Positions 1-64,000 of a stretch of 64,000 nucleotides of DNA are shown here, piece by piece. Under the pieces are notes generated by a model. That model was not told the origin of the DNA. It saw nothing but the letters and a program-made list of their open reading frames with translations, and made no database searches. How positions within the stretch are numbered: the first letter of the stretch is position 1; every line of letters starts with the position of its first letter. The stretch lies in NCBI GenBank assembly GCA_903832775.1, contig CAILCX010000100.1, positions 41,937 through 105,936 on the forward strand, read 5' to 3'. Both the position numbers and the translations under genes were made by a program. The stretch comes from an uncultured Methylobacter sp. (GTDB lineage: Bacteria > Pseudomonadota > Gammaproteobacteria > Methylococcales > Methylomonadaceae).

Positions 1-2
1 AA

Positions 3-1541
3 AATCTTCGCGTCAAAATTGCGCTGGATAGTATTTGCACTGGCGTGATGATTGCCGATAACAACCGTAATATTGTTTATATCAACAAAGCGGTGGTTGA
101 TATTCTTGGCAAAACCGAGGCAGAACTTCTCGAGCAACTGCCAGATTTCTCAACGGCTCATTTGCTGGGTACCAATATTGATGGCTTCCACAAAAAACCG
201 GCGCACCAAGCTCAGTTACTTGCTTCTTTAAGCGGTACTTATAAAGCCAGCATGTTATTGGGTAGCCATACCATGGTGGTGACTGCTAATCCTATGGTCA
301 ATGCACTCGGACACAGACTTGGAACGGTTGCTGAATGGGTAGATCGGACTGACGAAGTCTCTGTGGAAAAAGAAGTTGCTGAAATTGTGGAAGCTTCTGT
401 GATGGGCGATCTTTCTAAGCGTTTGGCTTTACAGGATAAGGATGGTTTTATCTTGCAACTTGGAACTGGCATAAACCAGTTGCTTGGAACCAGTGAGAGT
501 GCGCTTAAAGAGGTAGCCCGAGTTTTGGGTGCCTTATCGCAAGGCGATTTAACGGAAACTATTACCAATGACTACTCGGGTACTTTTGGACAGCTTAAAG
601 ATGATTCCAATGCAACAGTAGAAAAATTGAAAGATATTATTGGTCAGATTAAAGAAGCGACAGACAGCATCAATACCGCTTCAAAGGAGATTGCCGCTGG
701 TAATAATGACTTGTCACAGCGCACCGAAGAGCAGGCGGCCAGTCTGGAAGAAACCGCTGCCAGTATGGAAGAGTTAACGTCTACAGTGAAACAAAACAGT
801 GAAAACGCGAAATACGCCAATCAGCTTGCTGTTGATGCTTCGGCCATAGCAGGTAAAGGTGTCACGGTGGTTGATCAGGTTGTGACAACGATGGAAGGTA
901 TTAATGAAGCTTCGCGCAAAATTGTCGATATTATCGCCGTTATTGATGGCATTGCTTTCCAGACTAACATACTTGCGCTGAACGCAGCCGTGGAAGCTGC
1001 CAGAGCCGGTGAACAAGGCAGAGGCTTTGCCGTGGTAGCCGTCGAAGTGCGTAATCTGGCACAGCGTGCAGCAGCAGCAGCAGGTGAAATCAAAGGTCTG
1101 ATTGGCGATTCGGTAGAAAAAGTTGAAGATGGCGCCAAATTGGTCACTCAAGCTGGAAAAACCATGGGCGAGATTGTTAACTCTATTCGTGGGGTGACCA
1201 CTATTATGGCTGAGATCAGTGCCGCTTCAATTGAACAAACCTCTGGCATTGAACAGGTCAATCAGGCAGTGGCCCAAATGGACGATGTTACCCAACAAAA
1301 TGCCGCGTTGGTAGAGCAGGCAGCCGCTTCGGCGGAATCATTGGAAGAACAAGCGCACAATTTGTCGATTACGGTAAGCGGTTTTAGAATAGATGACAAC
1401 CCCAGGACTGTTAAGCAAGTGCAGTCTCCAACAGTTGTTAAAAACACAGCCAGTAGTCAGAAAAGCTATGCATCAAAACCTGTTTCCCCGATTAAACCTA
1501 AACCGGTCGCGTCTCATGGGGATGAGTGGGAAGAGTTTTGA
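3..1541 (+). CDS. Methyl-accepting chemotaxis protein with Aer2-like PAS domain; 5' end lies outside the window
   Basis: Frame is open from base 3 ([19 protein letters not shown]). PAS segment [11 protein letters not shown]...LGTVAEW, MCP hairpin [31 protein letters not shown]-terminal pentapeptide EWEEF. Confidence 0.92.
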
Positions 1542-1590
1542 GGCCTTTAGTCGTGCGGTTGTACTCTAAATTACAAAGATGACTAATAAG

Positions 1591-2604
1591 TTAAATTAGT
1601 CGGATGCTTTGACCTGTTGCCGCAGATTCCAGAGCGGCAACGATAATTTGGCAATTTTGTTTTGCATCCTCTAATGACAGCTTAGGTGCAGTGCCATTTA
1701 ATACGCAGGCGCTGAAATGTTCAATTTCTAATTTAAAGTGATTGGCCGTCGGCAGTTGTTCCTTTGCATTTTTACCCTCTTCAGTCCACCAGGAAATTAC
1801 CGGCACATCGCCAGGCATTGTCCAGACGTTATGACATTTTATGCCGCCCAGAGTGCCAATAATCTCATACTCACAACGTCGTGCACGTTCAAAACTGAAA
1901 TCAAATTGCGCGTATTTACCATCACCAAAATCGATGATGCCACTGTTGGCAATGTCAGCGCCACTTTCAACATATTTGGCCACAGCAGTGACGGCAACAG
2001 CGGGTTCCTTAAAAAATTGCCTCGCTGAATGAATAGCATAACAACCGATATCCCACATCGCTCCGCCGCCATTGTCCACGCTCTCTGTTAACCGATACAG
2101 TCGTGCAGGTCGCATCATAAAAGAAAAGCTGGATCGCACTGACCTTACTTCGCCGATGAGTCCGGAAGCAATTAATTCTTGAACCCTGGCATGTTGTGGG
2201 TGGAAGCGGTACATAAAGCCTTCCATGACAGTGACCTTATTCTGTTGTGCAGCAGCTTCAATCGCGTTAATATCGGCGATCGTTAAGGCCATAGGTTTTT
2301 CGCACAGTACATGTTTGCCTTGTTCGATGGCTCGCAAGGTCCATTTTGCGTGTTCGTGGTTGGCAAGCGGCAAATAAATGGCATCAATAGATGGGTCGGC
2401 AAGTAACTCGTCAAGATCGTCATAAATATTCACCTGCTGTTGGTCCTGGGCATAATGTTCCAAGGTTTGAGCGGCAGCTCCCGGACGGCGGCTGGCTATA
2501 GCCGCAAGTTCTGCATTGTCGGCTTCAACAATGGCAGGCATCAGGCGTTCGTTAATACGTGCGGCCCCTAAAATACCCCAGCGTAATTTTGTTTTGTTAG
2601 TCAT
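1591..2604 (-). CDS. Gfo/Idh/MocA family oxidoreductase
   Basis: N-terminal RWGILGAARI Rossmann-like start, HVLCEKP motif, GGAMWDIGCY. Confidence 0.9.
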   Translation of the reverse strand: MTNKTKLRWGILGAARINERLMPAIVEADNAELAAIASRRPGAAAQTLEHYAQDQQQVNIYDDLDELLADPSIDAIYLPLANHEHAKWTLRAIEQGKHVLCEKPMALTIADINAIEAAAQQNKVTVMEGFMYRFHPQHARVQELIASGLIGEVRSVRSSFSFMMRPARLYRLTESVDNGGGAMWDIGCYAIHSARQFFKEPAVAVTAVAKYVESGADIANSGIIDFGDGKYAQFDFSFERARRCEYEIIGTLGGIKCHNVWTMPGDVPVISWWTEEGKNAKEQLPTANHFKLEIEHFSACVLNGTAPKLSLEDAKQNCQIIVAALESAATGQSIRLI

Positions 2605-2629
2605 GACGGTAGCCTTAAGTGAGTTGAAC

Positions 2630-2890
2630 TTATTTCAGAAGTGGATGATCTTTTGGTAATTGTTTGGCTATCCATAACGCCAGCTTGTGTTTCATATTTA
2701 CACCATTTTCCTGGTCCAGTGCCAATGGCTGAAGCAATTTGTCGTTCACCAGTAGACGATAAAGACATTCTGTTTTGTCTTTTGCCGAATCGGTTGCAGC
2801 AAAGTTTGCGTAACCACGATTTTTTGCATAATTTTCGCCAACTTCCATCGCTTTTTTGAGTAGCTGTGGTTCATTTTTTAATTTAGCCAT
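2630..2890 (-). CDS. Small conserved protein, DUF5062-like
   Basis: 86-aa ORF in the same orientation as its neighbours. The KHKLALWIAKQLPKDHPLLK ending resembles DUF5062 as recalled (not searched). Confidence 0.6.
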   Translation of the reverse strand: MAKLKNEPQLLKKAMEVGENYAKNRGYANFAATDSAKDKTECLYRLLVNDKLLQPLALDQENGVNMKHKLALWIAKQLPKDHPLLK

Positions 2891-2937
2891 TGATGATCTT
2901 CCTGTTTTGAATTTAAGTTATTTTACCAATACGCTAA

Positions 2938-3639
2938 TTATTTTTTTAGAAATTGCCACTGTTGATTAATCAAACCTTGTAGTGGCTGATATTGGATTTT
3001 ATAGTTCATTTTTTGGCAATCAGCAATCCAAAAGCCCAGATAGAGCCAATCAATGCCTTGTTCTTGTGCGGTGCTTATCTGCCAAAGTACCGCATAAACG
3101 CCAAGGCTATAGTCTGAAAACTTGGGGTCAAAGAACGTATAAACAGCTGACAGGGCATTATCCAGGCAATCGACGATGGCCAAGGCGGCAAGTTCACCGG
3201 CAATTGAAAATTCAATAAATTGCGTATCACACCAGGTACTGCCTAAAAAGTTAAGGTACTCTTCGGGTCTGGTGTTGGCCATATTGCCACCAGCATGCCG
3301 TTGGTTTTGGTAACGTAGATACATTTCGTAATGTTTTTGTTCGAATGCAACAGGTTTGATGGTGACGGTAGTATCAACATTTTTTTGCAGGCAACGTTTT
3401 TGGCGACGGTTAGGAAGAAATTGTTTAACAGCTAAGCGAACCGGTACACATTGGGAACAGTTCTCGCAGCGGGGTGTGTACACATCATCTCCGCTACGTC
3501 TGAAACCATGTGAGATAAGCTGTGAATAAACTCCGTTAGTCAAGGTAAATTGAGGCTTAACAAATGCCGATTGCGCAAAATTATCCGCCAGATAGCTGCA
3601 AGGATGCGGACTGGTAATCAAAAGGGGGATAGAAGTCAT
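2938..3639 (-). CDS. bpt: Arginyl-tRNA-protein transferase family (aspartate/glutamate leucyltransferase Bpt/Ate)
   Basis: HPCSYL, GFRRSG..YTPRCENCSQCVPVRL, SAVYTFFDP, YLGFWI...KMNYK. Confidence 0.9.
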   Translation of the reverse strand: MTSIPLLITSPHPCSYLADNFAQSAFVKPQFTLTNGVYSQLISHGFRRSGDDVYTPRCENCSQCVPVRLAVKQFLPNRRQKRCLQKNVDTTVTIKPVAFEQKHYEMYLRYQNQRHAGGNMANTRPEEYLNFLGSTWCDTQFIEFSIAGELAALAIVDCLDNALSAVYTFFDPKFSDYSLGVYAVLWQISTAQEQGIDWLYLGFWIADCQKMNYKIQYQPLQGLINQQWQFLKK

Positions 3640-3810
3640 ATATGTCGTTGTAGTGTGCAGAAATGATATCAGGCAGCATTATAACGCTAAGTTTAGAGGG
3701 AACTTACAAAGTCGACCAGGCCAGTTATTTGGAGCACTCAAAAAACAATTGTAATATTTGCTGAAGCCGATACACTCAAGCGACAAGAAATCAATCCGCA
3801 ATTTTATTTT

Positions 3811-4746
3811 ATGAAAAAAATCCCAATCGGTATCAGCAGTTGTTTATTAGGCCAGAATGTCCGCTATGACGGTGGCCACAAAAAAGACTCTTATATTACC
3901 GGTACGCTGACTGAGTATTTTGATTTTTTGCCCTTGTGTCCGGAAATGGGGATAGGTTTGGGCGCACCTCGTCCTACCTTACATTTGGTCAAAATCAATA
4001 AAGTGGTCAGTTGTGTTGGTATTAAAGATCCTGACTTTGATGTAACCGAACGTTTACGTGATTATGCCGACCAACAAAAAGACGCACACGCTGCTTTATG
4101 TGGTTATATTCTGAAAAAGGACTCGCCCAGTTGTGGCATGGAACGGGTCAAAGTGTTTAGGGGTGAGCAACCGCATAAAGATGGATTTGGTATTTACGCT
4201 GAACAAATGATGCGAAACAATCCGTTAATGCCGGTAGAGGAAGAAGGTCGTATGGGCGATGCAGGCTTGCGCGAGAACTTTATTCAGCGCGTTTATGTGC
4301 TGCATCGTTGGAAAAATATGCTTATTGAAGGGGTGACACCTGCCAGTCTGACCAATTTTCATGCACGACATAAATTGATCATCATGAGTCATGAAGATTA
4401 TCGTGACTTGGGGCAGCTATTGGCCGGTGTGACTAAAACCAATGTCGCTGAAGTTGCAGAGCAGTATATTTTGCAGTTGATGATGACGTTAAAAAAACCG
4501 GCTACCCGTAAAAATCATGTCAATGTGTTGCAGCATATTCAAGGCTATTTGAAAAAAGCGTTAAGCGCTGACGATAAAGCAGAGTTGTGCGAAGTGATTG
4601 AGCGCTATCGGAACGGTTACATTCCATTGATAGTGCCGTTAACCTTGCTTAAGCATCATTTCCGTAAAAGCCCCGATCCGTATATTGAAGAATCATATTA
4701 TATGTCGCCTTATCCACAAGAATTACAACTTATCAATCAGCTATAA
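3811..4746 (+). CDS. YbgA-family protein (DUF523 + DUF1722)
   Basis: IGISSCLLGQNVRYDGGH, LCPEMGIGLG.PRP, KDSPSCG, VLQHIQGYLK, LTLLKHH. Confidence 0.9.
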   Translation: MKKIPIGISSCLLGQNVRYDGGHKKDSYITGTLTEYFDFLPLCPEMGIGLGAPRPTLHLVKINKVVSCVGIKDPDFDVTERLRDYADQQKDAHAALCGYILKKDSPSCGMERVKVFRGEQPHKDGFGIYAEQMMRNNPLMPVEEEGRMGDAGLRENFIQRVYVLHRWKNMLIEGVTPASLTNFHARHKLIIMSHEDYRDLGQLLAGVTKTNVAEVAEQYILQLMMTLKKPATRKNHVNVLQHIQGYLKKALSADDKAELCEVIERYRNGYIPLIVPLTLLKHHFRKSPDPYIEESYYMSPYPQELQLINQL

Positions 4747-4747
4747 C

Positions 4748-5644
4748 ATGGCCAAAATACTCATTGTCGGCTGCGGTGCAATTGGTTCTGCGCTTGCCGA
4801 GGTATTAGCAAGGCAGGGCCATCAGATAACCGGGTTAAAACGTAATCCGCCGGTTTCTGCGGTCAGCCACATTAACTATGTCACTGCCGACATCAGTTCA
4901 GTTGATGATCTGAACAAGCTTGAGAGCGATTTTACTCAGGTCTTTTTTATCGTTTCGCCGGAAGGCCGTAATGAACAAAGTTATCACAGTGTTTATGAGA
5001 TTGGCTTGAAGAATCTGCTTGCAAGGCTACCAATGGCAAACTGGTTTCTGGTCTCCTCGACCAGTGTATATGGACAGACGCAAGGTGAATGGGTTGATGA
5101 AGATTCGATCACTGAGCCGGACAATATTGCCAGCCAGTTGATCAGGCAAGCGGAACAAAGTTTGATGGCGTTCAATCCGGCTAATATCGTGGTACGCTTT
5201 TCCGGTATTTACGGACCGGGGCGTGAGTATTTACTAAGACTTGCCTTGCAAAAGCCGGAAATCCAGCAAACCCCGCCTTATTTCACTAATCGGATACATC
5301 AGCAGGATTGTGTTGGTGTTTTATGTTTTTTACTGGAACAAAGTTTGGCGGGTAAAGCCTTGGCGCAATGTTACGTGGCCAGTGATGATGATCCGGCACC
5401 GACCTGGGAGGTTATGTCCTGGCTTGCAACGCAGCTAAAGTGTCAAGCCCCGACAGCCAAGGAAGGTAGCGGGTTTACGATGCTACCAACCTTTAAGTCA
5501 GAGGCCAGATTGTCCCCCATCGGTGCACAAGTAGGGATGAATAAGCGTTGCAATAATGCGAGGTTAAAAGCTTTGGGATATAAGTTTCAATATCCCGGTT
5601 ATAAAGACGGCTATCTTGAGTTAATCAAAGCAAGGAATGATTGA
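4748..5644 (+). CDS. NAD-dependent epimerase/dehydratase (atypical SDR, YeeZ-like)
   Basis: LIVGCGAIG, SSTSVYG, RFSGIYGPGR, TNRIH. ATG at 4748, 1 nt after the ybgA-like stop, is preferred to the ORF-track start 4685. Confidence 0.88.
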   Translation: MAKILIVGCGAIGSALAEVLARQGHQITGLKRNPPVSAVSHINYVTADISSVDDLNKLESDFTQVFFIVSPEGRNEQSYHSVYEIGLKNLLARLPMANWFLVSSTSVYGQTQGEWVDEDSITEPDNIASQLIRQAEQSLMAFNPANIVVRFSGIYGPGREYLLRLALQKPEIQQTPPYFTNRIHQQDCVGVLCFLLEQSLAGKALAQCYVASDDDPAPTWEVMSWLATQLKCQAPTAKEGSGFTMLPTFKSEARLSPIGAQVGMNKRCNNARLKALGYKFQYPGYKDGYLELIKARND

Positions 5645-6739
5645 TTATTGTTCGCCATAACTTGGATAATCGGTATAGCCTTTTTCGTCGCCGCCATAAA
5701 AGGTATTCCGATCGGGTTCGTTCAACGGCAGATTTTTGGCAAAGCGCTCCGGTAGATCGGGATTGGCAATAAATAATTGACCGAAAGCCACCATGTCGGC
5801 ATGATTTTGTTCAATCGCTTTATTGCCTGAATCAAGATCATAGCCATTATTGGCCATGTAGTAACCTGTAAAACAATTTCTTAATGCTACATAATCCAAA
5901 TGCCGTTCACCGGTCAGCATATCGCCTTCCAGAACATGCAGATAAGCCAGAGAGTAGTCGGATAATTTTTTGGCGATTGCGTTAAAGGTCAGTTGCGGCT
6001 GACTGTCATTAATATCGTTAAAGCTGTTTTCGGGCGATAGCCTCACCCCGACACAAGGTGCTCCACAAATGGTTATAACTCTTTCTACAACTTCAATCAA
6101 CAAACGCATGCGGTTGGCAATACTGCCGCCGTAGTTATCATCCCGTAAGTTGGTGCTGTCTCTTAAAAACTGATCCAGCAAATAGCCATTCGCGGCATGA
6201 ATCTCGACACCATCAAACCCCGCCGACTTTGCATTTTGCGCGGCTATTGCATAATCGTTCACGATATAAGATAGTTCGGCTAGAGTTAGTGGATGCGGTA
6301 TTTCAAAGTCCTGCATGCCAGTAAAAGTCATTGCCTGTCCGTTGGCTTTTAGCGCAGAGGGTGCAACAGGTAGACTTTGATTCGGTAGCAGTGAGGAATG
6401 AGATATTCTGCCGGTATGCCAGAGTTGGATGAAAATGTGTCCACCTTGTTCGTGAACTGCATCGGTGATTCGTTTCCAGCCAGCGATTTGTTCTTCCGAG
6501 TGTATGCCGGGTGTTCCGGGATAGCCAATTGCGTTAGCCGATATTTGACTGCCTTCGCTAATAATCAAACCGGCACTGGCCCGTTGTCGGTAATACTCAA
6601 CATTCATCGCTTGTGGCACATTGCCCTCGCCAGCCCTGTTGCGCGTCAGGGGAGCCATCATAATTCGATTAGTTAAGTTTAAATCTCCTATAAGAATAGG
6701 TGAAAACAGATTGATCTTGTCTTGCGCTATTGATGTCAT
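5645..6739 (-). CDS. nemA: Old yellow enzyme / alkene reductase (NemA-like)
   Basis: NRIMMAPLTR, QLWHTGR, GFDGVEIHAANGYLLDQFL, FIANPDLP, GYTDYP. Confidence 0.92.
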   Translation of the reverse strand: MTSIAQDKINLFSPILIGDLNLTNRIMMAPLTRNRAGEGNVPQAMNVEYYRQRASAGLIISEGSQISANAIGYPGTPGIHSEEQIAGWKRITDAVHEQGGHIFIQLWHTGRISHSSLLPNQSLPVAPSALKANGQAMTFTGMQDFEIPHPLTLAELSYIVNDYAIAAQNAKSAGFDGVEIHAANGYLLDQFLRDSTNLRDDNYGGSIANRMRLLIEVVERVITICGAPCVGVRLSPENSFNDINDSQPQLTFNAIAKKLSDYSLAYLHVLEGDMLTGERHLDYVALRNCFTGYYMANNGYDLDSGNKAIEQNHADMVAFGQLFIANPDLPERFAKNLPLNEPDRNTFYGGDEKGYTDYPSYGEQ

Positions 6740-6776
6740 CAGGTACTCTTAGGGTTTGGGAATATTTTAACGACTA

Positions 6777-8699
6777 TTAAATGTGTCCGATATTTTTAGT
6801 CGCTTTGCCTTTGATGGTATTTTTATCAATTTTGTCCTTAGACTGATTTTCAGGATCGGATGATTTTATTGTAGTAAAATCTTCCGTTTCCTCAGGGGCG
6901 CGAGGCTCTTTTCCCGCCATTAAATCTTCAATCTGAAGGCGATCAATAGTTTCCCATTTCATCAGCGCATCGGCCATTTTATGCAGGATATTAATATTTT
7001 CCTGCAGGATGGCTTCCGCACGTTCGTAGTTTCGATCAATAACAACTCGAATCTCTTCATCTATTAGTTGGGCGACATTTTCAGATACAGAACTGCCGGG
7101 CGCACCGGGATGTCCCATAAAAGGTCTTCCGCCTTCTTCGCCATAAACCAGAGGGCCTAATTTGTCTGAGAAACCCCAGCGTGTCACCATGTTGCGAGCC
7201 ATTTCAGTGGCTCGTTCAATATCATTGGATGCACCGGTAGTTACACGGTCTCCCCCGTAAATCATCAGTTCGGCAATCCTGCCACCAAACAGACTGGCGA
7301 TTTGGCTTTCCAGTTTACGTTTGCTGGCGCTGTATTGATCCCTGTCAGGAAGAAACATGGTAATACCCAGCGCTCTGCCTCGGGGCATTATACTGACTTT
7401 GTATACCGCATCATGATCAGGAGAAGTTTGGCCAACAATGCAATGTCCAGCTTCATGATAAGCAGTTAATAATTTATCCTCTTCAGTCATGACCATGGTA
7501 TGACGCTCTGCGCCCATCAGGATTTTATCCTTGGCTTTTTCGAGGTCACTCATGTTGACTTCCTGCTTGTTGGAGCGTGCAGCAAACAGTGCGGCCTCAT
7601 TGATAACGTTGGCAAGGTCGGCACCTGAAAAACCGGGAGTGCCCCTGGCTATGTATTTCAGTTCAACATCGGCGGCGGCGGGTACTTTTTTGATATGTAC
7701 GTTTAGTATTTGTTCTCGACCACGGACATCAGGTAAACCGACATTGACCTGTCGGTCAAAACGTCCGGGTCTGAGTAAGGCTTTGTCCAACACGTCTGCA
7801 CGGTTCGTGGCAGCGATTACAATTACGCCTTCATTGCCGTTAAACCCGTCCATTTCGACCAGTAATTGATTCAGGGTTTGTTCCCGTTCGTCATTGCCGC
7901 CACCCATGCCAGCGCCGCCCCGTTGGCGACCGACCGCGTCAATCTCGTCAATAAAGATAATACATGGTGCATGTTCTTTGGCCTGTACAAACATATCCCT
8001 GACTCTTGACGCGCCGACACCGACAAACATTTCGACGAAATCAGATCCTGAAATGGTAAAAAATTTAACGCCCGCCTCACCGGCAATGGCTCTGGCAATC
8101 AGGGTTTTACCTGTTCCAGGAGGTCCAACCATCAATATGCCGCGTGGAATTTGTCCGCCCAGTTTTTGAAACTTTTGTGGGTCGGCCAGAAAATCAACCA
8201 GTTCGGCGACTTCCTCTTTAGCTTCTTCGCAACCGGCAACATCGCTAAAAGTGATGGTCATTTTGTCTTCTTCCAGCATTTTGGCTTTGCTTTTGCCGAA
8301 GCTGTTGCCGCCCGCGCCGCCTTGCATTCTGCGCATGTAAATGATCATCACGACGATCATTAGCAGCATCGGAAACCAGGAAATGAAGATTTTCATCAGC
8401 AGAGTTTCCTTTTCGGGTGGCACAGTTCTTATCTGAATTCCAGCGCTGAGTAAATCGTCAATTAAATGTGGGTCACCAGGATTAAAAGTCTCAAAATTTT
8501 GACCGTCAGAAGTACGAATAGTGATTTGTTGACCTGATACTTCAACACGTTCCACGAGTCCATGTTTTACCTTGTCGATAAAATCTGAATAAGATAGGGA
8601 GTCTTGTAACGGTGGCGTTGTTTTTATTCGGTCATAAATCAAATAGCCACCGGCAATAACAATGCTAAAAATCAGCACATTAAATAAATATTTCTTCAT
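6777..8699 (-). CDS. ftsH: ATP-dependent zinc metalloprotease FtsH (probable paralog)
   Basis: Walker A GPPGTGKT, pore FVGVG, Walker B IIFIDE, SRH, HEAGH zinc motif. ATG at 8699 has a GGAG RBS and is followed by a TM helix. Confidence 0.95.
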
Positions 8700-8979
8700 G
8701 TAGATCTCCTGGTTACGACTGACATGCATGGTCACCGTGACTGCTTCCGGCAATTGTGGGCAATCAGATTGGTCAAAAGTGTCGGTAAAACGCCAATCCT
8801 GGGGGATATGGCAGTTAATAAATACCAAACTATCAGGTATGATAATCCTCATTTACTTTAAAATAAATCATTTCCAAAGTTGAGTGTTCATAAGCGCTAA
8901 TGACTTGGTCTGACTGACAAGTAATAAATGCCTTCTTTTTTAATTTTAAGTTTGCAAATTTTTTTGAAGGGCTACATTA

Positions 8980-9417
8980 ATGAATACTAGAACCATTTTT
9001 TATCTTTTATTTATGCTACTAAGTTCATCAGTCCAGGCAAAAACAGTGACAGAAAATCAACTGCCCAATTGTCCGGACAGTCCTAATTGTGTTTCAAGTC
9101 AGGCGAAAGATGCCGGTCATTATATTGCACCGTTTAAAATAATCGGCAGTATTGATGAGGCTTGGGGAGGTTTAAAAACGGCGTTGCTAAATCAAAGTCG
9201 TACTGTAATCACTCATGACACTGTCAATACGCTTCATGCAACGGAAACCAGTCTGGTGTTTCGATTTGTGGATGATGTCGATGCAATATTGGATGCGGAG
9301 GCTCGGTTAATTAATATCCGTTCAGCATCGCGCACCGGTTACGGTGATTTTGGAGTTAATCGCAAAAGAATAGAAATGCTCCGTTTGCAATTGCAACAAG
9401 GACATTTTATTGAGTGA
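8980..9417 (+). CDS. DUF1499 family exported protein
   Basis: Signal peptide, CPDSPNCVSSQ, FRFVDDV, RSASRTGYGDFGVNRKRIE. Confidence 0.85.
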   Translation: MNTRTIFYLLFMLLSSSVQAKTVTENQLPNCPDSPNCVSSQAKDAGHYIAPFKIIGSIDEAWGGLKTALLNQSRTVITHDTVNTLHATETSLVFRFVDDVDAILDAEARLINIRSASRTGYGDFGVNRKRIEMLRLQLQQGHFIE

Positions 9418-9491
9418 CACAGATTGTAGTGCTTACCGTATAACCCAATTTTTTCTCATGTTGCCACGCTGGCAATGGTGGTTTTCTGCCG

Positions 9492-11078
9492 TTATTCCCT
9501 TAGTGCGTTTTCTGCATCCTTACCTCTTACAATCCCAACTCCCAGTAAGAAAATTAATGTTCCCCATAATAAAGACGGCACCAGCCAGAACCAGTTTTGG
9601 TAGAAAGTAGCTGGTGGATTTTTTAGATAGGGCACTTCGTAAACCCCAGACCAGGCTTGATGAATCGGGGAACGCTCCAGAATTTCTCCCGATGCCAGTG
9701 ATACAGTCGAAATCCCGGTATTGGTGACGCGTAAGACTGGTCGGCGAAATTCAACGCCGCGTGCCAAGGTCATAAACATGTGTTGGTAAGGTTCCTGCCA
9801 GGAACCATACCAGGAATCATTGGTGACATTGACAATAAACTGTGCACCCAGTTGGGCCAACGAACGGGAAAAACCGGGAAACAGGCTTTCATAGCAAATT
9901 TGCGCGCCCATTTTATAGTCATTCCAGAGTAATAAATCAGTTGGGCCGTGACCTCTGGCAAAGTGGCCAGTGGCTGGTAACCAGTTGCGAATTTGCGGAA
10001 AATATTGTTCGCCTGGGATAAATTCGCCAAAAGCCAGTAAGATAGTTTTGCTGTAATGCGGAGGTACGAGTTCACCATCTTTATTTAAGACAAATAATGA
10101 GTTGGTAATCAGGTTGCTTGCTTCATCAACGCTATAAGCGCCAGTAATCAGGGGCAGTTGTCGATCTTGAAGAAATTTGGTCAGCGCAACGGGGTATGGT
10201 TCGTCAATAAATTGCTCACCCAGCAATGCCGGAAATGCAGTTTCAGGCCAAAGCGCAAAGTCAATTTGAGTGTCTGGATGCGTTTTGAGTGCTTTATCAG
10301 TCTGGTTGATATAACGATTAAAAATTTCTTTGCCAAAACCTTTTCCCAGTTCGGCTGCCATTTTTTCAGCGTTTTCAATGTAAGCCTGAATCATCAATAC
10401 TTTAAACGAGGCATCCGGTTGTGACAGTCGGTTTTTAAGCCACAAACCGCCAAGATTGAGCAGCATAAAAATACTAAACACGCTGGCGAGAATGATTTTT
10501 CCGGTATTTTGTTTACGCTTTTCCCAGGCAATATAGAGAGGCAGATTGCATAACAGGGAGGCAGCACTCAGTCCGCTAAAACCGATCACTTCCGCCCAAT
10601 GATAAACGGGAATATTTGAGCCATACCAGGAATAACCGAAGTTCCAGTCAAACAGAGTTAGCGAATTTGCTTCACAAAGTATGGTAATTAGAGCCATTAG
10701 TCCGAGAGATAGTCGCTTTGACCAGTCAAACTTTTTTCGTCCCCAAAACCATAGCATACCTGCCAGTGGAACATAGGTATGCGCGATCAAGCCATAGATT
10801 AACATGCCGACAGCCGCTACCGGCCAGTCAAGATGAGCGAATTCATGTAGCAGGTAAGTGACCCAATTAAAACCGATCAGCGTGAATACGAACGAGGTCA
10901 GCAAACCGCCAAGGAATACGTTTCTAAAACGGGTTTGCCGATTCCAGAAAAACCATAATGGCACAAAACAGAATAACGAAGCCCAGGGAGGAAAGGGGAT
11001 GTAACTGGTTCCGATTAGAAGGCCTGATAAAATCGGCAGTAGCCAAAGCTTATGAGAGCTAGGTGTGACACTGTTCAT
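9492..11078 (-). CDS. lnt: Apolipoprotein N-acyltransferase
   Basis: Multi-TM N-terminus plus nitrilase-fold triad WPETAF / YSKTILLAFGE / QICYES, and VNVTNDSWYG. Confidence 0.92.
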   Translation of the reverse strand: MNSVTPSSHKLWLLPILSGLLIGTSYIPFPPWASLFCFVPLWFFWNRQTRFRNVFLGGLLTSFVFTLIGFNWVTYLLHEFAHLDWPVAAVGMLIYGLIAHTYVPLAGMLWFWGRKKFDWSKRLSLGLMALITILCEANSLTLFDWNFGYSWYGSNIPVYHWAEVIGFSGLSAASLLCNLPLYIAWEKRKQNTGKIILASVFSIFMLLNLGGLWLKNRLSQPDASFKVLMIQAYIENAEKMAAELGKGFGKEIFNRYINQTDKALKTHPDTQIDFALWPETAFPALLGEQFIDEPYPVALTKFLQDRQLPLITGAYSVDEASNLITNSLFVLNKDGELVPPHYSKTILLAFGEFIPGEQYFPQIRNWLPATGHFARGHGPTDLLLWNDYKMGAQICYESLFPGFSRSLAQLGAQFIVNVTNDSWYGSWQEPYQHMFMTLARGVEFRRPVLRVTNTGISTVSLASGEILERSPIHQAWSGVYEVPYLKNPPATFYQNWFWLVPSLLWGTLIFLLGVGIVRGKDAENALRE

Positions 11079-11098
11079 AGTGTGTTAGTAAGTTGTGG

Positions 11099-11164
11099 GT
11101 CGGGTTAGCGTAATGTAACCCGACGGATACCGCATTAGTTTGTTGGGTTACGTTGTTCTAACCC
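11099..11164. repeat. REP-like inverted doublet (two GGGTTA...TAACCC palindromes)
   Basis: GTCGGGTTA-N8-TAACCCGAC (11099-11124) and GGGTTA-N8-TAACCC (11145-11164) in opposite orientation. Confidence 0.75.
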
Positions 11165-11181
11165 GGAATCTATTGGTACTC

Positions 11182-11964
11182 TTAATTACCGTGGATCTCC
11201 GCATGTAAGGCACGGTACTCATCAGTTAACTTGTGGTTGGGAACATAATGTACCAGTGGTCTTGATTCTGAATGCGATTCCCTGACCTTGACTGACGGCG
11301 AGATCATGGCAGCTAGTACCGGCAAACCTTCAGCGATCAGTTCTTCGACTAATTGGCGCGGTAAATTGGCTTGTCTTTGAAACTGGTTGACGATGATGCC
11401 TTCAATTTCTAGGTTATGGTTATGGTCGGCTTTAATTTCGCTTACTACTTGCATCAAAGAATACAAGGCATCTCTGGCAAAAGTGTCGCAATCAAAAGGA
11501 ATCAGGCATTTGTCCGCAGCGATTAAGGCGGATTGGCTGTAGAAATTCAGGATGGGGGGGGTATCCATGTACACCATATCAAAGCCTTCCAGTTTTTCCA
11601 GAGCTTCTTTAAGTTTAAAAATCTTCATTCGTGATTCCAGTCGACCTTGCAAGGGCTCAAGTTCGGGATGGGACGGAATGACAAAAAGATTGGGGAAAGG
11701 CGTTTCGTGTATTGCGCTTTCAAGACCGGAACCAGAAGCTCCGCCACCAAACAGCGATAAGCTCAGACAGTCCTTAAAAAAGTGGGCAATGGTTTTGTCG
11801 CTATCGCTGATTTTATTGCCGAGCAGGTATTGCGTTGAGTTGCCCTGAACATCGAGATCAATAACTAAGGTGCGCTTGCCTTCTACAGCACTGATGGCGG
11901 CTAAATTACACGTAATAGTCGATTTGCCGACGCCGCCTTTCTGGTTGAAAATGACTCTGCGCAT
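11182..11964 (-). CDS. Orphan ParA/Soj-family ATPase
   Basis: Deviant Walker A NQKGGVGKST, IDLDVQGN, DTPP. No parB adjacent. Confidence 0.9.
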   Translation of the reverse strand: MRRVIFNQKGGVGKSTITCNLAAISAVEGKRTLVIDLDVQGNSTQYLLGNKISDSDKTIAHFFKDCLSLSLFGGGASGSGLESAIHETPFPNLFVIPSHPELEPLQGRLESRMKIFKLKEALEKLEGFDMVYMDTPPILNFYSQSALIAADKCLIPFDCDTFARDALYSLMQVVSEIKADHNHNLEIEGIIVNQFQRQANLPRQLVEELIAEGLPVLAAMISPSVKVRESHSESRPLVHYVPNHKLTDEYRALHAEIHGN

Positions 11965-12022
11965 GTTATCCCCGTTAAATCAAATGGTTGAAAGTTTCAT
12001 TATAAAGCTTGAGCCGCTAATA

Positions 12023-12508
12023 TCAAATGCGGATAAAAGTTTTACCTTTACATTGCGGACATTCGGGGATTTCGCTGGGCGTTTTAAAAGCAATTTCTTT
12101 ACCGCAATCGTCGCAGATGAATGTACCTGGTACGGTAATATCGCCACTGTGATAGGTGTGCGCTTCGGCTAATTGTCCGATTTTGGCTAATTCCAGACGG
12201 GTTTTATCCGCCAGACTTAAAAACGCATCCAGTGTGAAGTTTTCAATTAATTCAATATCGAATTTAAACCATTCTGATAGCGAGTTCTTATCTTCCTCAG
12301 CGGATAAGCCGTGAGCCGCATGTTCAATGTCACGTTTAACGAATTTGGAAACCTTATCCAGGTCATCGCTGGTTAAGTTATTGTCTTTGCTTGTTTTTTC
12401 TTTTGAAATTTCCAGTGCGTCGGAAAAAGAATGTAAGGTATCTTCCATCGTTTCATGCAGATGTGACATGAACTCGGAATAGGCTGTTATAAGTTTGTTT
12501 TTATTCAT
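12023..12508 (-). CDS. Zinc-ribbon-containing protein (DUF1451-like)
   Basis: C-terminal CDDC...CPQC ribbon after a helical domain. ATG at 12508 preferred. Confidence 0.75.
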   Translation of the reverse strand: MNKNKLITAYSEFMSHLHETMEDTLHSFSDALEISKEKTSKDNNLTSDDLDKVSKFVKRDIEHAAHGLSAEEDKNSLSEWFKFDIELIENFTLDAFLSLADKTRLELAKIGQLAEAHTYHSGDITVPGTFICDDCGKEIAFKTPSEIPECPQCKGKTFIRI

Positions 12509-12592
12509 AGGGTTCAACTCCTGAAAATGAGGCTTTAGATTTAAGCAACTGTACGGTATTCTAACGCTTTTGACTGGTAAAAGACGAGAAGG

Positions 12593-15043
12593 ATGCAAGA
12601 AAATTATAAGCCGTTGGCAATTGAGCAAGAAGTACAGGCCACTTGGGAAGCTTCAGGTGTGTTTAATGTGTCGGAGTCTTCCACACAGGAAAAGTATTAT
12701 TGTTTGTCCATGTTCCCTTATCCCAGCGGCAAATTGCACATGGGGCATGTCCGAAACTATACCATCGGCGATGTTATTAGTCGCTACCAACGTATGTTGG
12801 GTAAAAATGTTATGCAGCCTATGGGTTGGGATGCGTTTGGTCTGCCGGCAGAAAATGCGGCAATGCAGCATGGCGTTCATCCGGCTGACTGGACTTACAG
12901 CAACATTGATTATATGCGTGACCAGCTTAAACGACTTGGTTTCGGCTATGACTGGAACCGTGAATTAGCGACTTGCGACCCGACTTACTATAAGTGGGAG
13001 CAGTGGTTTTTCTTGAAGTTGCTGGAAAAAGGTCTGGTTTATAAAAAAACCGCGCCGGTTAACTGGTGTCCGAATGACATGACTGTGCTGGCCAATGAAC
13101 AAGTCATCGATGGATGCTGCTGGCGCTGTGATACGCAAGTCGAACGTAAAGAAATTGCCCAGTGGTTTTTAAAAATTACCGCTTATGCCGATGAATTGCT
13201 CACCTCGCTGGAGGCGCTGGAGGGTTGGCCGGAGCAGGTTAAAACCATGCAGGCCAACTGGATAGGGCGTTCCGAAGGTGTGGAGATGGACTTTATCGTT
13301 TCTGATTGTCAGTCGGTCAGTATCTATACCACCCGTCCCGACACTTTGATGGGCGTAACGTATCTGGCTGTTGCCGCGGAGCATCCGCTGGCGTTGGCTG
13401 CTGCAGAAAACAATGCCGACATCAGCGCTTTCATTGCTGATTGCAAGATGATGGAAACCTCTGAAGCTGCCATGGAAACCATGGAAAAACGCGGCATAGA
13501 TTCAGGCATCAAGGCACTGCATCCGATTACCGGCGAACAGGTTCCGGTGTGGATTGCGAACTTTGTGTTGATGGGTTACGGCACTGGTGCGGTGATGTCG
13601 GTTCCTGCCCATGACCAACGTGATTATGAGTTTGCCAAAAAATACGGCATTGCGATTAAGCAAGTCATTTTTTCTGCGGATGACAGTGTGGCTGACGATT
13701 GTTCCGAGCAGGCATATACAGTAAAAGGCATGTTGAAAAATTCCGGCGAATTTGACGGACTGACCTCGCTACAGGCTTTTTCAGCCATTTCGGAAGCGTT
13801 GGAAAAAGATGACAAAGGCCAACGCAAGACCAATTTCAGGTTGCGCGATTGGGGCGTTTCCCGTCAACGTTACTGGGGCGCACCGATTCCGGTTATTTAT
13901 TGTGATGACTGCGGCACGGTTCCGGTTCCCGAGCAGGATTTGCCGGTGGAACTGCCCCGAGATGTGGTGCTGGATGGTTCTCAATCGCCGCTGGTCGCAC
14001 ATCCGACTTTTTCCCATGCTGATTGCCCAACATGCGGCAAAACTGCGCGTCGTGAAACTGATACCTTTGATACCTTTATGGAATCATCCTGGTATTTTGC
14101 GCGGTTTGCCGGTAATAATCCCGACTCAATGCTGGATGAAAGCGCAAAATACTGGCTGCCAGTCGATCATTATATTGGCGGTATCGAACATGCCATTTTA
14201 CATCTGTTGTATGCTCGGTTTTATACCAAGTTATTGCGTGATGAAGGCTTGTTGGTGTGTGACGAGCCGTTTAAAACCTTATTGACGCAGGGCATGGTGC
14301 TTAAAGACGGCAGCAAAATGTCAAAATCCAAGGGCAATACAGTTGATCCCCAAGGCTTGATTGACCAGTATGGCGCAGATACCGTGCGTCTGTTTATCAT
14401 GTTTGCCGCGCCTCCGGAGCAATCGCTGGAATGGTCTGATAGTGGCGTTGAAGGGGCGTTCCGGTTTTTGAAACGGCTCTGGAAACAAGCTTATCAGCAC
14501 AGTGAGGCAGGTGGATCGAAACTTACTTTAGATAAACAGACCTTAACTGAACAGCAACAAGCTGTGCGTCGCCAGTTACATCTGACTATCCAAAAAGTCA
14601 CCGATGATTTTGGCAGACGTTATACGTTTAATACCGTAATCGCTTCGAATATGGAGTTGGTCAATACTTTGTCCAAATTTATTGACGAAAGCGATAATGG
14701 CAAGGCAGTTCGACAGGAAGCGCTGGAAGCAATCGTGTTGATGCTTGCGCCGATAGTGCCACATATCTGTCATAAACTTTGGCAGGATCTTGGGCACCAG
14801 CAAGCAGTAGTCAGTGCTTCATGGCCAGTGGTTGATGCAACGGCCTTGGCGCAGGATACTTTGGAGATGGTGTTACAGGTTAATGGTAAGTTGCGTAGCA
14901 AGATGATGGTTGATATTACGGCAACTAACGAAGCAATAGAGGCAATGGCGTTGAGTGATGAGCATGTTATGCGCTTTATTGAGGGCAAGCCGGTTAGAAA
15001 GGTGATAGTAGTGCCTAAAAAACTGGTTAATATTGTTGTTTGA
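12593..15043 (+). CDS. leuS: Leucine--tRNA ligase
   Basis: [11 protein letters not shown] (HIGH), YTTRPDT editing domain, KMSKS; followed by lptE-holA. Confidence 0.99.
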
Positions 15044-15099
15044 GATGAAAGATGAAAGACGAAGGACGAAGGACGAAGAACAAAACTCGTCTTTCGTCC
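15044..15099. repeat. Heptamer tandem repeat with inverted copies (hairpin) between leuS and lptE
   Basis: GATGAAA x2 and GACGAAG x3 (15044-15078), then CTCGTCT TTCGTCC (15086-15099), the reverse complement of the same unit. Confidence 0.8.
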
Positions 15100-15127
15100 C
15101 TGAACCTCGAATTTTATAGGAAAACCT

Positions 15128-15625
15128 GTGTTAATAAATAAAGCAGCCATAGTTGTTGTAGCTATTATGTTGAGTGCTTGCGGCTATCATTTGCGCGGTG
15201 CGCTTGTGTTGCCGGCAAACATGAAAAATATTTATGTTGAAGGTGGTACTGCGCCGTTACTTGACCAGTTTAAGCAGGCGATTAAGTCATCCTCCGCAAA
15301 GCTGTCGTCTTCTCGAGCAGGTGCTGGCATTGTTATCAAGATATTTAACGAAGATTTTAGTCGGCGCGTTTTATCATTAAGCTCCCGTGGCAAGTCCAAC
15401 GAATTTGAACTTTACTATCGTCTGGAGTATGAATTTGCTAATGCGGGTGATGCAAAGTTGATGGATCGACAGACTGTTGAAATTAGACGTGAGTATTATA
15501 ATGACCAGCAATTTGTTATCGCAAAAGACAACGAAGAAGCAGGTATAAAAAATGAAATGTATCAACAGGCGGTGCAAACCATTGTTAATCGTGCCAGGGT
15601 GGTATTAGAGGCAGGCGCCAAATAG
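15128..15625 (+). CDS. lptE: LPS assembly lipoprotein LptE
   Basis: Lipobox LSACGYHLRG; position between leuS and holA. Confidence 0.93.
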   Translation: MLINKAAIVVVAIMLSACGYHLRGALVLPANMKNIYVEGGTAPLLDQFKQAIKSSSAKLSSSRAGAGIVIKIFNEDFSRRVLSLSSRGKSNEFELYYRLEYEFANAGDAKLMDRQTVEIRREYYNDQQFVIAKDNEEAGIKNEMYQQAVQTIVNRARVVLEAGAK

Positions 15626-15626
15626 C

Positions 15627-16631
15627 ATGCAGCTTAAGCCAGAACACATGGCGGCGGCACTGAAAAAAGAATTGTTGCCGGTTTATTTTTTAAGTGGTGA
15701 TGAACCTTTACAGCTGGGCGAGATTGCAGATGCGGTCCGGGCTGCGGCACGAAAAGCCGGTTACGATACGCGGGAAGTGCTTTCTGTAGATAGTGCTTTT
15801 TCTTGGAGTGAGTTATCCGAAGCGGCAGGCTCCTTATCTATTTTTGCCGACAAAAAAATTATCGATTTACGCTTATCCACCGGCACGCCCGGTTTAGATG
15901 GAGCTAAGGCATTAATCGCCTATTGTGAACGGCCTCCTGAGGACACCTTGTTGTTGATTACCGCTGCCAAGGTAGCTAGCGCTTCCTTGAAAACGCGTTG
16001 GTTTCAGGCTTTGGATAAGGCTGGCTGTGTGATTCAGGTCTGGCCGTTAGAAGGTCAAGACTTATTGCGCTGGTTACAGCAAAGAATGCAGGCACGCGGA
16101 CTTCAAGCTGAACCGGAAGGTTTAAAAGTTCTGGCTTCCAGAATTGAAGGGAATTTGTTGGCGGCAGCTCAGGAAATAGAAAAACTTTATGTTTTATATG
16201 GGGCAGGGCATCTTAGTCAGCAACAAATTTTTGATGTAGTGGCCGACAGTTCCAGATTTGATGTATTTAAACTGATGGATAGCGTGTTGGCTGCCAAGGT
16301 TGGGCGAATTTTGAAGATACTGTCAGGCTTGAAAGCGGAGGGTGTTGCCGCACCGGTGGTTTTGTGGGCTTTGACCCGTGAAGCAAGGGTATTAATAAAG
16401 ATTAAACGGGCACTGGCCTCGGGTCAGAATAGAGCCGTGGTTTTTAAAAATAATCAAATATGGGACAAGCGCCAGCAACTGGTCAGTGACGCATTGATAA
16501 GGCTCAGCGAGCTTGACCTTAATAAAATATTGACACTCAGTGCAAAGGCGGACAGGCAGATTAAAGGCCGCGAGCAAGGAGAACCCTGGGAAACGCTGTT
16601 AGCCGCATGTTTGATTTTTGCCCGACCGTAA
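15627..16631 (+). CDS. holA: DNA polymerase III delta subunit
   Basis: PVYFLSGDEPL, SIFADKKIIDL, EGNLLAAAQEIEKL, SRFDVF. Confidence 0.96.
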   Translation: MQLKPEHMAAALKKELLPVYFLSGDEPLQLGEIADAVRAAARKAGYDTREVLSVDSAFSWSELSEAAGSLSIFADKKIIDLRLSTGTPGLDGAKALIAYCERPPEDTLLLITAAKVASASLKTRWFQALDKAGCVIQVWPLEGQDLLRWLQQRMQARGLQAEPEGLKVLASRIEGNLLAAAQEIEKLYVLYGAGHLSQQQIFDVVADSSRFDVFKLMDSVLAAKVGRILKILSGLKAEGVAAPVVLWALTREARVLIKIKRALASGQNRAVVFKNNQIWDKRQQLVSDALIRLSELDLNKILTLSAKADRQIKGREQGEPWETLLAACLIFARP

Positions 16632-16926
16632 TTTTTGCTGTAGATCATCAAATTAGCCTCTGAAATTAAGCGATAAGCCTCGCAATAGGTATTCAAATTG
16701 CATTTATAAGGCTTCTGCTTAATATAAGAATATCTCTCCAAAATCTGTTTACGCTAAAATTACTTTGTAAATGGCCATGTTAGGCGTTAGACTTATTCAT
16801 AATTAATGATAAGTTGCGTAAAGCTAAAAAAACCTTCAGCATAAATATTAAGCCGTAGGATCAATTTGTTACAAGATTATAAAGCCCATCATTTCTATTG
16901 GTGCAAACTTCCTTTGGAGCGTAATT

Positions 16927-19560
16927 TTGACAATTATTACCGATACCACGCTTGTCGAAGCATTGAGTTCAAGCAGCGATCATAATGACCAATATCTTGG
17001 AATGCTTGCTCATGAACTTCGCAACCCTCTGAATCCTATTCGTAATGCTGTGCAACTGCTTAAAATGCAGAACTTCACTGATCCTATATTGGCAGAAAGC
17101 TGTAACGTCATTGACCGTCAGGTAACGCATATTGCTCAGTTGCTTGACGAACTGGTAAACGGCACTCATGTCATTCAGAACAAAGCAAGATTACTTACCG
17201 AATGTTTTGATCTTGCCGATATTGTGAAAGATGCTGTAGCAAACACTCATTTTCTGATTGATTCGCGTAATCAGGAGTTAATTATCTCTCAGACTAAGCA
17301 GGCACTATGGATTGAGGGCGATCGTGTCTGTTTGACGCATGTTCTTTCTGGTTTACTTAATAATGCTTCCAGGAACTCAGGCGTTGGAGGAAGAATTAAC
17401 TTAAATATTACTTCTGAGAACTCTGAAGCCGTTATCCAGGTTCGGTGTATGGGGGGCGGCATTTGTGTTGAAATGCTCCCGGATACCTTGTATCACTTTA
17501 CTCAAGCCGATGAACAAGGTGGACTTGGGTCGATGCTTACACATCAATTAGTTGCAAAACATGGTGGCACAATTAGGGAGGAGGACTACGGGATCGAGCA
17601 AGGTACTTTGGTTACAATTCGACTTCCAATATTAGTTATTGCGTCCCCTTTTTGTGAAGCAGAACCAACTGAAAAAAATTCAAACACACGTAAATTTCGA
17701 ATTCTGGTTGTAGATGACTATGTCGCGGCAGCAGAAAGTTTATCGATGCTTTTGCAATTGGAAGGGTATGAGGTGCAAATTGCAAATTGCGGTATAAAGG
17801 CACTCGAATTAACTCGTTCTTTTCAACCGCAAGTCGTATTACTGGATATTGGTCTTCCTGATCTGAATGGATATGAGGTCGCGACACAAATTAGGAGGTT
17901 GCCGGAAACAAAGAGTACACTTCTGTTTGCCTTAACGGGTTATGGCGGTCCTGAAGATTTTAAGTTGAGGCAAGCAGCCGGCTTTAAATATCATTTTATT
18001 AAGCCTTTAAACTTTGAAAAATTATCAGCCCTGTTGCGAGCTTCAAAGCAAGAGTTCCTTGGTAGCGTAACTGATATTGCACCATTAATAGGGAACTTTC
18101 CTGGCGTCATAAAAAAGCAGGATGATCAAAATTCAACATCAGATAAAAAAATACTTAATTCATTTTGCAGTAACCATGCAAACGATGTCTTGTTAATTAG
18201 ATTCGCTTATCAAAAAGGTGATATTGAGACTGCCGTAAAGCTTGTTTGCAAGTTTGATGATTACGCCAGTAAAACGGGTATTAACGTATTTTGCGATTTA
18301 GCTATAGATTTGAAACAAGTATTAATACAGCGTAATGATAGTTCTGTAACAGCTCTGTTGACTGAAATCGATCTCAAGCTAAACCAACTCATAGCTGAAA
18401 TTTACGGTATTGTTATCATGCAAGACCAGATATTGACGATTCAGCAATTTAATGAACAATTATTTAAGCTACTTGAAAATAACGATTTTATCAGCGATGA
18501 GTTTCTTAATCAGTTTAAAATCCAATTATCTCAGGATCAACAGACAGACTTTAACAGGCTAAGTCAACATGTTTTTGACAGCGATTATCCAAAGGCCAGA
18601 GAAGTTTTCGGTAAATTGATTAATTGTTCGTTTGGAAATACCGAATTAGCTTCTCAAGACCAACGTCCACTTATACTGATAGTCGATGATGAACGCATCA
18701 ATCAGGCATTGCTGGTTAAGTTGTTAGCGCCGGACTTCCAGATCAAAGTAACGGGGAATGGCTCTAAAGCACTCGAAATTGCTCAAGTTTCCCCACATCC
18801 TGATCTTGTTATACTCGATATTAACATGCCTGGAATGGACGGGTATGAAGTTTGTCAAAGATTTCGGGATAATCCGGTTACTTGTAATGCCCCCGTGATT
18901 TTTGTGACTGGCGCGTCAGACCAGAATTCTGAAACGCGTGGTTTGCAACTTGGTGCGATGGATTTCATCGCCAAGCCCTTTCACCCGGTTATTACTTTGC
19001 TACGAGTGCGAAACCTGATATTGCTCAAACAACAAGAAAAGCAATTAAGGCATCTGGCCCATTATGATGCGTTGACTAAAGTTCCTAACAGAATACTTTT
19101 GTATGACAGAATGAAACTGGCTATTGCACAAGCCAAGCGTGAGCAAAACATGCTTGCTGTGTGTTATCTGGATATTGACGGGTTCAAGCAGATTAATGAT
19201 GCCTTGGGCCATCAAACTGGTGACCAGGTTTTGATTGAAATTACTTTACGTATAGGCAGGATTCTTCGTGAGGGTGACACCATTGCCCGTTTGGGTGGCG
19301 ATGAATTTGTAGTATTACTGCCCAATTTGCATAATGTAGAAGAGTGCTTCGTCACCTTAAAGCGGCTACATGAAAATATTGCCGTGCCTATTATCATTAA
19401 TCATCAAACTTGTAATGTAACTGCCAGTATTGGCGTTAGTATTTTTCCTGATGATAATGAGGACATGGACGGCTTGCTTCGCTTTGCAGACCAAGCCATG
19501 TATATTGCCAAGCATTCCGGCAAAAATTGTTATCATATTCATAATGCTCTGCAGAAATAG
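16927..19560 (+). CDS. Chimeric signalling protein: HisKA-HATPase(degenerate)-REC-Hpt-like-REC-GGDEF diguanylate cyclase
   Basis: AHELRNPL H-box, two REC domains (VVDD..LLDIGLP..KP; IVDD..ILDINMP..KP), RLGGDEF with REGD I-site; TTG start. Confidence 0.88.
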   Translation: MTIITDTTLVEALSSSSDHNDQYLGMLAHELRNPLNPIRNAVQLLKMQNFTDPILAESCNVIDRQVTHIAQLLDELVNGTHVIQNKARLLTECFDLADIVKDAVANTHFLIDSRNQELIISQTKQALWIEGDRVCLTHVLSGLLNNASRNSGVGGRINLNITSENSEAVIQVRCMGGGICVEMLPDTLYHFTQADEQGGLGSMLTHQLVAKHGGTIREEDYGIEQGTLVTIRLPILVIASPFCEAEPTEKNSNTRKFRILVVDDYVAAAESLSMLLQLEGYEVQIANCGIKALELTRSFQPQVVLLDIGLPDLNGYEVATQIRRLPETKSTLLFALTGYGGPEDFKLRQAAGFKYHFIKPLNFEKLSALLRASKQEFLGSVTDIAPLIGNFPGVIKKQDDQNSTSDKKILNSFCSNHANDVLLIRFAYQKGDIETAVKLVCKFDDYASKTGINVFCDLAIDLKQVLIQRNDSSVTALLTEIDLKLNQLIAEIYGIVIMQDQILTIQQFNEQLFKLLENNDFISDEFLNQFKIQLSQDQQTDFNRLSQHVFDSDYPKAREVFGKLINCSFGNTELASQDQRPLILIVDDERINQALLVKLLAPDFQIKVTGNGSKALEIAQVSPHPDLVILDINMPGMDGYEVCQRFRDNPVTCNAPVIFVTGASDQNSETRGLQLGAMDFIAKPFHPVITLLRVRNLILLKQQEKQLRHLAHYDALTKVPNRILLYDRMKLAIAQAKREQNMLAVCYLDIDGFKQINDALGHQTGDQVLIEITLRIGRILREGDTIARLGGDEFVVLLPNLHNVEECFVTLKRLHENIAVPIIINHQTCNVTASIGVSIFPDDNEDMDGLLRFADQAMYIAKHSGKNCYHIHNALQK

Positions 19561-19811
19561 CTGTTGGAATTGCTATTGTTAATTTGTGTTTTTTGTAAGT
19601 GCCAACTTTTTAGCAAAAGATTGACATGGATGTAATAATACCAAAGCATAATCATTTCACTGATTTTGACCGTTCGTTTGTGAGAGGGAAATATAAATCT
19701 GTGTGTTTATTGAAAGATCTGTCGATTTTTATTTCTAAGTAAGGTTACCTCATGGTTTTCCATTACAAATGAGTTCTTGAATTCCACTATCCGCCTATAT
19801 TTGGAAAAATC

Positions 19812-20918
19812 ATGATTAAACCTTTTCTGGCACCAATGTTTGGACTGTTATTAATACTTACAAATAACGTTTTGGCTAATCAACTTAGCGTTCCGTTGCA
19901 AATTGATTATAGTTTAATAAAGAAGATATTAGTTTCTCAACTGTATATCGGGAAAGATAATGTTGCCGATGTCTGGAGCGATCACCAGGGTTGCAGCTAT
20001 TTGAAGCTATCCAATCCCGAGATTAGTGGTAAAAATGATCAAGTCCAGCTATTAAATGATGTTCAGGCGCGATTCGGTACAGGACTGGGTGGAAAATGCT
20101 TGACGCTTCTGGAGTGGGCAGGTGTTTTGGAAACGTTTCAGCAACCCACCTTGGATTCTGATCATTCAGTACTGACTTTTCCGATAACCCGTGCGACAGC
20201 TTATGATCGTAACGGCCATCAGTTATCTATCGATAAGCTTCAAGATTTGATCAAGCGAGTTGCTGAACCCAAGCTTGCTTCAGTAAAAATTGATTTAAAT
20301 GAATCAAAAGGTAAAATCGAACAAACCCTGATGCATTTTTTACCCAGGGATAATGCGGCGGAAGTTAAACAGATCCTGACGTCACTCAAGTTCAGTAATA
20401 TCAAGGCCGGAGAAAATGGAATCGGCGTTAAGCTAGATTTTAATGCGCCGGCCAAAAAGGTGGTAGCAAAGTCTGTTGCCGCTTTTAGCGAAGCAGAACA
20501 AAAACAGTGGCAAGCTGCCTGGCAGCAATGGGATGTGTTTTTGAGTTCAGCAATTAATCAGGCCACCGAAGATACAAAATCCGCTGAACTTCGGGAAACC
20601 TTACTGGCAATTTTAATGGATTCACGCACTGCTTTTCAGGCCGGTTTAAATGAACATTCAGGGGATGGCGCCGATCCGGTGCGGGTATTTTTTACCGACA
20701 CCTGGACTCGACTTGCACCGGCCTTGAAAACTATTGCCCAAGACTTGCCAGGCATTCAGGGCTTACGTTACATAACCTTTATAGCGGCAACCGATGTTAT
20801 TTACGAACTTGAACGAATAGGCGCGCCGTTTGGCCTGGATATTTCATCCGATGGCTTGCGTAACCTTGGACGTATTTTGATAGAGGGAAAACAACAGCAG
20901 GCTATCATTCAAAAATAG
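19812..20918 (+). CDS. Exported hypothetical protein
   Basis: 368-aa ORF with signal-peptide-like N-terminus; no family recognised. Confidence 0.75.
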   Translation: MIKPFLAPMFGLLLILTNNVLANQLSVPLQIDYSLIKKILVSQLYIGKDNVADVWSDHQGCSYLKLSNPEISGKNDQVQLLNDVQARFGTGLGGKCLTLLEWAGVLETFQQPTLDSDHSVLTFPITRATAYDRNGHQLSIDKLQDLIKRVAEPKLASVKIDLNESKGKIEQTLMHFLPRDNAAEVKQILTSLKFSNIKAGENGIGVKLDFNAPAKKVVAKSVAAFSEAEQKQWQAAWQQWDVFLSSAINQATEDTKSAELRETLLAILMDSRTAFQAGLNEHSGDGADPVRVFFTDTWTRLAPALKTIAQDLPGIQGLRYITFIAATDVIYELERIGAPFGLDISSDGLRNLGRILIEGKQQQAIIQK

Positions 20919-21684
20919 CCGCTTCAAGATTTTTACTGGAGATCAGGCCTTTCAAAACTGATTTGTCCTTGATGCCCCCAAATCGGGTGCCAGCAAGATT
21001 GGCACCGGTAAAATCGGCATCTTCCAGCTTACTTTCGGATAAATCTGCTCCTGACAAATCGGCATTAGTCAAATCAGCTCCGGAAAGATCAGCACCAAAT
21101 AACACGGTGTTCTTAAGAATACTTCCGGAAAGATTCACATGGCGCATCAGGGCGCGATTAAGATTGGCATCAGAGAGATCTGCACCTGACAAATTTACAT
21201 TATTTAAGCTGACCCGCATCAAGCCCATCGGCTGGTTCTTCATGTCAACGCCCCAATTAGCGTGAGATAGATTGGCATGACTAAGATTAGAACGATCGAG
21301 GTTGGCAATAAAACGACTCTCGGTAAGATTGGCCTTAGTCAAATTAGCTCCACCCATGTGTACGCCAAAAATACTGGTTTTGGATAGATTCGCGCCGGAA
21401 AGATTGATTTTTGACATCACGGTTAAATCCAGGTTTAGACCTGATAGATCACAATTACTTAAATTGGCGTTACGTAAATCGGCCCCCCATAAATCAGCAT
21501 TTCTAAAATCAAGACCTGACAAGTCCAGTCCGGTAAGGTTTTTACGACGTAATTGTGCGAGGTGAGTTTTATCAGCCTTGGCAAGACGCTGTTCTACGGT
21601 GGATCGATTTAATTCAGCCGCTGATGCTGATGATAGACAAAACACAGTCGCCAACAAGCTCAGACCGTAAAAATGGATTTTCAT
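20905..21684 (-). CDS. Secreted pentapeptide-repeat protein
   Basis: Signal peptide, then A(D/N)LxxA-type pentapeptide repeats interrupted by VDMKNQPMGLMRVSL; ATG at 21684 preferred. Confidence 0.9.
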   Translation of the reverse strand: MKIHFYGLSLLATVFCLSSASAAELNRSTVEQRLAKADKTHLAQLRRKNLTGLDLSGLDFRNADLWGADLRNANLSNCDLSGLNLDLTVMSKINLSGANLSKTSIFGVHMGGANLTKANLTESRFIANLDRSNLSHANLSHANWGVDMKNQPMGLMRVSLNNVNLSGADLSDANLNRALMRHVNLSGSILKNTVLFGADLSGADLTNADLSGADLSESKLEDADFTGANLAGTRFGGIKDKSVLKGLISSKNLEAAIFE

Positions 21685-21879
21685 GTGTATATACTCTCGT
21701 GGTGAATTCATGGAATCAAACTAAATAGTTGGCGGAACTTTATCGACAGTTAAGTCCTAATGCAACAAGGGAATAGAAAAATTTAGATTAGTGTCATGAT
21801 CATTAGCATATTGGAGCATGTAATAGATGGCTTACAAAGTTCGGAGCATTAAATACAGTTGTAATAGCCATGTATCAGA

Positions 21880-23391
21880 TTAACTTTTATCCACTTTAAA
21901 GAACGACATAACTTCTTGTAATTGCATGGCTTGCCCACTCAGTTCTTCAGCTGTGGCGGCAAGTTCTTCTGATCCTGCAGCATTTTGTTGCGCCGCTTTA
22001 TCTAATTGATTGATCGCGTCACTGATTTGGCCGATTCCTTGCGCTTGTTGCTCTGAAGATGCAGTGATTTGCTCCACCAAAGCAGCAGTTTTTTTAATAT
22101 TGGGTACTACTTTTTCTAGCAGGACACCTGCATTCTCGGCTATCCTGACGCTTTTTTTGGCTAAACTGTTAATCTCTTGTGCGGCTACCCGACTATTTTC
22201 AGCCAATTTTCTAACTTCTGCCGCGACTACACTAAAGCCTCTTCCATGTTCTCCGGCGCTCGCCGCTTCAATGGCTGCATTAAGTGACAGCAGATTGGTT
22301 TTGTAGGCAATATCTTCTATTAAACTAACTTTATCGGCGATTTCCTGCATTGCTTCTAACGTCCGTTTTACCGCATTACCGCCATTTTCAGCTTCCTCCG
22401 CTGACGTTGTAGCGATTTTATTGGTTACTTTGGCGTTTTCAGCGTTGTTTTTAACCGATGCGCTTAATTCTTCAATGGATGCTGTGGTTTCCTCTACACC
22501 AGAAGCCTGTTCAGTAGCGCTCTGGCTGATAGACTGAGCGGTTGCACTGATTTCCTGGGAGGCGCTGCCCAACGCGTCTGAATTTGCGCGAACTTCATGA
22601 ACGACAAGGCTCAATTGATCGCGCATATTTTTTAGTTTATACAGTAAACTGCTTTGATCACCATGTCGCACCACAATTTCTAGGTTAAGATCGCCATTAG
22701 ACATTTTAGAAACCGCCTCAGCTGCATAAGCAGGTTCGCCACCCAGTTGTTGCATCAAGGTGCGAATAATCAAATAGGCAGAAATGATACCAATGAGCAG
22801 AGCAATCGCAGAAATAATTAAAATAATAGTCATTGAGTTACTGACTAAACTATCAGCATTTTTCCCTGACTGTTTCATCAACTTGACTTGAAATTCGGTG
22901 AGCTTATCAATAGCATTCATATATGCGGTTTGCATGCCTCGGACTTCGCTTAATAAATAGTCAGTGGCTTCTGCTTGTTTATGCTCTTTTGCAAGTGCGA
23001 TAAATTTGTCTTGAGCTGCAATATAGGTCATGCGTGCATCGATTAGCTGTTTTAATAAGGCTTTACCTTCAGGACTGCGAATATTTTTTTCTAGCAGATC
23101 CAGGTTTTCTTTGATGTTTTTACGGGCCTCTTCGATGCGCTTCAACTCTTGAGCGACTTTATCTGCATCCTTGACAAGAATGGCATTGCGCATAGCGCGA
23201 GCGATGACGTTAACATTAGCGGCAATATTATTGCTCCATGCCGTTTTTGGAAATTTATCATTAATAATATCGTCGAGATTCGCTTTAAGATTATTCATGC
23301 TATAGATGCTGAGACCAGCAACAATAGTTAACAATATCAGCACGAAACTGAATCCCAATATCAAACTTGTTTTAACTTTAATTGCACTCAT
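21880..23391 (-). CDS. Methyl-accepting chemotaxis protein with periplasmic four-helix-bundle sensor
   Basis: Two TM helices around a helical periplasmic domain; [38 protein letters not shown]. Confidence 0.93.
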
Positions 23392-23598
23392 GATTTACCT
23401 CTTTGTTCTATGTTAAATATAGATCCTATCAATAGACTTTATCATTTAATTGGAGGCTAGACTAAGTTGATCATGAATATAACCATAGACTAGTTATGTA
23501 TGGTTTTTTAGGTAAAAAATGGAAACTCGTTATTTTTTGATGGCCGAATTACTTGGAAATGAATGATGTTCGAATACAGTAAGACCATCACTAACCAC

Positions 23599-23943
23599 TT
23601 AAGAGGATTTAATGCACTCAAACATTAATTCATTAAAATCTTCTTCAGAGAAGTTATTTTCACATTCTAGGCCGCATTCAGACGCGGTTTGATGTTTTAT
23701 AGTTCCGTTTATTGTAAGGGGAATTCCAGATTCCGGAAGGATGAGTAATATTTTAACTCTACCGTCCATAACGGTTGATAGGGGACTATGCAATTTGATT
23801 TTAATTCCGGAGCAACTGAAATCAAGTACTTCTCCGTTAATACACAAATTACTGTGTGGGGGGTGTATAAACGTAATACTGGCGTGAATGCCCTTTAACT
23901 TATAGCGAGGAAATCGGCGTTGGTCCTGTTCCATAATCATCAA
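23599..23943 (-). CDS. PilZ-domain c-di-GMP receptor
   Basis: RRFPR (RxxxR) and DFSCSG (DxSxxG) motifs. Confidence 0.85.
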   Translation of the reverse strand: MMIMEQDQRRFPRYKLKGIHASITFIHPPHSNLCINGEVLDFSCSGIKIKLHSPLSTVMDGRVKILLILPESGIPLTINGTIKHQTASECGLECENNFSEEDFNELMFECIKSS

Positions 23944-24002
23944 ATTTACGCAGCCTGAAGAAGTTTGTCTGCATTATATCAATCGATGATTATTTCCCTA
24001 CG

Positions 24003-24614
24003 CTAATCCAACATTCCCGCATGAATAATAAAATCTTCGATCGCTTTAAGGCCTTGTTGCGTCTTTAAATTAGAAAAGACAAAGGGTCTCTCACCGCGCA
24101 TTTTTTGCGCATCCTGTTCCATTACAGCTAACGAGGCGCCGACATAAGGCGCCAGATCAATTTTGTTGATGACCAATAAATCCGAGCGGGTAATTCCAGG
24201 ACCGCCTTTGCGCGGAATTTTGTCGCCAGCAGAAACGTCAATCACATATATTGTAAGATCCGCCAATTCCGGGCTAAAGGTTGCGCTCAGATTATCCCCG
24301 CCACTTTCAACCAGAATAAAATCAAGATTACCAAAACGATGGATCAGGTCATCTACCGCAGCCAGATTCATTGAGGCATCTTCCCTAATTGCCGTATGCG
24401 GACAACCGCCAGTTTCAACCCCTATAATGCGCTCCTCAGGTAGCGCCTGACTCCTAATCAAAAACTGCTGATCTTCCTTAGTGTAAATATCATTGGTCAC
24501 GACCGCCATTTCAAACTTATCGCGCATGGTTTTACACAGCGCATCTACCAAAGCCGTTTTTCCAGAACCGACCGGGCCGCCGATACCGACTCTTAAAACT
24601 TGTTTACTAATCAT
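24003..24614 (-). CDS. ureG: Urease accessory GTPase UreG
   Basis: [31 protein letters not shown]. Confidence 0.98.
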
Positions 24615-24622
24615 ACAACCTC

Positions 24623-25297
24623 TTAGGAACGAAATAATCTGGAATACTGCATTTCATGGCGACTGCTGGCCAACGCCAAACCGAAGACACTGCCACCGAT
24701 ATCATGATCGGCAAGGCTTAACGCCTCATCAACTAACGCTGGAATCTTTTCGGCTAAATCAGTCAATAGCCGTTGCCCGGCAACCTGCCCTAAGGGCACC
24801 AGTTTTACCGCACATAAAACCTGATTTTCCAGCCAACTCCAGAGATAGCCTATGGCAGCGTCACGCTTTTGGACTCCCCAATTAACTGCGGCAAAAGCAA
24901 ATAAAGTGGCAAAGGTGGCTTCCGGTTTACGTATCCAGATTTGCATGTCAGCTATTGCCAAGGCATCCAGCAAGCGTGCCAGGGCTTGGCCGGTTTGTCG
25001 ATCTTCTGCCCTAAGCTCTGCGGTTTCCCGACTGGCAAGTAACGTCCTGCTCCACGCCTCAACGCTGTCAATATTTTCAGCTTCCCAGGCCTCATAAAGT
25101 CGAAGCAAAACAGGTAAATCAATACGCGTCAAACTGATCTCCATCAATCCGTCAATCCATTCCCCGACGTCAGTTGCATTGTTTATCCAGTCGTCATCAA
25201 CCGCCCGTTCCAAACCCTGCGAATAACTGTACATTCCTATCGGCAAGCCGGGACTGACCAGTTGCAGTAAACGCAATAAAGCGAGATCAGTGACCAT
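24623..25297 (-). CDS. ureF: Urease accessory protein UreF
   Basis: [21 protein letters not shown]...SRLFRS; ATG at 25297. Confidence 0.95.
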
Positions 25298-25718
25298 GGC
25301 CGTGATACGCACCCTGCTCAGGTTCAAAAGGTAGTACCTCGTGCGAAACCAACAGACCCAAGCCTTCCAACATATGATCCAGTACATGATCAGTTAAAAA
25401 ACGTAGTTCACCGGGTAAAATTTGCAAGGCAATATGCCGGTTACCGAGGTGATAACAAGCTTTGGCAAATTGCAGGGTATCCGTGGTGCGAACTATAGAA
25501 AGCGATTCTGGCGCCGCCTCAATCCTAATGCAGTATTGGTCGGAACCGGTTAACAAAGAACCTTTACGTAATACTTGACCGCGCGGCATAAATAACCCGA
25601 TTTTGGTGCCGCTATCGGTTTTAAGTAACAAGCGGCTTTTCTGGCGCGATTCATACGGTAAGGTCACCACATCGTCAGGGATGGTCTCGGGTGCAGCCAA
25701 CTCAGTGAGTTTCAACAT
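25287..25718 (-). CDS. ureE: Urease nickel chaperone UreE
   Basis: [27 protein letters not shown]. Confidence 0.95.
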   Translation of the reverse strand: MLKLTELAAPETIPDDVVTLPYESRQKSRLLLKTDSGTKIGLFMPRGQVLRKGSLLTGSDQYCIRIEAAPESLSIVRTTDTLQFAKACYHLGNRHIALQILPGELRFLTDHVLDHMLEGLGLLVSHEVLPFEPEQGAYHGHGH

Positions 25719-25720
25719 GT

Positions 25721-27424
25721 TCAAAATAAAAAATAGCGTTGGGCAAAAGGCAACTCGGCTACAGGCTCGCAGGTTAACAACAGACCGTCTGCGCGCACTG
25801 AATACGTTTGCGGATCAACTTCAATATTTGGTTGATAGTGGTTGTGTATCAAATCTTTTTTTCCGATATTCCGGGTATTTTTAACCATACCAATCCGTTT
25901 TTTCAAACCTAATGTACCGGCAACATCAGCTTCGACAGCGATTTTGGGTAAAAAAAACATCGACGTATAAGACGATGTCACACCGAAAGAACCGAACATC
26001 GGCCGGTAATGAACCGGTTGCGGCGTTGGAATCGATGCATTGGGATCGCCCATGGGCGCTGCGGCAATAAATCCGCCTTTAAGAATCAAACTGGGCTTGA
26101 CCGCAAAGAAAGCCGGATTCCATAGCACCAAATCCGCCAGTTTACCCACTTCGATTGAACCCACTTCATGCGAAATTCCATGACTGATAGCCGGATTGAT
26201 GGTGTATTTGGCAATATAGCGTTTAATACGAAAATTATCGTTGCGCGATGAATCTTCCTTTAGACTGCCCCGTTGTGCTTTCATTTTATGAGCGGTCTGC
26301 CAGGTTCGGATAATTACTTCGCCAACGCGACCCATCGCCTGCGAATCGGAAGAAATCATCGAAAACGCCCCCAGATCATGCAAAATATCTTCAGCGGCGA
26401 TAGTTTCACGACGAATCCGCGATTCCGCAAAAGCCACATCTTCCGCAATACTCGGATCCAGATGATGACAAACCATCAGCATATCCAAATGCTCATCCAC
26501 GGTATTAATGGTATAAGGCCGGGTCGGATTGGTTGAGGATGGCAAAACGTTAGCCTCGCCACAGGCTTTGATAATATCGGGTGCATGACCGCCGCCCGCG
26601 CCTTCGGTGTGATAAGTATGAATGGTGCGGCCTTTAAATGCCGCAAAAGTATCTTCAACAAAACCGGATTCGTTCAGGGTGTCGGTATGAATCGCGACCT
26701 GTATATCATAACGCTCGGCTACGGAAAGACAGCAATCAATAGCTGCCGGCGTAGTTCCCCAGTCTTCATGCAATTTTAAACCCATGGCTCCTGCACAAAC
26801 CTGTTCTTCCAAAGCCACCGGCAAACTGGCATTACCTTTGCCTAGCAAACCAAAGTTCATCGGAAAGCCGTCCAACGCTTGCAGCATGGTATGTATATTC
26901 CAGGGACCCGGCGTACAGGTTGTGGCATTAGTGCCAGTTGCAGGGCCGGTGCCACCGCCGATCATGGTCGTCACCCCCGATGCCAAAGCTTCTTCTATCT
27001 GTTGCGGACAAATAAAATGGATATGCGCGTCAATTGCACCCGCCGTTAAAATCTGCCCTTCACCGGCAATAATTTCAGTGCCGGGGCCGATGACAAGATC
27101 AACACCTGGTTGCGTATCCGGATTCCCGGCTTTGCCGATGCCAGCGATTCGACCGTTTTTGATACCGACGTCGGCTTTGACAATACCCCAATGATCGATA
27201 ATCAAGGCGTTGGTAATCACCAAATCCATGCTTAAACTGCAAGAAATCTGACTTTGCCCCATGCCGTCGCGAATAACTTTACCACCGCCAAATTTGACTT
27301 CATCACCATAAATGGTGCGATCCGCTTCTACTTCAACAAACAAACCGCTGTCGCCCAAGCGTACCCGGTCGCCAGTTGTGGGCCCGAACATGTCGGCATA
27401 AGCTTGCCTGCTAATTCTGCTCAT
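25721..27424 (-). CDS. ureC: Urease alpha subunit
   Basis: [42 protein letters not shown]. Confidence 0.99.
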
Positions 27425-27738
27425 TGCTTTTCCTCCAGCTCGCCCATCACTGCCTGACGAAATCCGTAAATTCTTTTTAAGCCGGCAAAGGCCACTAATT
27501 GCACTTCGCGTTGCTGTCCAGGTTCAAAGCGAACCGCTGTGCCCGCTGGAATATCGGGCCTAAATCCCCGGGTAACTGCACGATCAAACTGCAATGCGGG
27601 ATTGGTTTCAAAAAAATGGTAATGTGAACCCACTTGAACCGGTCGGTCGCCGCTATTTGCTACCACTACTTTAATGGTCTCGCGACCGGTATTTAGTTCC
27701 AAATCGCCGTCGGTGGTAATAATTTCTCCAGGTATCAT
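27421..27738 (-). CDS. ureB: Urease beta subunit
   Basis: [29 protein letters not shown]. Confidence 0.98.
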
Positions 27739-27747
27739 GGCAGTTCC

Positions 27748-28050
27748 CTATTCAATGGGATTATGAACAGTGACCAATTTGGTACCGTCAGGAAAAGTCG
27801 CTTCCACTTGTACATCCGGCAACATTTCCGCAATACCGTCCATCACATCATCACGGAACAGTAGCGTACGCCCAAACTCCATTAACTCGGCGACAGTACG
27901 TCCATCCCGGGCACCTTCCATAATTGCCGCACTGATGTAGGCTACGGCTTCGGGGTAATTAAGTTTCAAACCTCTGGCTTTACGACGCTCAGCCAGTAAA
28001 CCTGCAGTGAAAAGCAGCAGTTTATCTTTTTCTCTTGGTGTCAATTGCAT
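27748..28050 (-). CDS. ureA: Urease gamma subunit
   Basis: [12 protein letters not shown]...LNYPEAVA...[15 protein letters not shown]; ATG at 28050 gives 100 aa. Confidence 0.98.
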
Positions 28051-28075
28051 TGAGTTAGTCCAGTCGTGGTTCCAA

Positions 28076-28909
28076 TCAGGTTGCCCAAATACGTGGCGCA
28101 CAGGCTTTAATCAAGACAGTATCGGGTCGCACCAGCGTCCAGACCTGTTCAAAAAAACTGCGTAGTCGATCGCTACGGTCATCAACCGCCCTGCACACTA
28201 GCATATCATCAATACGGGTTACACCGCGTCCAGGTGAATCAGCGATTAGGCTTTGAATCGACGCCAATGTCTCAGCAGTTGCGGGACTGGCAAAAAAAGT
28301 TCCGCAAGCCGGAAATCCCTGCAAGCCCCAACGCGCAGAAAAGGCCTTTGCATCGATTTGTAAGCGCTCTAAAAACAAAGGCCGCTTGTCACAAAATATT
28401 TGCCAACTCATATCCGCCAGACCCGATGTAAAACCTTCGCCACTGGCAGGTCGACCTAAAGACAAAATTTCCCAGCCAATAAAACGGCCGCCCGTTTCAA
28501 GCTCTACTTTAACCACTGACTTTAAGTTGGCGCCTTCATAAATAATTGTTTCTTGCGGTAGCCATTCCAAGGCAGCATCTTTGGCAATTTTTATAGATAC
28601 TGACTGCATGGCCAACTTACCGGTACTGCGATAAAACTTTCCGGCAGCAGGCGTGGTAAGTAACGCATGACTGCATTCTGCCGCATTGATTAGAATACTT
28701 AAATTATCGCCTGCGACTATGCCGCCGGGCGGATGTAAAATATACACATGACAGACGCCACCTTCAGGATAAAACGGACGCTGTACTGTTAAAGGTCCTT
28801 TATGCTGACGTTTTACCAGCAAGGTCTTATGCTGGTTTGTTGCAAAGCCGAGTTCCAACTCGGCTTGCCAACCCTTCTGAATCTCCTTATTTAATCCCGA
28901 ATGAATCAA
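28076..28909 (-). CDS. ureD: Urease accessory protein UreD
   Basis: [33 protein letters not shown]. Confidence 0.96.
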
Positions 28910-28915
28910 TCTGTG

Positions 28916-29500
28916 TTACCCAGCCAACAAAACCACAAATGCCGTGGAGCAGGTTAATCCGAGGCTAATCCGAAGGACATTTAGCGTCTTGCCGCCCTGC
29001 AAACCGGCGACAAGTCCCAAGCCTTGCAAGTGGGCAGTGGCAAATAAAAAACCTAAGACATAAGTTATTTTGTCTGCGTCGATTGTGAGTTCTGAAGCAT
29101 GGACATAGCCATGACACAAAGCAATGGTAGCCACCATGCCAAGCGCTGTAAAAATTGAAGTTCGGAGGTTAAATCCCAGAATAAGTCCGAACGCCAACAG
29201 CGACAAGAGCACTCCTTGTTCGGCAATTTGCAATGTAAAGCCGAGAGCATTTAATCCGGCGCCAGCCGCCATCATGATTAAAAAAGTTAAGGGTAAAGCC
29301 CAAATCATTTTACCCGCCAATATAAAGCCCCACAGACCGATTGCCAAAATCACTAACAAATGATCAATTCCCTGCAAAGGATGTAAAAAACCATCGGCAA
29401 AGCCCTGCGCTGAGTTTGCGCCGGTATGGGCGAATACGGGACTGGCCAGAAATGAAAGCAATAGTCCCGTTAGTAAAGTTTTTATAGTGTGCCTAGTCAT
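28916..29500 (-). CDS. ureJ: HupE/UreJ family nickel transporter
   Basis: AHTG..., GFLHPLQGIDHL, HGYVHASE, multi-TM; ATG at 29500 with GGGAG RBS. Confidence 0.9.
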   Translation of the reverse strand: MTRHTIKTLLTGLLLSFLASPVFAHTGANSAQGFADGFLHPLQGIDHLLVILAIGLWGFILAGKMIWALPLTFLIMMAAGAGLNALGFTLQIAEQGVLLSLLAFGLILGFNLRTSIFTALGMVATIALCHGYVHASELTIDADKITYVLGFLFATAHLQGLGLVAGLQGGKTLNVLRISLGLTCSTAFVVLLAG

Positions 29501-29685
29501 AGTTACTATCTCCCTATTAATATTTAGAATCGAGCAACGGCCACGACCCATTATAACGATTGCGTTCTCAAACGAGTTTTAAATTCATTTGCCGGTAGAA
29601 TGAATCTTTAGTCATGGGTTGCGAGTTACCTTAACAGGTCGTAGCACGAAAATGGATTAAGCTTTAAACAGAATCGGAACGGACC

Positions 29686-30918
29686 TTAAATCTGCCATTG
29701 AAAACCAAGGTTCATGGCATTAACGTTGGCGCCTGTTGCTCCGGTTGTGTAATTCTGGCCTTTGGTCATCAAGTCGCCGTACAGCCAGCTCAGGGAAATC
29801 TTGGCATTATGGCCGTCAATAACATAGTTGACACCCGCTTCATAAACATCGCGGGACGAACTGCTGACCGGATGTACATCAACGTAACGCACAAAAGGTT
29901 GCGCCTGACCTATCCAGATTTTTTGCGGAAATAAATACATGCCGCTGACATCGTAAGCGTTGCCTTCAAACAAGGAAAATCCTGTGTTGGCTATTCTGGA
30001 AGCCATGTTGTAACCTGAAATGCCGTAGTTTTTATATTCTCCGTTTACAGTTACTACGCCGCTATTGGGCAATACTTTTTCCACCAACAGATCAACAGTC
30101 GTGCCACGAAAGCTTGCTGGATCAGCTGCAGAACCGGCGCCACCTTGCTGATACTGATTCGACAACCCGACAGTCAAAATATCGCCGCCTTTACCGAAAT
30201 AAGTCCCCGAGGTGTAATAGCCTGGATTTTTTTCTACTTCCCAAAAATTGTAGGCGACGCGCTGTCCATACAGAATGTTGTCATTGACGTTAGCACCACC
30301 TCTTAAACCTCTAAAGAAACCAAAGGCATATTGCAAACGACCACCCATAAACGCCCCCCAAACCGTGGCGCCATCGTCACGTCCCCTGGAACCGGCAGAG
30401 GTGCCGTCACTCTTTATGGTTCCGTTATAATCTGAAGGTTCAAACGGCGTTCCTGCTGAATAAATATTGTAAACACCACTGTAGTAAGGACCGTTCATTT
30501 CCCGACGTTCTGCGGGCACCAACATTCGACCTACCCATAAATTATACATGGGGTCGATTTCAAACTTGCCAATAGCATCCAATACCCTGACTTCGCCACC
30601 ATTGCCACAGGTTGGACATTCAGTATTAAACTCAACCTTTAAATATTTATGAATTTGGCCATTCAAGTACAAACGAATACTGTCCAGATTGAAATCATTA
30701 GTCCACCTTTTATCGCTTCCGGCACCCGCGGCTGCTTCTTGCGAAGAGAAACTGGTACGTAAGCCGGCCCCAATACTAACCCATTTGGTATCATCAATTT
30801 TAAAAGTCGCTCCTGCATAAGAATCGGTCATTTGACCCGCGGCCAATCCCGACAATAATGCCGTAGCGAGCAATCGATTTTTTCTAGCGCCTGCTTGATG
30901 TTGGATATAATCTTTCAT
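29686..30918 (-). CDS. Outer-membrane porin, short-chain amide/urea porin (FmdC-like)
   Basis: Signal peptide, alternating beta-strand pattern, C-terminal FQWQI, located between urt and ure genes. FmdC likeness is from recall. Confidence 0.78.
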   Translation of the reverse strand: MKDYIQHQAGARKNRLLATALLSGLAAGQMTDSYAGATFKIDDTKWVSIGAGLRTSFSSQEAAAGAGSDKRWTNDFNLDSIRLYLNGQIHKYLKVEFNTECPTCGNGGEVRVLDAIGKFEIDPMYNLWVGRMLVPAERREMNGPYYSGVYNIYSAGTPFEPSDYNGTIKSDGTSAGSRGRDDGATVWGAFMGGRLQYAFGFFRGLRGGANVNDNILYGQRVAYNFWEVEKNPGYYTSGTYFGKGGDILTVGLSNQYQQGGAGSAADPASFRGTTVDLLVEKVLPNSGVVTVNGEYKNYGISGYNMASRIANTGFSLFEGNAYDVSGMYLFPQKIWIGQAQPFVRYVDVHPVSSSSRDVYEAGVNYVIDGHNAKISLSWLYGDLMTKGQNYTTGATGANVNAMNLGFQWQI

Positions 30919-31018
30919 CTAAAGTCCCCTTGTTCATAAGCACAAATGTGAATGCATTTGCCCGAGAGCAAAGCCGCCAAAACTGGCAATCGTATTGTTC
31001 CGTTTACAGCCTATGCTT

Positions 31019-31056
31019 ACAATCCGTCAGATGACTCATCAGTCATTTGACGTATG
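31019..31056 (-). promoter_or_regulatory. Candidate operator copy A (tandem GTCA-N2-TGAC boxes) upstream of the porin-ureJ-ureDABCEFG unit
   Basis: ACAATCCGTCAGATGACTCATCAGTCATTTGACGTATG; 36/38 identical to 38779-38816. Confidence 0.8.
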
Positions 31057-31314
31057 CCCGGTAAAGCTTAAATTGATTGGGGTGAGGATATGTTTTTTAC
31101 TTAAAAATTCGAGTATGACTTTTTTGAGGATTCAAAATAGGATTTATGAAAAAACGCTTGCCCGAATCTTATCCCATGATCGGGATGACTGAGCCAGAAG
31201 GTGAATTATTTGGAAAAGGAATTTATCGAATTTACACCAGTGCAAGAAATTACACTCGAATTTCAAGTAGGGTAAAGCTTTATGTTGGGTGATGCGAAGG
31301 AAGTTTTTAGTGTT

Positions 31315-31854
31315 CTATAAAACCGTCAAATCCTTGCTGCATTCGGTATGAATCAGATTACCGCTACGTTGCAGCATAAAATAGCCTCGAGTTAAGGCCT
31401 CTTTTTTGGCCTCGTCATTAATGTGAAATGAGGCAATTGCGCCATATTGTTTATAGTCTTTAAACCAAGGAAATAATTGTTTGAAATTGCGCATTTTCCG
31501 GTCCAATTTATCCAAATCATTGGTATGCGCTTTATATTTGACTTCTACAATGCCGACGACATTACCATTGGTCATAATAATGTCATATTCTTCTTCGGTT
31601 TTGCCGCGACGCTTATGACTGTTTTTCTCGATGTCGTCAAAGTGAATGTTACCTAAATGAGCGTCATTGGCTAAACTGTTAAAGAAAAATTCTTCGGCAA
31701 CTTCGCCTTGGTTATTGGTTACACTGCCCAAGGTAATACCGAGACGCTCCAACTTTTCATCAGTGCGCCTCATTTGTTCATCAGTACGATCTTGAGAAAC
31801 AGCGAGACTTGCCACTAACGCCTTTAATTCATCATCAGTCATTTTATGCTCCAA
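31315..31854 (-). CDS. Coiled-coil + PD-(D/E)XK-like protein (DUF3782-like)
   Basis: MTDDELKALVASLAVSQ coiled coil, then GEVAEEFF, EEYDII, IVEVKYK nuclease-like signature. Confidence 0.75.
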   Translation of the reverse strand: MEHKMTDDELKALVASLAVSQDRTDEQMRRTDEKLERLGITLGSVTNNQGEVAEEFFFNSLANDAHLGNIHFDDIEKNSHKRRGKTEEEYDIIMTNGNVVGIVEVKYKAHTNDLDKLDRKMRNFKQLFPWFKDYKQYGAIASFHINDEAKKEALTRGYFMLQRSGNLIHTECSKDLTVL

Positions 31855-31912
31855 ATCTTTTTTGACTTGGATGATTCTAACATAACACTCCGTTACATAG
31901 GCATAAACTCAA

Positions 31913-32602
31913 TTAAACAGACAAATAAGCCTTAATCTTTGCCGCATCGACTTCGCCGCGCTTATCTTCATGAATAAACTTGCCTTTATCCATCACAATA
32001 ATGCGATCGGCCACTTCCATAGTAAAACTCAACACCTGCTCAGAGACGATAATGGTAATCTCGCGCATTTTTCTGATTTCATTTAAAACCTTGGCAATAT
32101 CTTTGATGATGGAAGGCTGAATGCCTTCGGTCGGCTCATCCAGCAATAAAACTTTAGGGTTGGTAACCAGGGCGCGCGCAATGGCCAATTGTTGTTGTTG
32201 ACCTCCGGAAAGGTTACCGCCCTTGCGCTTGCGCATGTCAAACAACACCGGAAACAAGGCGTAGATATCATCAGGAATTTCCAAGGATTTGGCTTTTTCC
32301 AGTCCTGTTTCTATATTTTCCTGCACGGTCATGGTCGGAAAAATCATCCGCCCTTGCGGAACATAAGCCAAGCCGCTGGCGACACGCTGATAGGTTGCTA
32401 CGTCCTGGAGATTAACGCCATCAACCTGCGCTTTAAAGGCTTTACTGGGCAGGATGCCCATCAGCGACTTGAACAAAGTCGTTTTACCCATGCCATTTCT
32501 ACCCATAATGGCCAGGGTTTCGTTTTTTTCGGCCTTAAAACTTAGCCCGTGAATCACTTGGCTTTGGCCATAACTGACTTGTAAATCTTCAATTTCAAAC
32601 AT
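31913..32602 (-). CDS. urtE: Urea ABC transporter ATP-binding subunit UrtE
   Basis: GRNGMGKT, LSGGQQQQL, LLDEPTEGIQPSII. Confidence 0.93.
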   Translation of the reverse strand: MFEIEDLQVSYGQSQVIHGLSFKAEKNETLAIMGRNGMGKTTLFKSLMGILPSKAFKAQVDGVNLQDVATYQRVASGLAYVPQGRMIFPTMTVQENIETGLEKAKSLEIPDDIYALFPVLFDMRKRKGGNLSGGQQQQLAIARALVTNPKVLLLDEPTEGIQPSIIKDIAKVLNEIRKMREITIIVSEQVLSFTMEVADRIIVMDKGKFIHEDKRGEVDAAKIKAYLSV

Positions 32603-32650
32603 GTTCTTATTCCTGTTATGTATTGATAAGCTATTGAACGATCAGCCAGA

Positions 32651-33394
32651 CTAATGTCCCAGATAAACTTCAATGACCTTTTCATCTGCCTGAATATGCT
32701 CCATAGAACCTTCGGCAAGGATTTTACCCTGATGCAGCACCGTGACTTTGTGTGCGATTTTTTTAACGAATTCCATGTCGTGCTCAATCACCAACACCGA
32801 GCGGTTTTGACAAATTCGCTTAAGTAACTCCGCCGTTTGATCGCGCTCCTTTACACTCATACCTGCAACCGGTTCATCCAGCATCAACAATTCCGGGTCT
32901 TGCATCAACAACATGCCAATCTCCAGCCATTGTTTTTGGCCATGACTAAGCAAAGCCGCTTCCATGTGTAACTGCTCGGTCAGTAATACTTCGGCTGCAA
33001 TTTTGTTGACTTGCTCACTCACCGCTGCGGTGCGTTTAAAGGTCAAACTGCCCCACACCGATCTTCCTACCGGATAAGACAATTCAAGATTCTGATATAC
33101 GCTTAGGTTTTCGTAAATTGAAGGCGTTTGAAATTTTCTGCCGACGCCGGCTCTAACAATCTCGTGCTCAGAGAGCATGGTCAGTTCTTGATTTTTAAAT
33201 TTGATGGAGCCTGAAGATGATTTTGTTTTTCCGCAAATCAAATCAAGGACAGTGGTCTTACCTGCGCCATTCGGCCCGATTACCACACGCAGTTCATTTT
33301 TATCGATATACAAAGTTAAGGCATCAACGGCTTTAAATCCGTCAAAAGAAACGGTCAAGTCTTCAAGCGCCAGGACAAAGTCAGTATTACTCAT
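32651..33394 (-). CDS. urtD: Urea ABC transporter ATP-binding subunit UrtD
   Basis: GPNGAGKT, GVGRKFQTP, LSHGQKQWLEIGM. Confidence 0.95.
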   Translation of the reverse strand: MSNTDFVLALEDLTVSFDGFKAVDALTLYIDKNELRVVIGPNGAGKTTVLDLICGKTKSSSGSIKFKNQELTMLSEHEIVRAGVGRKFQTPSIYENLSVYQNLELSYPVGRSVWGSLTFKRTAAVSEQVNKIAAEVLLTEQLHMEAALLSHGQKQWLEIGMLLMQDPELLMLDEPVAGMSVKERDQTAELLKRICQNRSVLVIEHDMEFVKKIAHKVTVLHQGKILAEGSMEHIQADEKVIEVYLGH

Positions 33395-34536
33395 GCTTTT
33401 TCTCCGATTAATTTGGCGACTTTTTTACCGGATTTCGCCAGGTAGCTGGAGACAAGTTCATTCACCTTGAATTGCTTAGCATATTTTTCATAGATTCCCG
33501 CCAAACCGTCAGGAAAAAACATCACCACCGCGATAAACAAGCCGCCCATTAAAAACAGCCACAACTCGGGAAAAGTCTCGGAGAACATGGTCTTGCCAAA
33601 GTTAACCAGTAACGTGCCATAAACCGCGCCGATCAGGGACATGCGTCCGCCCACCGCCGCAAAAATCACCATTTCAATTGAAGGAACAATCCCCACAAAA
33701 CTGGGTGACATAAAGCCGATTTGCAGCGTAAACATGGCTCCGCCAATTGCCGAGATCATCGCTGCAACACAGAATATAAATATCTTGAAATTAGAAACGT
33801 CATAACCCGAGAATCTGACCCGCTCTTCTTTATCGCGCATTGCCAGCAACAACATGCCGAATTTGGAGGTCAAAATGTAACGTGCCAATAACATGCAAGC
33901 GATTAACAAACCGGCATTGGTAAAATATAAAATGTATTTGGCACTGTCGGTTCTTATATCCCAGCCCAATAGCGTTTTTAAGTCGGTAATTCCGTTAACG
34001 CCACCGGTATAACCTTGCTGACCGACAATCAAAATACTTAAGATCAGGGCAATCGCCTGGGTAATAATCGCAAAATAAACCCCGCCTACTCGACGTTTAA
34101 ACATCGCATAGCCAATGATAAAAGCCAACAAAGTCGGAACCAGCAATACAAGTATCAGTGTTAAGGGCAAGCTTTTGAAGGGCTGCCAAAAAAAGGGAAT
34201 TTCCGTCAACTGATTCCAATCCATAAAATCAGGGATTCCGGGTGTTGTTTGGATTTTGGTACTGACCGGATCAGAAGCTTCAAGTTTGAGGAACATCGCC
34301 ATGCAATAACCGCCCAAACCAAAAAACATACCCTGGCCCAGGCTCAAAATACCGCCGTTGCCCCACAACAACACCAGACTAATGGCGACAAAAGCATAAG
34401 TGACATATTTACCCAAAAGTCCCAGTCGAAACAAATCCAGCCATAAAGGAAAGACCACAAAAAGCATTAGCGCCAGTATCGCCAAACCAACAGCGCCCTG
34501 CTTTCCACCTAACAATTTATCTGATAGCGTGTTCAT
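33391..34536 (-). CDS. urtC: Urea ABC transporter permease UrtC
   Basis: LSLGQGMFFGLGGY, GVYFAIITQA, SIEMVIFAAVGGR. Confidence 0.95.
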   Translation of the reverse strand: MNTLSDKLLGGKQGAVGLAILALMLFVVFPLWLDLFRLGLLGKYVTYAFVAISLVLLWGNGGILSLGQGMFFGLGGYCMAMFLKLEASDPVSTKIQTTPGIPDFMDWNQLTEIPFFWQPFKSLPLTLILVLLVPTLLAFIIGYAMFKRRVGGVYFAIITQAIALILSILIVGQQGYTGGVNGITDLKTLLGWDIRTDSAKYILYFTNAGLLIACMLLARYILTSKFGMLLLAMRDKEERVRFSGYDVSNFKIFIFCVAAMISAIGGAMFTLQIGFMSPSFVGIVPSIEMVIFAAVGGRMSLIGAVYGTLLVNFGKTMFSETFPELWLFLMGGLFIAVVMFFPDGLAGIYEKYAKQFKVNELVSSYLAKSGKKVAKLIGEKA

Positions 34537-34548
34537 TTTTATCTCCCT

Positions 34549-35466
34549 TTATTTACGCACTTTAGATGCAAACAAACCCTCGGGTCGCATCATCAAAATA
34601 ATTACAATCGTCATCAAGGTAGAGACTTTACCCATGGAACTGGTCATAAAAAACTGCAAAATCGATTGCGCCTGAGCGATGCCAAACGCTGAGGCAATGG
34701 TGCCCATCAAACTTGCCGCACCACCAAACACGACCACCATAAAACTATCAACAATATACAGCGAGCCTGTGGTCGGCCCCGTTGAGGAAATGGTGGTAAA
34801 TGCCGCTCCCGCAACCCCCGCAATACCACAGCCTAAAGCGAAGGTAAGCCGGTCGACTTTTTGGGTATTAATCCCGACAGCACCGGCCATAATCCGGTTT
34901 TGCATGGTTGCCCGAATACGCAAACCGCCTCTTGAACGAAACATAAAAAGATAAACGCCAACTGTAACTATCAAGGCCAAAACCATGACGAATACCCCGT
35001 TAATTGGAATATCAATATCAGGAGTTGGTTTAAACGAGCCGAGTAGCCATTCCGGTAATTCGGCACTGACTTCTTTGGCACCAAAAGTGGAACGAAATAT
35101 TTGTTGCATGACCAGACTTAAACCCCAGGTCGCAAGCAAAGTATCCAACGGACGTTTGTAAAGATGTCTGATCAACAAGTATTCAATGAAATAGCCTATA
35201 AAAAAGGCCAGGATGAATGCCGCAATAATGGCAAAAATAAAATAAGAATCAACGATCTCGTATTTGACCGCCAATTTTGACATGAACACCGTGGTATAGG
35301 CGCCTACCGTCATAAACTCACCATGAGCCATGTTGATCACGCCCATTTGACCAAAGATAATGGCAAGACCTAACGCCATCAGCAGCAATACACTAAACAG
35401 GCTCAATCCGGAAAAACCCTGCATCACCACAATGTTGCCTACTTCCTCCATCGTATATCCAAACAT
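34549..35466 (-). CDS. urtB: Urea ABC transporter permease UrtB
   Basis: GQMGVINMAHGEF, RPLDTLLATWGLSL, YIVDSFMVVVFGG. Confidence 0.95.
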   Translation of the reverse strand: MFGYTMEEVGNIVVMQGFSGLSLFSVLLLMALGLAIIFGQMGVINMAHGEFMTVGAYTTVFMSKLAVKYEIVDSYFIFAIIAAFILAFFIGYFIEYLLIRHLYKRPLDTLLATWGLSLVMQQIFRSTFGAKEVSAELPEWLLGSFKPTPDIDIPINGVFVMVLALIVTVGVYLFMFRSRGGLRIRATMQNRIMAGAVGINTQKVDRLTFALGCGIAGVAGAAFTTISSTGPTTGSLYIVDSFMVVVFGGAASLMGTIASAFGIAQAQSILQFFMTSSMGKVSTLMTIVIILMMRPEGLFASKVRK

Positions 35467-35518
35467 AACCAGCCTCCAGCTAACTCACTTCACTTACACA
35501 AAATTCAGGTTTTGCATC

Positions 35519-35552
35519 ACCATAGCAGCCTAAAAAACATGACTGCTATGGT
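35519..35552 (-). other. Intercistronic stem-loop after urtA
   Basis: ACCATAGCAG-N14-CTGCTATGGT, in the position typical of mRNA-stabilising hairpins after binding-protein genes. Confidence 0.55.
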
Positions 35553-35571
35553 TTGATTCAAGACTTATGAC

Positions 35572-36822
35572 TTATTGGTAACCTTTAGGAAATGGATCTG
35601 GAGCAATCAACTCAGACTCGTAAACCACATCCGCTTGCCCGTCTTTACGCCATTGACCAATACGTAACTTGCTAAACAAATGGTGGTTCGGATCAACCTT
35701 GACATAACCTTCAGGAGCAGTGGTTAACTCGTAACCGGGTAAGGCAACAACGGCTTTATCGACGTCAAAACTGCCTGCACGTTCAACTGCAGCTTTCCAT
35801 AACCAAGGTCCCAAATAGGCAGCTTGGGTTACGTCACCGATTACGGCAGCTTCGCCATAAGCCTTTTTAAATTCAGCTACAAATTTTTCGTTGTTAGGAT
35901 TTTTCAAACTTTGAAAATACTTCATGGCTGTATAGAAGCCTTCCAGGTTTTCGCCGCCAATACCCAATACTTCGTCTTCAGTAACTGAAATAGTCAGCAT
36001 GGTTTGTTTTTTAGCATTCAAACCGGCTGCATTCAATTGTTTAAACCAGGCAACATTACTGCCACCGACAACTGCGGCATAAATAACATCAGGTTTTTTT
36101 AGCTTGATTTTGTTAATCACAGAACCAAACTGCGTATCACCCAAAGCCACATATTCTTCGCCAACAACCTTGCCACCCAAGTGTTGTTCAATATGCTTAC
36201 GGGCGATTTTCATGGAGGTACGTGGCCAAATATAATCTGAACCAATCAGATAATAGGTTTTTGCCTTTTTCTCTTTTGCTATCCAATCCAAACCGGCAAG
36301 AATTTGTTGGGTAGCTTCCTGTCCTGTGTAAAACACGTTTTTGGATTGTTCCAGACCTTCATAAAAGGTAGGATAAAACAACAAACCGTTGTCTTTTTCA
36401 AAGACGGGAAGTGCGGCTTTTCGTGAGGCCGAAGTCCAACAGCCAAATACCGCAGCTACCTTGTCATTTTCCAACAGTTTTTTCGATTTTTCGGCAAAGG
36501 TAGGCCAGTCGCTGGCGCCATCTTCCTGAATCACTTCAATCTTTCTGCCCAGAATACCGCCCATTTCATTAATCTGGGCAATTGCCAGCTTTTCAGCCTG
36601 AATGGAACCTGTTTCACTGATGGCCATTGTGCCGGTTGCTGAATGAAGAATACCGACAGTTACCGACGTGTCAGTAACCGCAAGCCCAGTTGTATTAACG
36701 ACTGCCGTTGGAAAATCTGCTGCAGTCGCATTATTTATGCCTAACGAAAGACCCAAGGCAAGCGATATGCCCGCGACAACGGCGCTTTTTTTAGCAAACT
36801 GACTTTTATAAATGTTACCCAT
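35572..36822 (-). CDS. urtA: Urea/short-chain amide ABC transporter substrate-binding protein UrtA
   Basis: GILHSATGTMAISE, EDGASDWPTFAEK, FGCWTSASRK, YPTFYEG, GSDYIWPR. Confidence 0.96.
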   Translation of the reverse strand: MGNIYKSQFAKKSAVVAGISLALGLSLGINNATAADFPTAVVNTTGLAVTDTSVTVGILHSATGTMAISETGSIQAEKLAIAQINEMGGILGRKIEVIQEDGASDWPTFAEKSKKLLENDKVAAVFGCWTSASRKAALPVFEKDNGLLFYPTFYEGLEQSKNVFYTGQEATQQILAGLDWIAKEKKAKTYYLIGSDYIWPRTSMKIARKHIEQHLGGKVVGEEYVALGDTQFGSVINKIKLKKPDVIYAAVVGGSNVAWFKQLNAAGLNAKKQTMLTISVTEDEVLGIGGENLEGFYTAMKYFQSLKNPNNEKFVAEFKKAYGEAAVIGDVTQAAYLGPWLWKAAVERAGSFDVDKAVVALPGYELTTAPEGYVKVDPNHHLFSKLRIGQWRKDGQADVVYESELIAPDPFPKGYQ

Positions 36823-37014
36823 TAGTTTCTCCTAATTAAAAAAATCAAACACACTCAACATTCATTCCCTAAACTGACAACATCCTGCATAACTCAACAC
36901 CTACTTAAAATGCTTACCTCTTTAAAAATGATCATGGGATTTGGCGGGCTATAATCGCCAAAAGTTTAATTACTCAGAATGAATCAATTCGCCCCTTCAG
37001 TACTTTCATTAATT

Positions 37015-37359
37015 TCAATGCCCCAACATCCAGGGCCTTGCTGTTTTCCTGGTTTGCATCTGAAAGCCATTCCCCGCTTGCTCCTGGTTTTTGACTTGTT
37101 CTGTTTTAGTGCTACAAGTATGACCACCGGTACAGCCGCAACTGGATCGGCGAGCTGTTCTTGGCTCATGAGCTGACTTTTCATTTCGCTCATGAGCCAT
37201 GCGCAGGGACTGGCCCAAAAGCGCATAATTTGGCACTGAAATCAAACGGTTACTAATTCCTCCACAGTTGTCACAAAATGCCGGCATGCTTGCTTCACTC
37301 ATCTTTCTGAGTGAAGTAAAAGGGCCACAATCATTACAGCGATATTCATATAAAGGCAT
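37015..37359 (-). CDS. fmdB: FmdB-family zinc-ribbon protein
   Basis: MPLYEYRCNDCG...CDNCG, directly downstream of formamidase. Confidence 0.88.
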   Translation of the reverse strand: MPLYEYRCNDCGPFTSLRKMSEASMPAFCDNCGGISNRLISVPNYALLGQSLRMAHERNEKSAHEPRTARRSSCGCTGGHTCSTKTEQVKNQEQAGNGFQMQTRKTARPWMLGH

Positions 37360-37387
37360 ACGCCCAACTCCTTTTTACAGTGTTCAA

Positions 37388-38611
37388 TTAGCTGGTTTTT
37401 GCCATATCGGTACTGCCGGAAATAATTATCTTGGGACCTTCAGCGTTGGGTTTTAAATCAAAATCAAAGATTTCTGTCGGTAGCCATAGCGTTGCACAAG
37501 CATTGGGTATATCGACAACACCACTGATATGACCTTCCACCGGCGCTGTGCCTAAAATTGACAAAGCCTGGGCGCCGCTGTAACCAAATTTTTTCAGGTA
37601 TTCAATTGCGTTTAAACAAGCCTGGCGGTAAGCGACATGAACATCCAGATAATGCTGTATGCCCTGTTCATCAACAGAAATACCCTCAAAAATAATATAA
37701 TCACGATACGAAGGCGTTAAGGGACTTGGCTGGAAGATTGGGTTTTTGATGCCATATTTCTTGACACCGTCTTTAATCAGGCTGACTTTAATATCCAGAT
37801 AACCGGCCATTTCAATAGCGCCACAAAAAGTAATCTCGCCATCGCCTTGTGAAAAATGCAGGTCGCCCATGGAAAGGCCGCCATCTTTGACGTAAACAGG
37901 GAAAAATACTTTCGAGCCTTTGGTAAGATTTTTAATGTCACAATTTCCGCCATGTTCACGCGGCGGAACTGTTCGGGCGCCTTCTGCGGCAGCCGCTTTG
38001 GCTGCATCACCGGTCAGTTTGCCCATTACCGCAGACTGCGGATTGGGCGGCAGTGCCAAGGCCGGAACCCGTTCGGGATCAGTAGCAATCAGATCGGCTT
38101 CCCGTTGATTCCATTTTTCCAGGAGCTCCCGTGAAGGCAAACAGCCAATCAGGCCAGGATGCATAATGCCTGCAAATTTAACATTGGGAATATGTCTTGA
38201 GGTGGTGTAAATTCCGTGAAAATCCCAGATCGATTTACGTGCCTCGGGATAATGATCGGTCAGGAAGCCGCCGCCATTTTCTCTTGAAAACAAGCCATTA
38301 AAGCCCCATTGCTGATCATCGAAAGTACCTACGTCAAGAATGTCGACCACCATCAGATCGCCAGGTTCAGCGCCCTCAACACCGATGGGCCCGCTCAGAT
38401 AATGCACTTGCGTTAAATCCACATCACGTACATCATTAGCACTATCGTTGTTGCCGATTTGACCACCGGTCCAGTCCATGCATTCCACACGGAACTCATC
38501 GCCCGGTTTGACCATTGCCACCATAGGCAGATCGGGGTGCCAGCGATTGTGAATCAGGCCGTCCTGTTCCCAGGGTTTTTTATCAAGATCCAATTTAATT
38601 AACGTTTTCAT
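37388..38611 (-). CDS. fmdA: Formamidase (acetamidase/formamidase family)
   Basis: HNRWHPD, HYLSGPI, PPREHGGNCDIK, GDLHFSQGDGEITFCGAIE. Confidence 0.96.
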   Translation of the reverse strand: MKTLIKLDLDKKPWEQDGLIHNRWHPDLPMVAMVKPGDEFRVECMDWTGGQIGNNDSANDVRDVDLTQVHYLSGPIGVEGAEPGDLMVVDILDVGTFDDQQWGFNGLFSRENGGGFLTDHYPEARKSIWDFHGIYTTSRHIPNVKFAGIMHPGLIGCLPSRELLEKWNQREADLIATDPERVPALALPPNPQSAVMGKLTGDAAKAAAAEGARTVPPREHGGNCDIKNLTKGSKVFFPVYVKDGGLSMGDLHFSQGDGEITFCGAIEMAGYLDIKVSLIKDGVKKYGIKNPIFQPSPLTPSYRDYIIFEGISVDEQGIQHYLDVHVAYRQACLNAIEYLKKFGYSGAQALSILGTAPVEGHISGVVDIPNACATLWLPTEIFDFDLKPNAEGPKIIISGSTDMAKTS

Positions 38612-38676
38612 GCCGCTACCTGCCTAACTGTGAATTCCAATAAAAACAAATTACTGTTTCGGACAAAATCATTCAT
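38608..38676 (-). CDS. Putative 22-aa leader ORF coupled to fmdA (MNDFVRNSNLFLLEFTVRQVAA)
   Basis: GAGGGAG RBS before the ATG at 38676; its TGA overlaps the fmdA ATG (ATGA). Too short for the ORF track. Confidence 0.45.
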   Translation of the reverse strand: MNDFVRNSNLFLLEFTVRQVAA

Positions 38677-38778
38677 TTACAGTCTCCCTCGCTCAAAAAA
38701 CCAAATGTAAAAGTATTCGCAGTAAAGTGTCGCTGCGAAAACTGGCGTGATTAATTATTTGATTTTCGGCCACTCTGC

Positions 38779-38816
38779 ACAATCCGTCATATAACTCATC
38801 AGTCATTTGACGTATG
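38779..38816. promoter_or_regulatory. Candidate operator copy B between fmdA and the divergent hypothetical/HK/RR unit
   Basis: ACAATCCGTCATATAACTCATCAGTCATTTGACGTATG; 36/38 identical to 31019-31056. Confidence 0.8.
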
Positions 38817-38870
38817 GCAAGAAATGGCTGATTTTTATATGATAATTAACAACTTATTTAGGAGTGCGTC

Positions 38871-39629
38871 ATGAACAGGTTTCATATACAGACAAACTAT
38901 GCCGTGTTCGGTTTACTGTTTTTTAGTGGTCTGGTTTGTCCTGCAATGGCTGCAGAACTAAAGCCTGAGAACATTGCTAAAGCGGAAATTAGCGCAATAC
39001 AGTTTAGTCTTGTCGATGACAATCTTGACCAGTTTGGCTTCGGTCTTTCTTCCAGTTTGATAACTGAACGGGTGAGCAAGAATCTGGCTGAATGGCACTA
39101 TCCAGTCAAGCTTAACGAAACCGGCTATTCCCATATACTTGAAGCGACACTGGGTAGAATTGTGAATGAGGAAACGCCGACTGGCTTTTCTTACAGCAGC
39201 GGCAACTCTGATCCCCGCTCGCCCCAATTTCAAAAGGCCAATGTTTTACCTATCAGCTGTCGCTTAAAAAAAGTCGGTAGCAAAGACACTAACGCGGAAA
39301 ATAAGATGACTTTTAGTGTCTATCAACTTTCTGGCGGCTTTAGCCAGACTAAGGTCGCTGACAAGTTGGTAGATCAGATCAGTACTGCTTGCCTTAGTTT
39401 GTTGGAAGAGTTGAAACTACCCACGGCAGGAAACACAACGGACAGCAGCACCTTCAAACCAACCTGGATGCCTGAGTTACGGGTCGAAGTCAAGCAAGTC
39501 CCGGAACCTGCAGATCCTAAAAATACCAAGCCCTCTGTTACTGAAAGTAACGATAATGGCCGTAAACAGATTATCATCTACAACCAAGGTTCACCGCTGA
39601 CTATTGATTTTGGTCATGTGCGACGTTAA
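38871..39629 (+). CDS. Exported hypothetical protein
   Basis: GGAG RBS, signal peptide (…CPAMAAE), 252 aa, no family recognised. Confidence 0.78.
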   Translation: MNRFHIQTNYAVFGLLFFSGLVCPAMAAELKPENIAKAEISAIQFSLVDDNLDQFGFGLSSSLITERVSKNLAEWHYPVKLNETGYSHILEATLGRIVNEETPTGFSYSSGNSDPRSPQFQKANVLPISCRLKKVGSKDTNAENKMTFSVYQLSGGFSQTKVADKLVDQISTACLSLLEELKLPTAGNTTDSSTFKPTWMPELRVEVKQVPEPADPKNTKPSVTESNDNGRKQIIIYNQGSPLTIDFGHVRR

Positions 39630-39701
39630 GCGTTCATGAAATAACCGCATGGAGTTTAGCCGAGGCTTAAGTTTTTTAAATAATCTAATGAATCGAGCGC
39701 C

Positions 39702-42700
39702 GTGAAAGCTAAAATCCACCAAAACATCGAAAAGATTCGTCGCGACTATAACGCGCTGGTGGCCAATGAAACCATGGAAGACTATGCCTTACGCTACGCA
39801 CCGCGCAGTTTCCGAAAATGGTCAGAGTTTGAGGTCGCCAACACCGCGTTTGGCTCTACCTCCTTTCTGGTGCTGGAAGCCATTGGCGGCTTTCTGTCGA
39901 TCAACTATGGTTTTACCAACGCTTTTTGGGCAATTCTGATTGCCGCTGTGGTGATCTTTATTACCAGTCTGCCGATCAGTTATTACGCCGCCCGCTACCA
40001 TATTGATATTGATTTGCTAACCCGTAGCGCGGGGTTTGGTTACATTGGTTCCACCGTCACATCCCTGATTTATGCCTCCTACACTTTCACGCTGTTCGCG
40101 CTGGAAGCCTCGATCATGTCACTGGCGATTGAGCTGTATTTCCATATCTCGTTACCGATTGCCTATGTGATCAGCGCTGTACTTGTCATACCTTTGGTAA
40201 CTTTCGGTATAACCACTATCAGCCGCATGCAGTTATGGACTCAGCCCTTATGGCTGATTATGTTAATTGCACCTTATGTAGCCGTTGCAATGCGCGAACC
40301 CGAAGCGATGCCCATCTTACAAACCTATTTTTGGTTTGCAGGCACCGGACAAGGTTTTGACTGGCTGTTATTCGGGGCCGCGTCCACAGTGGCTTTCTCA
40401 ATGATGGCGCAAATCGGCGAGCAGGTGGATTTTTTACGTTTTATGCCGGAAAAAACCCAGTCAAACAAGTATCGCTGGTGGCTTGCGATGCTGGCAGGCG
40501 GACCGGGCTGGATTGTATTTGGTGCAACCAGACAATTGCTGGGAGCTTTGTTGGCACATTTGGCGGTACGCAATGGAATCAGCCCAGAGCATGCCCATGA
40601 ACCTACGCAAATGTATTTGACTGCCTATAATCAGCTTTTCGACAATCCTCAATGGGCCTTGGCCGCTACCACACTGTTTGTCATTCTCAGTCAGATTAAA
40701 ATCAATGTGACCAATGCTTATGCCGGCTCGTTGGCCTGGTCTAATTTCTTTTCGCGACTGACGCATAGTCATCCGGGACGGGTGGTCTGGTTGTTTTTTA
40801 ATGTCATGATTGCGTTGTTGCTGATGGAATTTGGCGTTTTTGGTGCCCTGGAAAAAGTGTTGGGTTTGTTTTCCCATTTGTCGATAGCCTGGATCAGCAC
40901 CATTGCCGCCGAATTAATGATCAACAAACCCTTAGGTTTAAGTCCTAAAATAGTCGAATTCAAGCGTGCCTACCTGCCTGACCTGAATCCGGTCGGCATT
41001 TTATCTACCTTTTTCGCGTCTTTATTGTCGATAATGGCTTACTTGGGGCTTTTTGGCGAATTACCCAAAGCCTTTTCGGCGTTTATTTCCCTGGGCCTGG
41101 CTTTTATGCTGACACCCGCGATTGCCTGGCTTAGTCGCGGCAAACATTATCTGGCACGTAAGCGCGATGAGAATAACCAGAAATCACACAGCAAATGCAC
41201 CATTTGTGAAAACGACTTCGAACACGAAGACATGGCCTATTGCCCGGCCTATGCCGATAGCATCTGCTCGCTGTGTTGCACACTGGATGCGCGTTGCCTT
41301 GATGCCTGCAAGGTTGGTTTTCGTTTCGATGATTATCTGGAGGATATCGCTACACGCTTCCTGCCAGCAAAAATGACCATGACTTCCCGCTTGCGCTTTT
41401 TACGTTTTGCCCTGATGTTCACCTTTCTCTCTGCGTTGACCGGGATTTTTGTCAGTATCATTTATTATCAGGATTTATTAAGCGTTGAACACAACTACCA
41501 CGCTTTTAATTTATTGCTATACAACTTTTTCAAAGTTTATGCGGCTTTACTGGTTTTCATCGGTTTATGTACCTGGTGGCTGGTCTTGAATGACGAAAGC
41601 CGACGCGTTGCCCAGGAAGAAATTGCCAAACAAACTCAGCGACTGGTAATGGAAATTGCCGAACATAAAAGAACCGATGCCAAATTACAGCAAGCCACTA
41701 AAATGGCAGATCGTGCCAACAGCGCTAAAAGCCGTTTTTTAAGCAGTATGAGCCACGAAATACGAACCCCCTTAAACAGTATTGTCGGTTACGCCTATAT
41801 TCTGCAAAAAGATCCGACCATCCCGGCACATCGAAAACAAGCCGTCGATATTTTGAAACGGAGCGGCGAACATTTATCCTCATTGATTGAAGATATTCTC
41901 GACATTGCTCGTATCGAGGCGCGTAAATTTGAGCTGCGGCAAGAGCCAATTGATTTTCCGAATTTTATTGAACATCTGGTCAATATCTTCAAGCCGCAAG
42001 CGGAAGCAAAAGGCTTATCCTTTTACTGCCAGATTCTCAACACACTGCCTCAGCGGGTTCGAGGAGATGAAAAGCGGGTCGGGCAAATACTCATCAACCT
42101 GCTTGGCAATGCAATTAAATTTACTACGACTGGCGAGATCGTTTTTCGTATTGGTTACAGTTGTGGCGTAACGACTTTTCAGGTGGTCGATACCGGTCCC
42201 GGCATCCATGAAGATCAACTGCAAAATATTTTTCAGCCTTTCACTCAATTACCCAACGAGAATTTAGGTTCGGGAAGCGGACTTGGACTTACCATCAGTA
42301 AAATCCTGTCCGAAATCATGGGTGGTGAACTGGCTGTGATTAGCGTTCCTGATCAGGGTTCTACGTTTACCGTACGCTTGTTGTTGCCGAACCTTGGGGG
42401 CGAGCAACAATACCTTCAGGAAGAAGATATAACCGGCTATGAGGGCCGTCGTCAAAAAATATTGATTGTCGATGATCAACCGGAACATCGGCATTTAGTA
42501 ATGTCTATTTTGGCCCCCCTGGGCTTTATTGTTATTGAGGCCTGTAGCGGCGAAGCGTGTCTGGTTCAAGTACAGCAGCAGTTGCCGGATCTCATTTTGC
42601 TGGATTTATCCATGCCTGGACTTGATGGTACTGAAACGGCCCGTCAACTTCGCCAGCAAGGCTATGCAACGCCAATTGTGGTATTGAGCGCAAATGCTTA

Positions 42701-43079
42701 TCCGACTGACCGGCTCAATGCGATCAATGCCGGCTGTAACGATTTTCTGGCCAAACCTATTCAAGTTAATGAATTACTTTCCAAGCTTAAGCTGCATCTG
42801 GCGTTGGACTGGCTTTATCAAGATCAGACTGCGCAAAATAAGCCTGAATCTCTGGATAATTTTCAACTGCCACCTGCGCAGATTGTCGAAGATTTGACCG
42901 CTTACGTAAGGATAGGCGATGTTTTCGGACTTAATCAATCGTTGTCAGAGCTGATCCAACAGCATCCTGAATACACTTGTTTTGCGGAAAAAATCATCAC
43001 ATTGGCCAGGGAATTTCGTCTGGTTGAAATAAAAAAACTGTTACACATTGCCAGTGAAGAGCTTGCTAAAAATGATTAA
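39702..43079 (+). CDS. Hybrid histidine kinase with N-terminal NCS1/cytosine-permease-like transporter domain and Cys-rich linker
   Basis: About 12 hydrophobic segments in the first ~480 aa, 8-Cys cluster, two more TMs, MSHEIRTPLN H-box, NLLGNAIKFT / DTGPGI / GSGLGL, REC (IVDD, LLDLSMP, AKP); GTG start. Confidence 0.9.
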   Translation: MKAKIHQNIEKIRRDYNALVANETMEDYALRYAPRSFRKWSEFEVANTAFGSTSFLVLEAIGGFLSINYGFTNAFWAILIAAVVIFITSLPISYYAARYHIDIDLLTRSAGFGYIGSTVTSLIYASYTFTLFALEASIMSLAIELYFHISLPIAYVISAVLVIPLVTFGITTISRMQLWTQPLWLIMLIAPYVAVAMREPEAMPILQTYFWFAGTGQGFDWLLFGAASTVAFSMMAQIGEQVDFLRFMPEKTQSNKYRWWLAMLAGGPGWIVFGATRQLLGALLAHLAVRNGISPEHAHEPTQMYLTAYNQLFDNPQWALAATTLFVILSQIKINVTNAYAGSLAWSNFFSRLTHSHPGRVVWLFFNVMIALLLMEFGVFGALEKVLGLFSHLSIAWISTIAAELMINKPLGLSPKIVEFKRAYLPDLNPVGILSTFFASLLSIMAYLGLFGELPKAFSAFISLGLAFMLTPAIAWLSRGKHYLARKRDENNQKSHSKCTICENDFEHEDMAYCPAYADSICSLCCTLDARCLDACKVGFRFDDYLEDIATRFLPAKMTMTSRLRFLRFALMFTFLSALTGIFVSIIYYQDLLSVEHNYHAFNLLLYNFFKVYAALLVFIGLCTWWLVLNDESRRVAQEEIAKQTQRLVMEIAEHKRTDAKLQQATKMADRANSAKSRFLSSMSHEIRTPLNSIVGYAYILQKDPTIPAHRKQAVDILKRSGEHLSSLIEDILDIARIEARKFELRQEPIDFPNFIEHLVNIFKPQAEAKGLSFYCQILNTLPQRVRGDEKRVGQILINLLGNAIKFTTTGEIVFRIGYSCGVTTFQVVDTGPGIHEDQLQNIFQPFTQLPNENLGSGSGLGLTISKILSEIMGGELAVISVPDQGSTFTVRLLLPNLGGEQQYLQEEDITGYEGRRQKILIVDDQPEHRHLVMSILAPLGFIVIEACSGEACLVQVQQQLPDLILLDLSMPGLDGTETARQLRQQGYATPIVVLSANAYPTDRLNAINAGCNDFLAKPIQVNELLSKLKLHLALDWLYQDQTAQNKPESLDNFQLPPAQIVEDLTAYVRIGDVFGLNQSLSELIQQHPEYTCFAEKIITLAREFRLVEIKKLLHIASEELAKND

Positions 43080-44013
43080 TAAATCTATTCAAAGTAACGG
43101 TATCGTGATGATTGTCGATGACACTCCCGGCAATCTGGCGTTGTTGTCTGATACGCTTTCAGAAGCGGGTTACCGCGTCCTGGTTGCAACTGACGGGCAA
43201 TCGGCTCTGGAACAAATTTCCTTTTTAAAACCGGATATCATTTTGCTGGACGTTATGATGCCGGGTATTGATGGTTTTGAAACCTGCAATCAACTTAAAA
43301 CAAATCCTGAAACAGCTCATATCCCGGTATTATTTATGACAGCATTAAACGAGCTGGATAATTTGTTACGTGGCTTTGAAGAGGGCGCTGTAGATTATCT
43401 TGTGAAACCGATACGTCCTCCTGAAGTTCTGGCCAGAGTGGATATCCAGCTCACGCAGTCCCGCAATCTGCAACGCGCTGAAAATGCACTACTTAACAGT
43501 TCTTTCACTGCGTTGGTAATCGACTTTAACGGAGTGATAACCTGGTTAACCCCCGGTGGCAAAGCCTGGCTTGACGATTTTATGCAAAAACATATACTGG
43601 CCGGCCAAACTGAAGTGGGTTCGGTGTTGCCTAAACCATTACTGGATTGGGTTACGCAACAAAACGCAGTTGCTGATAAATCGCTAGGGACGGTTTTTGA
43701 AAGTCACCGCAAGGGTGTCGATTTTTCGGCAAAAATATCACCTTGCCAAAACACCGGTGAATATTTGCTGGTCATGGAAAAACATTCAGGTGAATGGGAT
43801 CTTGAATCGGTTAAAAGCAGCTTGGGGCTTACTTTTCGTGAAGCCGAAATTCTTATGTGGATTTCCCGAGGTAAAACCAATAAAGAAGCGGGCATCATTT
43901 TGGGTAGTAGTCCGCGTACCATTAACAAACATCTTGAACATATTTTTGAGAAACTGGGTGTCGTTACACGTGCTGCTGCGGTTTCAATGGTATTGCAACG
44001 GACTTCAGGTTAA
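43072..44013 (+). CDS. Response regulator, REC + LuxR-type HTH
   Basis: IVDD, LLDVMMPG, VKP; LTFREAEILMWISRGKTNKE..LGSSPRTINKHLEHIFEKLGV; ATG at 43072 overlaps the kinase stop. Confidence 0.93.
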   Translation: MINKSIQSNGIVMIVDDTPGNLALLSDTLSEAGYRVLVATDGQSALEQISFLKPDIILLDVMMPGIDGFETCNQLKTNPETAHIPVLFMTALNELDNLLRGFEEGAVDYLVKPIRPPEVLARVDIQLTQSRNLQRAENALLNSSFTALVIDFNGVITWLTPGGKAWLDDFMQKHILAGQTEVGSVLPKPLLDWVTQQNAVADKSLGTVFESHRKGVDFSAKISPCQNTGEYLLVMEKHSGEWDLESVKSSLGLTFREAEILMWISRGKTNKEAGIILGSSPRTINKHLEHIFEKLGVVTRAAAVSMVLQRTSG

Positions 44014-44025
44014 GGCGACGTTTGT

Positions 44026-44934
44026 TTATCGGGTTAGAGTAATTTGTAGCACTACGTTTTTGACGCCGTTACTCCAGGTCAGTTCATGAAGATCAAATTC
44101 ATCAGCACTTTGCTTGTCATCGTCATCTAATTTGATGCCTAATTTGCTCAATTTAAAATGTATTTTTTCAATACTCAGCAGTGTTTCGGGTGTTCCAATT
44201 TTTGAAATTAATTTACCCAGATAAACATCCGGGTTAGCCAAACTTTTTACCCGTAATTCATAAGAATCTTCACCCGGTTTGATAATGGAGTCGGTCATAT
44301 GCGACTCCATCTCCTGTTTGATCAAGGTCACGACGCAAGCAAACAGATACTTTCTCAGCAACACAATAAGCTCAGCATCATTGCAGCAAGGTGTATGAAT
44401 TTTGTGGGAAGAAAAATTCACCGCCAGTTGCGGCACTTCACGAATAAGCATATCGCCTTGCAAACCTATGCCCAATATTCGTTTTTCACTTTTACTGGCC
44501 GTTAATAGTGCATATAGCTTAGGAAACTGATCGTTACTATGGGAGCGCAAATAGGCCTCCACTTCATGATCGTTAGTAAATAGTTTGTCGATGTCATTGC
44601 TGTTAACGAAAAGAGCGTTGACTAGAGGATTAGTGCCAAAGGTCGCTGGCGATATGTCAACAGGCGGAGGGATTTGATCTGCAATTGCAATAACATGGGC
44701 GTGTAAAGCGACTACATGGGCTCTCAGTTTATGTGAGTAATCGTGAACTGCCCGCATTTTATTGTTTGAAGCATCCACGAAGTTTTCGACAATCTGTCGG
44801 CTTTCCTCCGCCTGTTGTTCACGGTCGTGGTTATGGCTAGCCAAATTGCTTACGAGTTTGTGCAGATGTTGAATCTGCTCGTCGAAAAACGATCTAAGTG
44901 CCGAACCTTCGTGTAATCGTCTATCGTCATTCAT
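44026..44934 (-). CDS. Hypothetical protein
   Basis: 302-aa ORF with ATG start, no family recognised. Confidence 0.7.
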   Translation of the reverse strand: MNDDRRLHEGSALRSFFDEQIQHLHKLVSNLASHNHDREQQAEESRQIVENFVDASNNKMRAVHDYSHKLRAHVVALHAHVIAIADQIPPPVDISPATFGTNPLVNALFVNSNDIDKLFTNDHEVEAYLRSHSNDQFPKLYALLTASKSEKRILGIGLQGDMLIREVPQLAVNFSSHKIHTPCCNDAELIVLLRKYLFACVVTLIKQEMESHMTDSIIKPGEDSYELRVKSLANPDVYLGKLISKIGTPETLLSIEKIHFKLSKLGIKLDDDDKQSADEFDLHELTWSNGVKNVVLQITLTR

Positions 44935-45028
44935 GAGGTGTTTGCTGCCCCTTAAGTTAAGACATACTCATATAGTAGCGATAACGCTAATCATCGCCAC
45001 AGCAAAGAACCTTATTGATACTTTGGAT

Positions 45029-45553
45029 TTAAGTTGCAGACGATTCTTGATATTGGCCAGTGTAATCCGATTTTCCAATTTCAACACCATGATGCCGAAG
45101 GATGGCGTAAGCGGTGGTCATATGAAAGTGGAAATTTGGAATCACAAATTCCAGCAAGTAATCCTGACCCGAGAAACTAAGGACTCTGGGGCCAAATTTC
45201 GGTGTGATGTTGCGCTCTTCGCTGCCGTCGATTTGTTCGGCAGTAACGCTTTGCATAAAGGTTTTAGTTTTGGCGATACGTGCCTGTAACTCGTCAAAAG
45301 TGCTTTCGTTATCTTCAAATTGAGGCACTTCAATGTCAGCCAGACGGGCCGCGCAAGCTTTAACCATATCGGTCGCAATTTGAACCTGACGGCTCAAGGG
45401 AAACATGTCAGGCGTTAAACGCGCATTGATAAAGATGGCAGGATCGATTTTTTTCGCTTCGGCATGAGCTGCGGCCTTTTCCAGTATGCCGGATAAATTG
45501 TCTAGCATACGTAAAAAAACAGGGGTAGAAGCTTGATACATGGACAATGACAT
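45029..45553 (-). CDS. DUF1993 family protein
   Basis: ARLTPDMFPLSRQVQIATD, PNFHFHMTTAYAILRHHGVEIGKSDY. Confidence 0.92.
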   Translation of the reverse strand: MSLSMYQASTPVFLRMLDNLSGILEKAAAHAEAKKIDPAIFINARLTPDMFPLSRQVQIATDMVKACAARLADIEVPQFEDNESTFDELQARIAKTKTFMQSVTAEQIDGSEERNITPKFGPRVLSFSGQDYLLEFVIPNFHFHMTTAYAILRHHGVEIGKSDYTGQYQESSAT

Positions 45554-45797
45554 AAAACATACTCCGTTAGATGATGTGGACTTTATTGAAAATCGTAGTT
45601 AGTGCAGCTTTATATTTCTTACCTGGTTCTGAGTTTATCATGTAAAGCGGTAAAAATTTCTATTCTGATTATTTCAAGTCAGTTTGAAATCATAAAACGG
45701 GGAGAGGGATTATTTATGAATAGCTATTTATGGCTGGAGATTTGTCGGCTACCAATAACACAGATAACCGATTTTACTATAGGTGATTAAATAACTT

Positions 45798-45827
45798 TAA
45801 AAAAGCCATCCCATAAGAGATGGCTTT
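45798..45827 (-). terminator. Rho-independent terminator of the VPLPA-CTERM gene
   Basis: AAAGCCATC-N8-GATGGCTTT stem with a T run on the minus strand, 11 nt after the stop codon. Confidence 0.8.
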
Positions 45828-45838
45828 AATAAGTTTGA

Positions 45839-46537
45839 TTAAACCAATTTATTGCGTCTGCCAAACAAACCGATAAAACCTAAACCGGTCATTAACAGAG
45901 GTATTGTAGCGGGTAAAGGTACAGATGAAACTGATAAGCTACTAGTGAACTGAGATGTGAAAGATCCGTTTGGGACATTTGATATATCAGTCTCTATAGT
46001 CAACGAATAAGGCGATGAAATGGTTCCAGCTGGGCCTACTGCAGATTGATCGTTTGAGTAAGAGGCAGTTGAGAAGTTTTGAGTCGTTCCAATTTGATTT
46101 GTCTCATCAAAGGGATTGTTATTAGTGCCATAAAAAAAACGGGATGTTATTGTTGCAGTCGCATTTTGAGTTCCACCAATATGAAGATCAAACAAGCCAG
46201 GGTTCGGACCATAACCCGTGTCGGTTAGAAAAACTTTTAAGGGTGAAGTTGGAGCTCCAGGTCCTGTATAGGAAAGATTAAAGGAGGTAAGGCTTAACGT
46301 GGGCGAGGTTGGAGTACTTCCCAAATTGGCGCTGGTGACTACATTTACAGCCCAATTACCCAGTGTTTGTGATATTAAATTCACGCCTAAAATATTTGAT
46401 AAGTCACTGCTTGTATTATCACTAATAGTAATGGCGGAATGGATGCCATCATCAAGCTTAATAGTCAAGCTTGCCTGACTAGTTAGCGGAATTATGGACA
46501 GGCCAAGTAAGGAGAAAAGAAATTTAATGTTTTTCAT
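45839..46537 (-). CDS. VPLPA-CTERM (PEP-CTERM-like) sorting-domain surface protein
   Basis: Signal peptide, Ser/Thr/Gly-rich body, C-terminal VPLPA + TM helix + RRNK; ATG at 46537 preferred. Confidence 0.9.
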   Translation of the reverse strand: MKNIKFLFSLLGLSIIPLTSQASLTIKLDDGIHSAITISDNTSSDLSNILGVNLISQTLGNWAVNVVTSANLGSTPTSPTLSLTSFNLSYTGPGAPTSPLKVFLTDTGYGPNPGLFDLHIGGTQNATATITSRFFYGTNNNPFDETNQIGTTQNFSTASYSNDQSAVGPAGTISSPYSLTIETDISNVPNGSFTSQFTSSLSVSSVPLPATIPLLMTGLGFIGLFGRRNKLV

Positions 46538-46765
46538 CTGATTACACTCTAAATATTTTTTAAAAATACCACCAAAAGCATTGCTCTGGTTGGTTAGCAT
46601 TTATTTCAAAGAGGCAATCGGTTGTCCCTATTACTTGAGACCCTGTGATTTTCCATGCCTGACTTCCTAGGCATTAGCTTTTTCTCTTAAATTTTCGAAA
46701 TAACTCTTAATCTAAAATTCATGTTAATTAAACAATAAGTAGTCTGAATAGTACAGTGACAGTTT

Positions 46766-46788
46766 GATGACATGTAATACATGTCATC
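46766..46788. promoter_or_regulatory. Perfect palindrome upstream of the VPLPA-CTERM gene
   Basis: GATGACATGT-AAT-ACATGTCATC. Confidence 0.5.
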
Positions 46789-46899
46789 GGTTTGTAATAT
46801 TATGCAAGTTGATGATCGCTAAATATTTAATGATTAAAAGTTCCCGCAACTGTCACTAACAATAATGAATCAATATGACACTAAGAAGCACGGCTAAAA

Positions 46900-47295
46900 T
46901 CAATCAATTTTTTCCAGTGCCGGAGTTTCTTCTTTAAATAATTCGCTTAGCAAGTCAAGCTGAGCATTGAATTGAGGTATTGCAGGAATCGGCCAGGCTT
47001 TTCCTGTTATGCGGGATAATAAATTGTTTAACCAGGGACGATCCGACTTTGCGTGATGAATAATAAATCGGTAGGATTCACCATCGCTGAATACCGCAAA
47101 ATTTTCCAGGCAAACTTCAATTGTATCCTCTTCGCCATAAAGCCTAGTTTTAACGTAAATTTTTCGAGCTTCAAGGTCAAAATTAAATTCAGTTAATTCT
47201 GCAATGCCTTTAAGGATAATATTTGATACCCAAATAATCAAAATGTTGGGTGTTAAATAGATAATCATTTTTAGTAAACTGGATTTGATGCTCAT
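46900..47295 (-). CDS. Hypothetical protein
   Basis: 131-aa ORF with ATG and plausible composition; no family recognised. Confidence 0.65.
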   Translation of the reverse strand: MSIKSSLLKMIIYLTPNILIIWVSNIILKGIAELTEFNFDLEARKIYVKTRLYGEEDTIEVCLENFAVFSDGESYRFIIHHAKSDRPWLNNLLSRITGKAWPIPAIPQFNAQLDLLSELFKEETPALEKID

Positions 47296-47584
47296 TTTAA
47301 GCCTTCATTTGTAAATTCAAGATAAGGTCAATCATTTTAACCATTCTTGAATTGCTTGTGTCATAAATTTTACGCACACTTGCGTTCTTGTTTTTTGCTT
47401 ATGCTTACGGTCATAGTGATAATGTATTGTAGTTAATCTATGAAGAAATCTGATCAGTACAATTGATTTTTTCATCCTGGGTCATCTACAAGTTGCTTAT
47501 AATCTCTTCTGTAAAAACAAAAAAATAGACTGAATTCACGGGTAGTATGCCAACCGTTCATATCTTTCATCTCAGGTTATTCAA

Positions 47585-48217
47585 ATGTCAACTCAACGCT
47601 CTCAAGTTCAGCTAATCAGTTTCGCGGTAATATGCGGGCTATTAGTTTTGTCAGGAATTCGTCCCTACGATCGCACAACCTGGCTGCTTGAGGTTTTTCC
47701 TGTTCTGATTGCATTGCCGGTGCTTTGGTTTAGCTATCGTCGCTTTCCCTTAACCAATTTTTTATATATTTGCATCTTCATTCATGCGGCTGTACTCATA
47801 GTCGGTGGAATATATTCCTACGCCAGAGTCCCGTTGGGATTTTATATCGCGGATCTGTTGGATATCAGCCGTAATCCCTATGATAAGATCGGGCATTTTT
47901 TTCAGGGCTTTGTTCCAGCAATTGTTGCCCGTGAAATTCTCATGCGCGGCCAATATGTCCGAGGTAGAAGAATGCTTGGTTTTCTTTGTATTTGTATAGT
48001 ACTGGCAATCAGTGCAACCTATGAACTCATTGAGTGGACTTCCGCTGTCGCACTTGGCCAGGGCGCTGACGAATTCTTGGGAACACAGGGTGACCCATGG
48101 GACACTCAATCCGACATGCTTTTTGCGCTTATTGGGGGTAGCATCGCTTTACTGTTTTTTTCCCGCTTTCATGACCGTCAATTAGCTAAAGTGTCTGGCT
48201 TTGAAACAACAATCTAA
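47585..48217 (+). CDS. DUF2238 (YjdF-like) inner-membrane protein
   Basis: PYDRTTWLLE, YSYARVPLG, RNPYDKIGHFFQG, FLGTQGDPWDTQSDM. Confidence 0.92.
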   Translation: MSTQRSQVQLISFAVICGLLVLSGIRPYDRTTWLLEVFPVLIALPVLWFSYRRFPLTNFLYICIFIHAAVLIVGGIYSYARVPLGFYIADLLDISRNPYDKIGHFFQGFVPAIVAREILMRGQYVRGRRMLGFLCICIVLAISATYELIEWTSAVALGQGADEFLGTQGDPWDTQSDMLFALIGGSIALLFFSRFHDRQLAKVSGFETTI

Positions 48218-48402
48218 AAACCCATTGGTCTTGCTTTACCTTGTTTCATGACTCATCTGCGAAAATAGCGATAGTAAGTGGCTGCTTAATCGTGATATTC
48301 AGAATTTAATTCTGAAAATTGATATTGTAAACCAATAGTAGGCGCAAAATGATTAATACTAAATTATTTACTTTTCAATATTGACTTTAATACCTATTAT
48401 TA

Positions 48403-50535
48403 ATGATCGATCTGGGTTGGAGATACCCATTCTTAAACAAAACTGGACTTTCGTCTTTTATGCTAAATAATATTACCGTCAAAAATCGTCTAATTCTGAT
48501 GACTGTATTTTCGGCTATCTTGGCTATAACATTGGGTATGTTGGGTCTGGTAGGAATGCAAAAATCAAATGCAGGATTACAAAATATTTATCTACATAGA
48601 ACACTCCCGTTAACCGTTCTTGCTGAAATAAAAACAAAGTTATTACATAATCGAACTGCTATTGTTACTGGCTTTCCTTTCCCGCAAGAAATAACAAAAC
48701 AGCATGCAAAAATTGAGCAGGATATTGCTGTTATAAACAAATTATGGAGTGAATACACTAAAGCAGATTTATCGACAGAAGAAAAAGTTCTGGCCGATAA
48801 ATTTTCAGCAGACTATCAGCGGTTTATTGCAAATATAAAAATTACTATGGAGTTACAGCTTTCTGACAAACAGGAAGAGGCAAAAGTATTTTATTTTAAG
48901 AATGTACGAGATTCTTATAATCCGGCTTCAGAAGGCATTGATTTGCTGATTAAGTTACAAAAGGATGTTACTAAGCAGGAGTTTGAGTCCGCAGAAAGTC
49001 GTTCTAATAATTTACTGACTGTTTCTATTTCCATTTGCGTCATCGGCTTAACTTTGTTGACATTTATTTCGGTAACGTTGATTCATGGGATTTCCGGGGC
49101 ATTAAAATCTGTGCAACAAGTGGCTAGTGCCATTGCAGAGGGTAATCTTGGTGGTCGGATTGATGTAAATCAAAAAAATGAAATTGGCGCACTTCTGACT
49201 GCGATGCAAACTATACAAGATGCTTTTAACGCCTTTATAAAAGCGCTGAACACACTTTCTAAACAACATGCTGAAGGTTGGGTCAAAGAGCAACTTGATG
49301 CTAATCAGTTTCCTGGCATTTACGGAAAAATGGCAGAAGAGGTTAACGAATTGATTCAATCCAGGATTGCTATAAATAGACGTATCATCAATATCGTTCA
49401 ACAGTATGCTAAAGGTGATTTTTCATTAGATATGGATACGTTACCGGGTGAGACAATCGTTATTACTCAAACTATGGATAACATAAAAAAGGCGCTGCTT
49501 GATATTAATACTGAAATTCATACCATAGTGGCCTCGGGTGTTAAAGGTGATTTTTCACAGCGTGTCCATGCCGATCGCTTCGAGTTTGTATTCAAAGAAA
49601 TCCTGACTGACCTTAATGACCTGATCAAAACCTGTGACTCCGGCTTTAATGATATAGAGCGTGTTTCCAAGGCTTTAGCTTATGGTGATTTAACGCAAAC
49701 CATTAGCAAGGATTATCCGGGAACTTTTGGTCAGGTAACGGCTGCCATGAATGGCACAGTGGATCACCTGAAAACCATGATCGGCGAAATAAAAGAATCA
49801 AGCAATACGATTAATACTGCTGCCAAAGAAATTGCCGCCGGAAATAATGATTTATCTCATCGAACTGAAGAACAGGCCGCAAGTCTGGAAGAAACTGCCG
49901 CAAGCATGCAGGCACTTACTTCTACCGTTCATCTTAATACCGAACATGCCAAACAGGCTAACGAATTGGCTTTTAGCGCGACCAATATTGCAAGCAAGGG
50001 CGTGCAAGTAGTTGGTCAGGTCGTTAACACTATGGACTCTATTCATGAATCCTCACGTAAAGTGGTTGAGATTATTACAGTGATTGATGGCATAGCCTTT
50101 CAGACTAATATCCTGGCGCTCAACGCGGCTGTGGAAGCGGCTCGTGCGGGAGATCAGGGGCGAGGCTTTGCTGTTGTCGCAGGAGAAGTGCGTAATTTGG
50201 CTCAACGTGCTACGCTTGCAGCAAGCGAAATTAAAGAATTAATCGGCGATTCGGTAGAACAGATTGAAGACGGAACACGCCTGGTGACTCATGCAGGTAA
50301 AACTATGGAAGAAATATCCCGTTCTATTCGAGGTGTGACTGACATTATGTCCGAAATCGCATCGGCTTCCGTACAGCAGACCTCTGGTATTGATCAGGTT
50401 AATTTAGCAATTGAGCAAATGGATGACGTCACGCAGCAAAATGCCGCTTTGGTCGAGCAAGCTGCGGCTGCCGCAGAATCGTTGGAAGAGCAAACTCAAA
50501 ACTTAAGTATAACGGTTGGGCAATTTAAGGTTTAG
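48403..50535 (+). CDS. Methyl-accepting chemotaxis protein (periplasmic 4HB, multiple HAMP)
   Basis: Two TMs, HAMP-like repeats, [26 protein letters not shown]; real start may be the ATG at 48460. Confidence 0.93.
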
Positions 50536-50607
50536 TGGAGGGCAGTCTGAGAATAGTTTTTTTATGAGTTTTTCGCTACATTTGAAGGCCTCAATTTTGT
50601 CTTCAAT

Positions 50608-50635
50608 GATGCGGTTTGCCTAAGCTCACCGCATC
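50608..50635. repeat. REP-like palindrome between the convergent MCP and pntB genes
   Basis: GATGCGGT-N12-ACCGCATC. Confidence 0.55.
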
Positions 50636-50654
50636 CAATGATTTATAGTTGAGC

Positions 50655-52049
50655 TTATCCCTTCAACGCTTTTAACACTGCTTGCATGGTCGCATTGGCA
50701 TCACCAAACAACATGCGAGTATTTTCCAGCACGAATAATGGATTGCCGACCCCGGCATAACCTGAGGCCATACTTCGCTTTAGGACAATGGTAGTTTCAC
50801 CTTTCCAGCATTCCAGTACCGGCATGCCGGCAATTGGACTGTTGGGATCATCCAACGCCGAAGGGTTGACGATATCGTTGGCGCCAATGACGATGGAAAC
50901 ATCCACATGAGCCCAGTCTTCATTGATTTCATCCATTTCATAAACAATGTCATAAGGTACTTTGGCTTCGGCCAACAATACATTCATGTGCCCCGGCATA
51001 CGTCCGGCAACCGGATGGATGCCAAAACCCACTTTTTTGCCCTTTTCGCGTAACAGTTTGGTGATTTCATTAACCGTGTGTTGAGCCTGCGCTACTGCCA
51101 TGCCATAACCGGGAATGATTATGATATTTTTGGCATCTAATAACAGTTGCGCAGTATCTTCAGCGCTGATCGGCTGTACTTCGCCTTCAACGACTGCCGC
51201 TTCACCACCGGAACCGGTGCCAAAACCACCGGCAATGACGCTGATAAAGTTGCGATTCATCGCCCGACACATAATGTAGCTCAAGATTGCGCCGCTACTG
51301 CCAACCAAGGCGCCGGTCACTATCAACAAATCGTTGCTTAACATAAAACCGGTTGCCGCTGCAGCCCAACCTGAATAGCTGTTTAGCATCGACACCACCA
51401 CCGGCATATCCGCGCCGCCAATCGCCATAACCATGTGAATACCGAATATTAGCGCAATCGCTGTCATAATCCATAACGGAACAGAGCCACCGCCGGTTTC
51501 GGTTTGATGTAAAAATAGCCCTCCCAAGACAATTACAGCAATCAGCAAACACAAATTGAACCAATGGCGACCTGGTAATAATAGTGGTTTGCCGCTGATA
51601 CGCTCACTAAGCTTGCCAAAAGCGATCACCGAACCTGAAAAAGTAACGGCTCCGATCAAAATACCAATGTAGATTTCTATTTCGTGAATGTTTTTTTCGA
51701 CGCCGCCCAGACTGATAGAACTGTCCATAAAATTGGCGTAACCCACCAGCACCGCCGCCATACCGACCAGACTGTGCATGATGGCGACCAGTTCAGGCAT
51801 TTGCGTCATTTCAACTTTTAGCGCTGCTCTGGCGCCAATCGCACCGCCAATCAGCAAGGCAATAAGCAAAATGACATAGGAGCTGACAGAAGCGCTTAAG
51901 GCGGTAGCGATAATGGCAACTGCCATACCTAACATACCGTAATAATTACCTCGACGCGCTGTTTCCTGATTACTTAAACCACTTAGGCTTAAAATAAACA
52001 GAATGGTGGCGACGATGTAGGACATCGTGACTAAACTATGGGACATCAT
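50655..52049 (-). CDS. pntB: NAD(P) transhydrogenase beta subunit
   Basis: [47 protein letters not shown]. Confidence 0.98.
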
Positions 52050-52058
52050 ATTCTCCTG

Positions 52059-53624
52059 TTATTTTCTGAACATTTCTAACATACGACGCGTGACTAAAAA
52101 GCCACCGGCAATATTGATAGATGCAATGAGTATCGCCAGGCCGGCAAGGATGTTGATATTAACGTCCGGTGAGGAAACCTGTACCAGAGCGCCAATGACG
52201 ATAATACCGCTGATGGCGTTGGTTACACTCATTAAAGGCGTATGCAAGGAGGCAGAGACGTTCCAGATCACCTGATAACCGATGAAACAGGCCAACACAA
52301 ATACCGTGAAATGCGCCATAAACGACGCGGGAGCGACCGAACCGATACCAAACAGAGCCAAACCGGCAATGATTAACGGTATAAATTGCTTGATTGAGGC
52401 GGGAATAAGGGAGTTTTTTTGTTGCTCAAGCACATCCGCGCAAGCCGGCGCTTCGGTTTGCGGTGCAGGCGCTGCGGAGAGTTTTGGCGGTGGTGGCGGC
52501 CAGGTAATTTTGCCTTCTTTAATCACTGTGGTGCCGCGTATTACTTCATCGTCCATATTGACGTTGAGTATGCCATTTTTTTCAGGACACAGTTCTGTTA
52601 ACAAATGTCTGAGATTGGTGGCATAAAGCTGACTTGACTGATTGGCCAGACGACTGGGTAAATTGCTGTAACCGATAATGGTCACATCGTGTTTGACCAC
52701 CACCTGGTCTTTCTCGGTCAAAGCGCAGTTACCGCCTTGCTCGGCAGCCAGATCGACAATAACACTGCCCGACTTCATGGACTTAACCATGCCTTCCGTA
52801 ATCAGCTTGGGTGCCGGTTTGCCTGGAACCAGTGCGGTGGTAATAATAATATCAACTTCCATCGCCTGTCTTGCGAACAAGGCCATTTCAGCTTCTATAA
52901 ATTCCTTGGACATGGTTTTGGCATAACCGCCGGTTCCTGAGCCTTCTTCTTTAAAGTCGAGTAACAAGAATTCGGCATCCATGCTTTCAATTTGTTCTTT
53001 GACTTCAGGTCGGGTATCAAAAGCTCTGACGATTGCGCCCATGCTTTTTGCAGTACCAATTGCGGCAAGACCGGCAACGCCTGCACCGATAACCAATACC
53101 TTGGCTGGCGGAATTTTACCGGCAGCGGTAATCTGCCCGGTAAAAAAACGGCCGAAATGCTGCGCAGCTTCAATGATGGCGCGATAGCCGGCGATATTGG
53201 CCATGGAACTTAACGCATCAAGCTTTTGTGCACGAGACATGCGCGGCACGCTGTCCATTGCCAGCACCGTGGCATTTTTAGCGGCCAGTTTCTGCATTAA
53301 GGCTTCATTTTGAGCCGGCCAGATAAAGCTGATCAAATGGCCGTCTTGGGATAACAAATCTATTTCGTCGTGAGCTAATCCGGGATGTAGTTCCGGAGCA
53401 CGAACTTTCATAACGATGTCGGCACTTTTCCATAAGGTTTTGGCGTCATCAATGATTTCAACGCCGGCTTCCTTATAGTCTTCGTCAGAAATATTCGCGG
53501 CCAGACCCGCGCCCGTTTCGACAAGAACCGAAAAACCCAGTTTTATAATTTGTTCGGCAGCCTCCGGCGTTGTGGCCACACGTTTTTCACCCGGGTGAAT
53601 CTCTTTAGGTATACCAATCTTCAT
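52059..53624 (-). CDS. pntA: NAD(P) transhydrogenase alpha subunit
   Basis: [44 protein letters not shown]. Confidence 0.98.
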
Positions 53625-53664
53625 ACAGTCTCCAATGCGAGTAGTTTAGAGCATAGTGCGTAAA

Positions 53665-53687
53665 GGTTTTGACTAACAGTCAAAACC
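53665..53687. promoter_or_regulatory. Perfect inverted repeat upstream of pntA
   Basis: GGTTTTGACT-AAC-AGTCAAAACC, 40 nt before the pntA start. Confidence 0.45.
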
Positions 53688-54023
53688 CCAGCCCTGAGGA
53701 TATGAGATTAAGCGACGTTTATCAATAAAAAAGATGCATGCAGTTCTTGGGAGCATAATCCCCCAACTCGGCAAGAGATTTAATTGTTTCTAACCGAGCT
53801 GGATTTGAGGTCCTGCGACAAAATCTATTTAAAGTTAAGCAACCATCTACGTTTAAGAAATAATGGATTGATGAACTATACATATAGCTTCACAAATACA
53901 GTTTCAATTATCAGTAATAGCACTTTTCTTACCGCTTTAGCCAAGGCTGTTTGAGGTCGCAACAACCTTAGAATAATAAAGCTGGAGCAAATTAATTGAT
54001 TAGTCAGCGTGCCAATGTAACGA

Positions 54024-54177
54024 TTATATCAGCGCTCTATAACATCCTTCTGAAACAGTTGATTTGACCTCTACCTGTCTTAGCAGCTTTTGCTTCTCTA
54101 TTTGCGCAAGAATACCAGTGTGAAAAGTGAGGCGCGAAAACCGTCACCAGAAAAACCTGAACCAAGTTTATCGACAT
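54024..54177 (-). pseudogene. Frameshifted remnant of a patatin-like phospholipase N-terminus
   Basis: Frame 1 DKLGSGFSGDGFRASLF, then after a 1-nt shift in a T run HTGILAQIEKQKLLRQVEVKSTVSEG, then a stop. Resembles LALSGGGFRA..HxG.L...VEVISTVSGGS. Confidence 0.65.
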
Positions 54178-54406
54178 AGACTATTTTCTGAGTTCATGAC
54201 ATCTTCTATATTATTCGAATAAAATCAAACTTGAATTTCAGGTGTTGAATAATTTGTAACATGATTTCTTTTATGTTTATGTCTGTTAAAACTTATAGAA
54301 CGTAAAGTAAGGTTATTCTTTCTTATACCCGGCTATTATTTTGACTGTACTATTCATTACCATCGCTGAATCCCAAATTCAATAAATCTGACCAGAGAAA
54401 GAATCG

Positions 54407-55468
54407 ATGAAGTTAATAAACAATTTCCAACAGATTGGAGTTCCGTCTGCCTTGGGCGCAGCGATTCTGTTCGGGGTTGGTACGCCGCTGGCAAAAGTGT
54501 TATTAATGACGGTTAACCCCTGGATGATGGCAGGCCTGCTTTATTTAGGTTCCGGTATTGGACTTGGTTTATACCGGTTTTATAGCAAGGCGACAGTTGT
54601 CAAAATGTGTCGTAATGAGGTGCTTTGGTTTGCAGGTGCAATTGTTACAGGTGGCATTATCGGTCCGGTATTGCTGATGCTGGGTCTGGTCGGAATGCCT
54701 GCCTCAGGAGTCTCTTTATTGCTTAATGCGGAAGGCGTGTTGACGGCACTTTTAGCCTGGTTAGCCTTTAAGGAAAACTTTGATTTACGGATATTAATCG
54801 GTATGGCCCTAATTGTTACGGGGGTCGTAGTTTTAAGTTGGCCAGACGAAATTGGCTTTACTGAAATTTGGCCGACTTTGGCCGTTCTGGGCGCATGTTT
54901 AATGTGGGCGATCGACAATAACTTGACCCGAAAGGTATCGCTTTATGATGCGACCTGGATTGCGTCGAGAAAAGGACTTGTTTCCGGTTCGGTCAATCTG
55001 GCTTTAGCTTTTGTTTTGGGTGCTGCTGTTCCGCCACTGCCCAACCTTGCCGGAGCGGTGATTATCGGTTTTTTTTCTTATGGCTTGAGTTATATGCTAT
55101 TCGTTATTGGCTTGCGTCATCTTGGTACAGCAAGAACCGGGGCCTATTTTTCTATCGCTCCCTTTTTAGGCGCTTTAACGGCTCTGGCAATGGGAGAGCC
55201 GGTGACACAAAAATTAATTATCGCCGGAGTATTAATGGGGTTGGGAATCTGGCTGCATTTAACTGAGCGGCACAAACATCGGCATTTGCATAAAATAACG
55301 ATACACAGTCATGCCCATATTCATGATGAGCATCATCAGCATGACCATGAAAATCCGGTTGAGCCGGGTGAAAGTCACTGTCATCAGCATCTGCATAAGG
55401 CGATGGAACACTCGCACACTCATTTTCCCGATATTCATCATCAGCATAAACATAAGCTTTCTAAATGA
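54407..55468 (+). CDS. DMT/EamA-family transporter with His-rich C-terminal tail
   Basis: About 10 TMs in two EamA-like halves; 23 His counted in the last ~67 aa. Confidence 0.9.
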   Translation: MKLINNFQQIGVPSALGAAILFGVGTPLAKVLLMTVNPWMMAGLLYLGSGIGLGLYRFYSKATVVKMCRNEVLWFAGAIVTGGIIGPVLLMLGLVGMPASGVSLLLNAEGVLTALLAWLAFKENFDLRILIGMALIVTGVVVLSWPDEIGFTEIWPTLAVLGACLMWAIDNNLTRKVSLYDATWIASRKGLVSGSVNLALAFVLGAAVPPLPNLAGAVIIGFFSYGLSYMLFVIGLRHLGTARTGAYFSIAPFLGALTALAMGEPVTQKLIIAGVLMGLGIWLHLTERHKHRHLHKITIHSHAHIHDEHHQHDHENPVEPGESHCHQHLHKAMEHSHTHFPDIHHQHKHKLSK

Positions 55469-55608
55469 TCAATAAATTTAAAAGCACATTTATCTGTAAA
55501 TAAACACAAATATATAAACTGAACTATTTTTCGTCAAAATAAATTCATTAGCAATGTAATAAATATGTAGAACAAGTATTGAGCTGTGTCTTGATAATTC
55601 CATTATAA

Positions 55609-56073
55609 TTAAATTTTATCGCCCCATTTGTTTTGTAAATAGTCACCACGTGTATCAAATATTTCTTCAAGTTTATTCGCTATCAAAACCCTGTTTATCA
55701 ACTGTCCCAGCCAACCTAATGGCATAGCGTAAAACATGATATCTTCAACAACCAAACCATTTTGAGTTTCACTCAGGCAAACTTCATGACTCCAGAACTT
55801 GAAAGGGCCAATGCGTTGTTCATAAATAAAGCGTTTAGGTTCGTCACAATGACTGACTTCGGATAACCAGGCCATGGGGATTCCCGAAACTGCTTTCATC
55901 TGATAGCTAATCATTAGGCCTGCATATATTTTTTCCGGGACTTTAGAAATAATGGTCACATGAAAAAATGAGGGTGTAATATCGTTTAGATTGTAGGGTG
56001 ACGAAAAAAACTCCCATGCTTCCTCGCTGGTTACATTCAGATGTTGTTTTCGATAAAGTTGATAAATCTTCAT
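55609..56073 (-). CDS. SRPBCC-family protein
   Basis: EAWEFFSSPYNLNDITP, QRIGPFKFWSHE, YAMPLGWLG. Confidence 0.88.
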   Translation of the reverse strand: MKIYQLYRKQHLNVTSEEAWEFFSSPYNLNDITPSFFHVTIISKVPEKIYAGLMISYQMKAVSGIPMAWLSEVSHCDEPKRFIYEQRIGPFKFWSHEVCLSETQNGLVVEDIMFYAMPLGWLGQLINRVLIANKLEEIFDTRGDYLQNKWGDKI

Positions 56074-56081
56074 ATCATTAT

Positions 56082-56285
56082 TTATGTTTTTTTGAGTATG
56101 TTGACTATATGGATTTTCTTCCTGGCTATAGTATTGGTAAGTATAAAATTTCGGGTATTATCATTTGCTTGCGACCATGTAGTAATCTCTTTGAGGTCAC
56201 GAAAACATCCCAAACAAATATCAAGGTCATTTAATTGGCAATAGCCTGTGCAAGGTGACTGTACAGTATTTATTTCAGAACTCAT
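56082..56285 (-). CDS. DUF1289 small Cys-rich protein
   Basis: SPCTGYCQL..DICLGCFRDLKEITTW. Confidence 0.85.
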   Translation of the reverse strand: MSSEINTVQSPCTGYCQLNDLDICLGCFRDLKEITTWSQANDNTRNFILTNTIARKKIHIVNILKKT

Positions 56286-56429
56286 TAGTCTGCATTATCT
56301 TTGATGGCGGATGTTTGCTTGCTGGATTTAAAGTCAAATTGATGATTTACATTCAATTCTCATCCAACTATTAATTCCATAAAAGATCCATCTTACAAGC
56401 AATAGTGTTAATCCTGGTTATTTATTCCG

Positions 56430-58679
56430 CTAAAGAAAAATCGGTGCCATCACCAAGGTGACGGTTGCCAGCAGTTTGATCAGTACATGTAAACTCGGAC
56501 CTGCGGTATCTTTAAAGGGATCACCCACGGTGTCACCTACTACGGTAGCACCATAAATAGGGTTCATGACCTTGTTTCCATATTGATCGATAATATGTTT
56601 TCCGCCATAGGCTCCACTTTCCACATATTTCTTTGCGTTATCCCAGGCACCGCCGGCATTGTTCAAATAAAGTGCCATTAAAATACCGGTGATGGTGGCG
56701 ACCATCAACATGGCGGCAACACTTTGTGCGGCGATTAGCGGTCCTTCCATGCCAATGAATAACTTAAACGATAGTCCCACTGCAATGGGAGCCAGCACCA
56801 CCAGCAAACCCGGAGCCACCATATTACGTAAAGCGGCACGGGTCACAATATCAACACACGCACCATAATCCGGCTTAAAACCCTCGGGAAACTGAATTAT
56901 GTCGTTGACACGGGGTAGTTTGGCATATTGCCGACGGACTTCTTCAATAATGCTTTTGGCAGCGGTTCCTACTGCTCGAATAGTCATGGAGCAGAACAAA
57001 AATACCAGCATCGCTCCTAATAATGCGCCTACAAAAATCACGGGGTTACCCATATTAACGCCGAACGGAACCGTTTCATCGAGGCCGGCATAGTTTTTAA
57101 CTTCATCGATATAAGCCTGAAACAATAGAAAAGCAGCAAGTCCTGCACTTCCTATGGCATAACTTTTGGTTAGTGCTTTGGTGGTGTTGCCTACCGCATC
57201 CAAGGTGTCGGTGCGCTGACGAATATCGTCGGGCTGTTCGCTCATTTCGATAATGCCACCGGCATTATCAGTAATAGGGCCAAAAGCATCCATAGCGAGT
57301 ATGTAGGCGGCAGTAGCCAGCATGCCAACCGTTGCAACTGCCGTTCCAAAAAGACCGGCGTGAGGCAAGCCGCTGCTGGCACCCAAAAAATAAGATCCCA
57401 GTAAGGCGGCAGCAATAACCAGGGTTGGCATCCATGTGCATTCAAAACCAACGGAGGTGCCTTCAATAATATTGGTAGCCGGGCCGGTAATACTGGCTTC
57501 TGCGATGGCTTGAACCGGGCGATATTTATGTTGGGTGTAATATTGGGTGATAAAACTAAAGGCTACGGAGCTTATTAATCCAATAACTCCGCAAAGAAAA
57601 AAATGCCACCAGGCATCGGTTGCGGATGGACTTTTAAGCAGCCAATGGGTTGCCAGACCAAACAGCGGTAGCACTAAAATTGAACTGATGAAATAGCCAC
57701 GATTCAGGGCCTGCATCGGATCTTGCGATTCTCTGCTAAGACGAACAGCAAGAATGCCGGCCATACTGGCAATAATGCCAAAGGCTCGCGCAACCAGCGG
57801 AAACATCATTACGCCGATTATACCAGCACTAAATTCCATGTTGGCCTTTTGAGCTGCGATAGCGAGGCTGCTACCGAGAATCATGGCACCAATGTTTTCC
57901 GCAGCGGTCGATTCGAACAAATCAGCGCCACGACCGGCGCAATCGCCGACATTATCACCGACAAGATCCGCAATAACCGCTGGGTTGCGAGGGTCATCTT
58001 CGGGAATGCCGGCTTCAACCTTGCCCACCAGGTCTGCCCCGACATCGGCGGCTTTGGTGTAGATGCCGCCGCCGACTTGAGCGAACAACGCGACGAAAGA
58101 AGCGCCAAAGCCATAGCCGACGATCAGTAGCGGAATCTTGGCGACATTGATGTCTGGTGTTAGCAGCTTAACCAGAGTAAACAGGCCGGTCACACCTAAA
58201 AGGCTCATAGATACCACTACCAGTCCCGAAACCGCACCGGCTCGCAGCGCAATTTGAAGTGCATCATTAACGTTTGAACGCACTGCAGCGGCGGTGCGAA
58301 TGTTGGCGCGGATACTCATCCACATGCCGATATAACCGGCAAACACCGAGCAGAGTGCTCCAAAGATAAAAGAAAGGCTAATCCAGCTGGCTAATTGCAG
58401 TGAAGTAGATACTGGATCAAATTCTCGATGGTCACGAAACCAGCCATAGCTGATAAAAAGTGCAAAAGCAAATAGGGCGCTGAGTAGTAAAATCGTGCGA
58501 TTTTGCCTTCGCAGAAACGCTTCCGCGCCTTCTTTAATGGCATCAGAAATACTGCGCATTTTAGTATCGCCTGTGTCTTTTGCAAGCACCCATTTAATTA
58601 GCCAGCCTGCAAAAGCCAGTCCAAATAAGGTAATGCCAAATACAAGGCTTACCAGTGTCGTAAAATTTGTGGCTGGCAT
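56430..58679 (-). CDS. hppA: Membrane-bound proton-translocating pyrophosphatase, K+-independent signature
   Basis: [62 protein letters not shown]. Confidence 0.97.
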
Positions 58680-59006
58680 TTATTAGCTCCGTTTAGCCCG
58701 AAAAGGGGGTATTTTAAAGAAAGACTTTAATAATGGATTACAGCTCTGGCTTTGTGATCAGGGCACTATTTAATAATTAGCCACTTTAAACGTGGATCAT
58801 GTCGGAGGTTTTATGATAGGAACGGCACAAACCGTTTTGCAAGAATAAACTTAATTTATTTCACAAATTCACCCTCCTGAAAAGTAGACAATAAACTAAA
58901 AATATCATTTTCGGTATATCGTAGAATACTTAGAAGGCCGTTTGAAAATGAGTTTTTAAACGCTTAAGTGATATTTTGAGCTGTTACACATGCGGAAAAT
59001 TAAAGT

Positions 59007-59070
59007 CGGGTTACTGCAACGTAACCCGGCAGCTGTTTGGAAGTGCTGGGTTACGCTATCACCACCCAGC
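59007..59070. repeat. REP-like doublet (second copy of the GGGTTA family)
   Basis: CGGGTTAC-N6-GTAACCCG (59007-59028) and GCTGGGT-N12-ACCCAGC (59045-59070). Confidence 0.7.
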
Positions 59071-59112
59071 GTTGGTATTTTTGTAATTTATTCAAACAGA
59101 AATCTTGAAAAT

Positions 59113-59796
59113 TTAATCACCAAAAGAGCGTATGGGTAGGATTTCTAGGATGTCGGTTTTGAGGACAGGACTAGTGCTTCCATCGAGGCTATTCATGGCC
59201 CATGCCGTCGGGGCTAGGCTTGGGTCTGCCAGTGTAGGCGCAACTTCAGTAGAGCTCCAGTATATGGGAGCCGCGCTTTTTTTCCATCCTACTTGGACAG
59301 CAGCATTAATTTTAATGAGTTGCAACTCACTGATGGACGGTAAGTACCAGGTTGCGCTGCTGTTTGGCGCTGATGCTAATTGTGCTGCTGTGAAAGGTAT
59401 AGTCGCTAAGCTGGTTGCACTAGACACATCGGACAAACAACCTTGTAAAACTAGGGCGGAATCTACTTTTCCAGTGTTTAGCACGCCAGATGTTGTGCCA
59501 ATTAAATTAGAAAACTTGCACCAATTTGATGCTAATGGGCGTAGGTTGCTTGGCGCGGCTTCGAGGTAGCCAAAGGGATATTGGCTTTGATTGTCAACAT
59601 AAAAAATAATACCGCCACCGGGGCCTATTTCGCCGACTTTGCAGGGCAAATTTTTTGCTGTTCCACAGATGTTTAATAATTTGAAAGCGCTAGGTCTAGA
59701 ATTGACCTTGGATACTGCATAAGCACTGGAAATTGTTAATGGCACTACAGCCAACAATGAAGCAATAGCCAATGGCTTTAAAATTTTATTTCTCAT
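59113..59796 (-). CDS. Secreted DUF1566/Lcl-C-like domain protein
   Basis: Signal peptide; GPGGGIIFYV..YLEAAP, WYLPSISEL, YWSSTE, LPIRSF. Confidence 0.72.
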   Translation of the reverse strand: MRNKILKPLAIASLLAVVPLTISSAYAVSKVNSRPSAFKLLNICGTAKNLPCKVGEIGPGGGIIFYVDNQSQYPFGYLEAAPSNLRPLASNWCKFSNLIGTTSGVLNTGKVDSALVLQGCLSDVSSATSLATIPFTAAQLASAPNSSATWYLPSISELQLIKINAAVQVGWKKSAAPIYWSSTEVAPTLADPSLAPTAWAMNSLDGSTSPVLKTDILEILPIRSFGD

Positions 59797-59929
59797 GATC
59801 TTGTTCCCTAATTTTAGTTAAATTTACAAAAGTTAAATAGCCCGACCACATGCGCACTTTCTGTTAAGAGTCACTTTACAGTGCTGCATATCCAAATATT
59901 TAATATTTTGAGGTAGCTGAAATAGTTTA

Positions 59930-59946
59930 AGCAAATATGATGCCAA
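59930..59946 (-). promoter_or_regulatory. Sigma54 (-24/-12) promoter for the DUF1566-like gene
   Basis: Minus strand TTGGCATCATATTTGCT: GG-N10-GC with TGGCA and TTGC. Confidence 0.7.
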
Positions 59947-60020
59947 AATTAATATACTGTTGATTTGTGTTGGTTTTAGTGGATTTTGGCCCGGGAGTCT
60001 GATGTCGTAACAACAGCGAC

Positions 60021-60093
60021 TGTATCAATTGCGATACACAATTAAATTAGAATGCTGATTTTGTAACGATGTGGCTGTAACCCTGGTGATACA
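60021..60093. promoter_or_regulatory. Pair of TGTAWC-N6-GATACA enhancer-like palindromes
   Basis: TGTATC-AATTGC-GATACA (60021-60038) and TGTAAC-CCTGGT-GATACA (60076-60093), upstream of the sigma54 site. Confidence 0.6.
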
Positions 60094-60253
60094 CAAATAA
60101 AGCAAAGCATTGATAGCGCTGGATTGTGAGTGTAATATTTTTGATAAAACAGAAAAAACTAAACTAAATATTACTAGCAGGGCTAGCGAATCTCATACGA
60201 TCTTTTGTGACAGGTATAATGAGCTTTTACATTTTTCAACTTCATCAGTAACC

Positions 60254-61189
60254 ATGACCGTAAATATAGATGTGCTTTGTGTAGGGCAGGCTTCATATGA
60301 TTTAATCTTTTCGGTAAACCATCATCCTGGCGCAGACGAAAAAATAGTTGCTGATAGTTTGCAGGGTTGCGGCGGAGGTCCGGGAGCTAATGCGGCTGTT
60401 TGTATTGCCAGGCTAGGTTTATCGTCAGCATTTGCCGGATATTTGGGGTGCGATTTATACGGCGACAAACATGTTCAGGAACTGATTGATTATGGCGTAA
60501 ACACTCAATTTATTGTTCGGGGAGCCTCTCCAGCACCATTGTCGACTGTCTTGGTTAAATCCGATGGCAAGCGCTGTTTAATCAATTACAAAGGTGACAC
60601 TCAGGCGTTATCTGTCGATGCCCTCGATTTTAGGGCAGTTTCGGCGAAGGTTATACTATTCGATGGTCATGAGCAGCATCTTTCATTGCCCCTGACTGAA
60701 AAAGCCCGGCAAGACAGTATTCCGACAGTTTTGGATGCAGGTTCTGTGCATGAAGGAACACTGGCTTTGATGGATCGTGTCGATTACCTGGTTTGCTCAG
60801 AAAAATTTGCCCTTCAATTTGCAGGAAACGAACATATAGCCTTAAGCCAACTCGCTGAACTTGCTCCCACCGTGGTAATCACGCTCGGTGAACGAGGGTT
60901 GATTTGGCGACGCGGCAATGAGCAGGGCAGGCTATCGGCTTACCCTGTTTCAGCTATAGATACAACCGGTGCCGGGGATGCGTTTCATGGTGCTTTTGCG
61001 GCGGCATTAGCTCTCAACATGGATTGGCAGTCGCTACTTCGCTATGCTAGTGCGGCGGGCGCTTTATGTTGTATGCGAATGGGAGCACGCCTGGGATTAC
61101 CAAGTCAACAAGAACATGCAGAGCTATTTAGCAGAGCGGTCCTGGAAATCGAAGATGGTTATGATGCATCTGAAATTCAAAATCTTTAG
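60254..61189 (+). CDS. PfkB/ribokinase-family carbohydrate kinase
   Basis: GGGPGANAAVCIARLG and DTTGAGDAFHGAF signatures; ATG at 60254 preferred. Confidence 0.92.
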   Translation: MTVNIDVLCVGQASYDLIFSVNHHPGADEKIVADSLQGCGGGPGANAAVCIARLGLSSAFAGYLGCDLYGDKHVQELIDYGVNTQFIVRGASPAPLSTVLVKSDGKRCLINYKGDTQALSVDALDFRAVSAKVILFDGHEQHLSLPLTEKARQDSIPTVLDAGSVHEGTLALMDRVDYLVCSEKFALQFAGNEHIALSQLAELAPTVVITLGERGLIWRRGNEQGRLSAYPVSAIDTTGAGDAFHGAFAAALALNMDWQSLLRYASAAGALCCMRMGARLGLPSQQEHAELFSRAVLEIEDGYDASEIQNL

Positions 61190-61360
61190 GCTTTCCATAA
61201 CTTATATTCCAATTGTCCTATTGGCTATATAAATTGAAATGCTTAATATAATGTGAAACAATCCAAGTCAAATATCAACTTATCTGGATTAATACCATTA
61301 AAGGTTTGTCCTGATTTTTCTTTAATGATTAACTAACTATAGTGGTGTGAGAATTTAATT

Positions 61361-61936
61361 ATGAATAAGTTACTAATAACTTTATTAAACATTTTTTTAA
61401 TATCGGGTTGTGCCACTTATGGTGGTTATACTCCCACAGTAGACGATAGTATCTATAACCAAAATCAACAAGCTTACCAACCACCGCCACCACCACAACA
61501 ACTTTTCCAGTCTCAGCAGGTTTTTAATAAACGTGGTAAACCGGAAGTCGATAAGCAAGGCAACCCGGTTTATAAACAAGTTCCTGTCGTGGATCAAAAT
61601 GGACAGCCAGTTTATCAACAGGCTCCACAAGCGGCTCAACCTCAGGGGCCTCGTAATTCGGCCAATCAAGATGCAGCAGAATGTCAGCAAATGGCAAAAA
61701 ATGCTTCCAACACGGCTATGGAAACCTTACAAGGCGGGGCTGTTGGTGGTCTTGTTGGAGCGGCCGGCGGCGCGGCGCTCGGAGCTATTATGGGGAGTCC
61801 TGGGCAAGGTGCAGCAATTGGTGCGGCGGCTGGTGGTATTGGTGCGGGTGCCTATCAAGGCTTATCTGCCGATCAAAAGTATAAGCAAATCTACAATAAC
61901 TGCATGAGAAATCGCGGTCACAATGTAATAAATTGA
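61361..61936 (+). CDS. Glycine-zipper lipoprotein with Gln/Pro-rich linker
   Basis: Lipobox ISGC, GAVGGLVGAAGGAALGA glycine zipper, CQQMA...YNNCMRNRGH. Confidence 0.85.
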   Translation: MNKLLITLLNIFLISGCATYGGYTPTVDDSIYNQNQQAYQPPPPPQQLFQSQQVFNKRGKPEVDKQGNPVYKQVPVVDQNGQPVYQQAPQAAQPQGPRNSANQDAAECQQMAKNASNTAMETLQGGAVGGLVGAAGGAALGAIMGSPGQGAAIGAAAGGIGAGAYQGLSADQKYKQIYNNCMRNRGHNVIN

Positions 61937-61957
61937 TTACGGATTAAATGGGAGTTT

Positions 61958-61995
61958 CTTTATGTTGGGTGGAATGCATGAAACCCAGCATAAAG
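61958..61995. repeat. Long hairpin (REP-like or bidirectional terminator) between convergent genes
   Basis: CTTTATGTTGGGT-N12-ACCCAGCATAAAG; the left arm CTTTATGTTGGGTG recurs at 31278-31291. Confidence 0.6.
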
Positions 61996-62050
61996 TATCA
62001 AATTGTCATCATGTAAAGTTAATGATGGTAAATCGTTAAAGCTATTAAGA

Positions 62051-63205
62051 TCAAACAACCCCGCCATTTTCTACGCGATTTCGGCCATTATGTTTGGCTT
62101 TATAAAGAGCAGAATCGGCAGACTTAATAAGACGAGTGGCAATTTTATCGATATTGACGATTGATTTTGCGATCGGGACATGGGTTGACACGCCGATAGA
62201 AATAGTTACCGGAATTGAAACGCCGTTGAAGGTGATCGGCAAAATCTGAATAGCTTTACGTATCCGTTCTGCAATTTCCAGCGCTCTGACTTCATTGGTA
62301 TTGGACAGTAAACCGACAAACTCTTCACCACCATATCTGACAAAAACATCATTGTCTCGTAACTGGTTTTTTATGGTAGCCGCAACCAGCGACAAAACTT
62401 GATCCCCACCTTGATGACCATGTTTGTCATTAACAGACTTAAAAAAATCTATATCAAAGAATTGGCAGGACACCGGCTCTGCAGTGCGTTGGCACGCGTT
62501 TAATTCTTCACCGATGCGCTGATCCAAAAAACGTCTGTTATTAATGCCGGTCAAGGTGTCTATATAGCTGACACGTCTGATTTCTTCAACGTTAAGATTA
62601 TTTTCCAGACAAACACTGACCACTGAGCTGAGGTGTTCAATAAAATCGGTAGCCATGTTATTGGCGAAGCGATCGGCTTGGTAACTACCTAGATTTAAGC
62701 TTCCGAGATTCCTACCGCGTCGGCTTAAAGGCGTAATCGCAATGCTGGCAGGCAGTCTATCAAAATGAGGAAAAAAATTTGTGTATTGATTATGTTGATA
62801 GATGCCAATATAGGGTACGTTGTTGGAGATTAAGGTTTTCTCATCATTAAGAAGAATTAAACCGGTTTTTGAACTGAAGGGGTAACCTTTATCACTAAGC
62901 GTTTTTGATATTTCTCCCGTTTCATCGATCAGGCATAAGCTGATCACATCAAGATCAAAATAGTTTTTAGCCTCATCCAGTAAATGATCAATAGTGTCCG
63001 ATAAGTTGTTTAATTTAAGCAACCGCATTTCAAAAGCCTGGAATTTTTGCAAAGTGGCGCTGTTTTTCTGGACGCGATCGAGCATGGACTCTAATTGGTT
63101 CTGTAACAAGATCAAGTCGGCTGTTAAATCTTCTTCCAAGTTATTCTCTGAATAATTTAAATAATCGCGTAAGACTAGCAGTTTCTGCGAAAAATACTTA
63201 ATCAA
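62051..63205 (-). CDS. Diguanylate cyclase with DUF484/GAF-like N-terminal domain
   Basis: DTLTGINNRR, DIDFFKSVND..GH, RYGGEEF with RDND I-site, KHNGRNR. Confidence 0.92.
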   Translation of the reverse strand: MIKYFSQKLLVLRDYLNYSENNLEEDLTADLILLQNQLESMLDRVQKNSATLQKFQAFEMRLLKLNNLSDTIDHLLDEAKNYFDLDVISLCLIDETGEISKTLSDKGYPFSSKTGLILLNDEKTLISNNVPYIGIYQHNQYTNFFPHFDRLPASIAITPLSRRGRNLGSLNLGSYQADRFANNMATDFIEHLSSVVSVCLENNLNVEEIRRVSYIDTLTGINNRRFLDQRIGEELNACQRTAEPVSCQFFDIDFFKSVNDKHGHQGGDQVLSLVAATIKNQLRDNDVFVRYGGEEFVGLLSNTNEVRALEIAERIRKAIQILPITFNGVSIPVTISIGVSTHVPIAKSIVNIDKIATRLIKSADSALYKAKHNGRNRVENGGVV

Positions 63206-63413
63206 TATTGTCTCTATTTCACCTATTCAAGATATTTTTGCGAAAAAAAGGGGTAAGTGCTGTTGTATAATTAAAATCAGTCGGTATATGAGCTTGTTCT
63301 AAATCGGTGCAAATAAACAGTTAAATGGTTGTTTTGCACGTACAGGCGATGATTTGAATATAAAGCTTGTTAAATATCTAATTAAAATCAGTTTCTTATG
63401 TTTTTTTAGGCGG

Positions 63414-63430
63414 TTGGCATATAAATCGCA
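63414..63430 (+). promoter_or_regulatory. Sigma54-type promoter upstream of the SulP gene
   Basis: TTGGCATATAAATCGCA (GG-N10-GC), 40 nt before an ATG with an AGGAG RBS. Confidence 0.6.
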
Positions 63431-63470
63431 TATCTCTTGGTTAAATATTTTTTATATACGAGGAGCTGAT

Positions 63471-64000
63471 ATGAGTGAGTCATCCCTGGCTGTATTACCA
63501 AAATCGGGTTTAGAAGGTTTAAAAGAAAACTGGCGAAGTGATTTGTTGTCGGGTTTTCTGGTTTTTCTGATTGCCTTGCCTTTATGTCTGGGCATTTCAA
63601 TGGCGTCAGGCTTTCCACCTTCGGCGGGTATTATTACGGCAATTATTGGCGGAATGTTGGTTTCGCGAATCAACGGGTCATTTATAACCATTAATGGTCC
63701 TGCGGCCGGCTTGATTGTTGTTGTGCTGAGTGCTGTTCAGGAACTCGGTCAAGGTGATGCGATGGCTGGCTATCGTTATGCCTTGGCTGCTATTGTCGTC
63801 GCCAGTGTGATCCAGATTTTAATGGGCTTTTTTAAGTCGGGTCGACTCAGCTCCTTTTTTCCGGCATCAGTTATACATGGTATGTTGGCGGCCATTGGCA
63901 TAATAATCATGGCAAAACAAATTCATGTCATGTTGGGTGCTGCGCCAGAGAAAGGTAGCAGTCTGTTTTCGACGATTGCCCAAATACCGCACAGTTTGCT
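63471..64000 (+). CDS. SulP/SLC26-family anion (sulfate/bicarbonate) permease, truncated by the window end
   Basis: Own translation: MSESSLAVLPKSGLEGLKENWRSDLLSGFLVFLIALPLCLGISMASGFPPSAGIITAIIGG...INGPAAGLIVVV; absent from the ORF track because no stop is reached. Confidence 0.93.
   Translation, partial: MSESSLAVLPKSGLEGLKENWRSDLLSGFLVFLIALPLCLGISMASGFPPSAGIITAIIGGMLVSRINGSFITINGPAAGLIVVVLSAVQELGQGDAMAGYRYALAAIVVASVIQILMGFFKSGRLSSFFPASVIHGMLAAIGIIIMAKQIHVMLGAAPEKGSSLFSTIAQIPHSL

Follow-up and report, generated by a model that had tools for sequence, protein, structure and literature searches.

A duplicated promoter cassette with a doubled putative LuxR-type regulator site in front of the porin/urease and formamidase/urea-uptake genes of an uncultured Methylobacter

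Gene organization of the locus

The analysed window, a stretch of 64,000 nucleotides from an uncultured, methane-oxidising Methylobacter sp., carries two units of urea and amide genes on the minus strand and, next to the second of them, an operon on the plus strand in which a lipoprotein gene is followed by those of a hybrid histidine kinase and a response regulator:

24003-30918, minus strand: unit A, nine genes, i.e., FmdC-like porin (29686-30918), ureJ/hupE, ureD, ureA, ureB, ureC, ureE, ureF and ureG
31913-38611, minus strand: unit B, fmdA (formamidase), fmdB (zinc ribbon) and urtABCDE
38608-38676, minus strand: uORF of 22 codons, the TGA of which overlaps the fmdA ATG
38871-43079, plus strand: p252 (secreted, LptE/PelC-like fold) and hybrid histidine kinase
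39702-43079, plus strand: the hybrid kinase itself, 1125 aa, with a multi-TM N-terminal domain
43072-44013, plus strand: response regulator composed of REC, a long helix, a PAS-like domain and a LuxR/GerE HTH; proposed binder of the operator

The regulator belongs to the NarL/FixJ (LuxR-type HTH) family (Pfam Response_reg, 2.1e-29; GerE, 5.1e-13) and is a variant of its architecture. It counts 313 aa, against approximately 200-220 aa in the compact NarL/FixJ plan, with a long helix and an additional PAS-like beta/alpha domain (approximately residues 144-238) placed between REC and HTH. Its fold model matches FixJ, LiaR and StyR, and the C-terminal PAS-HTH half matches VqmA structures. The recognition helix, SPRT(I/V)NKHLEHIF, is nearly invariant among homologues of 40-45% overall identity; this is in part circular, T[IV]NKHLEH having served as a search seed. 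In the hybrid kinase HisKA, HATPase and REC domains were found together with a Cys-rich linker, and no HPt domain was identified for it. Its residues 1-640 gave no SSF or STAC match against Pfam at E up to 10. Since the membrane domain matches no Pfam family and no PDB sequence, the ligand proposed for the kinase is a guess from the regulon.

The duplicated promoter cassette

An earlier note on this DNA described a duplicated module of approximately 115 bp, built of three blocks at near-identical spacing. All three were found where it placed them, and a recount returned the same identities: block i (30943-30961 in copy A, 38702-38720 in copy B) is identical at 15 of 19 positions, block ii (AAAACTGGC) starts at 30979 and 38738, 36 nt after block i in either copy, and block iii, a 38-mer (31019-31056 and 38779-38816), is identical at 36 of 38. 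The two copies form the top direct repeat in a search of the 10.5-kb region. Their likeness goes on through the RBS and ATG into approximately 20 nt of coding sequence (about 7 codons, 15/21 identical), therefore the module extends over approximately 165 bp instead of 115. The minus-strand RBS and ATG that the note placed after each copy are present, but the ATG behind copy B is the start of the 22-codon uORF and not of fmdA. Each copy is read as a promoter cassette of approximately 165 bp with a doubled putative regulator site, one serving the porin/urease genes (copy A) and the other the formamidase/urea-uptake genes (copy B).

The 38-mer stands out within this duplicated segment. In the MAFFT alignment of copy A with copy B its 36/38 identities compare with 60/102 (59%) in the remaining promoter and leader columns, and the binomial probability of at least 36/38 at a 59% background is 6.5e-7. 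A 29-mer pattern taken from it matches twice in the 64-kb window, at copies A and B, where shuffles expect 0.00, and these are the only two strong sites of the window:

31019-31056: copy A 38-mer, two abutting 16-bp 7-2-7 units, 31023-31038 (promoter-proximal) and 31039-31054 (distal)
31026-31035 and 31042-31051: copy A 10-bp cores, GTCAGATGAC and GTCATTTGAC, respectively
38779-38816: copy B 38-mer, 16-bp units 38783-38798 and 38799-38814
38786-38795 and 38802-38811: copy B cores, GTCATATAAC (one mismatch) and GTCATTTGAC, respectively

In the putative operator two 16-bp 7-2-7 inverted repeats adjoin each other directly, with 16 bp from centre to centre. Two GTCA-N2-TGAC boxes had been proposed for each copy, which is correct for copy A and for the distal box of copy B, while the promoter-proximal box of copy B (GTTATATGAC on the minus strand) departs from this core by one mismatch. 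The box consensus across the family is TACGTCA-NN-TGACGTA and that of the Methylococcales tandem is ATAC-GTCAttTGAC-TGATGA-GTCAtaTGAC-GCATTG. The predicted recognition unit is the 16-bp 7-2-7 repeat, which is doubled in this operator. In two loci (L014 and L017) the spacer between the cores is 5 nt instead of 6 nt, therefore strict phasing of the two boxes is not essential.

Co-occurrence of the putative operator with the kinase-regulator pair

The co-occurrence was examined from both directions. The regulator-first search, in which 80 loci were found via homologues of the regulator, showed that most of them combine the kinase-regulator pair with linked genes for urt, fmdA, porin or urease, and that the box lies beside homologues of the kinase and the REC-PAS-LuxR regulator in 55 of the 80, from Methylococcales to Burkholderiales. 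Each of 20 Methylococcales loci (21 if a single-locus outlier of 3 mismatches is counted) contains the tandem motif once, always intergenic beside the regulator operon, between porin or fmdA and p252. A single box was found beside kinase-regulator homologues of Caballeronia, Ralstonia, Bordetella, Paraburkholderia, Methylophilus and Herbaspirillum (Burkholderiales), as well as in Spongiibacteraceae and a Verrucomicrobiaceae MAG. Over 1.34 Mb of related loci the 16-mer box (up to 3 mismatches) gave 86 matches, compared with 22-30 in shuffles, and 73 of the 86 lie within 700 nt upstream of a gene of the system. The motif-first search, a metagenome scan for the exact tandem, yielded 57 stretches, 46 of which adjoin the kinase, porin, p252 or fmdA genes; the other 11 do not have the ATAC/GCATTG flanks. 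The pair is widespread and apparently unstudied.

This co-localization supports the earlier proposal that the 38-mer is the operator of the adjacent REC-LuxR regulator, and very probably the assignment is right. The linkage is a matter of observation; the identity of the binder we infer from it. It may be argued that the operator is real but is bound by another factor, e.g., a nitrogen-status regulator or FmdB, with the adjacent regulator acting elsewhere. The assignment does rest on gene linkage, some kinase-regulator loci have no box nearby, and on some contigs (L128, L133 and L138) the operator-porin-p252 region is not followed by kinase and regulator. Moreover, the fmd genes of Methylophilus methylotrophus are described as also repressed by ammonia, so that some nitrogen input is needed. 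However, the box tracks the kinase-regulator operon across three bacterial classes. In Methylophilus a lone box with TAGCAT at +27 stands directly before the kinase, at a distance of approximately 150 nt, i.e., in an autoregulatory position and with no adjoining urt, fmd or porin gene. Among the box-bearing loci of porin-urt type most lack fmdB, and a 7-2-7 inverted repeat suits a dimer of NarL/LuxR-type HTH. A sigma-54/NtrC-type architecture was not found at the modules. Binding by another factor is thus unlikely, and the adjacent regulator is kept as the candidate.

Predicted promoters

Alignment of the upstream regions provided the following promoter elements:

31017-31022, minus strand: predicted weak -35 (TTGTAA) of the porin/urease promoter, directly abutting the operator; conserved gcATTGTg in the aligned upstream regions
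30994-30999, minus strand: predicted -10 (AACAAT) of the porin/urease promoter, starting 27 nt from the core edge
38777-38782, minus strand: predicted weak -35 (TTGTGC) of the uORF-fmdA-urt promoter, from the aligned upstream regions
38754-38759, minus strand: predicted -10 (AATAAT) of the uORF-fmdA-urt promoter, 27 nt from the core edge
38838-38843, plus strand: predicted -10 (TATGAT) of the divergent p252-kinase-regulator promoter, starting 27 nt from the other core edge

Copy A carries TGGGGT where copy B has the divergent TATGAT. In 50 of the 101 box-to-gene pairs a -10-like hexamer starts at precisely 27 nt from the core edge, whereas the other offsets have 0-9 each, and this spacing holds on both sides of divergent regions. 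It would place the proximal box near -43.5, beside the weak -35. At class-II sigma-70 promoters the activator site is centred at about -41 to -44 and abuts or overlaps a poor -35, with a recognizable -10. The predicted geometry would be typical of an activator-dependent sigma-70 promoter.

The view that no convincing sigma54 or NtrC site is present holds, and a conserved sigma-70-type -10 at fixed distance was found instead. Loose GG-N10-GC matches in the window number 332, with 334 expected. The modules contain just one of them, at 30984-30999, which has the wrong strand orientation and no counterpart in copy B.

Could the regulator bind the boxes but mainly repress, or act in a dual manner, rather than as a class-II activator? 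Repression is possible for NarL-family regulators, and the tandem spans approximately 32 bp between two divergent promoters. Yet the boxes lie upstream of the -35 and leave the -10 and the start site uncovered. As activator-dependent promoters would lead one to expect, the -35 is weak (TTGTRN), and on the p252 side there is none. CrbR and LuxR, the precedents with the same geometry, activate. A mainly repressing or dual role is accordingly judged somewhat less probable even than binding by another factor, and activation is the direction of control assumed below.

Predicted 5′ leaders with hairpins

Blocks i and ii had been regarded as promoter elements. Both are located downstream of the predicted -10, i.e., in the predicted 5′ leader, which contradicts that role; they look like remnants of two hairpins:

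30976-30987, minus strand: leader hairpin 1, GCCAGTTTTGGC, containing block ii, at or beside the predicted 5′ end of the transcript
30943-30960, minus strand: leader hairpin 2, CAAATG-cattca-CATTTG, equal to block i

Since the two hairpins show compensatory changes in relatives, and Pseudomonas amide operons use AmiR antitermination, one may ask if the conserved blocks act as RNA (riboswitch, attenuator or ANTAR-type antiterminator target) and not as a DNA operator. The 38-mer, however, precedes both predicted promoters and would stay outside the transcripts. The covariance models of Rfam 15 gave no match at E <= 1 in either module, the leaders of the window are not unusually stable (z-scores -0.7 and -1.3), the hairpin loops vary in length and sequence without the A1/G4 hexaloop pattern of ANTAR targets, and no ANTAR domain was found among the neighbouring proteins. 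An RNA role in place of a DNA operator is thus very improbable.

Proposed mechanism and origin of the two copies

In the reading that we favour, with a probability of roughly 70%, the two copies are activator-dependent sigma-70 cassettes that would be bound by the adjacent regulator and were duplicated with insertion of fmdA-urt. The hybrid kinase would sense urea or short-chain amides via its permease-like membrane domain and phosphorylate the REC-PAS-LuxR regulator, dimers of which would then fill both boxes. The promoter-proximal dimer, near -43.5 and touching the -35, would recruit RNA polymerase in class-II fashion. Each cassette would comprise operator, weak -35, -10, structured 5′ leader, RBS and start codon. 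Copy A would be one-sided and drive only porin-ureJ-ureDABCEFG, while copy B would work symmetrically, with uORF-fmdA-fmdB-urtABCDE on one side and p252-kinase-regulator on the other, which implies positive autoregulation of the kinase-regulator operon.

Copies A and B are true paralogues. The first codons of the uORF are homologous to the porin start (ATGAAtGATTtT vs. ATGAAaGATTaT), and probably the duplication arose by insertion of fmdA-urt behind an ancestral porin promoter, leaving the 22-codon uORF as a scar. The inserted cassette would be fmdA-fmdB-urtABCDE, and promoter, leader and first porin codons would have been duplicated. A sister genome of 93% identity has the same two-copy layout, as does a more distant contig (regulator 63% identical), and in both the one-sided porin copy retains both boxes. 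That the likeness is a mere trace of this duplication, real as its extension into coding sequence makes it, or else a mobile or generic repeat without regulatory role, is highly unlikely, given that conservation of the 38-mer greatly exceeds that of the remaining segment and extends across genera at fixed distance from -10 elements, that the 64 kb contain just two strong sites, and that matches over the related loci cluster in control regions.

Comparison with known systems

The closest studied analogue of the proposed system is the CrbS/CrbR (MxtR/ErdR) acetate system with its ACTU motif (PMC5715377). It likewise joins a hybrid kinase with a transporter-like membrane domain to a LuxR-family response regulator, and its regulon likewise covers uptake of the presumed signal and the first step of its catabolism. 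The ACTU inverted repeat of CrbR is located at -52 to -36, directly before an RpoD promoter (PMC5715377), compared with the predicted -51 to -36 here, both being imperfect inverted repeats just upstream of a sigma-70 -35. In contrast to the ACTU, the box is doubled here and that of copy B serves two divergent promoters; the regulator has the extra PAS-like domain, and box sequence and substrate differ. The CrbS/R and RpuS/R kinases contain SLC5 (SSF) and STAC, none of which was detected with Pfam here, where a Cys-rich linker is found instead.

The regulator also shares the GerE HTH family with NarL/NarP, although it is approximately 100 aa longer due to the PAS-like insert. In E. coli, NarL/NarP sites are 7-2-7 heptamers with the consensus TACYYMT, so that in both cases inverted heptamers with a 2-bp gap begin with TAC, although TACGTCA here means a different specificity; the signal is nitrate or nitrite there and, as proposed, nitrogen compounds here. 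The lux box of LuxR is an inverted repeat near -42.5 that overlaps or abuts the -35 in class-II activation, as is predicted for the repeat described here, but LuxR and VqmA have an autoinducer-binding domain, whereas this regulator would be controlled via its receiver domain. Substrate-inducible control of amidase or urease genes, proposed here, is also known from AmiC/AmiR and UreR. AmiR of the Pseudomonas amidase operon is an ANTAR RNA antiterminator and UreR of plasmid and Proteus urease is an AraC-type activator; control of either type was rejected, as no protein of these types is encoded here and the sequence features suit neither mechanism.

The fmdCABDEF genes of M. methylotrophus were experimentally shown to be induced by formamide and urea (Wyborn 1996, Mills 1998, as cited in PMC10781810), which fits the proposed urea/amide control by analogy. 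They include, like the genes here, porin FmdC, formamidase FmdA, FmdB and a binding-protein-dependent amide/urea transporter, and Methylophilus genomes carry kinase-regulator homologues together with the box. The porin here is apart from fmdA and heads the urease operon.

Significance

For methanotrophs and methylotrophs, urea and short-chain amides are important sources of nitrogen. Formamide and urea induction of fmd has been known since the 1990s, and according to PMC10781810 no regulator or operator was defined, FmdB being merely suggested as a positive regulator. The analysis provides a candidate pair of regulator and 16-bp operator, with promoters predicted at single-nucleotide resolution, the same site being found from Methylococcales to Burkholderiales. 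The mechanism itself, a LuxR-type activator beside the -35, is conventional. Should the system be borne out, porin, ABC transporter, formamidase, urease and the sensor itself would make up one compact regulon, and methanotroph engineering might gain a promoter inducible by urea or formamide. A wider reading, which we put forward tentatively and at somewhat below even odds, is that the pair and its TACGTCA-NN-TGACGTA box may be the urea/formamide sensor of many Proteobacteria, the fmd system of Methylophilus included, that in this methanotroph lineage the operator may have been doubled to a symmetric two-dimer switch, and that the cassette may have copied itself in capturing the incoming fmdA-urt, with the porin-derived uORF now coupling translation into formamidase. 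The duplication illustrates how a regulon may grow via copying of a whole promoter cassette.

The Duplicated Cassette and Its Genes

The two promoter cassettes, copy A before the porin/urease genes and copy B before the fmdA-urt genes, constitute the top-ranked direct repeat of the region in a repeat search. All three blocks described in the earlier note were found in both: block i is 15/19 identical between the copies, block ii (AAAACTGGC) starts 36 nt after block i in each, and the 38-mer, a putative operator of two abutting 16-bp boxes, is 36/38 identical (95%). A 29-mer from this 38-mer matches the window at just two places, the copies themselves, with 0.00 matches expected by chance. In a MAFFT alignment the resemblance extends past the ribosome-binding site and ATG and takes in about 20 nt of the coding region, where 15/21 positions agree; identity is 59% over the other 102 columns of promoter and leader, vs. 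95% for the 38-mer (contrast P = 6.5e-7). Because of this extension and this contrast, the segment is, as judged from the alignment, truly duplicated, with far stronger constraint on the 38-mer than on the rest. The features are as follows.

24003–30918, minus strand: unit after copy A, encoding a 410-aa FmdC-like porin, ureJ/hupE, then ureD-A-B-C-E-F-G
30994–30999: predicted −10 of copy A, porin side only (the other side reads TGGGGT)
31019–31056: 38-mer of copy A
38754–38759 and 38838–38843: predicted −10s of copy B, one on each side, placed by a hexamer at +27
38779–38816: 38-mer of copy B
Minus strand from copy B: 22-codon uORF, fmdA (NCBIfam formamidase, 6e-239), fmdB, urtABCDE
Plus strand, divergent from copy B: p252 (252-aa secreted protein), 1125-aa hybrid kinase, 313-aa regulator

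The best further operator candidates in a box scan of the window have 3–4 mismatches. Within the signal-peptide codons of the porin, at 30827–30836, there is one more perfect GTCATTTGAC, the third in number (ATCGGTCATTTGAC, 13/14 to the operator); it is missing at the same place in 19 other porin genes and is probably due to chance.

The kinase contains HisKA, HATPase and REC domains, and its multi-TM N-terminal half has neither a Pfam match nor a PDB sequence match; no HPt domain for it was recognised in the Pfam or NCBIfam output. The regulator combines REC and GerE/LuxR domains, and its AlphaFold model (pLDDT 70) consists of REC, a long helix, a PAS-like domain and an HTH. In Foldseek the model resembles FixJ, LiaR and StyR, and its PAS-HTH half resembles VqmA. 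Regulator homologues place the organism in Methylococcales, near Methylobacter. The first 8 nt of the regulator gene coincide with the last 8 of the kinase gene (43072–43079), and since the genes overlap in this way, translational coupling of the two is suggested. In Methylococcales the p252 gene (38871–39629, plus strand) is conserved between operator and kinase, and a lipobox-like Cys is present in many of its homologues. The protein has no Pfam match, and the core of its AlphaFold model (pLDDT 73.5) resembles LptE, PelC and Cj1090c, all lipoproteins, with low TM-scores (0.3–0.5); p252 may be a lipoprotein of the outer membrane that partners the porin or the sensor. Two other elements were noted nearby. 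An Rfam match to 5_ureB_sRNA (26989–27274, plus strand; 107.7 bits, E 8e-28) lies opposite the 5′ part of ureC, in antisense orientation; its most probable cause is conservation of the urease coding sequence, not of an antisense RNA. A 179-aa ORF between urtE and copy A (31315–31854, minus strand), with a weak PD-(D/E)XK nuclease match, could be a passenger of an inserted cassette; a 203-aa ORF occupies the equivalent position in L084, a locus of a sister genome.

The Operator Box in Relatives

The motif was followed in two sets of sequences. The first was built around regulator homologues, from 93% down to about 40% identity, and comprised 80 loci (1.34 Mb), the low-identity ones belonging to Burkholderiales (including Methylophilus), Spongiibacteraceae and one Verrucomicrobiaceae MAG. 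In most of the 80, the kinase and regulator have urt, fmdA, porin or urease genes linked to them. Among tractable bacteria, the system is present in Methylotuvimicrobium buryatense, Methylophilus, Paraburkholderia and Herbaspirillum. Twenty Methylococcales loci carry the tandem motif (≤3 mismatches; consensus ATAC-GTCAttTGAC-TGATGA-GTCAtaTGAC-GCATTG), each a single time and in every case between porin/fmdA and p252. Outside this tandem group, and also in some Methylococcales, a single 16-bp 7-2-7 palindrome, TACGTCA-NN-TGACGTA, is present. With ≤3 mismatches the 16-mer has 86 matches in the 1.34 Mb vs. 22–30 in shuffled sequence, and 73 of the 86 lie ≤700 nt upstream of a system gene. These are spread over 55 of the 80 loci.

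The second set came from an exact-pattern scan of metagenome contigs, which returned 57 stretches, 46 of them with porin, p252, fmdA or kinase within 700 nt. The other 11 (L089, L093, L094, L111, L115, L122, L130, L132 and L140–L142), which match the bare tandem pattern, lack both the ATAC/GCATTG flanks and urea/amide genes and are flanked instead by TTAAGTCA...TGACTTA; they seem to represent one or more unrelated repeat or operator families. Since 46 of the 57 adjoin system genes and the exceptions differ in their flanks, the tandem motif appears, as far as could be tested by comparing sequences, to be specific to the kinase-regulator system and not a generic repeat.

Promoter Geometry and the Two Boxes

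In box-to-gene pairs a −10-like hexamer (A2, T6, at least 4/6 matches; offset measured from the edge of the 10-bp core) starts at exactly +27 in 50 of 101 cases, compared with 0–9 at any other offset; the distal boxes of tandems account for a minor secondary peak at +43. On the porin/fmdA/urtA side the hexamer is AATAAT, TAATCT or similar and a weak −35 (TTGTRN or TTGCTG) directly abuts the box; on the p252/kinase side it is TAnAGT, TATGAT or TAGCAT, with no recognisable −35. If the hexamer is taken as −12 to −7, the proximal 16-mer of the predicted promoter spans about −51 to −36, centred at −43.5, which is the arrangement of activator-dependent promoters. In the window, transcripts are predicted to begin near 30987 and 38747 on the minus strand and near 38850 on the plus strand. 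Nearly the same position, −52 to −36, is occupied by the ACTU site of CrbR, the LuxR-family regulator of the CrbS/CrbR acetate system (PMC5715377). A loose consensus scan for sigma-54 promoters gave no enrichment and no conserved match in either module, in line with the earlier reading that no convincing site was there. Of the promoter module proposed in the earlier note, the 38-mer adjoins the predicted promoters, and blocks i and ii fall beyond the predicted −10, within the 5′ leader.

One-sided porin copies with both boxes intact are found in three cases, namely the window, L084 (93% DNA identity over 21 kb) and L092, a contig less closely related (63% identity in the regulator). Because these copies keep both boxes although the surrounding sequence has diverged, joint action of two dimers at one promoter is suggested, beyond one dimer for each divergent promoter. 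Strict phasing between the boxes would not be required, since in two MAG loci, L014 (about 2400) and L017 (about 4600), the core spacer is 5 nt, not 6 nt (GTCAAATRAC-TGATA-GTCATCTGAC), which places the box centres 15 bp apart.

Leader Hairpins

Blocks i and ii match two hairpins in nine related porin leaders: for block ii, AGCCA-loop-TGGCT at the predicted 5′ end of the transcript, and for block i, GCATyyGG-loop-CCrrATGC. Over 12 pairs in these nine leaders, which were picked by eye, 88% of cells are paired vs. 29–46% in slid controls; seven of the 12 pairs show compensatory changes, and none of 500 shuffles reached the observed covariation score. This evidence is weak: besides the choice by eye, a covariance model of both hairpins recovered solely its nine training sequences among 48 sources, and the leader structures of the window are not unusually stable (z = −0.7, −1.3 and −0.4, not significant). 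In copy B the hairpins are largely lost. No Rfam family matched the leaders at E ≤1, and an ANTAR/attenuator reading was rejected because of loop composition and the lack of an ANTAR protein among the neighbouring genes. The ompA mRNA carries a 5′-terminal stabilising hairpin, and the best guess, by analogy, is that the leader hairpins would be of this kind.

Origin of the Duplication

The porin of most relatives stands directly opposite p252; in L014, this ancestral position is taken by a porin whose leader is nearly the same as that of copy A. In the window, L084 and the L092/L114 contig, the fmdA-fmdB-urtABCDE block has the p252-side operator on one flank and a second operator-porin unit on the other. 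The uORF (38608–38676, minus strand; 22 codons) shares DNA-level homology with the start of the porin gene (MNDF vs. MKDY). Its peptide is not conserved, since the homologous uORF of L114, a distant relative, has another frame and an early stop, and fmdA there has its own GAGGAGG ribosome-binding site; the uORF looks like a duplication scar. In the window, where its TGA overlaps the fmdA ATG as ATGA, it may for that reason provide translational coupling into fmdA.

The Candidate Regulator

The adjacent regulator is the inferred binder of the boxes for several reasons. The box accompanies the kinase-regulator operon across three classes, and in Methylophilus an isolated box precedes the kinase. 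Dimers of the NarL/LuxR type classically bind 7-2-7 inverted repeats. The recognition helix SPRT(I/V)NKHLEHIF, part of which was itself a search seed, is nearly invariant in proteins otherwise down to 40–45% identical. Finally, most loci with the box have no fmdB, and p252 is secreted. Binding, activation and the inducing signal are all steps that we infer. Full-text searches yielded no experimental study of the kinase-regulator pair; one genome paper reports that urt genes, kinase and LuxR-type regulator adjoin in a Pseudomonas relative, with no functional work. The earlier proposal that the 38-mer is the operator of the adjacent REC-LuxR regulator gains support from the comparison with relatives, has been refined by it and is given a probability of roughly 0.7; the mechanism would be a conventional one, in a system that is widespread yet unstudied.

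Follow-up and report, generated by a model that had tools for sequence, protein, structure and literature searches.

The CrbS/CrbR pair (MxtR/ErdR), the acetate switch of Vibrio and Pseudomonas (PMC5436829, PMC5715377), places a LeuT-fold transporter-like N-terminal domain on a hybrid HisKA-HATPase-REC kinase without Hpt, with SLC5/SSS, STAC, and PAS domains in CrbS. Its partner CrbR, of the REC-LuxR type, recognizes a defined DNA motif and thereby activates an operon for the uptake and catabolism of a nutrient; the pair targets acs. CrbS has no known Hpt, and its REC domain with the acceptor Asp is dispensable for signalling and acts negatively (PMC5436829). CbrA of the CbrA/CbrB system of Pseudomonas is likewise a transporter-kinase fusion with a LeuT-fold sensor, a so-called transceptor, for which both the ligand, histidine, and its transport have been demonstrated (PMC7096432; PMC13022988). 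It combines an SLC5 domain with a STAC linker and is partnered by an NtrC-type regulator; unlike CrbS, it is not a hybrid kinase. In Ks-Amt5 of Kuenenia, an ammonium sensor, a transporter module for nitrogen compounds, of the Amt/Rh fold, supplies the input to the histidine kinase fused to it (PMC5764959). In the response of Pseudomonas aeruginosa to short amides, AmiC/AmiR controls amidase genes that are linked to a transporter of the ABC type for amides, using a soluble, periplasmic-binding-protein-like sensor and an RNA antiterminator, with no kinase and no membrane sensor (summarized in PMC13209695).

The kinase analyzed in this study lies in a stretch of 64,000 nucleotides from an uncultured Methylobacter sp. 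(contig CAILCX010000100.1), hereafter the window. No experimental study of its family was found in the literature, nor ligand-binding, transport, or phosphotransfer data for any member. The features of the locus, in window coordinates, were as follows.

24003-30918, minus strand: presumed target operon 2, a porin-like gene (29686-30918) and urease genes (NCBIfam)
30994-31056, no strand assigned: promoter element copy 2, preceding the porin-urease genes, with GTCAGATGAC and GTCATTTGAC (direct repeat)
31913-38611, minus strand: presumed target operon 1, fmdA (37388-38611), fmdB for a Zn-ribbon protein (37015-37359), and urtA-E (31913-36822) (NCBIfam, Zn_ribbon_8)
38754-38816, no strand assigned: promoter element copy 1, in the divergent intergenic region between fmdA and the orf252-kinase genes, with GTCATTTGAC (direct repeat)
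38871-39629, plus strand: signal-peptide protein of 252 aa, family not matched (translation)
39702-43079, plus strand: hybrid sensor histidine kinase gene (P0001), 1125 aa, GTG start (ORF, translation, Pfam)
39702-41141, plus strand: N-terminal 12-TM NCS1-like (LeuT-fold) permease domain, residues 1-480 (AF2, Foldseek, hhalign)
41184-41321, plus strand: cytoplasmic 8-Cys (Cys8) module, residues about 495-540, probably metal-binding (Cys invariance)
41397-41594, plus strand: TM13-TM14 hairpin, residues about 566-631 (hydropathy peaks)
41595-42386, plus strand: coiled coil, HisKA (H685), and HATPase_c catalytic core, H-box SHEIRTPLN at 685 (Pfam)
42459-42788, plus strand: kinase receiver domain, D924/D925 and D968 (Pfam Response_reg, 5e-28)
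42819-43079, plus strand: kinase C-terminal tail, helical, 85 aa, weakly conserved, not Hpt (Hpt search, conservation)
43072-44013, plus strand: response regulator REC-PAS-LuxR(HTH), 313 aa from the ATG at 43072 (Pfam REC and GerE; PAS fold)

Kinase and regulator parallel CrbS/CrbR and CbrA, but their sensor domain derives from another family of transporters. The initial annotation had compared the kinase with SLC5-type fusions, and this comparison held for the overall plan, while differences lay in the type of transporter and in the module used for coupling. No SLC5 or STAC match was found by Pfam; where CrbS carries SLC5/SSS, STAC, and PAS domains, the NCS1-derived domain of the window kinase is followed by the Cys8 module and by a TM hairpin leading directly into the DHp helix. 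The presumed targets are urea and amide genes instead of acs, the regulator has a PAS domain that CrbR lacks, and the output partners differ from those of Ks-Amt5. No AmiC or AmiR homologue was seen in the locus.

Checks of the ORF and its translation identified 39702-43079 as a real, uninterrupted reading frame, and the protein collection holds an identical protein of 1125 aa. From the N-terminus, it comprises the 12-helix permease-like domain, the Cys8 module, two TM helices, HisKA, HATPase, REC, and the 85-aa tail. The in-frame fusion of about 480 permease-like residues to two further TMs and the kinase domains, as first proposed, was confirmed by Pfam (HisKA 675-740, HATPase_c 788-895, Response_reg 920-1029), the structural model, and hydropathy. 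The hydrophobic helices after the Cys module, at about 566-589 and 601-631, form the hairpin that brings the chain back to the cytoplasm, where it continues directly into the coiled coil and DHp; no HAMP or PAS domain was found by Pfam between TM14 and HisKA. The kinase core was closest in NCBIfam to hybrid kinases of the TorS/ArcB/BarA type, below the cut-offs of those models, and the TorS alignment ended at residue 1040. The H-box His685, the REC acceptor Asp968, and the acidic-pocket Asp924 are all present. Across 68 homologues, Asp968 and the Ser/Thr and Lys of the receiver were kept, and the tail contained no conserved His.

The N-terminal domain is remotely homologous to the NCS1 transporters. 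It opens with a conserved cytoplasmic segment (RRDYN...EDYALR), and the AlphaFold model shows 12 long helices between residues of about 40 and 480. No Pfam model was reached, including the PF02133 threshold, and no sequence match was found in the PDB. Failure to model as a LeuT-fold permease had been named beforehand as grounds for rejecting this assignment; the AF2 model of residues 1-545 has that fold (pLDDT 78.7, pTM 0.82), and its best structural matches in Foldseek were the NCS1 transporters Mhp1 (E 1.4e-8) and CodB (TM-score 0.76-0.78 on target). The NCS1-like assignment was further corroborated by hhalign against three canonical PF02133 permeases (95.9% probability, E 6.1e-9, 382 columns), where the N-terminal EDxxxP..RxW and the FGxxGS motifs were common to both sides. 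The domain shares with Mhp1 (hydantoin; PDB 2jln) and CodB (cytosine; 7qoa; PMC9379551) the 12-TM LeuT fold, the N-terminal and TM3 motifs, and a polar TN motif on TM8. In contrast to them, it is only about 17% identical and adds the C-terminal Cys8 domain and the fused signalling outputs.

Assignment of the ligand pocket relied on a single AF2 model, combined with an hhalign alignment in which identity was about 17-22%. In NCS1 transporters, a Trp of TM3 and a Phe/Trp of TM6 sandwich the ring of the substrate and are kept throughout the family (PMC9379551). These positions align with L131 and S233, and the nucleobase-clamping aromatic pair thus appears to be missing. A nucleobase or its breakdown product, which had been among the suggested ligands, is therefore unlikely. 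Ten polar residues on TM1, TM3, TM6, and TM8 are invariant in the family (E59, E135, Q237, E240, Q241, D243, K333, N335, T337, and N338). Of these, K333 may parallel the Lys in the Na2 site of CbrA, in an alignment that carries a gap of three residues.

The eight Cys (C499, 502, 514, 522, 525, 526, 532, and 536) were invariant among 46 sequences. The module probably binds metal, judging from this pattern, and its resemblance to B-box and C1 zinc fingers was non-significant (E 1.4-3.5). The segment had initially been described as a fusion linker; it instead belongs to the permease module, because stand-alone relatives of about 550 aa without a kinase carry the same Cys cluster at their end. Such stand-alone proteins are common in Actinobacteria and Alicyclobacillus, and share the invariant core residues with the fused domain; in all three loci examined, their operons also encoded amidase-signature, CN-hydrolase, or BiuH/RutB-like hydrolases. 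This arrangement may reflect the ancestral function, and it was counted in favor of the amide reading.

The overlap of the kinase gene with a REC-LuxR regulator gene, noted at the outset, amounts to 8 nt: the likely ATG of the regulator at 43072 precedes the end of the kinase stop codon TAA (43077-43079), and the regulator is translationally coupled to the kinase. REC and GerE/LuxR domains were found by Pfam in the reading frame 43048-44013, and the additional middle domain (43441-43833) has a PAS fold. The regulator was co-located with the kinase in 63 of 80 homologous loci. As the initial annotation had stated, no Hpt is recognizable in the locus, with no match in the 99-residue C-terminal segment of the kinase, tail included, even at E<=10, and none on the contig of the window.

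By analogy with CrbS, direct transfer from His to the regulator is favored, where the REC of the kinase would act as a modulator or phosphate sink, the role proposed for CrbS (PMC5436829). A four-step phosphorelay from H685 through D968 and an unlinked Hpt protein to the regulator appears doubtful, if well worth considering. The acceptor site of the REC is complete and conserved, and the genome contains five Hpt-bearing reading frames, all on other contigs, of which two are short (255 and 283 aa). Additionally, some relatives (P0143, P0155, and P0166) carry an Hpt fused behind REC, and a multi-step relay is therefore used somewhere in the family. However, neither the tail nor the contig supplies an Hpt, the kinase and regulator genes are translationally coupled, and in CrbS/CrbR, of equivalent architecture, the REC and its Asp are dispensable and negative-acting (PMC5436829).

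Both presumed target operons were identified by NCBIfam, where FmdA scored 792.6 bits and UrtA-E each exceeded their own cut-offs, while the fmdB product matched Zn_ribbon_8. The urease genes included ureA, ureB, ureC, ureE, and ureG; where ureD and ureF usually lie, the ORFs had no NCBIfam match at E<=1e-10. The gene of the 252-aa protein, which separates the kinase gene from the shared promoter region, is probably the first of the sensor operon; the protein had no match in Pfam or NCBIfam, and its homologue adjoined the kinase in nine of the 80 loci, all in Methylococcales. The two promoter elements form a direct repeat with 78% identity over 63 nt. The window contained four occurrences of the palindrome GTCA-N2-TGAC, where 0.68 would be expected; three of them lie inside the two copies of the element, so that the palindrome stands ahead of both operons. 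Among the 80 loci, 18 of 28 exact matches fell within 1 kb upstream of the kinase, a region that makes up 5.4% of the sequence (p = 1e-16).

The linkage of the kinase to urea and amide genes is strong. A neighborhood survey, as had been called for, covered 80 homologous loci, drawn from Proteobacteria, Cyanobacteria, and Myxococcota; this type of kinase is widespread. Within 10 kb, fmdA was found in 32 loci, a UrtA-like gene in 50, and urease genes in 13; at least one of them was present in 61, and many of the loci without such neighbors were short contigs. Among 41 Methylococcales genomes, UrtA exceeded its curated cut-off in all eight with this kinase type and in one of 33 without it (Fisher p = 9e-8), and the kinase and UrtA genes were divergent neighbors in four of the eight. 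The survey, the co-occurrence of UrtA, and the common palindrome all support the suspected link to urea and formamide.

The kinase and its REC-PAS-LuxR partner most likely constitute a two-component switch that governs the scavenging of nitrogen from urea and short amides. In this model, a small ligand of the amide type, urea and/or formamide, would bind the central pocket of the NCS1-derived domain, lined by the invariant polar residues from E59 to N338, and induce rocking of the LeuT-type domain. The Cys8 module in the cytoplasm, the TM13-TM14 hairpin, or both may transmit this motion to the coiled coil and on to the DHp helix, where it would change autophosphorylation at H685. The phosphorylated regulator would then bind the palindromes of the duplicated promoter element and activate fmdA-fmdB-urtABCDE and the porin-urease genes, probably along with its own operon.

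Whether the domain also translocates its ligand bears on what the kinase would report. In a true transceptor, urea or short amides would be transported, perhaps coupled to protons with K333 replacing Na+ at the Na2 site, and the kinase would report flux rather than mere occupancy. This is rather unlikely, even though the stand-alone relatives look like working permeases of amidase operons with the same invariant core, CbrA both transports histidine and signals (PMC7096432), and its Na2 site holds a Lys (PMC13022988). A porin and a high-affinity ABC importer of the Urt type are already encoded at the locus, the kinase-fused transporter module of Ks-Amt5 can bind without translocating (PMC5764959), transport and signalling of CbrA appear uncoupled (PMC7096432), and the K333 alignment is gapped. 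Conversely, the kinase might bind no ligand and read the state of the Urt transporter or ligand-loaded UrtA. BceS and PhoR rely on their transporters in this manner, and the genomic coupling to urtABCDE is tight. Such co-sensing is nevertheless very improbable: 10 of the 13 loci that have urease genes in the 10-kb neighborhood showed no urt gene in that interval, stand-alone permeases and GGDEF-EAL fusions occur without a Urt partner nearby, and a fully conserved transporter pocket would be needless.

Direct binding of a small amide has also to be weighed against a different cue, such as a nucleobase or ureide, a metal or redox signal sensed through Cys8 (for example, nickel for urease), or the product ammonium, in which case the linkage to urea and amide genes would mean no more than membership in a common regulon for nitrogen scavenging. 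The nearest solved relatives transport cytosine and hydantoins, and the eight Cys together with an invariant THSHPGR loop could bind metal. However, the ring-clamping aromatics are replaced by L131 and S233 (PMC9379551), no purine or pyrimidine catabolic genes were found in Pfam and NCBIfam scans of the locus, the amidases encoded beside the stand-alone forms do not require nickel, and induction by a product would be odd logic for a scavenging pathway; a different cue is thus improbable. Two further observations speak for it. All key residues are retained in two paralogues of the same genome, although these have PAS or GAF-GGDEF-EAL outputs and lie away from nitrogen genes, and the pocket residues are alike in two clades of differing gene context. 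Outside Methylococcales, the tree of the N-terminal domain separated a urea-context clade (18 of 22 rows) from an amide-context clade (32 of 34 rows), with 6-8 changes of the context label compared with about 20 when shuffled, and none of 500 shuffles was as low. Families such as Comamonadaceae occurred in both clades, and one MAG encoded one copy of each (L067 and L073). Only five positions cleanly divided the clades, and they were not clustered on the pocket helices, so the sequences did not indicate that either clade is tuned to a ligand of its own; the domain could have a broad specificity or sense something common to the urea and amide pathways. In Methylococcales, near-identical sensors adjoined either true urt genes or fmdA with amide-type urt genes.

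The kinase gene of the window was found to encode a permease-like domain, a histidine kinase, and a receiver in one chain, and the fused architecture described in the initial annotation was correct:

39702-43079, + strand, kinase gene, an open reading frame of 1125 residues

Residues ~1-480 are polytopic (hereafter the N-domain), and they are followed by the Pfam domains HisKA (675-740), HATPase_c (788-895), and a receiver (920-1029). Residues H685, D924, and D968 were located, and the DxGxG and GxGxG nucleotide-binding motifs occur as DTGPGI and GSGLGL in the translation. The protein hence carries the H-box His, the HATPase_c domain, and the receiver acceptor Asp of a hybrid HisKA kinase, and the acceptor Asp, Ser/Thr, and Lys of the receiver were kept across 68 full-length homologues. 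The window derives from a methanotroph of the Methylococcales, and the nearest homologues of the kinase were found in Methylobacter, Methylomonas, and Methylovulum.

The N-domain is followed by eight Cys residues (499, 502, 514, 522, 525, 526, 532, and 536) that were invariant among 46 sequences, here named the Cys8 module, and hydropathy indicated two extra hydrophobic helices behind it (~566-589 and ~601-631). A count of 12 + 2 helices puts the Cys8 module and the kinase alike on the cytoplasmic side. No HAMP or PAS domain was detected by Pfam between TM14 and the HisKA helix region (DHp), to which TM14 is connected directly by a coiled coil. The eight-Cys segment had been described as the linker of the fusion; it instead belongs to the permease module, because stand-alone proteins end just past the Cys8 cluster. 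A search of this part against PDB sequences returned nothing significant, the best matches being the TRIM29 B-box (E 1.4) and a C1 domain (E 3.5). A predicted cytoplasmic loop after TM8 (FF-R-THSHPGR, residues 349-360, window 40746-40781) was invariant in fused and stand-alone forms. This loop holds two His residues and may cooperate with the Cys8 module.

The ancestry of the N-domain was not apparent from direct searches: only chance-level matches were obtained against Pfam and NCBIfam, and neither single-sequence nor profile searches of PDB sequences gave a significant match. Homologues are annotated in IMG as 'purine-cytosine permease-like'. For the NCS1 family model PF02133 (Transp_cyt_pur; gathering score 23.5 bits), the kinase remained unmatched even at E<=10, one of ten relatives reached E 0.0014, and a few stand-alone forms have a precomputed match. 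No canonical PF02133 permease was found in the window's own genome (at E<=1e-5) or in 40 relatives, and a class-wide sample provided four, of which three entered a profile-profile comparison. In this comparison by hhalign, the family alignment and that of the three permeases were matched over 382 columns with 95.9% probability (E 6.1e-9), and the NCS1 N-terminal and TM3 signatures were paired with those of the family, in keeping with an ancestor shared with the canonical permeases. Residues 1-545 were modeled by AlphaFold2 from an alignment of 46 sequences from related loci, and the model showed twelve long helices (mean pLDDT 78.7, pTM 0.82). Foldseek identified 63 PDB matches at E<=0.001, where the best 50 of 63 (E<=7.4e-4) were all LeuT-fold transporters. 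The best five were the NCS1 proteins Mhp1, at E 1.4e-8, and CodB, at 17% identity and a target TM-score of 0.76-0.78, so that the solved structures nearest to this 12-TM LeuT-type fold are NCS1 members; SSS proteins (SiaT, NIS, SMCT1), Nramp, and APC members ranked below them. Because the fold matches are joined by profile-profile homology, the modeled N-domain is a remote NCS1 relative and more than a look-alike, and the LeuT-fold and NCS1 assignment made initially was borne out by structure prediction.

The invariant polar residues of the family were located on TM1, TM3, TM6, and TM8, the pocket-forming helices of the LeuT-type fold. The hhalign alignment paired Mhp1 Q121 with the invariant E135. 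In TM8, where two hydroxyl residues form the Na2 site of NCS1 proteins, T337 and N338 were paired with the T-N of NCS1, with the invariant K333 close by, and the preceding Ser/Thr corresponded to V336 or fell inside a 3-residue gap. The Trp of TM3 and the Phe/Trp of TM6 that sandwich the substrate ring are conserved throughout NCS1 (PMC9379551), and this aromatic pair was absent here, where the hhalign columns were L131 and S233, an alignment-dependent result, since the TM3 column lies between F129 and F132. Read from this low-identity alignment, the predicted pocket would fit some small polar compound better than a nucleobase.

The protein resembles the SLC5/STAC kinases CbrA, CrbS, and RpuS in that a transporter-fold input and a HisKA/HATPase core are joined in one chain. 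In those kinases, a STAC domain lies between transporter and kinase, whereas the Cys8 module and two TM helices take this position here. No SSS Pfam match was found in the kinase, SSS structures ranked under NCS1 in Foldseek, and residues 467-683 gave only weak, chance-level Pfam matches, none of which indicated STAC. Among the comparators, both transport and binding alone exist as outcomes: CbrA both transports and signals (PMC7096432), and the Amt-fused kinase Ks-Amt5 binds without translocating (PMC5764959). Additionally, the Na2 site of CbrA holds a Lys (PMC13022988), which may parallel K333. Transporter-fused sensor kinases are already known as a kind; the NCS1-derived input, the Cys8 module, and the TM hairpin are new, and the proposed parallel to the SLC5-type kinases applies to the general layout. 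No functional study of the permease+Cys8 family was found in the literature that was searched.

The genomic context connects the kinase with urea and amides. In the window, its gene is transcribed divergently from fmdA (792.6 bits), fmdB, and urtABCDE, whose scores all exceed the cut-offs, and a porin-like gene and then the urease genes lie downstream of these. When 80 homologous loci were surveyed by tblastn with the window proteins as queries, fmdA was found in 32, a UrtA-like protein in 50, urease genes in 13, and at least one of these in 61, which supports the expected link to urea and amide genes. The UrtA-like proteins fell into two classes, one 71-92% identical to that of the window and accompanying fmdA, the other 36-45% identical and occurring without fmdA. 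Outside the Methylococcales, a FastTree phylogeny of the N-domain contained a urea-context clade (18/22 rows) and an amide-context clade (32/34 rows), and the context label required 6-8 changes on the tree, compared with ~20 when shuffled. The Comamonadaceae and Oxalobacteraceae were represented in both clades, and one MAG has one copy of each.

Within 41 Methylococcales genomes, UrtA scored above its curated cut-off in all eight that encode this type of kinase, in contrast to one of the 33 without it (Fisher p = 9e-8), and the two genes are divergent neighbors within 3.4 kb in four genomes. Among these 41, the fmdA gene was found only in the genome of the window. Its UrtA, the only one of this genome, is of the fmdA-linked type and scored 518 bits, compared with 562-584 bits for the UrtA of kinase-bearing relatives. 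In this genome, an fmdA/amide-type urt cassette stands where relatives have true urt genes, the cassette seems to have been exchanged, and the single Urt system of the genome presumably also feeds urease. A 179-aa ORF (31315-31854) separates urtE from the porin promoter element; it gave only a weak match to PD-(D/E)XK nucleases (E 0.003), and none of the 80 related loci contained a homologue.

ATG 43072 is the most likely start of the regulator gene and would give an 8-nt overlap with the kinase stop, in agreement with the gene overlap first annotated. The regulator was identified as a NarL/FixJ (LuxR-type) protein from its Response_reg (2.1e-29) and GerE (5.1e-13) domains, and a further domain was located between them:

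43441-43833, PAS-fold domain of the regulator, between REC and the LuxR helix-turn-helix (AlphaFold2 and Foldseek)

No Pfam model detects this domain. Its AlphaFold2 model (pLDDT 74) has a beta2-alpha-beta3 topology, and the top 50 Foldseek matches were all PAS domains (FixL, DosP, PYP, Aer2). Of 63 co-located regulators, 54 carry the domain; the Pseudomonas orthologues, which are short (221-233 aa), lack it. As modeled, it could serve as a second input or as a dimerization module.

A candidate DNA site was found in a 63-nt element whose two copies, 78% identical, lie between fmdA and orf252 (38754-38816) and upstream of the porin gene (30994-31056). The palindrome GTCA-N2-TGAC occurs four times in the window, where 0.68 occurrences were expected, and three of these are inside the duplicated elements. 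Across the 80 loci, the exact palindrome was counted 28 times, 18 of them no more than 1 kb upstream of the kinase, a zone making up 5.4% of the sequence (p = 1e-16), and the loci bearing it included Pseudomonas, Burkholderiales, Nevskia, and Spongiibacteraceae. The obvious reading of this distribution is that GTCA-N2-TGAC is the putative binding site of the LuxR-type regulator. The kinase and regulator, as a putative pair, very probably govern the scavenging of urea and short amides, and the initial interpretation is supported.

How the signal passes from kinase to regulator was considered in view of the Hpt domain, which had been reported as unrecognizable at the locus; scans of the kinase tail and the contig agreed with that report. 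The 99-residue C-terminal segment, including the tail at 1040-1125, gave no match to Hpt (PF01627) at E<=10. No Hpt was found on the contig of the window, the five matches of the genome all being on other contigs. The tail was also considered as a degenerate Hpt, and this was rejected in light of the missing Pfam match, the lack of any conserved His in the tails of 68 full-length homologues, and an alignment with TorS that stops before the tail.

A four-step His-Asp-His-Asp relay through an Hpt is a plausible alternative to direct transfer; it would agree with the intact receiver and with the fused Hpt that some family members carry, whereas neither the kinase nor its locus provides one. The kinase CrbS is similar to that of the window in its LeuT-fold input, hybrid kinase, LuxR-type partner, and lack of a known Hpt. 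Deletion of its receiver or mutation of the receiver Asp leaves signaling in place and raises early expression, and its authors proposed that phosphate is passed on directly while the receiver serves as a sink (PMC5436829). By this analogy, the kinase His would pass phosphate directly to the regulator, with its own receiver as the sink. We favor this direct route, with the chances about evenly balanced.

The permease+Cys8 module extends far beyond this locus. A search with the N-domain matched the representatives of 1,673 clusters (50% identity), and more than 600 stretches in species-representative genomes were among the matches listed. C-terminal partners included hybrid kinases with or without a fused Hpt, GAF/PAS-GGDEF-EAL, or none. 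Stand-alone permease+Cys8 proteins of ~550 aa were common in Actinobacteria and Alicyclobacillus, and three of their loci were analyzed:

L086, 9483-11109, stand-alone locus of Amycolatopsis
L087, 8644-11688, stand-alone locus of Nocardia
L088, 5519-10328, stand-alone locus of Alicyclobacillus

All three genes are in operons with amidase-signature enzymes nearest to the AtzE family, and in two cases the next ORF, of 64 aa, recalls AtzG. These operons also encode BiuH/RutB-like cysteine hydrolases or a CN-hydrolase; the enzyme assignments are below curated cut-offs, so that only 'amide hydrolysis' is safe. GntR regulators were found in L086 and L087, and a LysR-type regulator in the third. The placement of the stand-alone genes in amide-hydrolysis operons suggests that the module originally served amide uptake, and there is a hint that the substrate in the Amycolatopsis/Nocardia/Alicyclobacillus branch resembles biuret or a ureide.

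The genome of the window encodes two more permease+Cys8 paralogues elsewhere, 52% identical to the window N-domain:

L093, 7741-9951, contig C69 end, paralogue 1, continuing into PAS and running off the contig
L095, 9407-10189, and L094, 10935-7765, contigs C93/C201, paralogue 2, GAF-GGDEF-EAL

The two parts of paralogue 2 stand on separate contig ends, share 46 identical residues where they overlap, and together give 1271 aa; PhoD and glycerophosphodiesterase genes adjoin it. In both paralogues, all key residues are retained, the Cys8 cluster among them. Positions that would tune the pocket helices to the ligand of each clade were looked for: the urea and amide clades were cleanly separated at five positions only (L141Y, M248L, A262G, F506Y, and R565G), which are scattered without clustering, and therefore no ligand tuning is visible from sequence alone. 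Given so few separating positions and paralogues that retain the key residues, the module may have a broad amide-group specificity, or some other signal may be sensed.

Among the nitrogen sources of soils, waters, and hosts, urea and short amides are major ones, and the nitrogen supply of methanotrophs shapes methane oxidation. To our knowledge, dedicated bacterial sensors of these compounds are known in a few forms only, such as UreR and AmiC/AmiR. The family would add a membrane sensor in Proteobacteria, Cyanobacteria, and Myxococcota, methanotrophs included. A broader and rather doubtful proposal is that permease+Cys8 proteins form an unrecognized NCS1/APC branch for small acyclic amides (urea, formamide, or biuret-like), with importers, transceptors, and three outputs all holding jointly. 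Free-standing members would then be the amide importers of amidase operons, and fused members would be transceptors that carry and report their substrate, coupled by a cytoplasmic two-metal Cys8 domain. One module would serve three outputs in the methanotroph, namely two c-di-GMP/PAS proteins and the kinase, through which formamidase, urea uptake, and urease would be governed, and the availability of urea and amides would set nitrogen scavenging and lifestyle signaling alike. Apart from this broader proposal, the family represents a second, independent LeuT-fold transporter input to a kinase, with a coupling device unlike STAC, and a comparison of the STAC and Cys8 types could reveal how transporter motion becomes a kinase signal. 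The paralogue pairs of urea and amide context, the stand-alone permeases, and the alternative outputs make the family convenient for experiments.

The gene orf252 (38871-39629, + strand) lies after the shared promoter element and ahead of the kinase; its 252-aa product has a Sec-type signal peptide, matched no family, and might be an accessory of the sensor. For comparison, CbrA was recently reported to bind a small peptide whose coding sequence lies immediately upstream of its own (PMC13022988). Homologues of orf252 were found only beside the kinase in Methylococcales, at nine loci.
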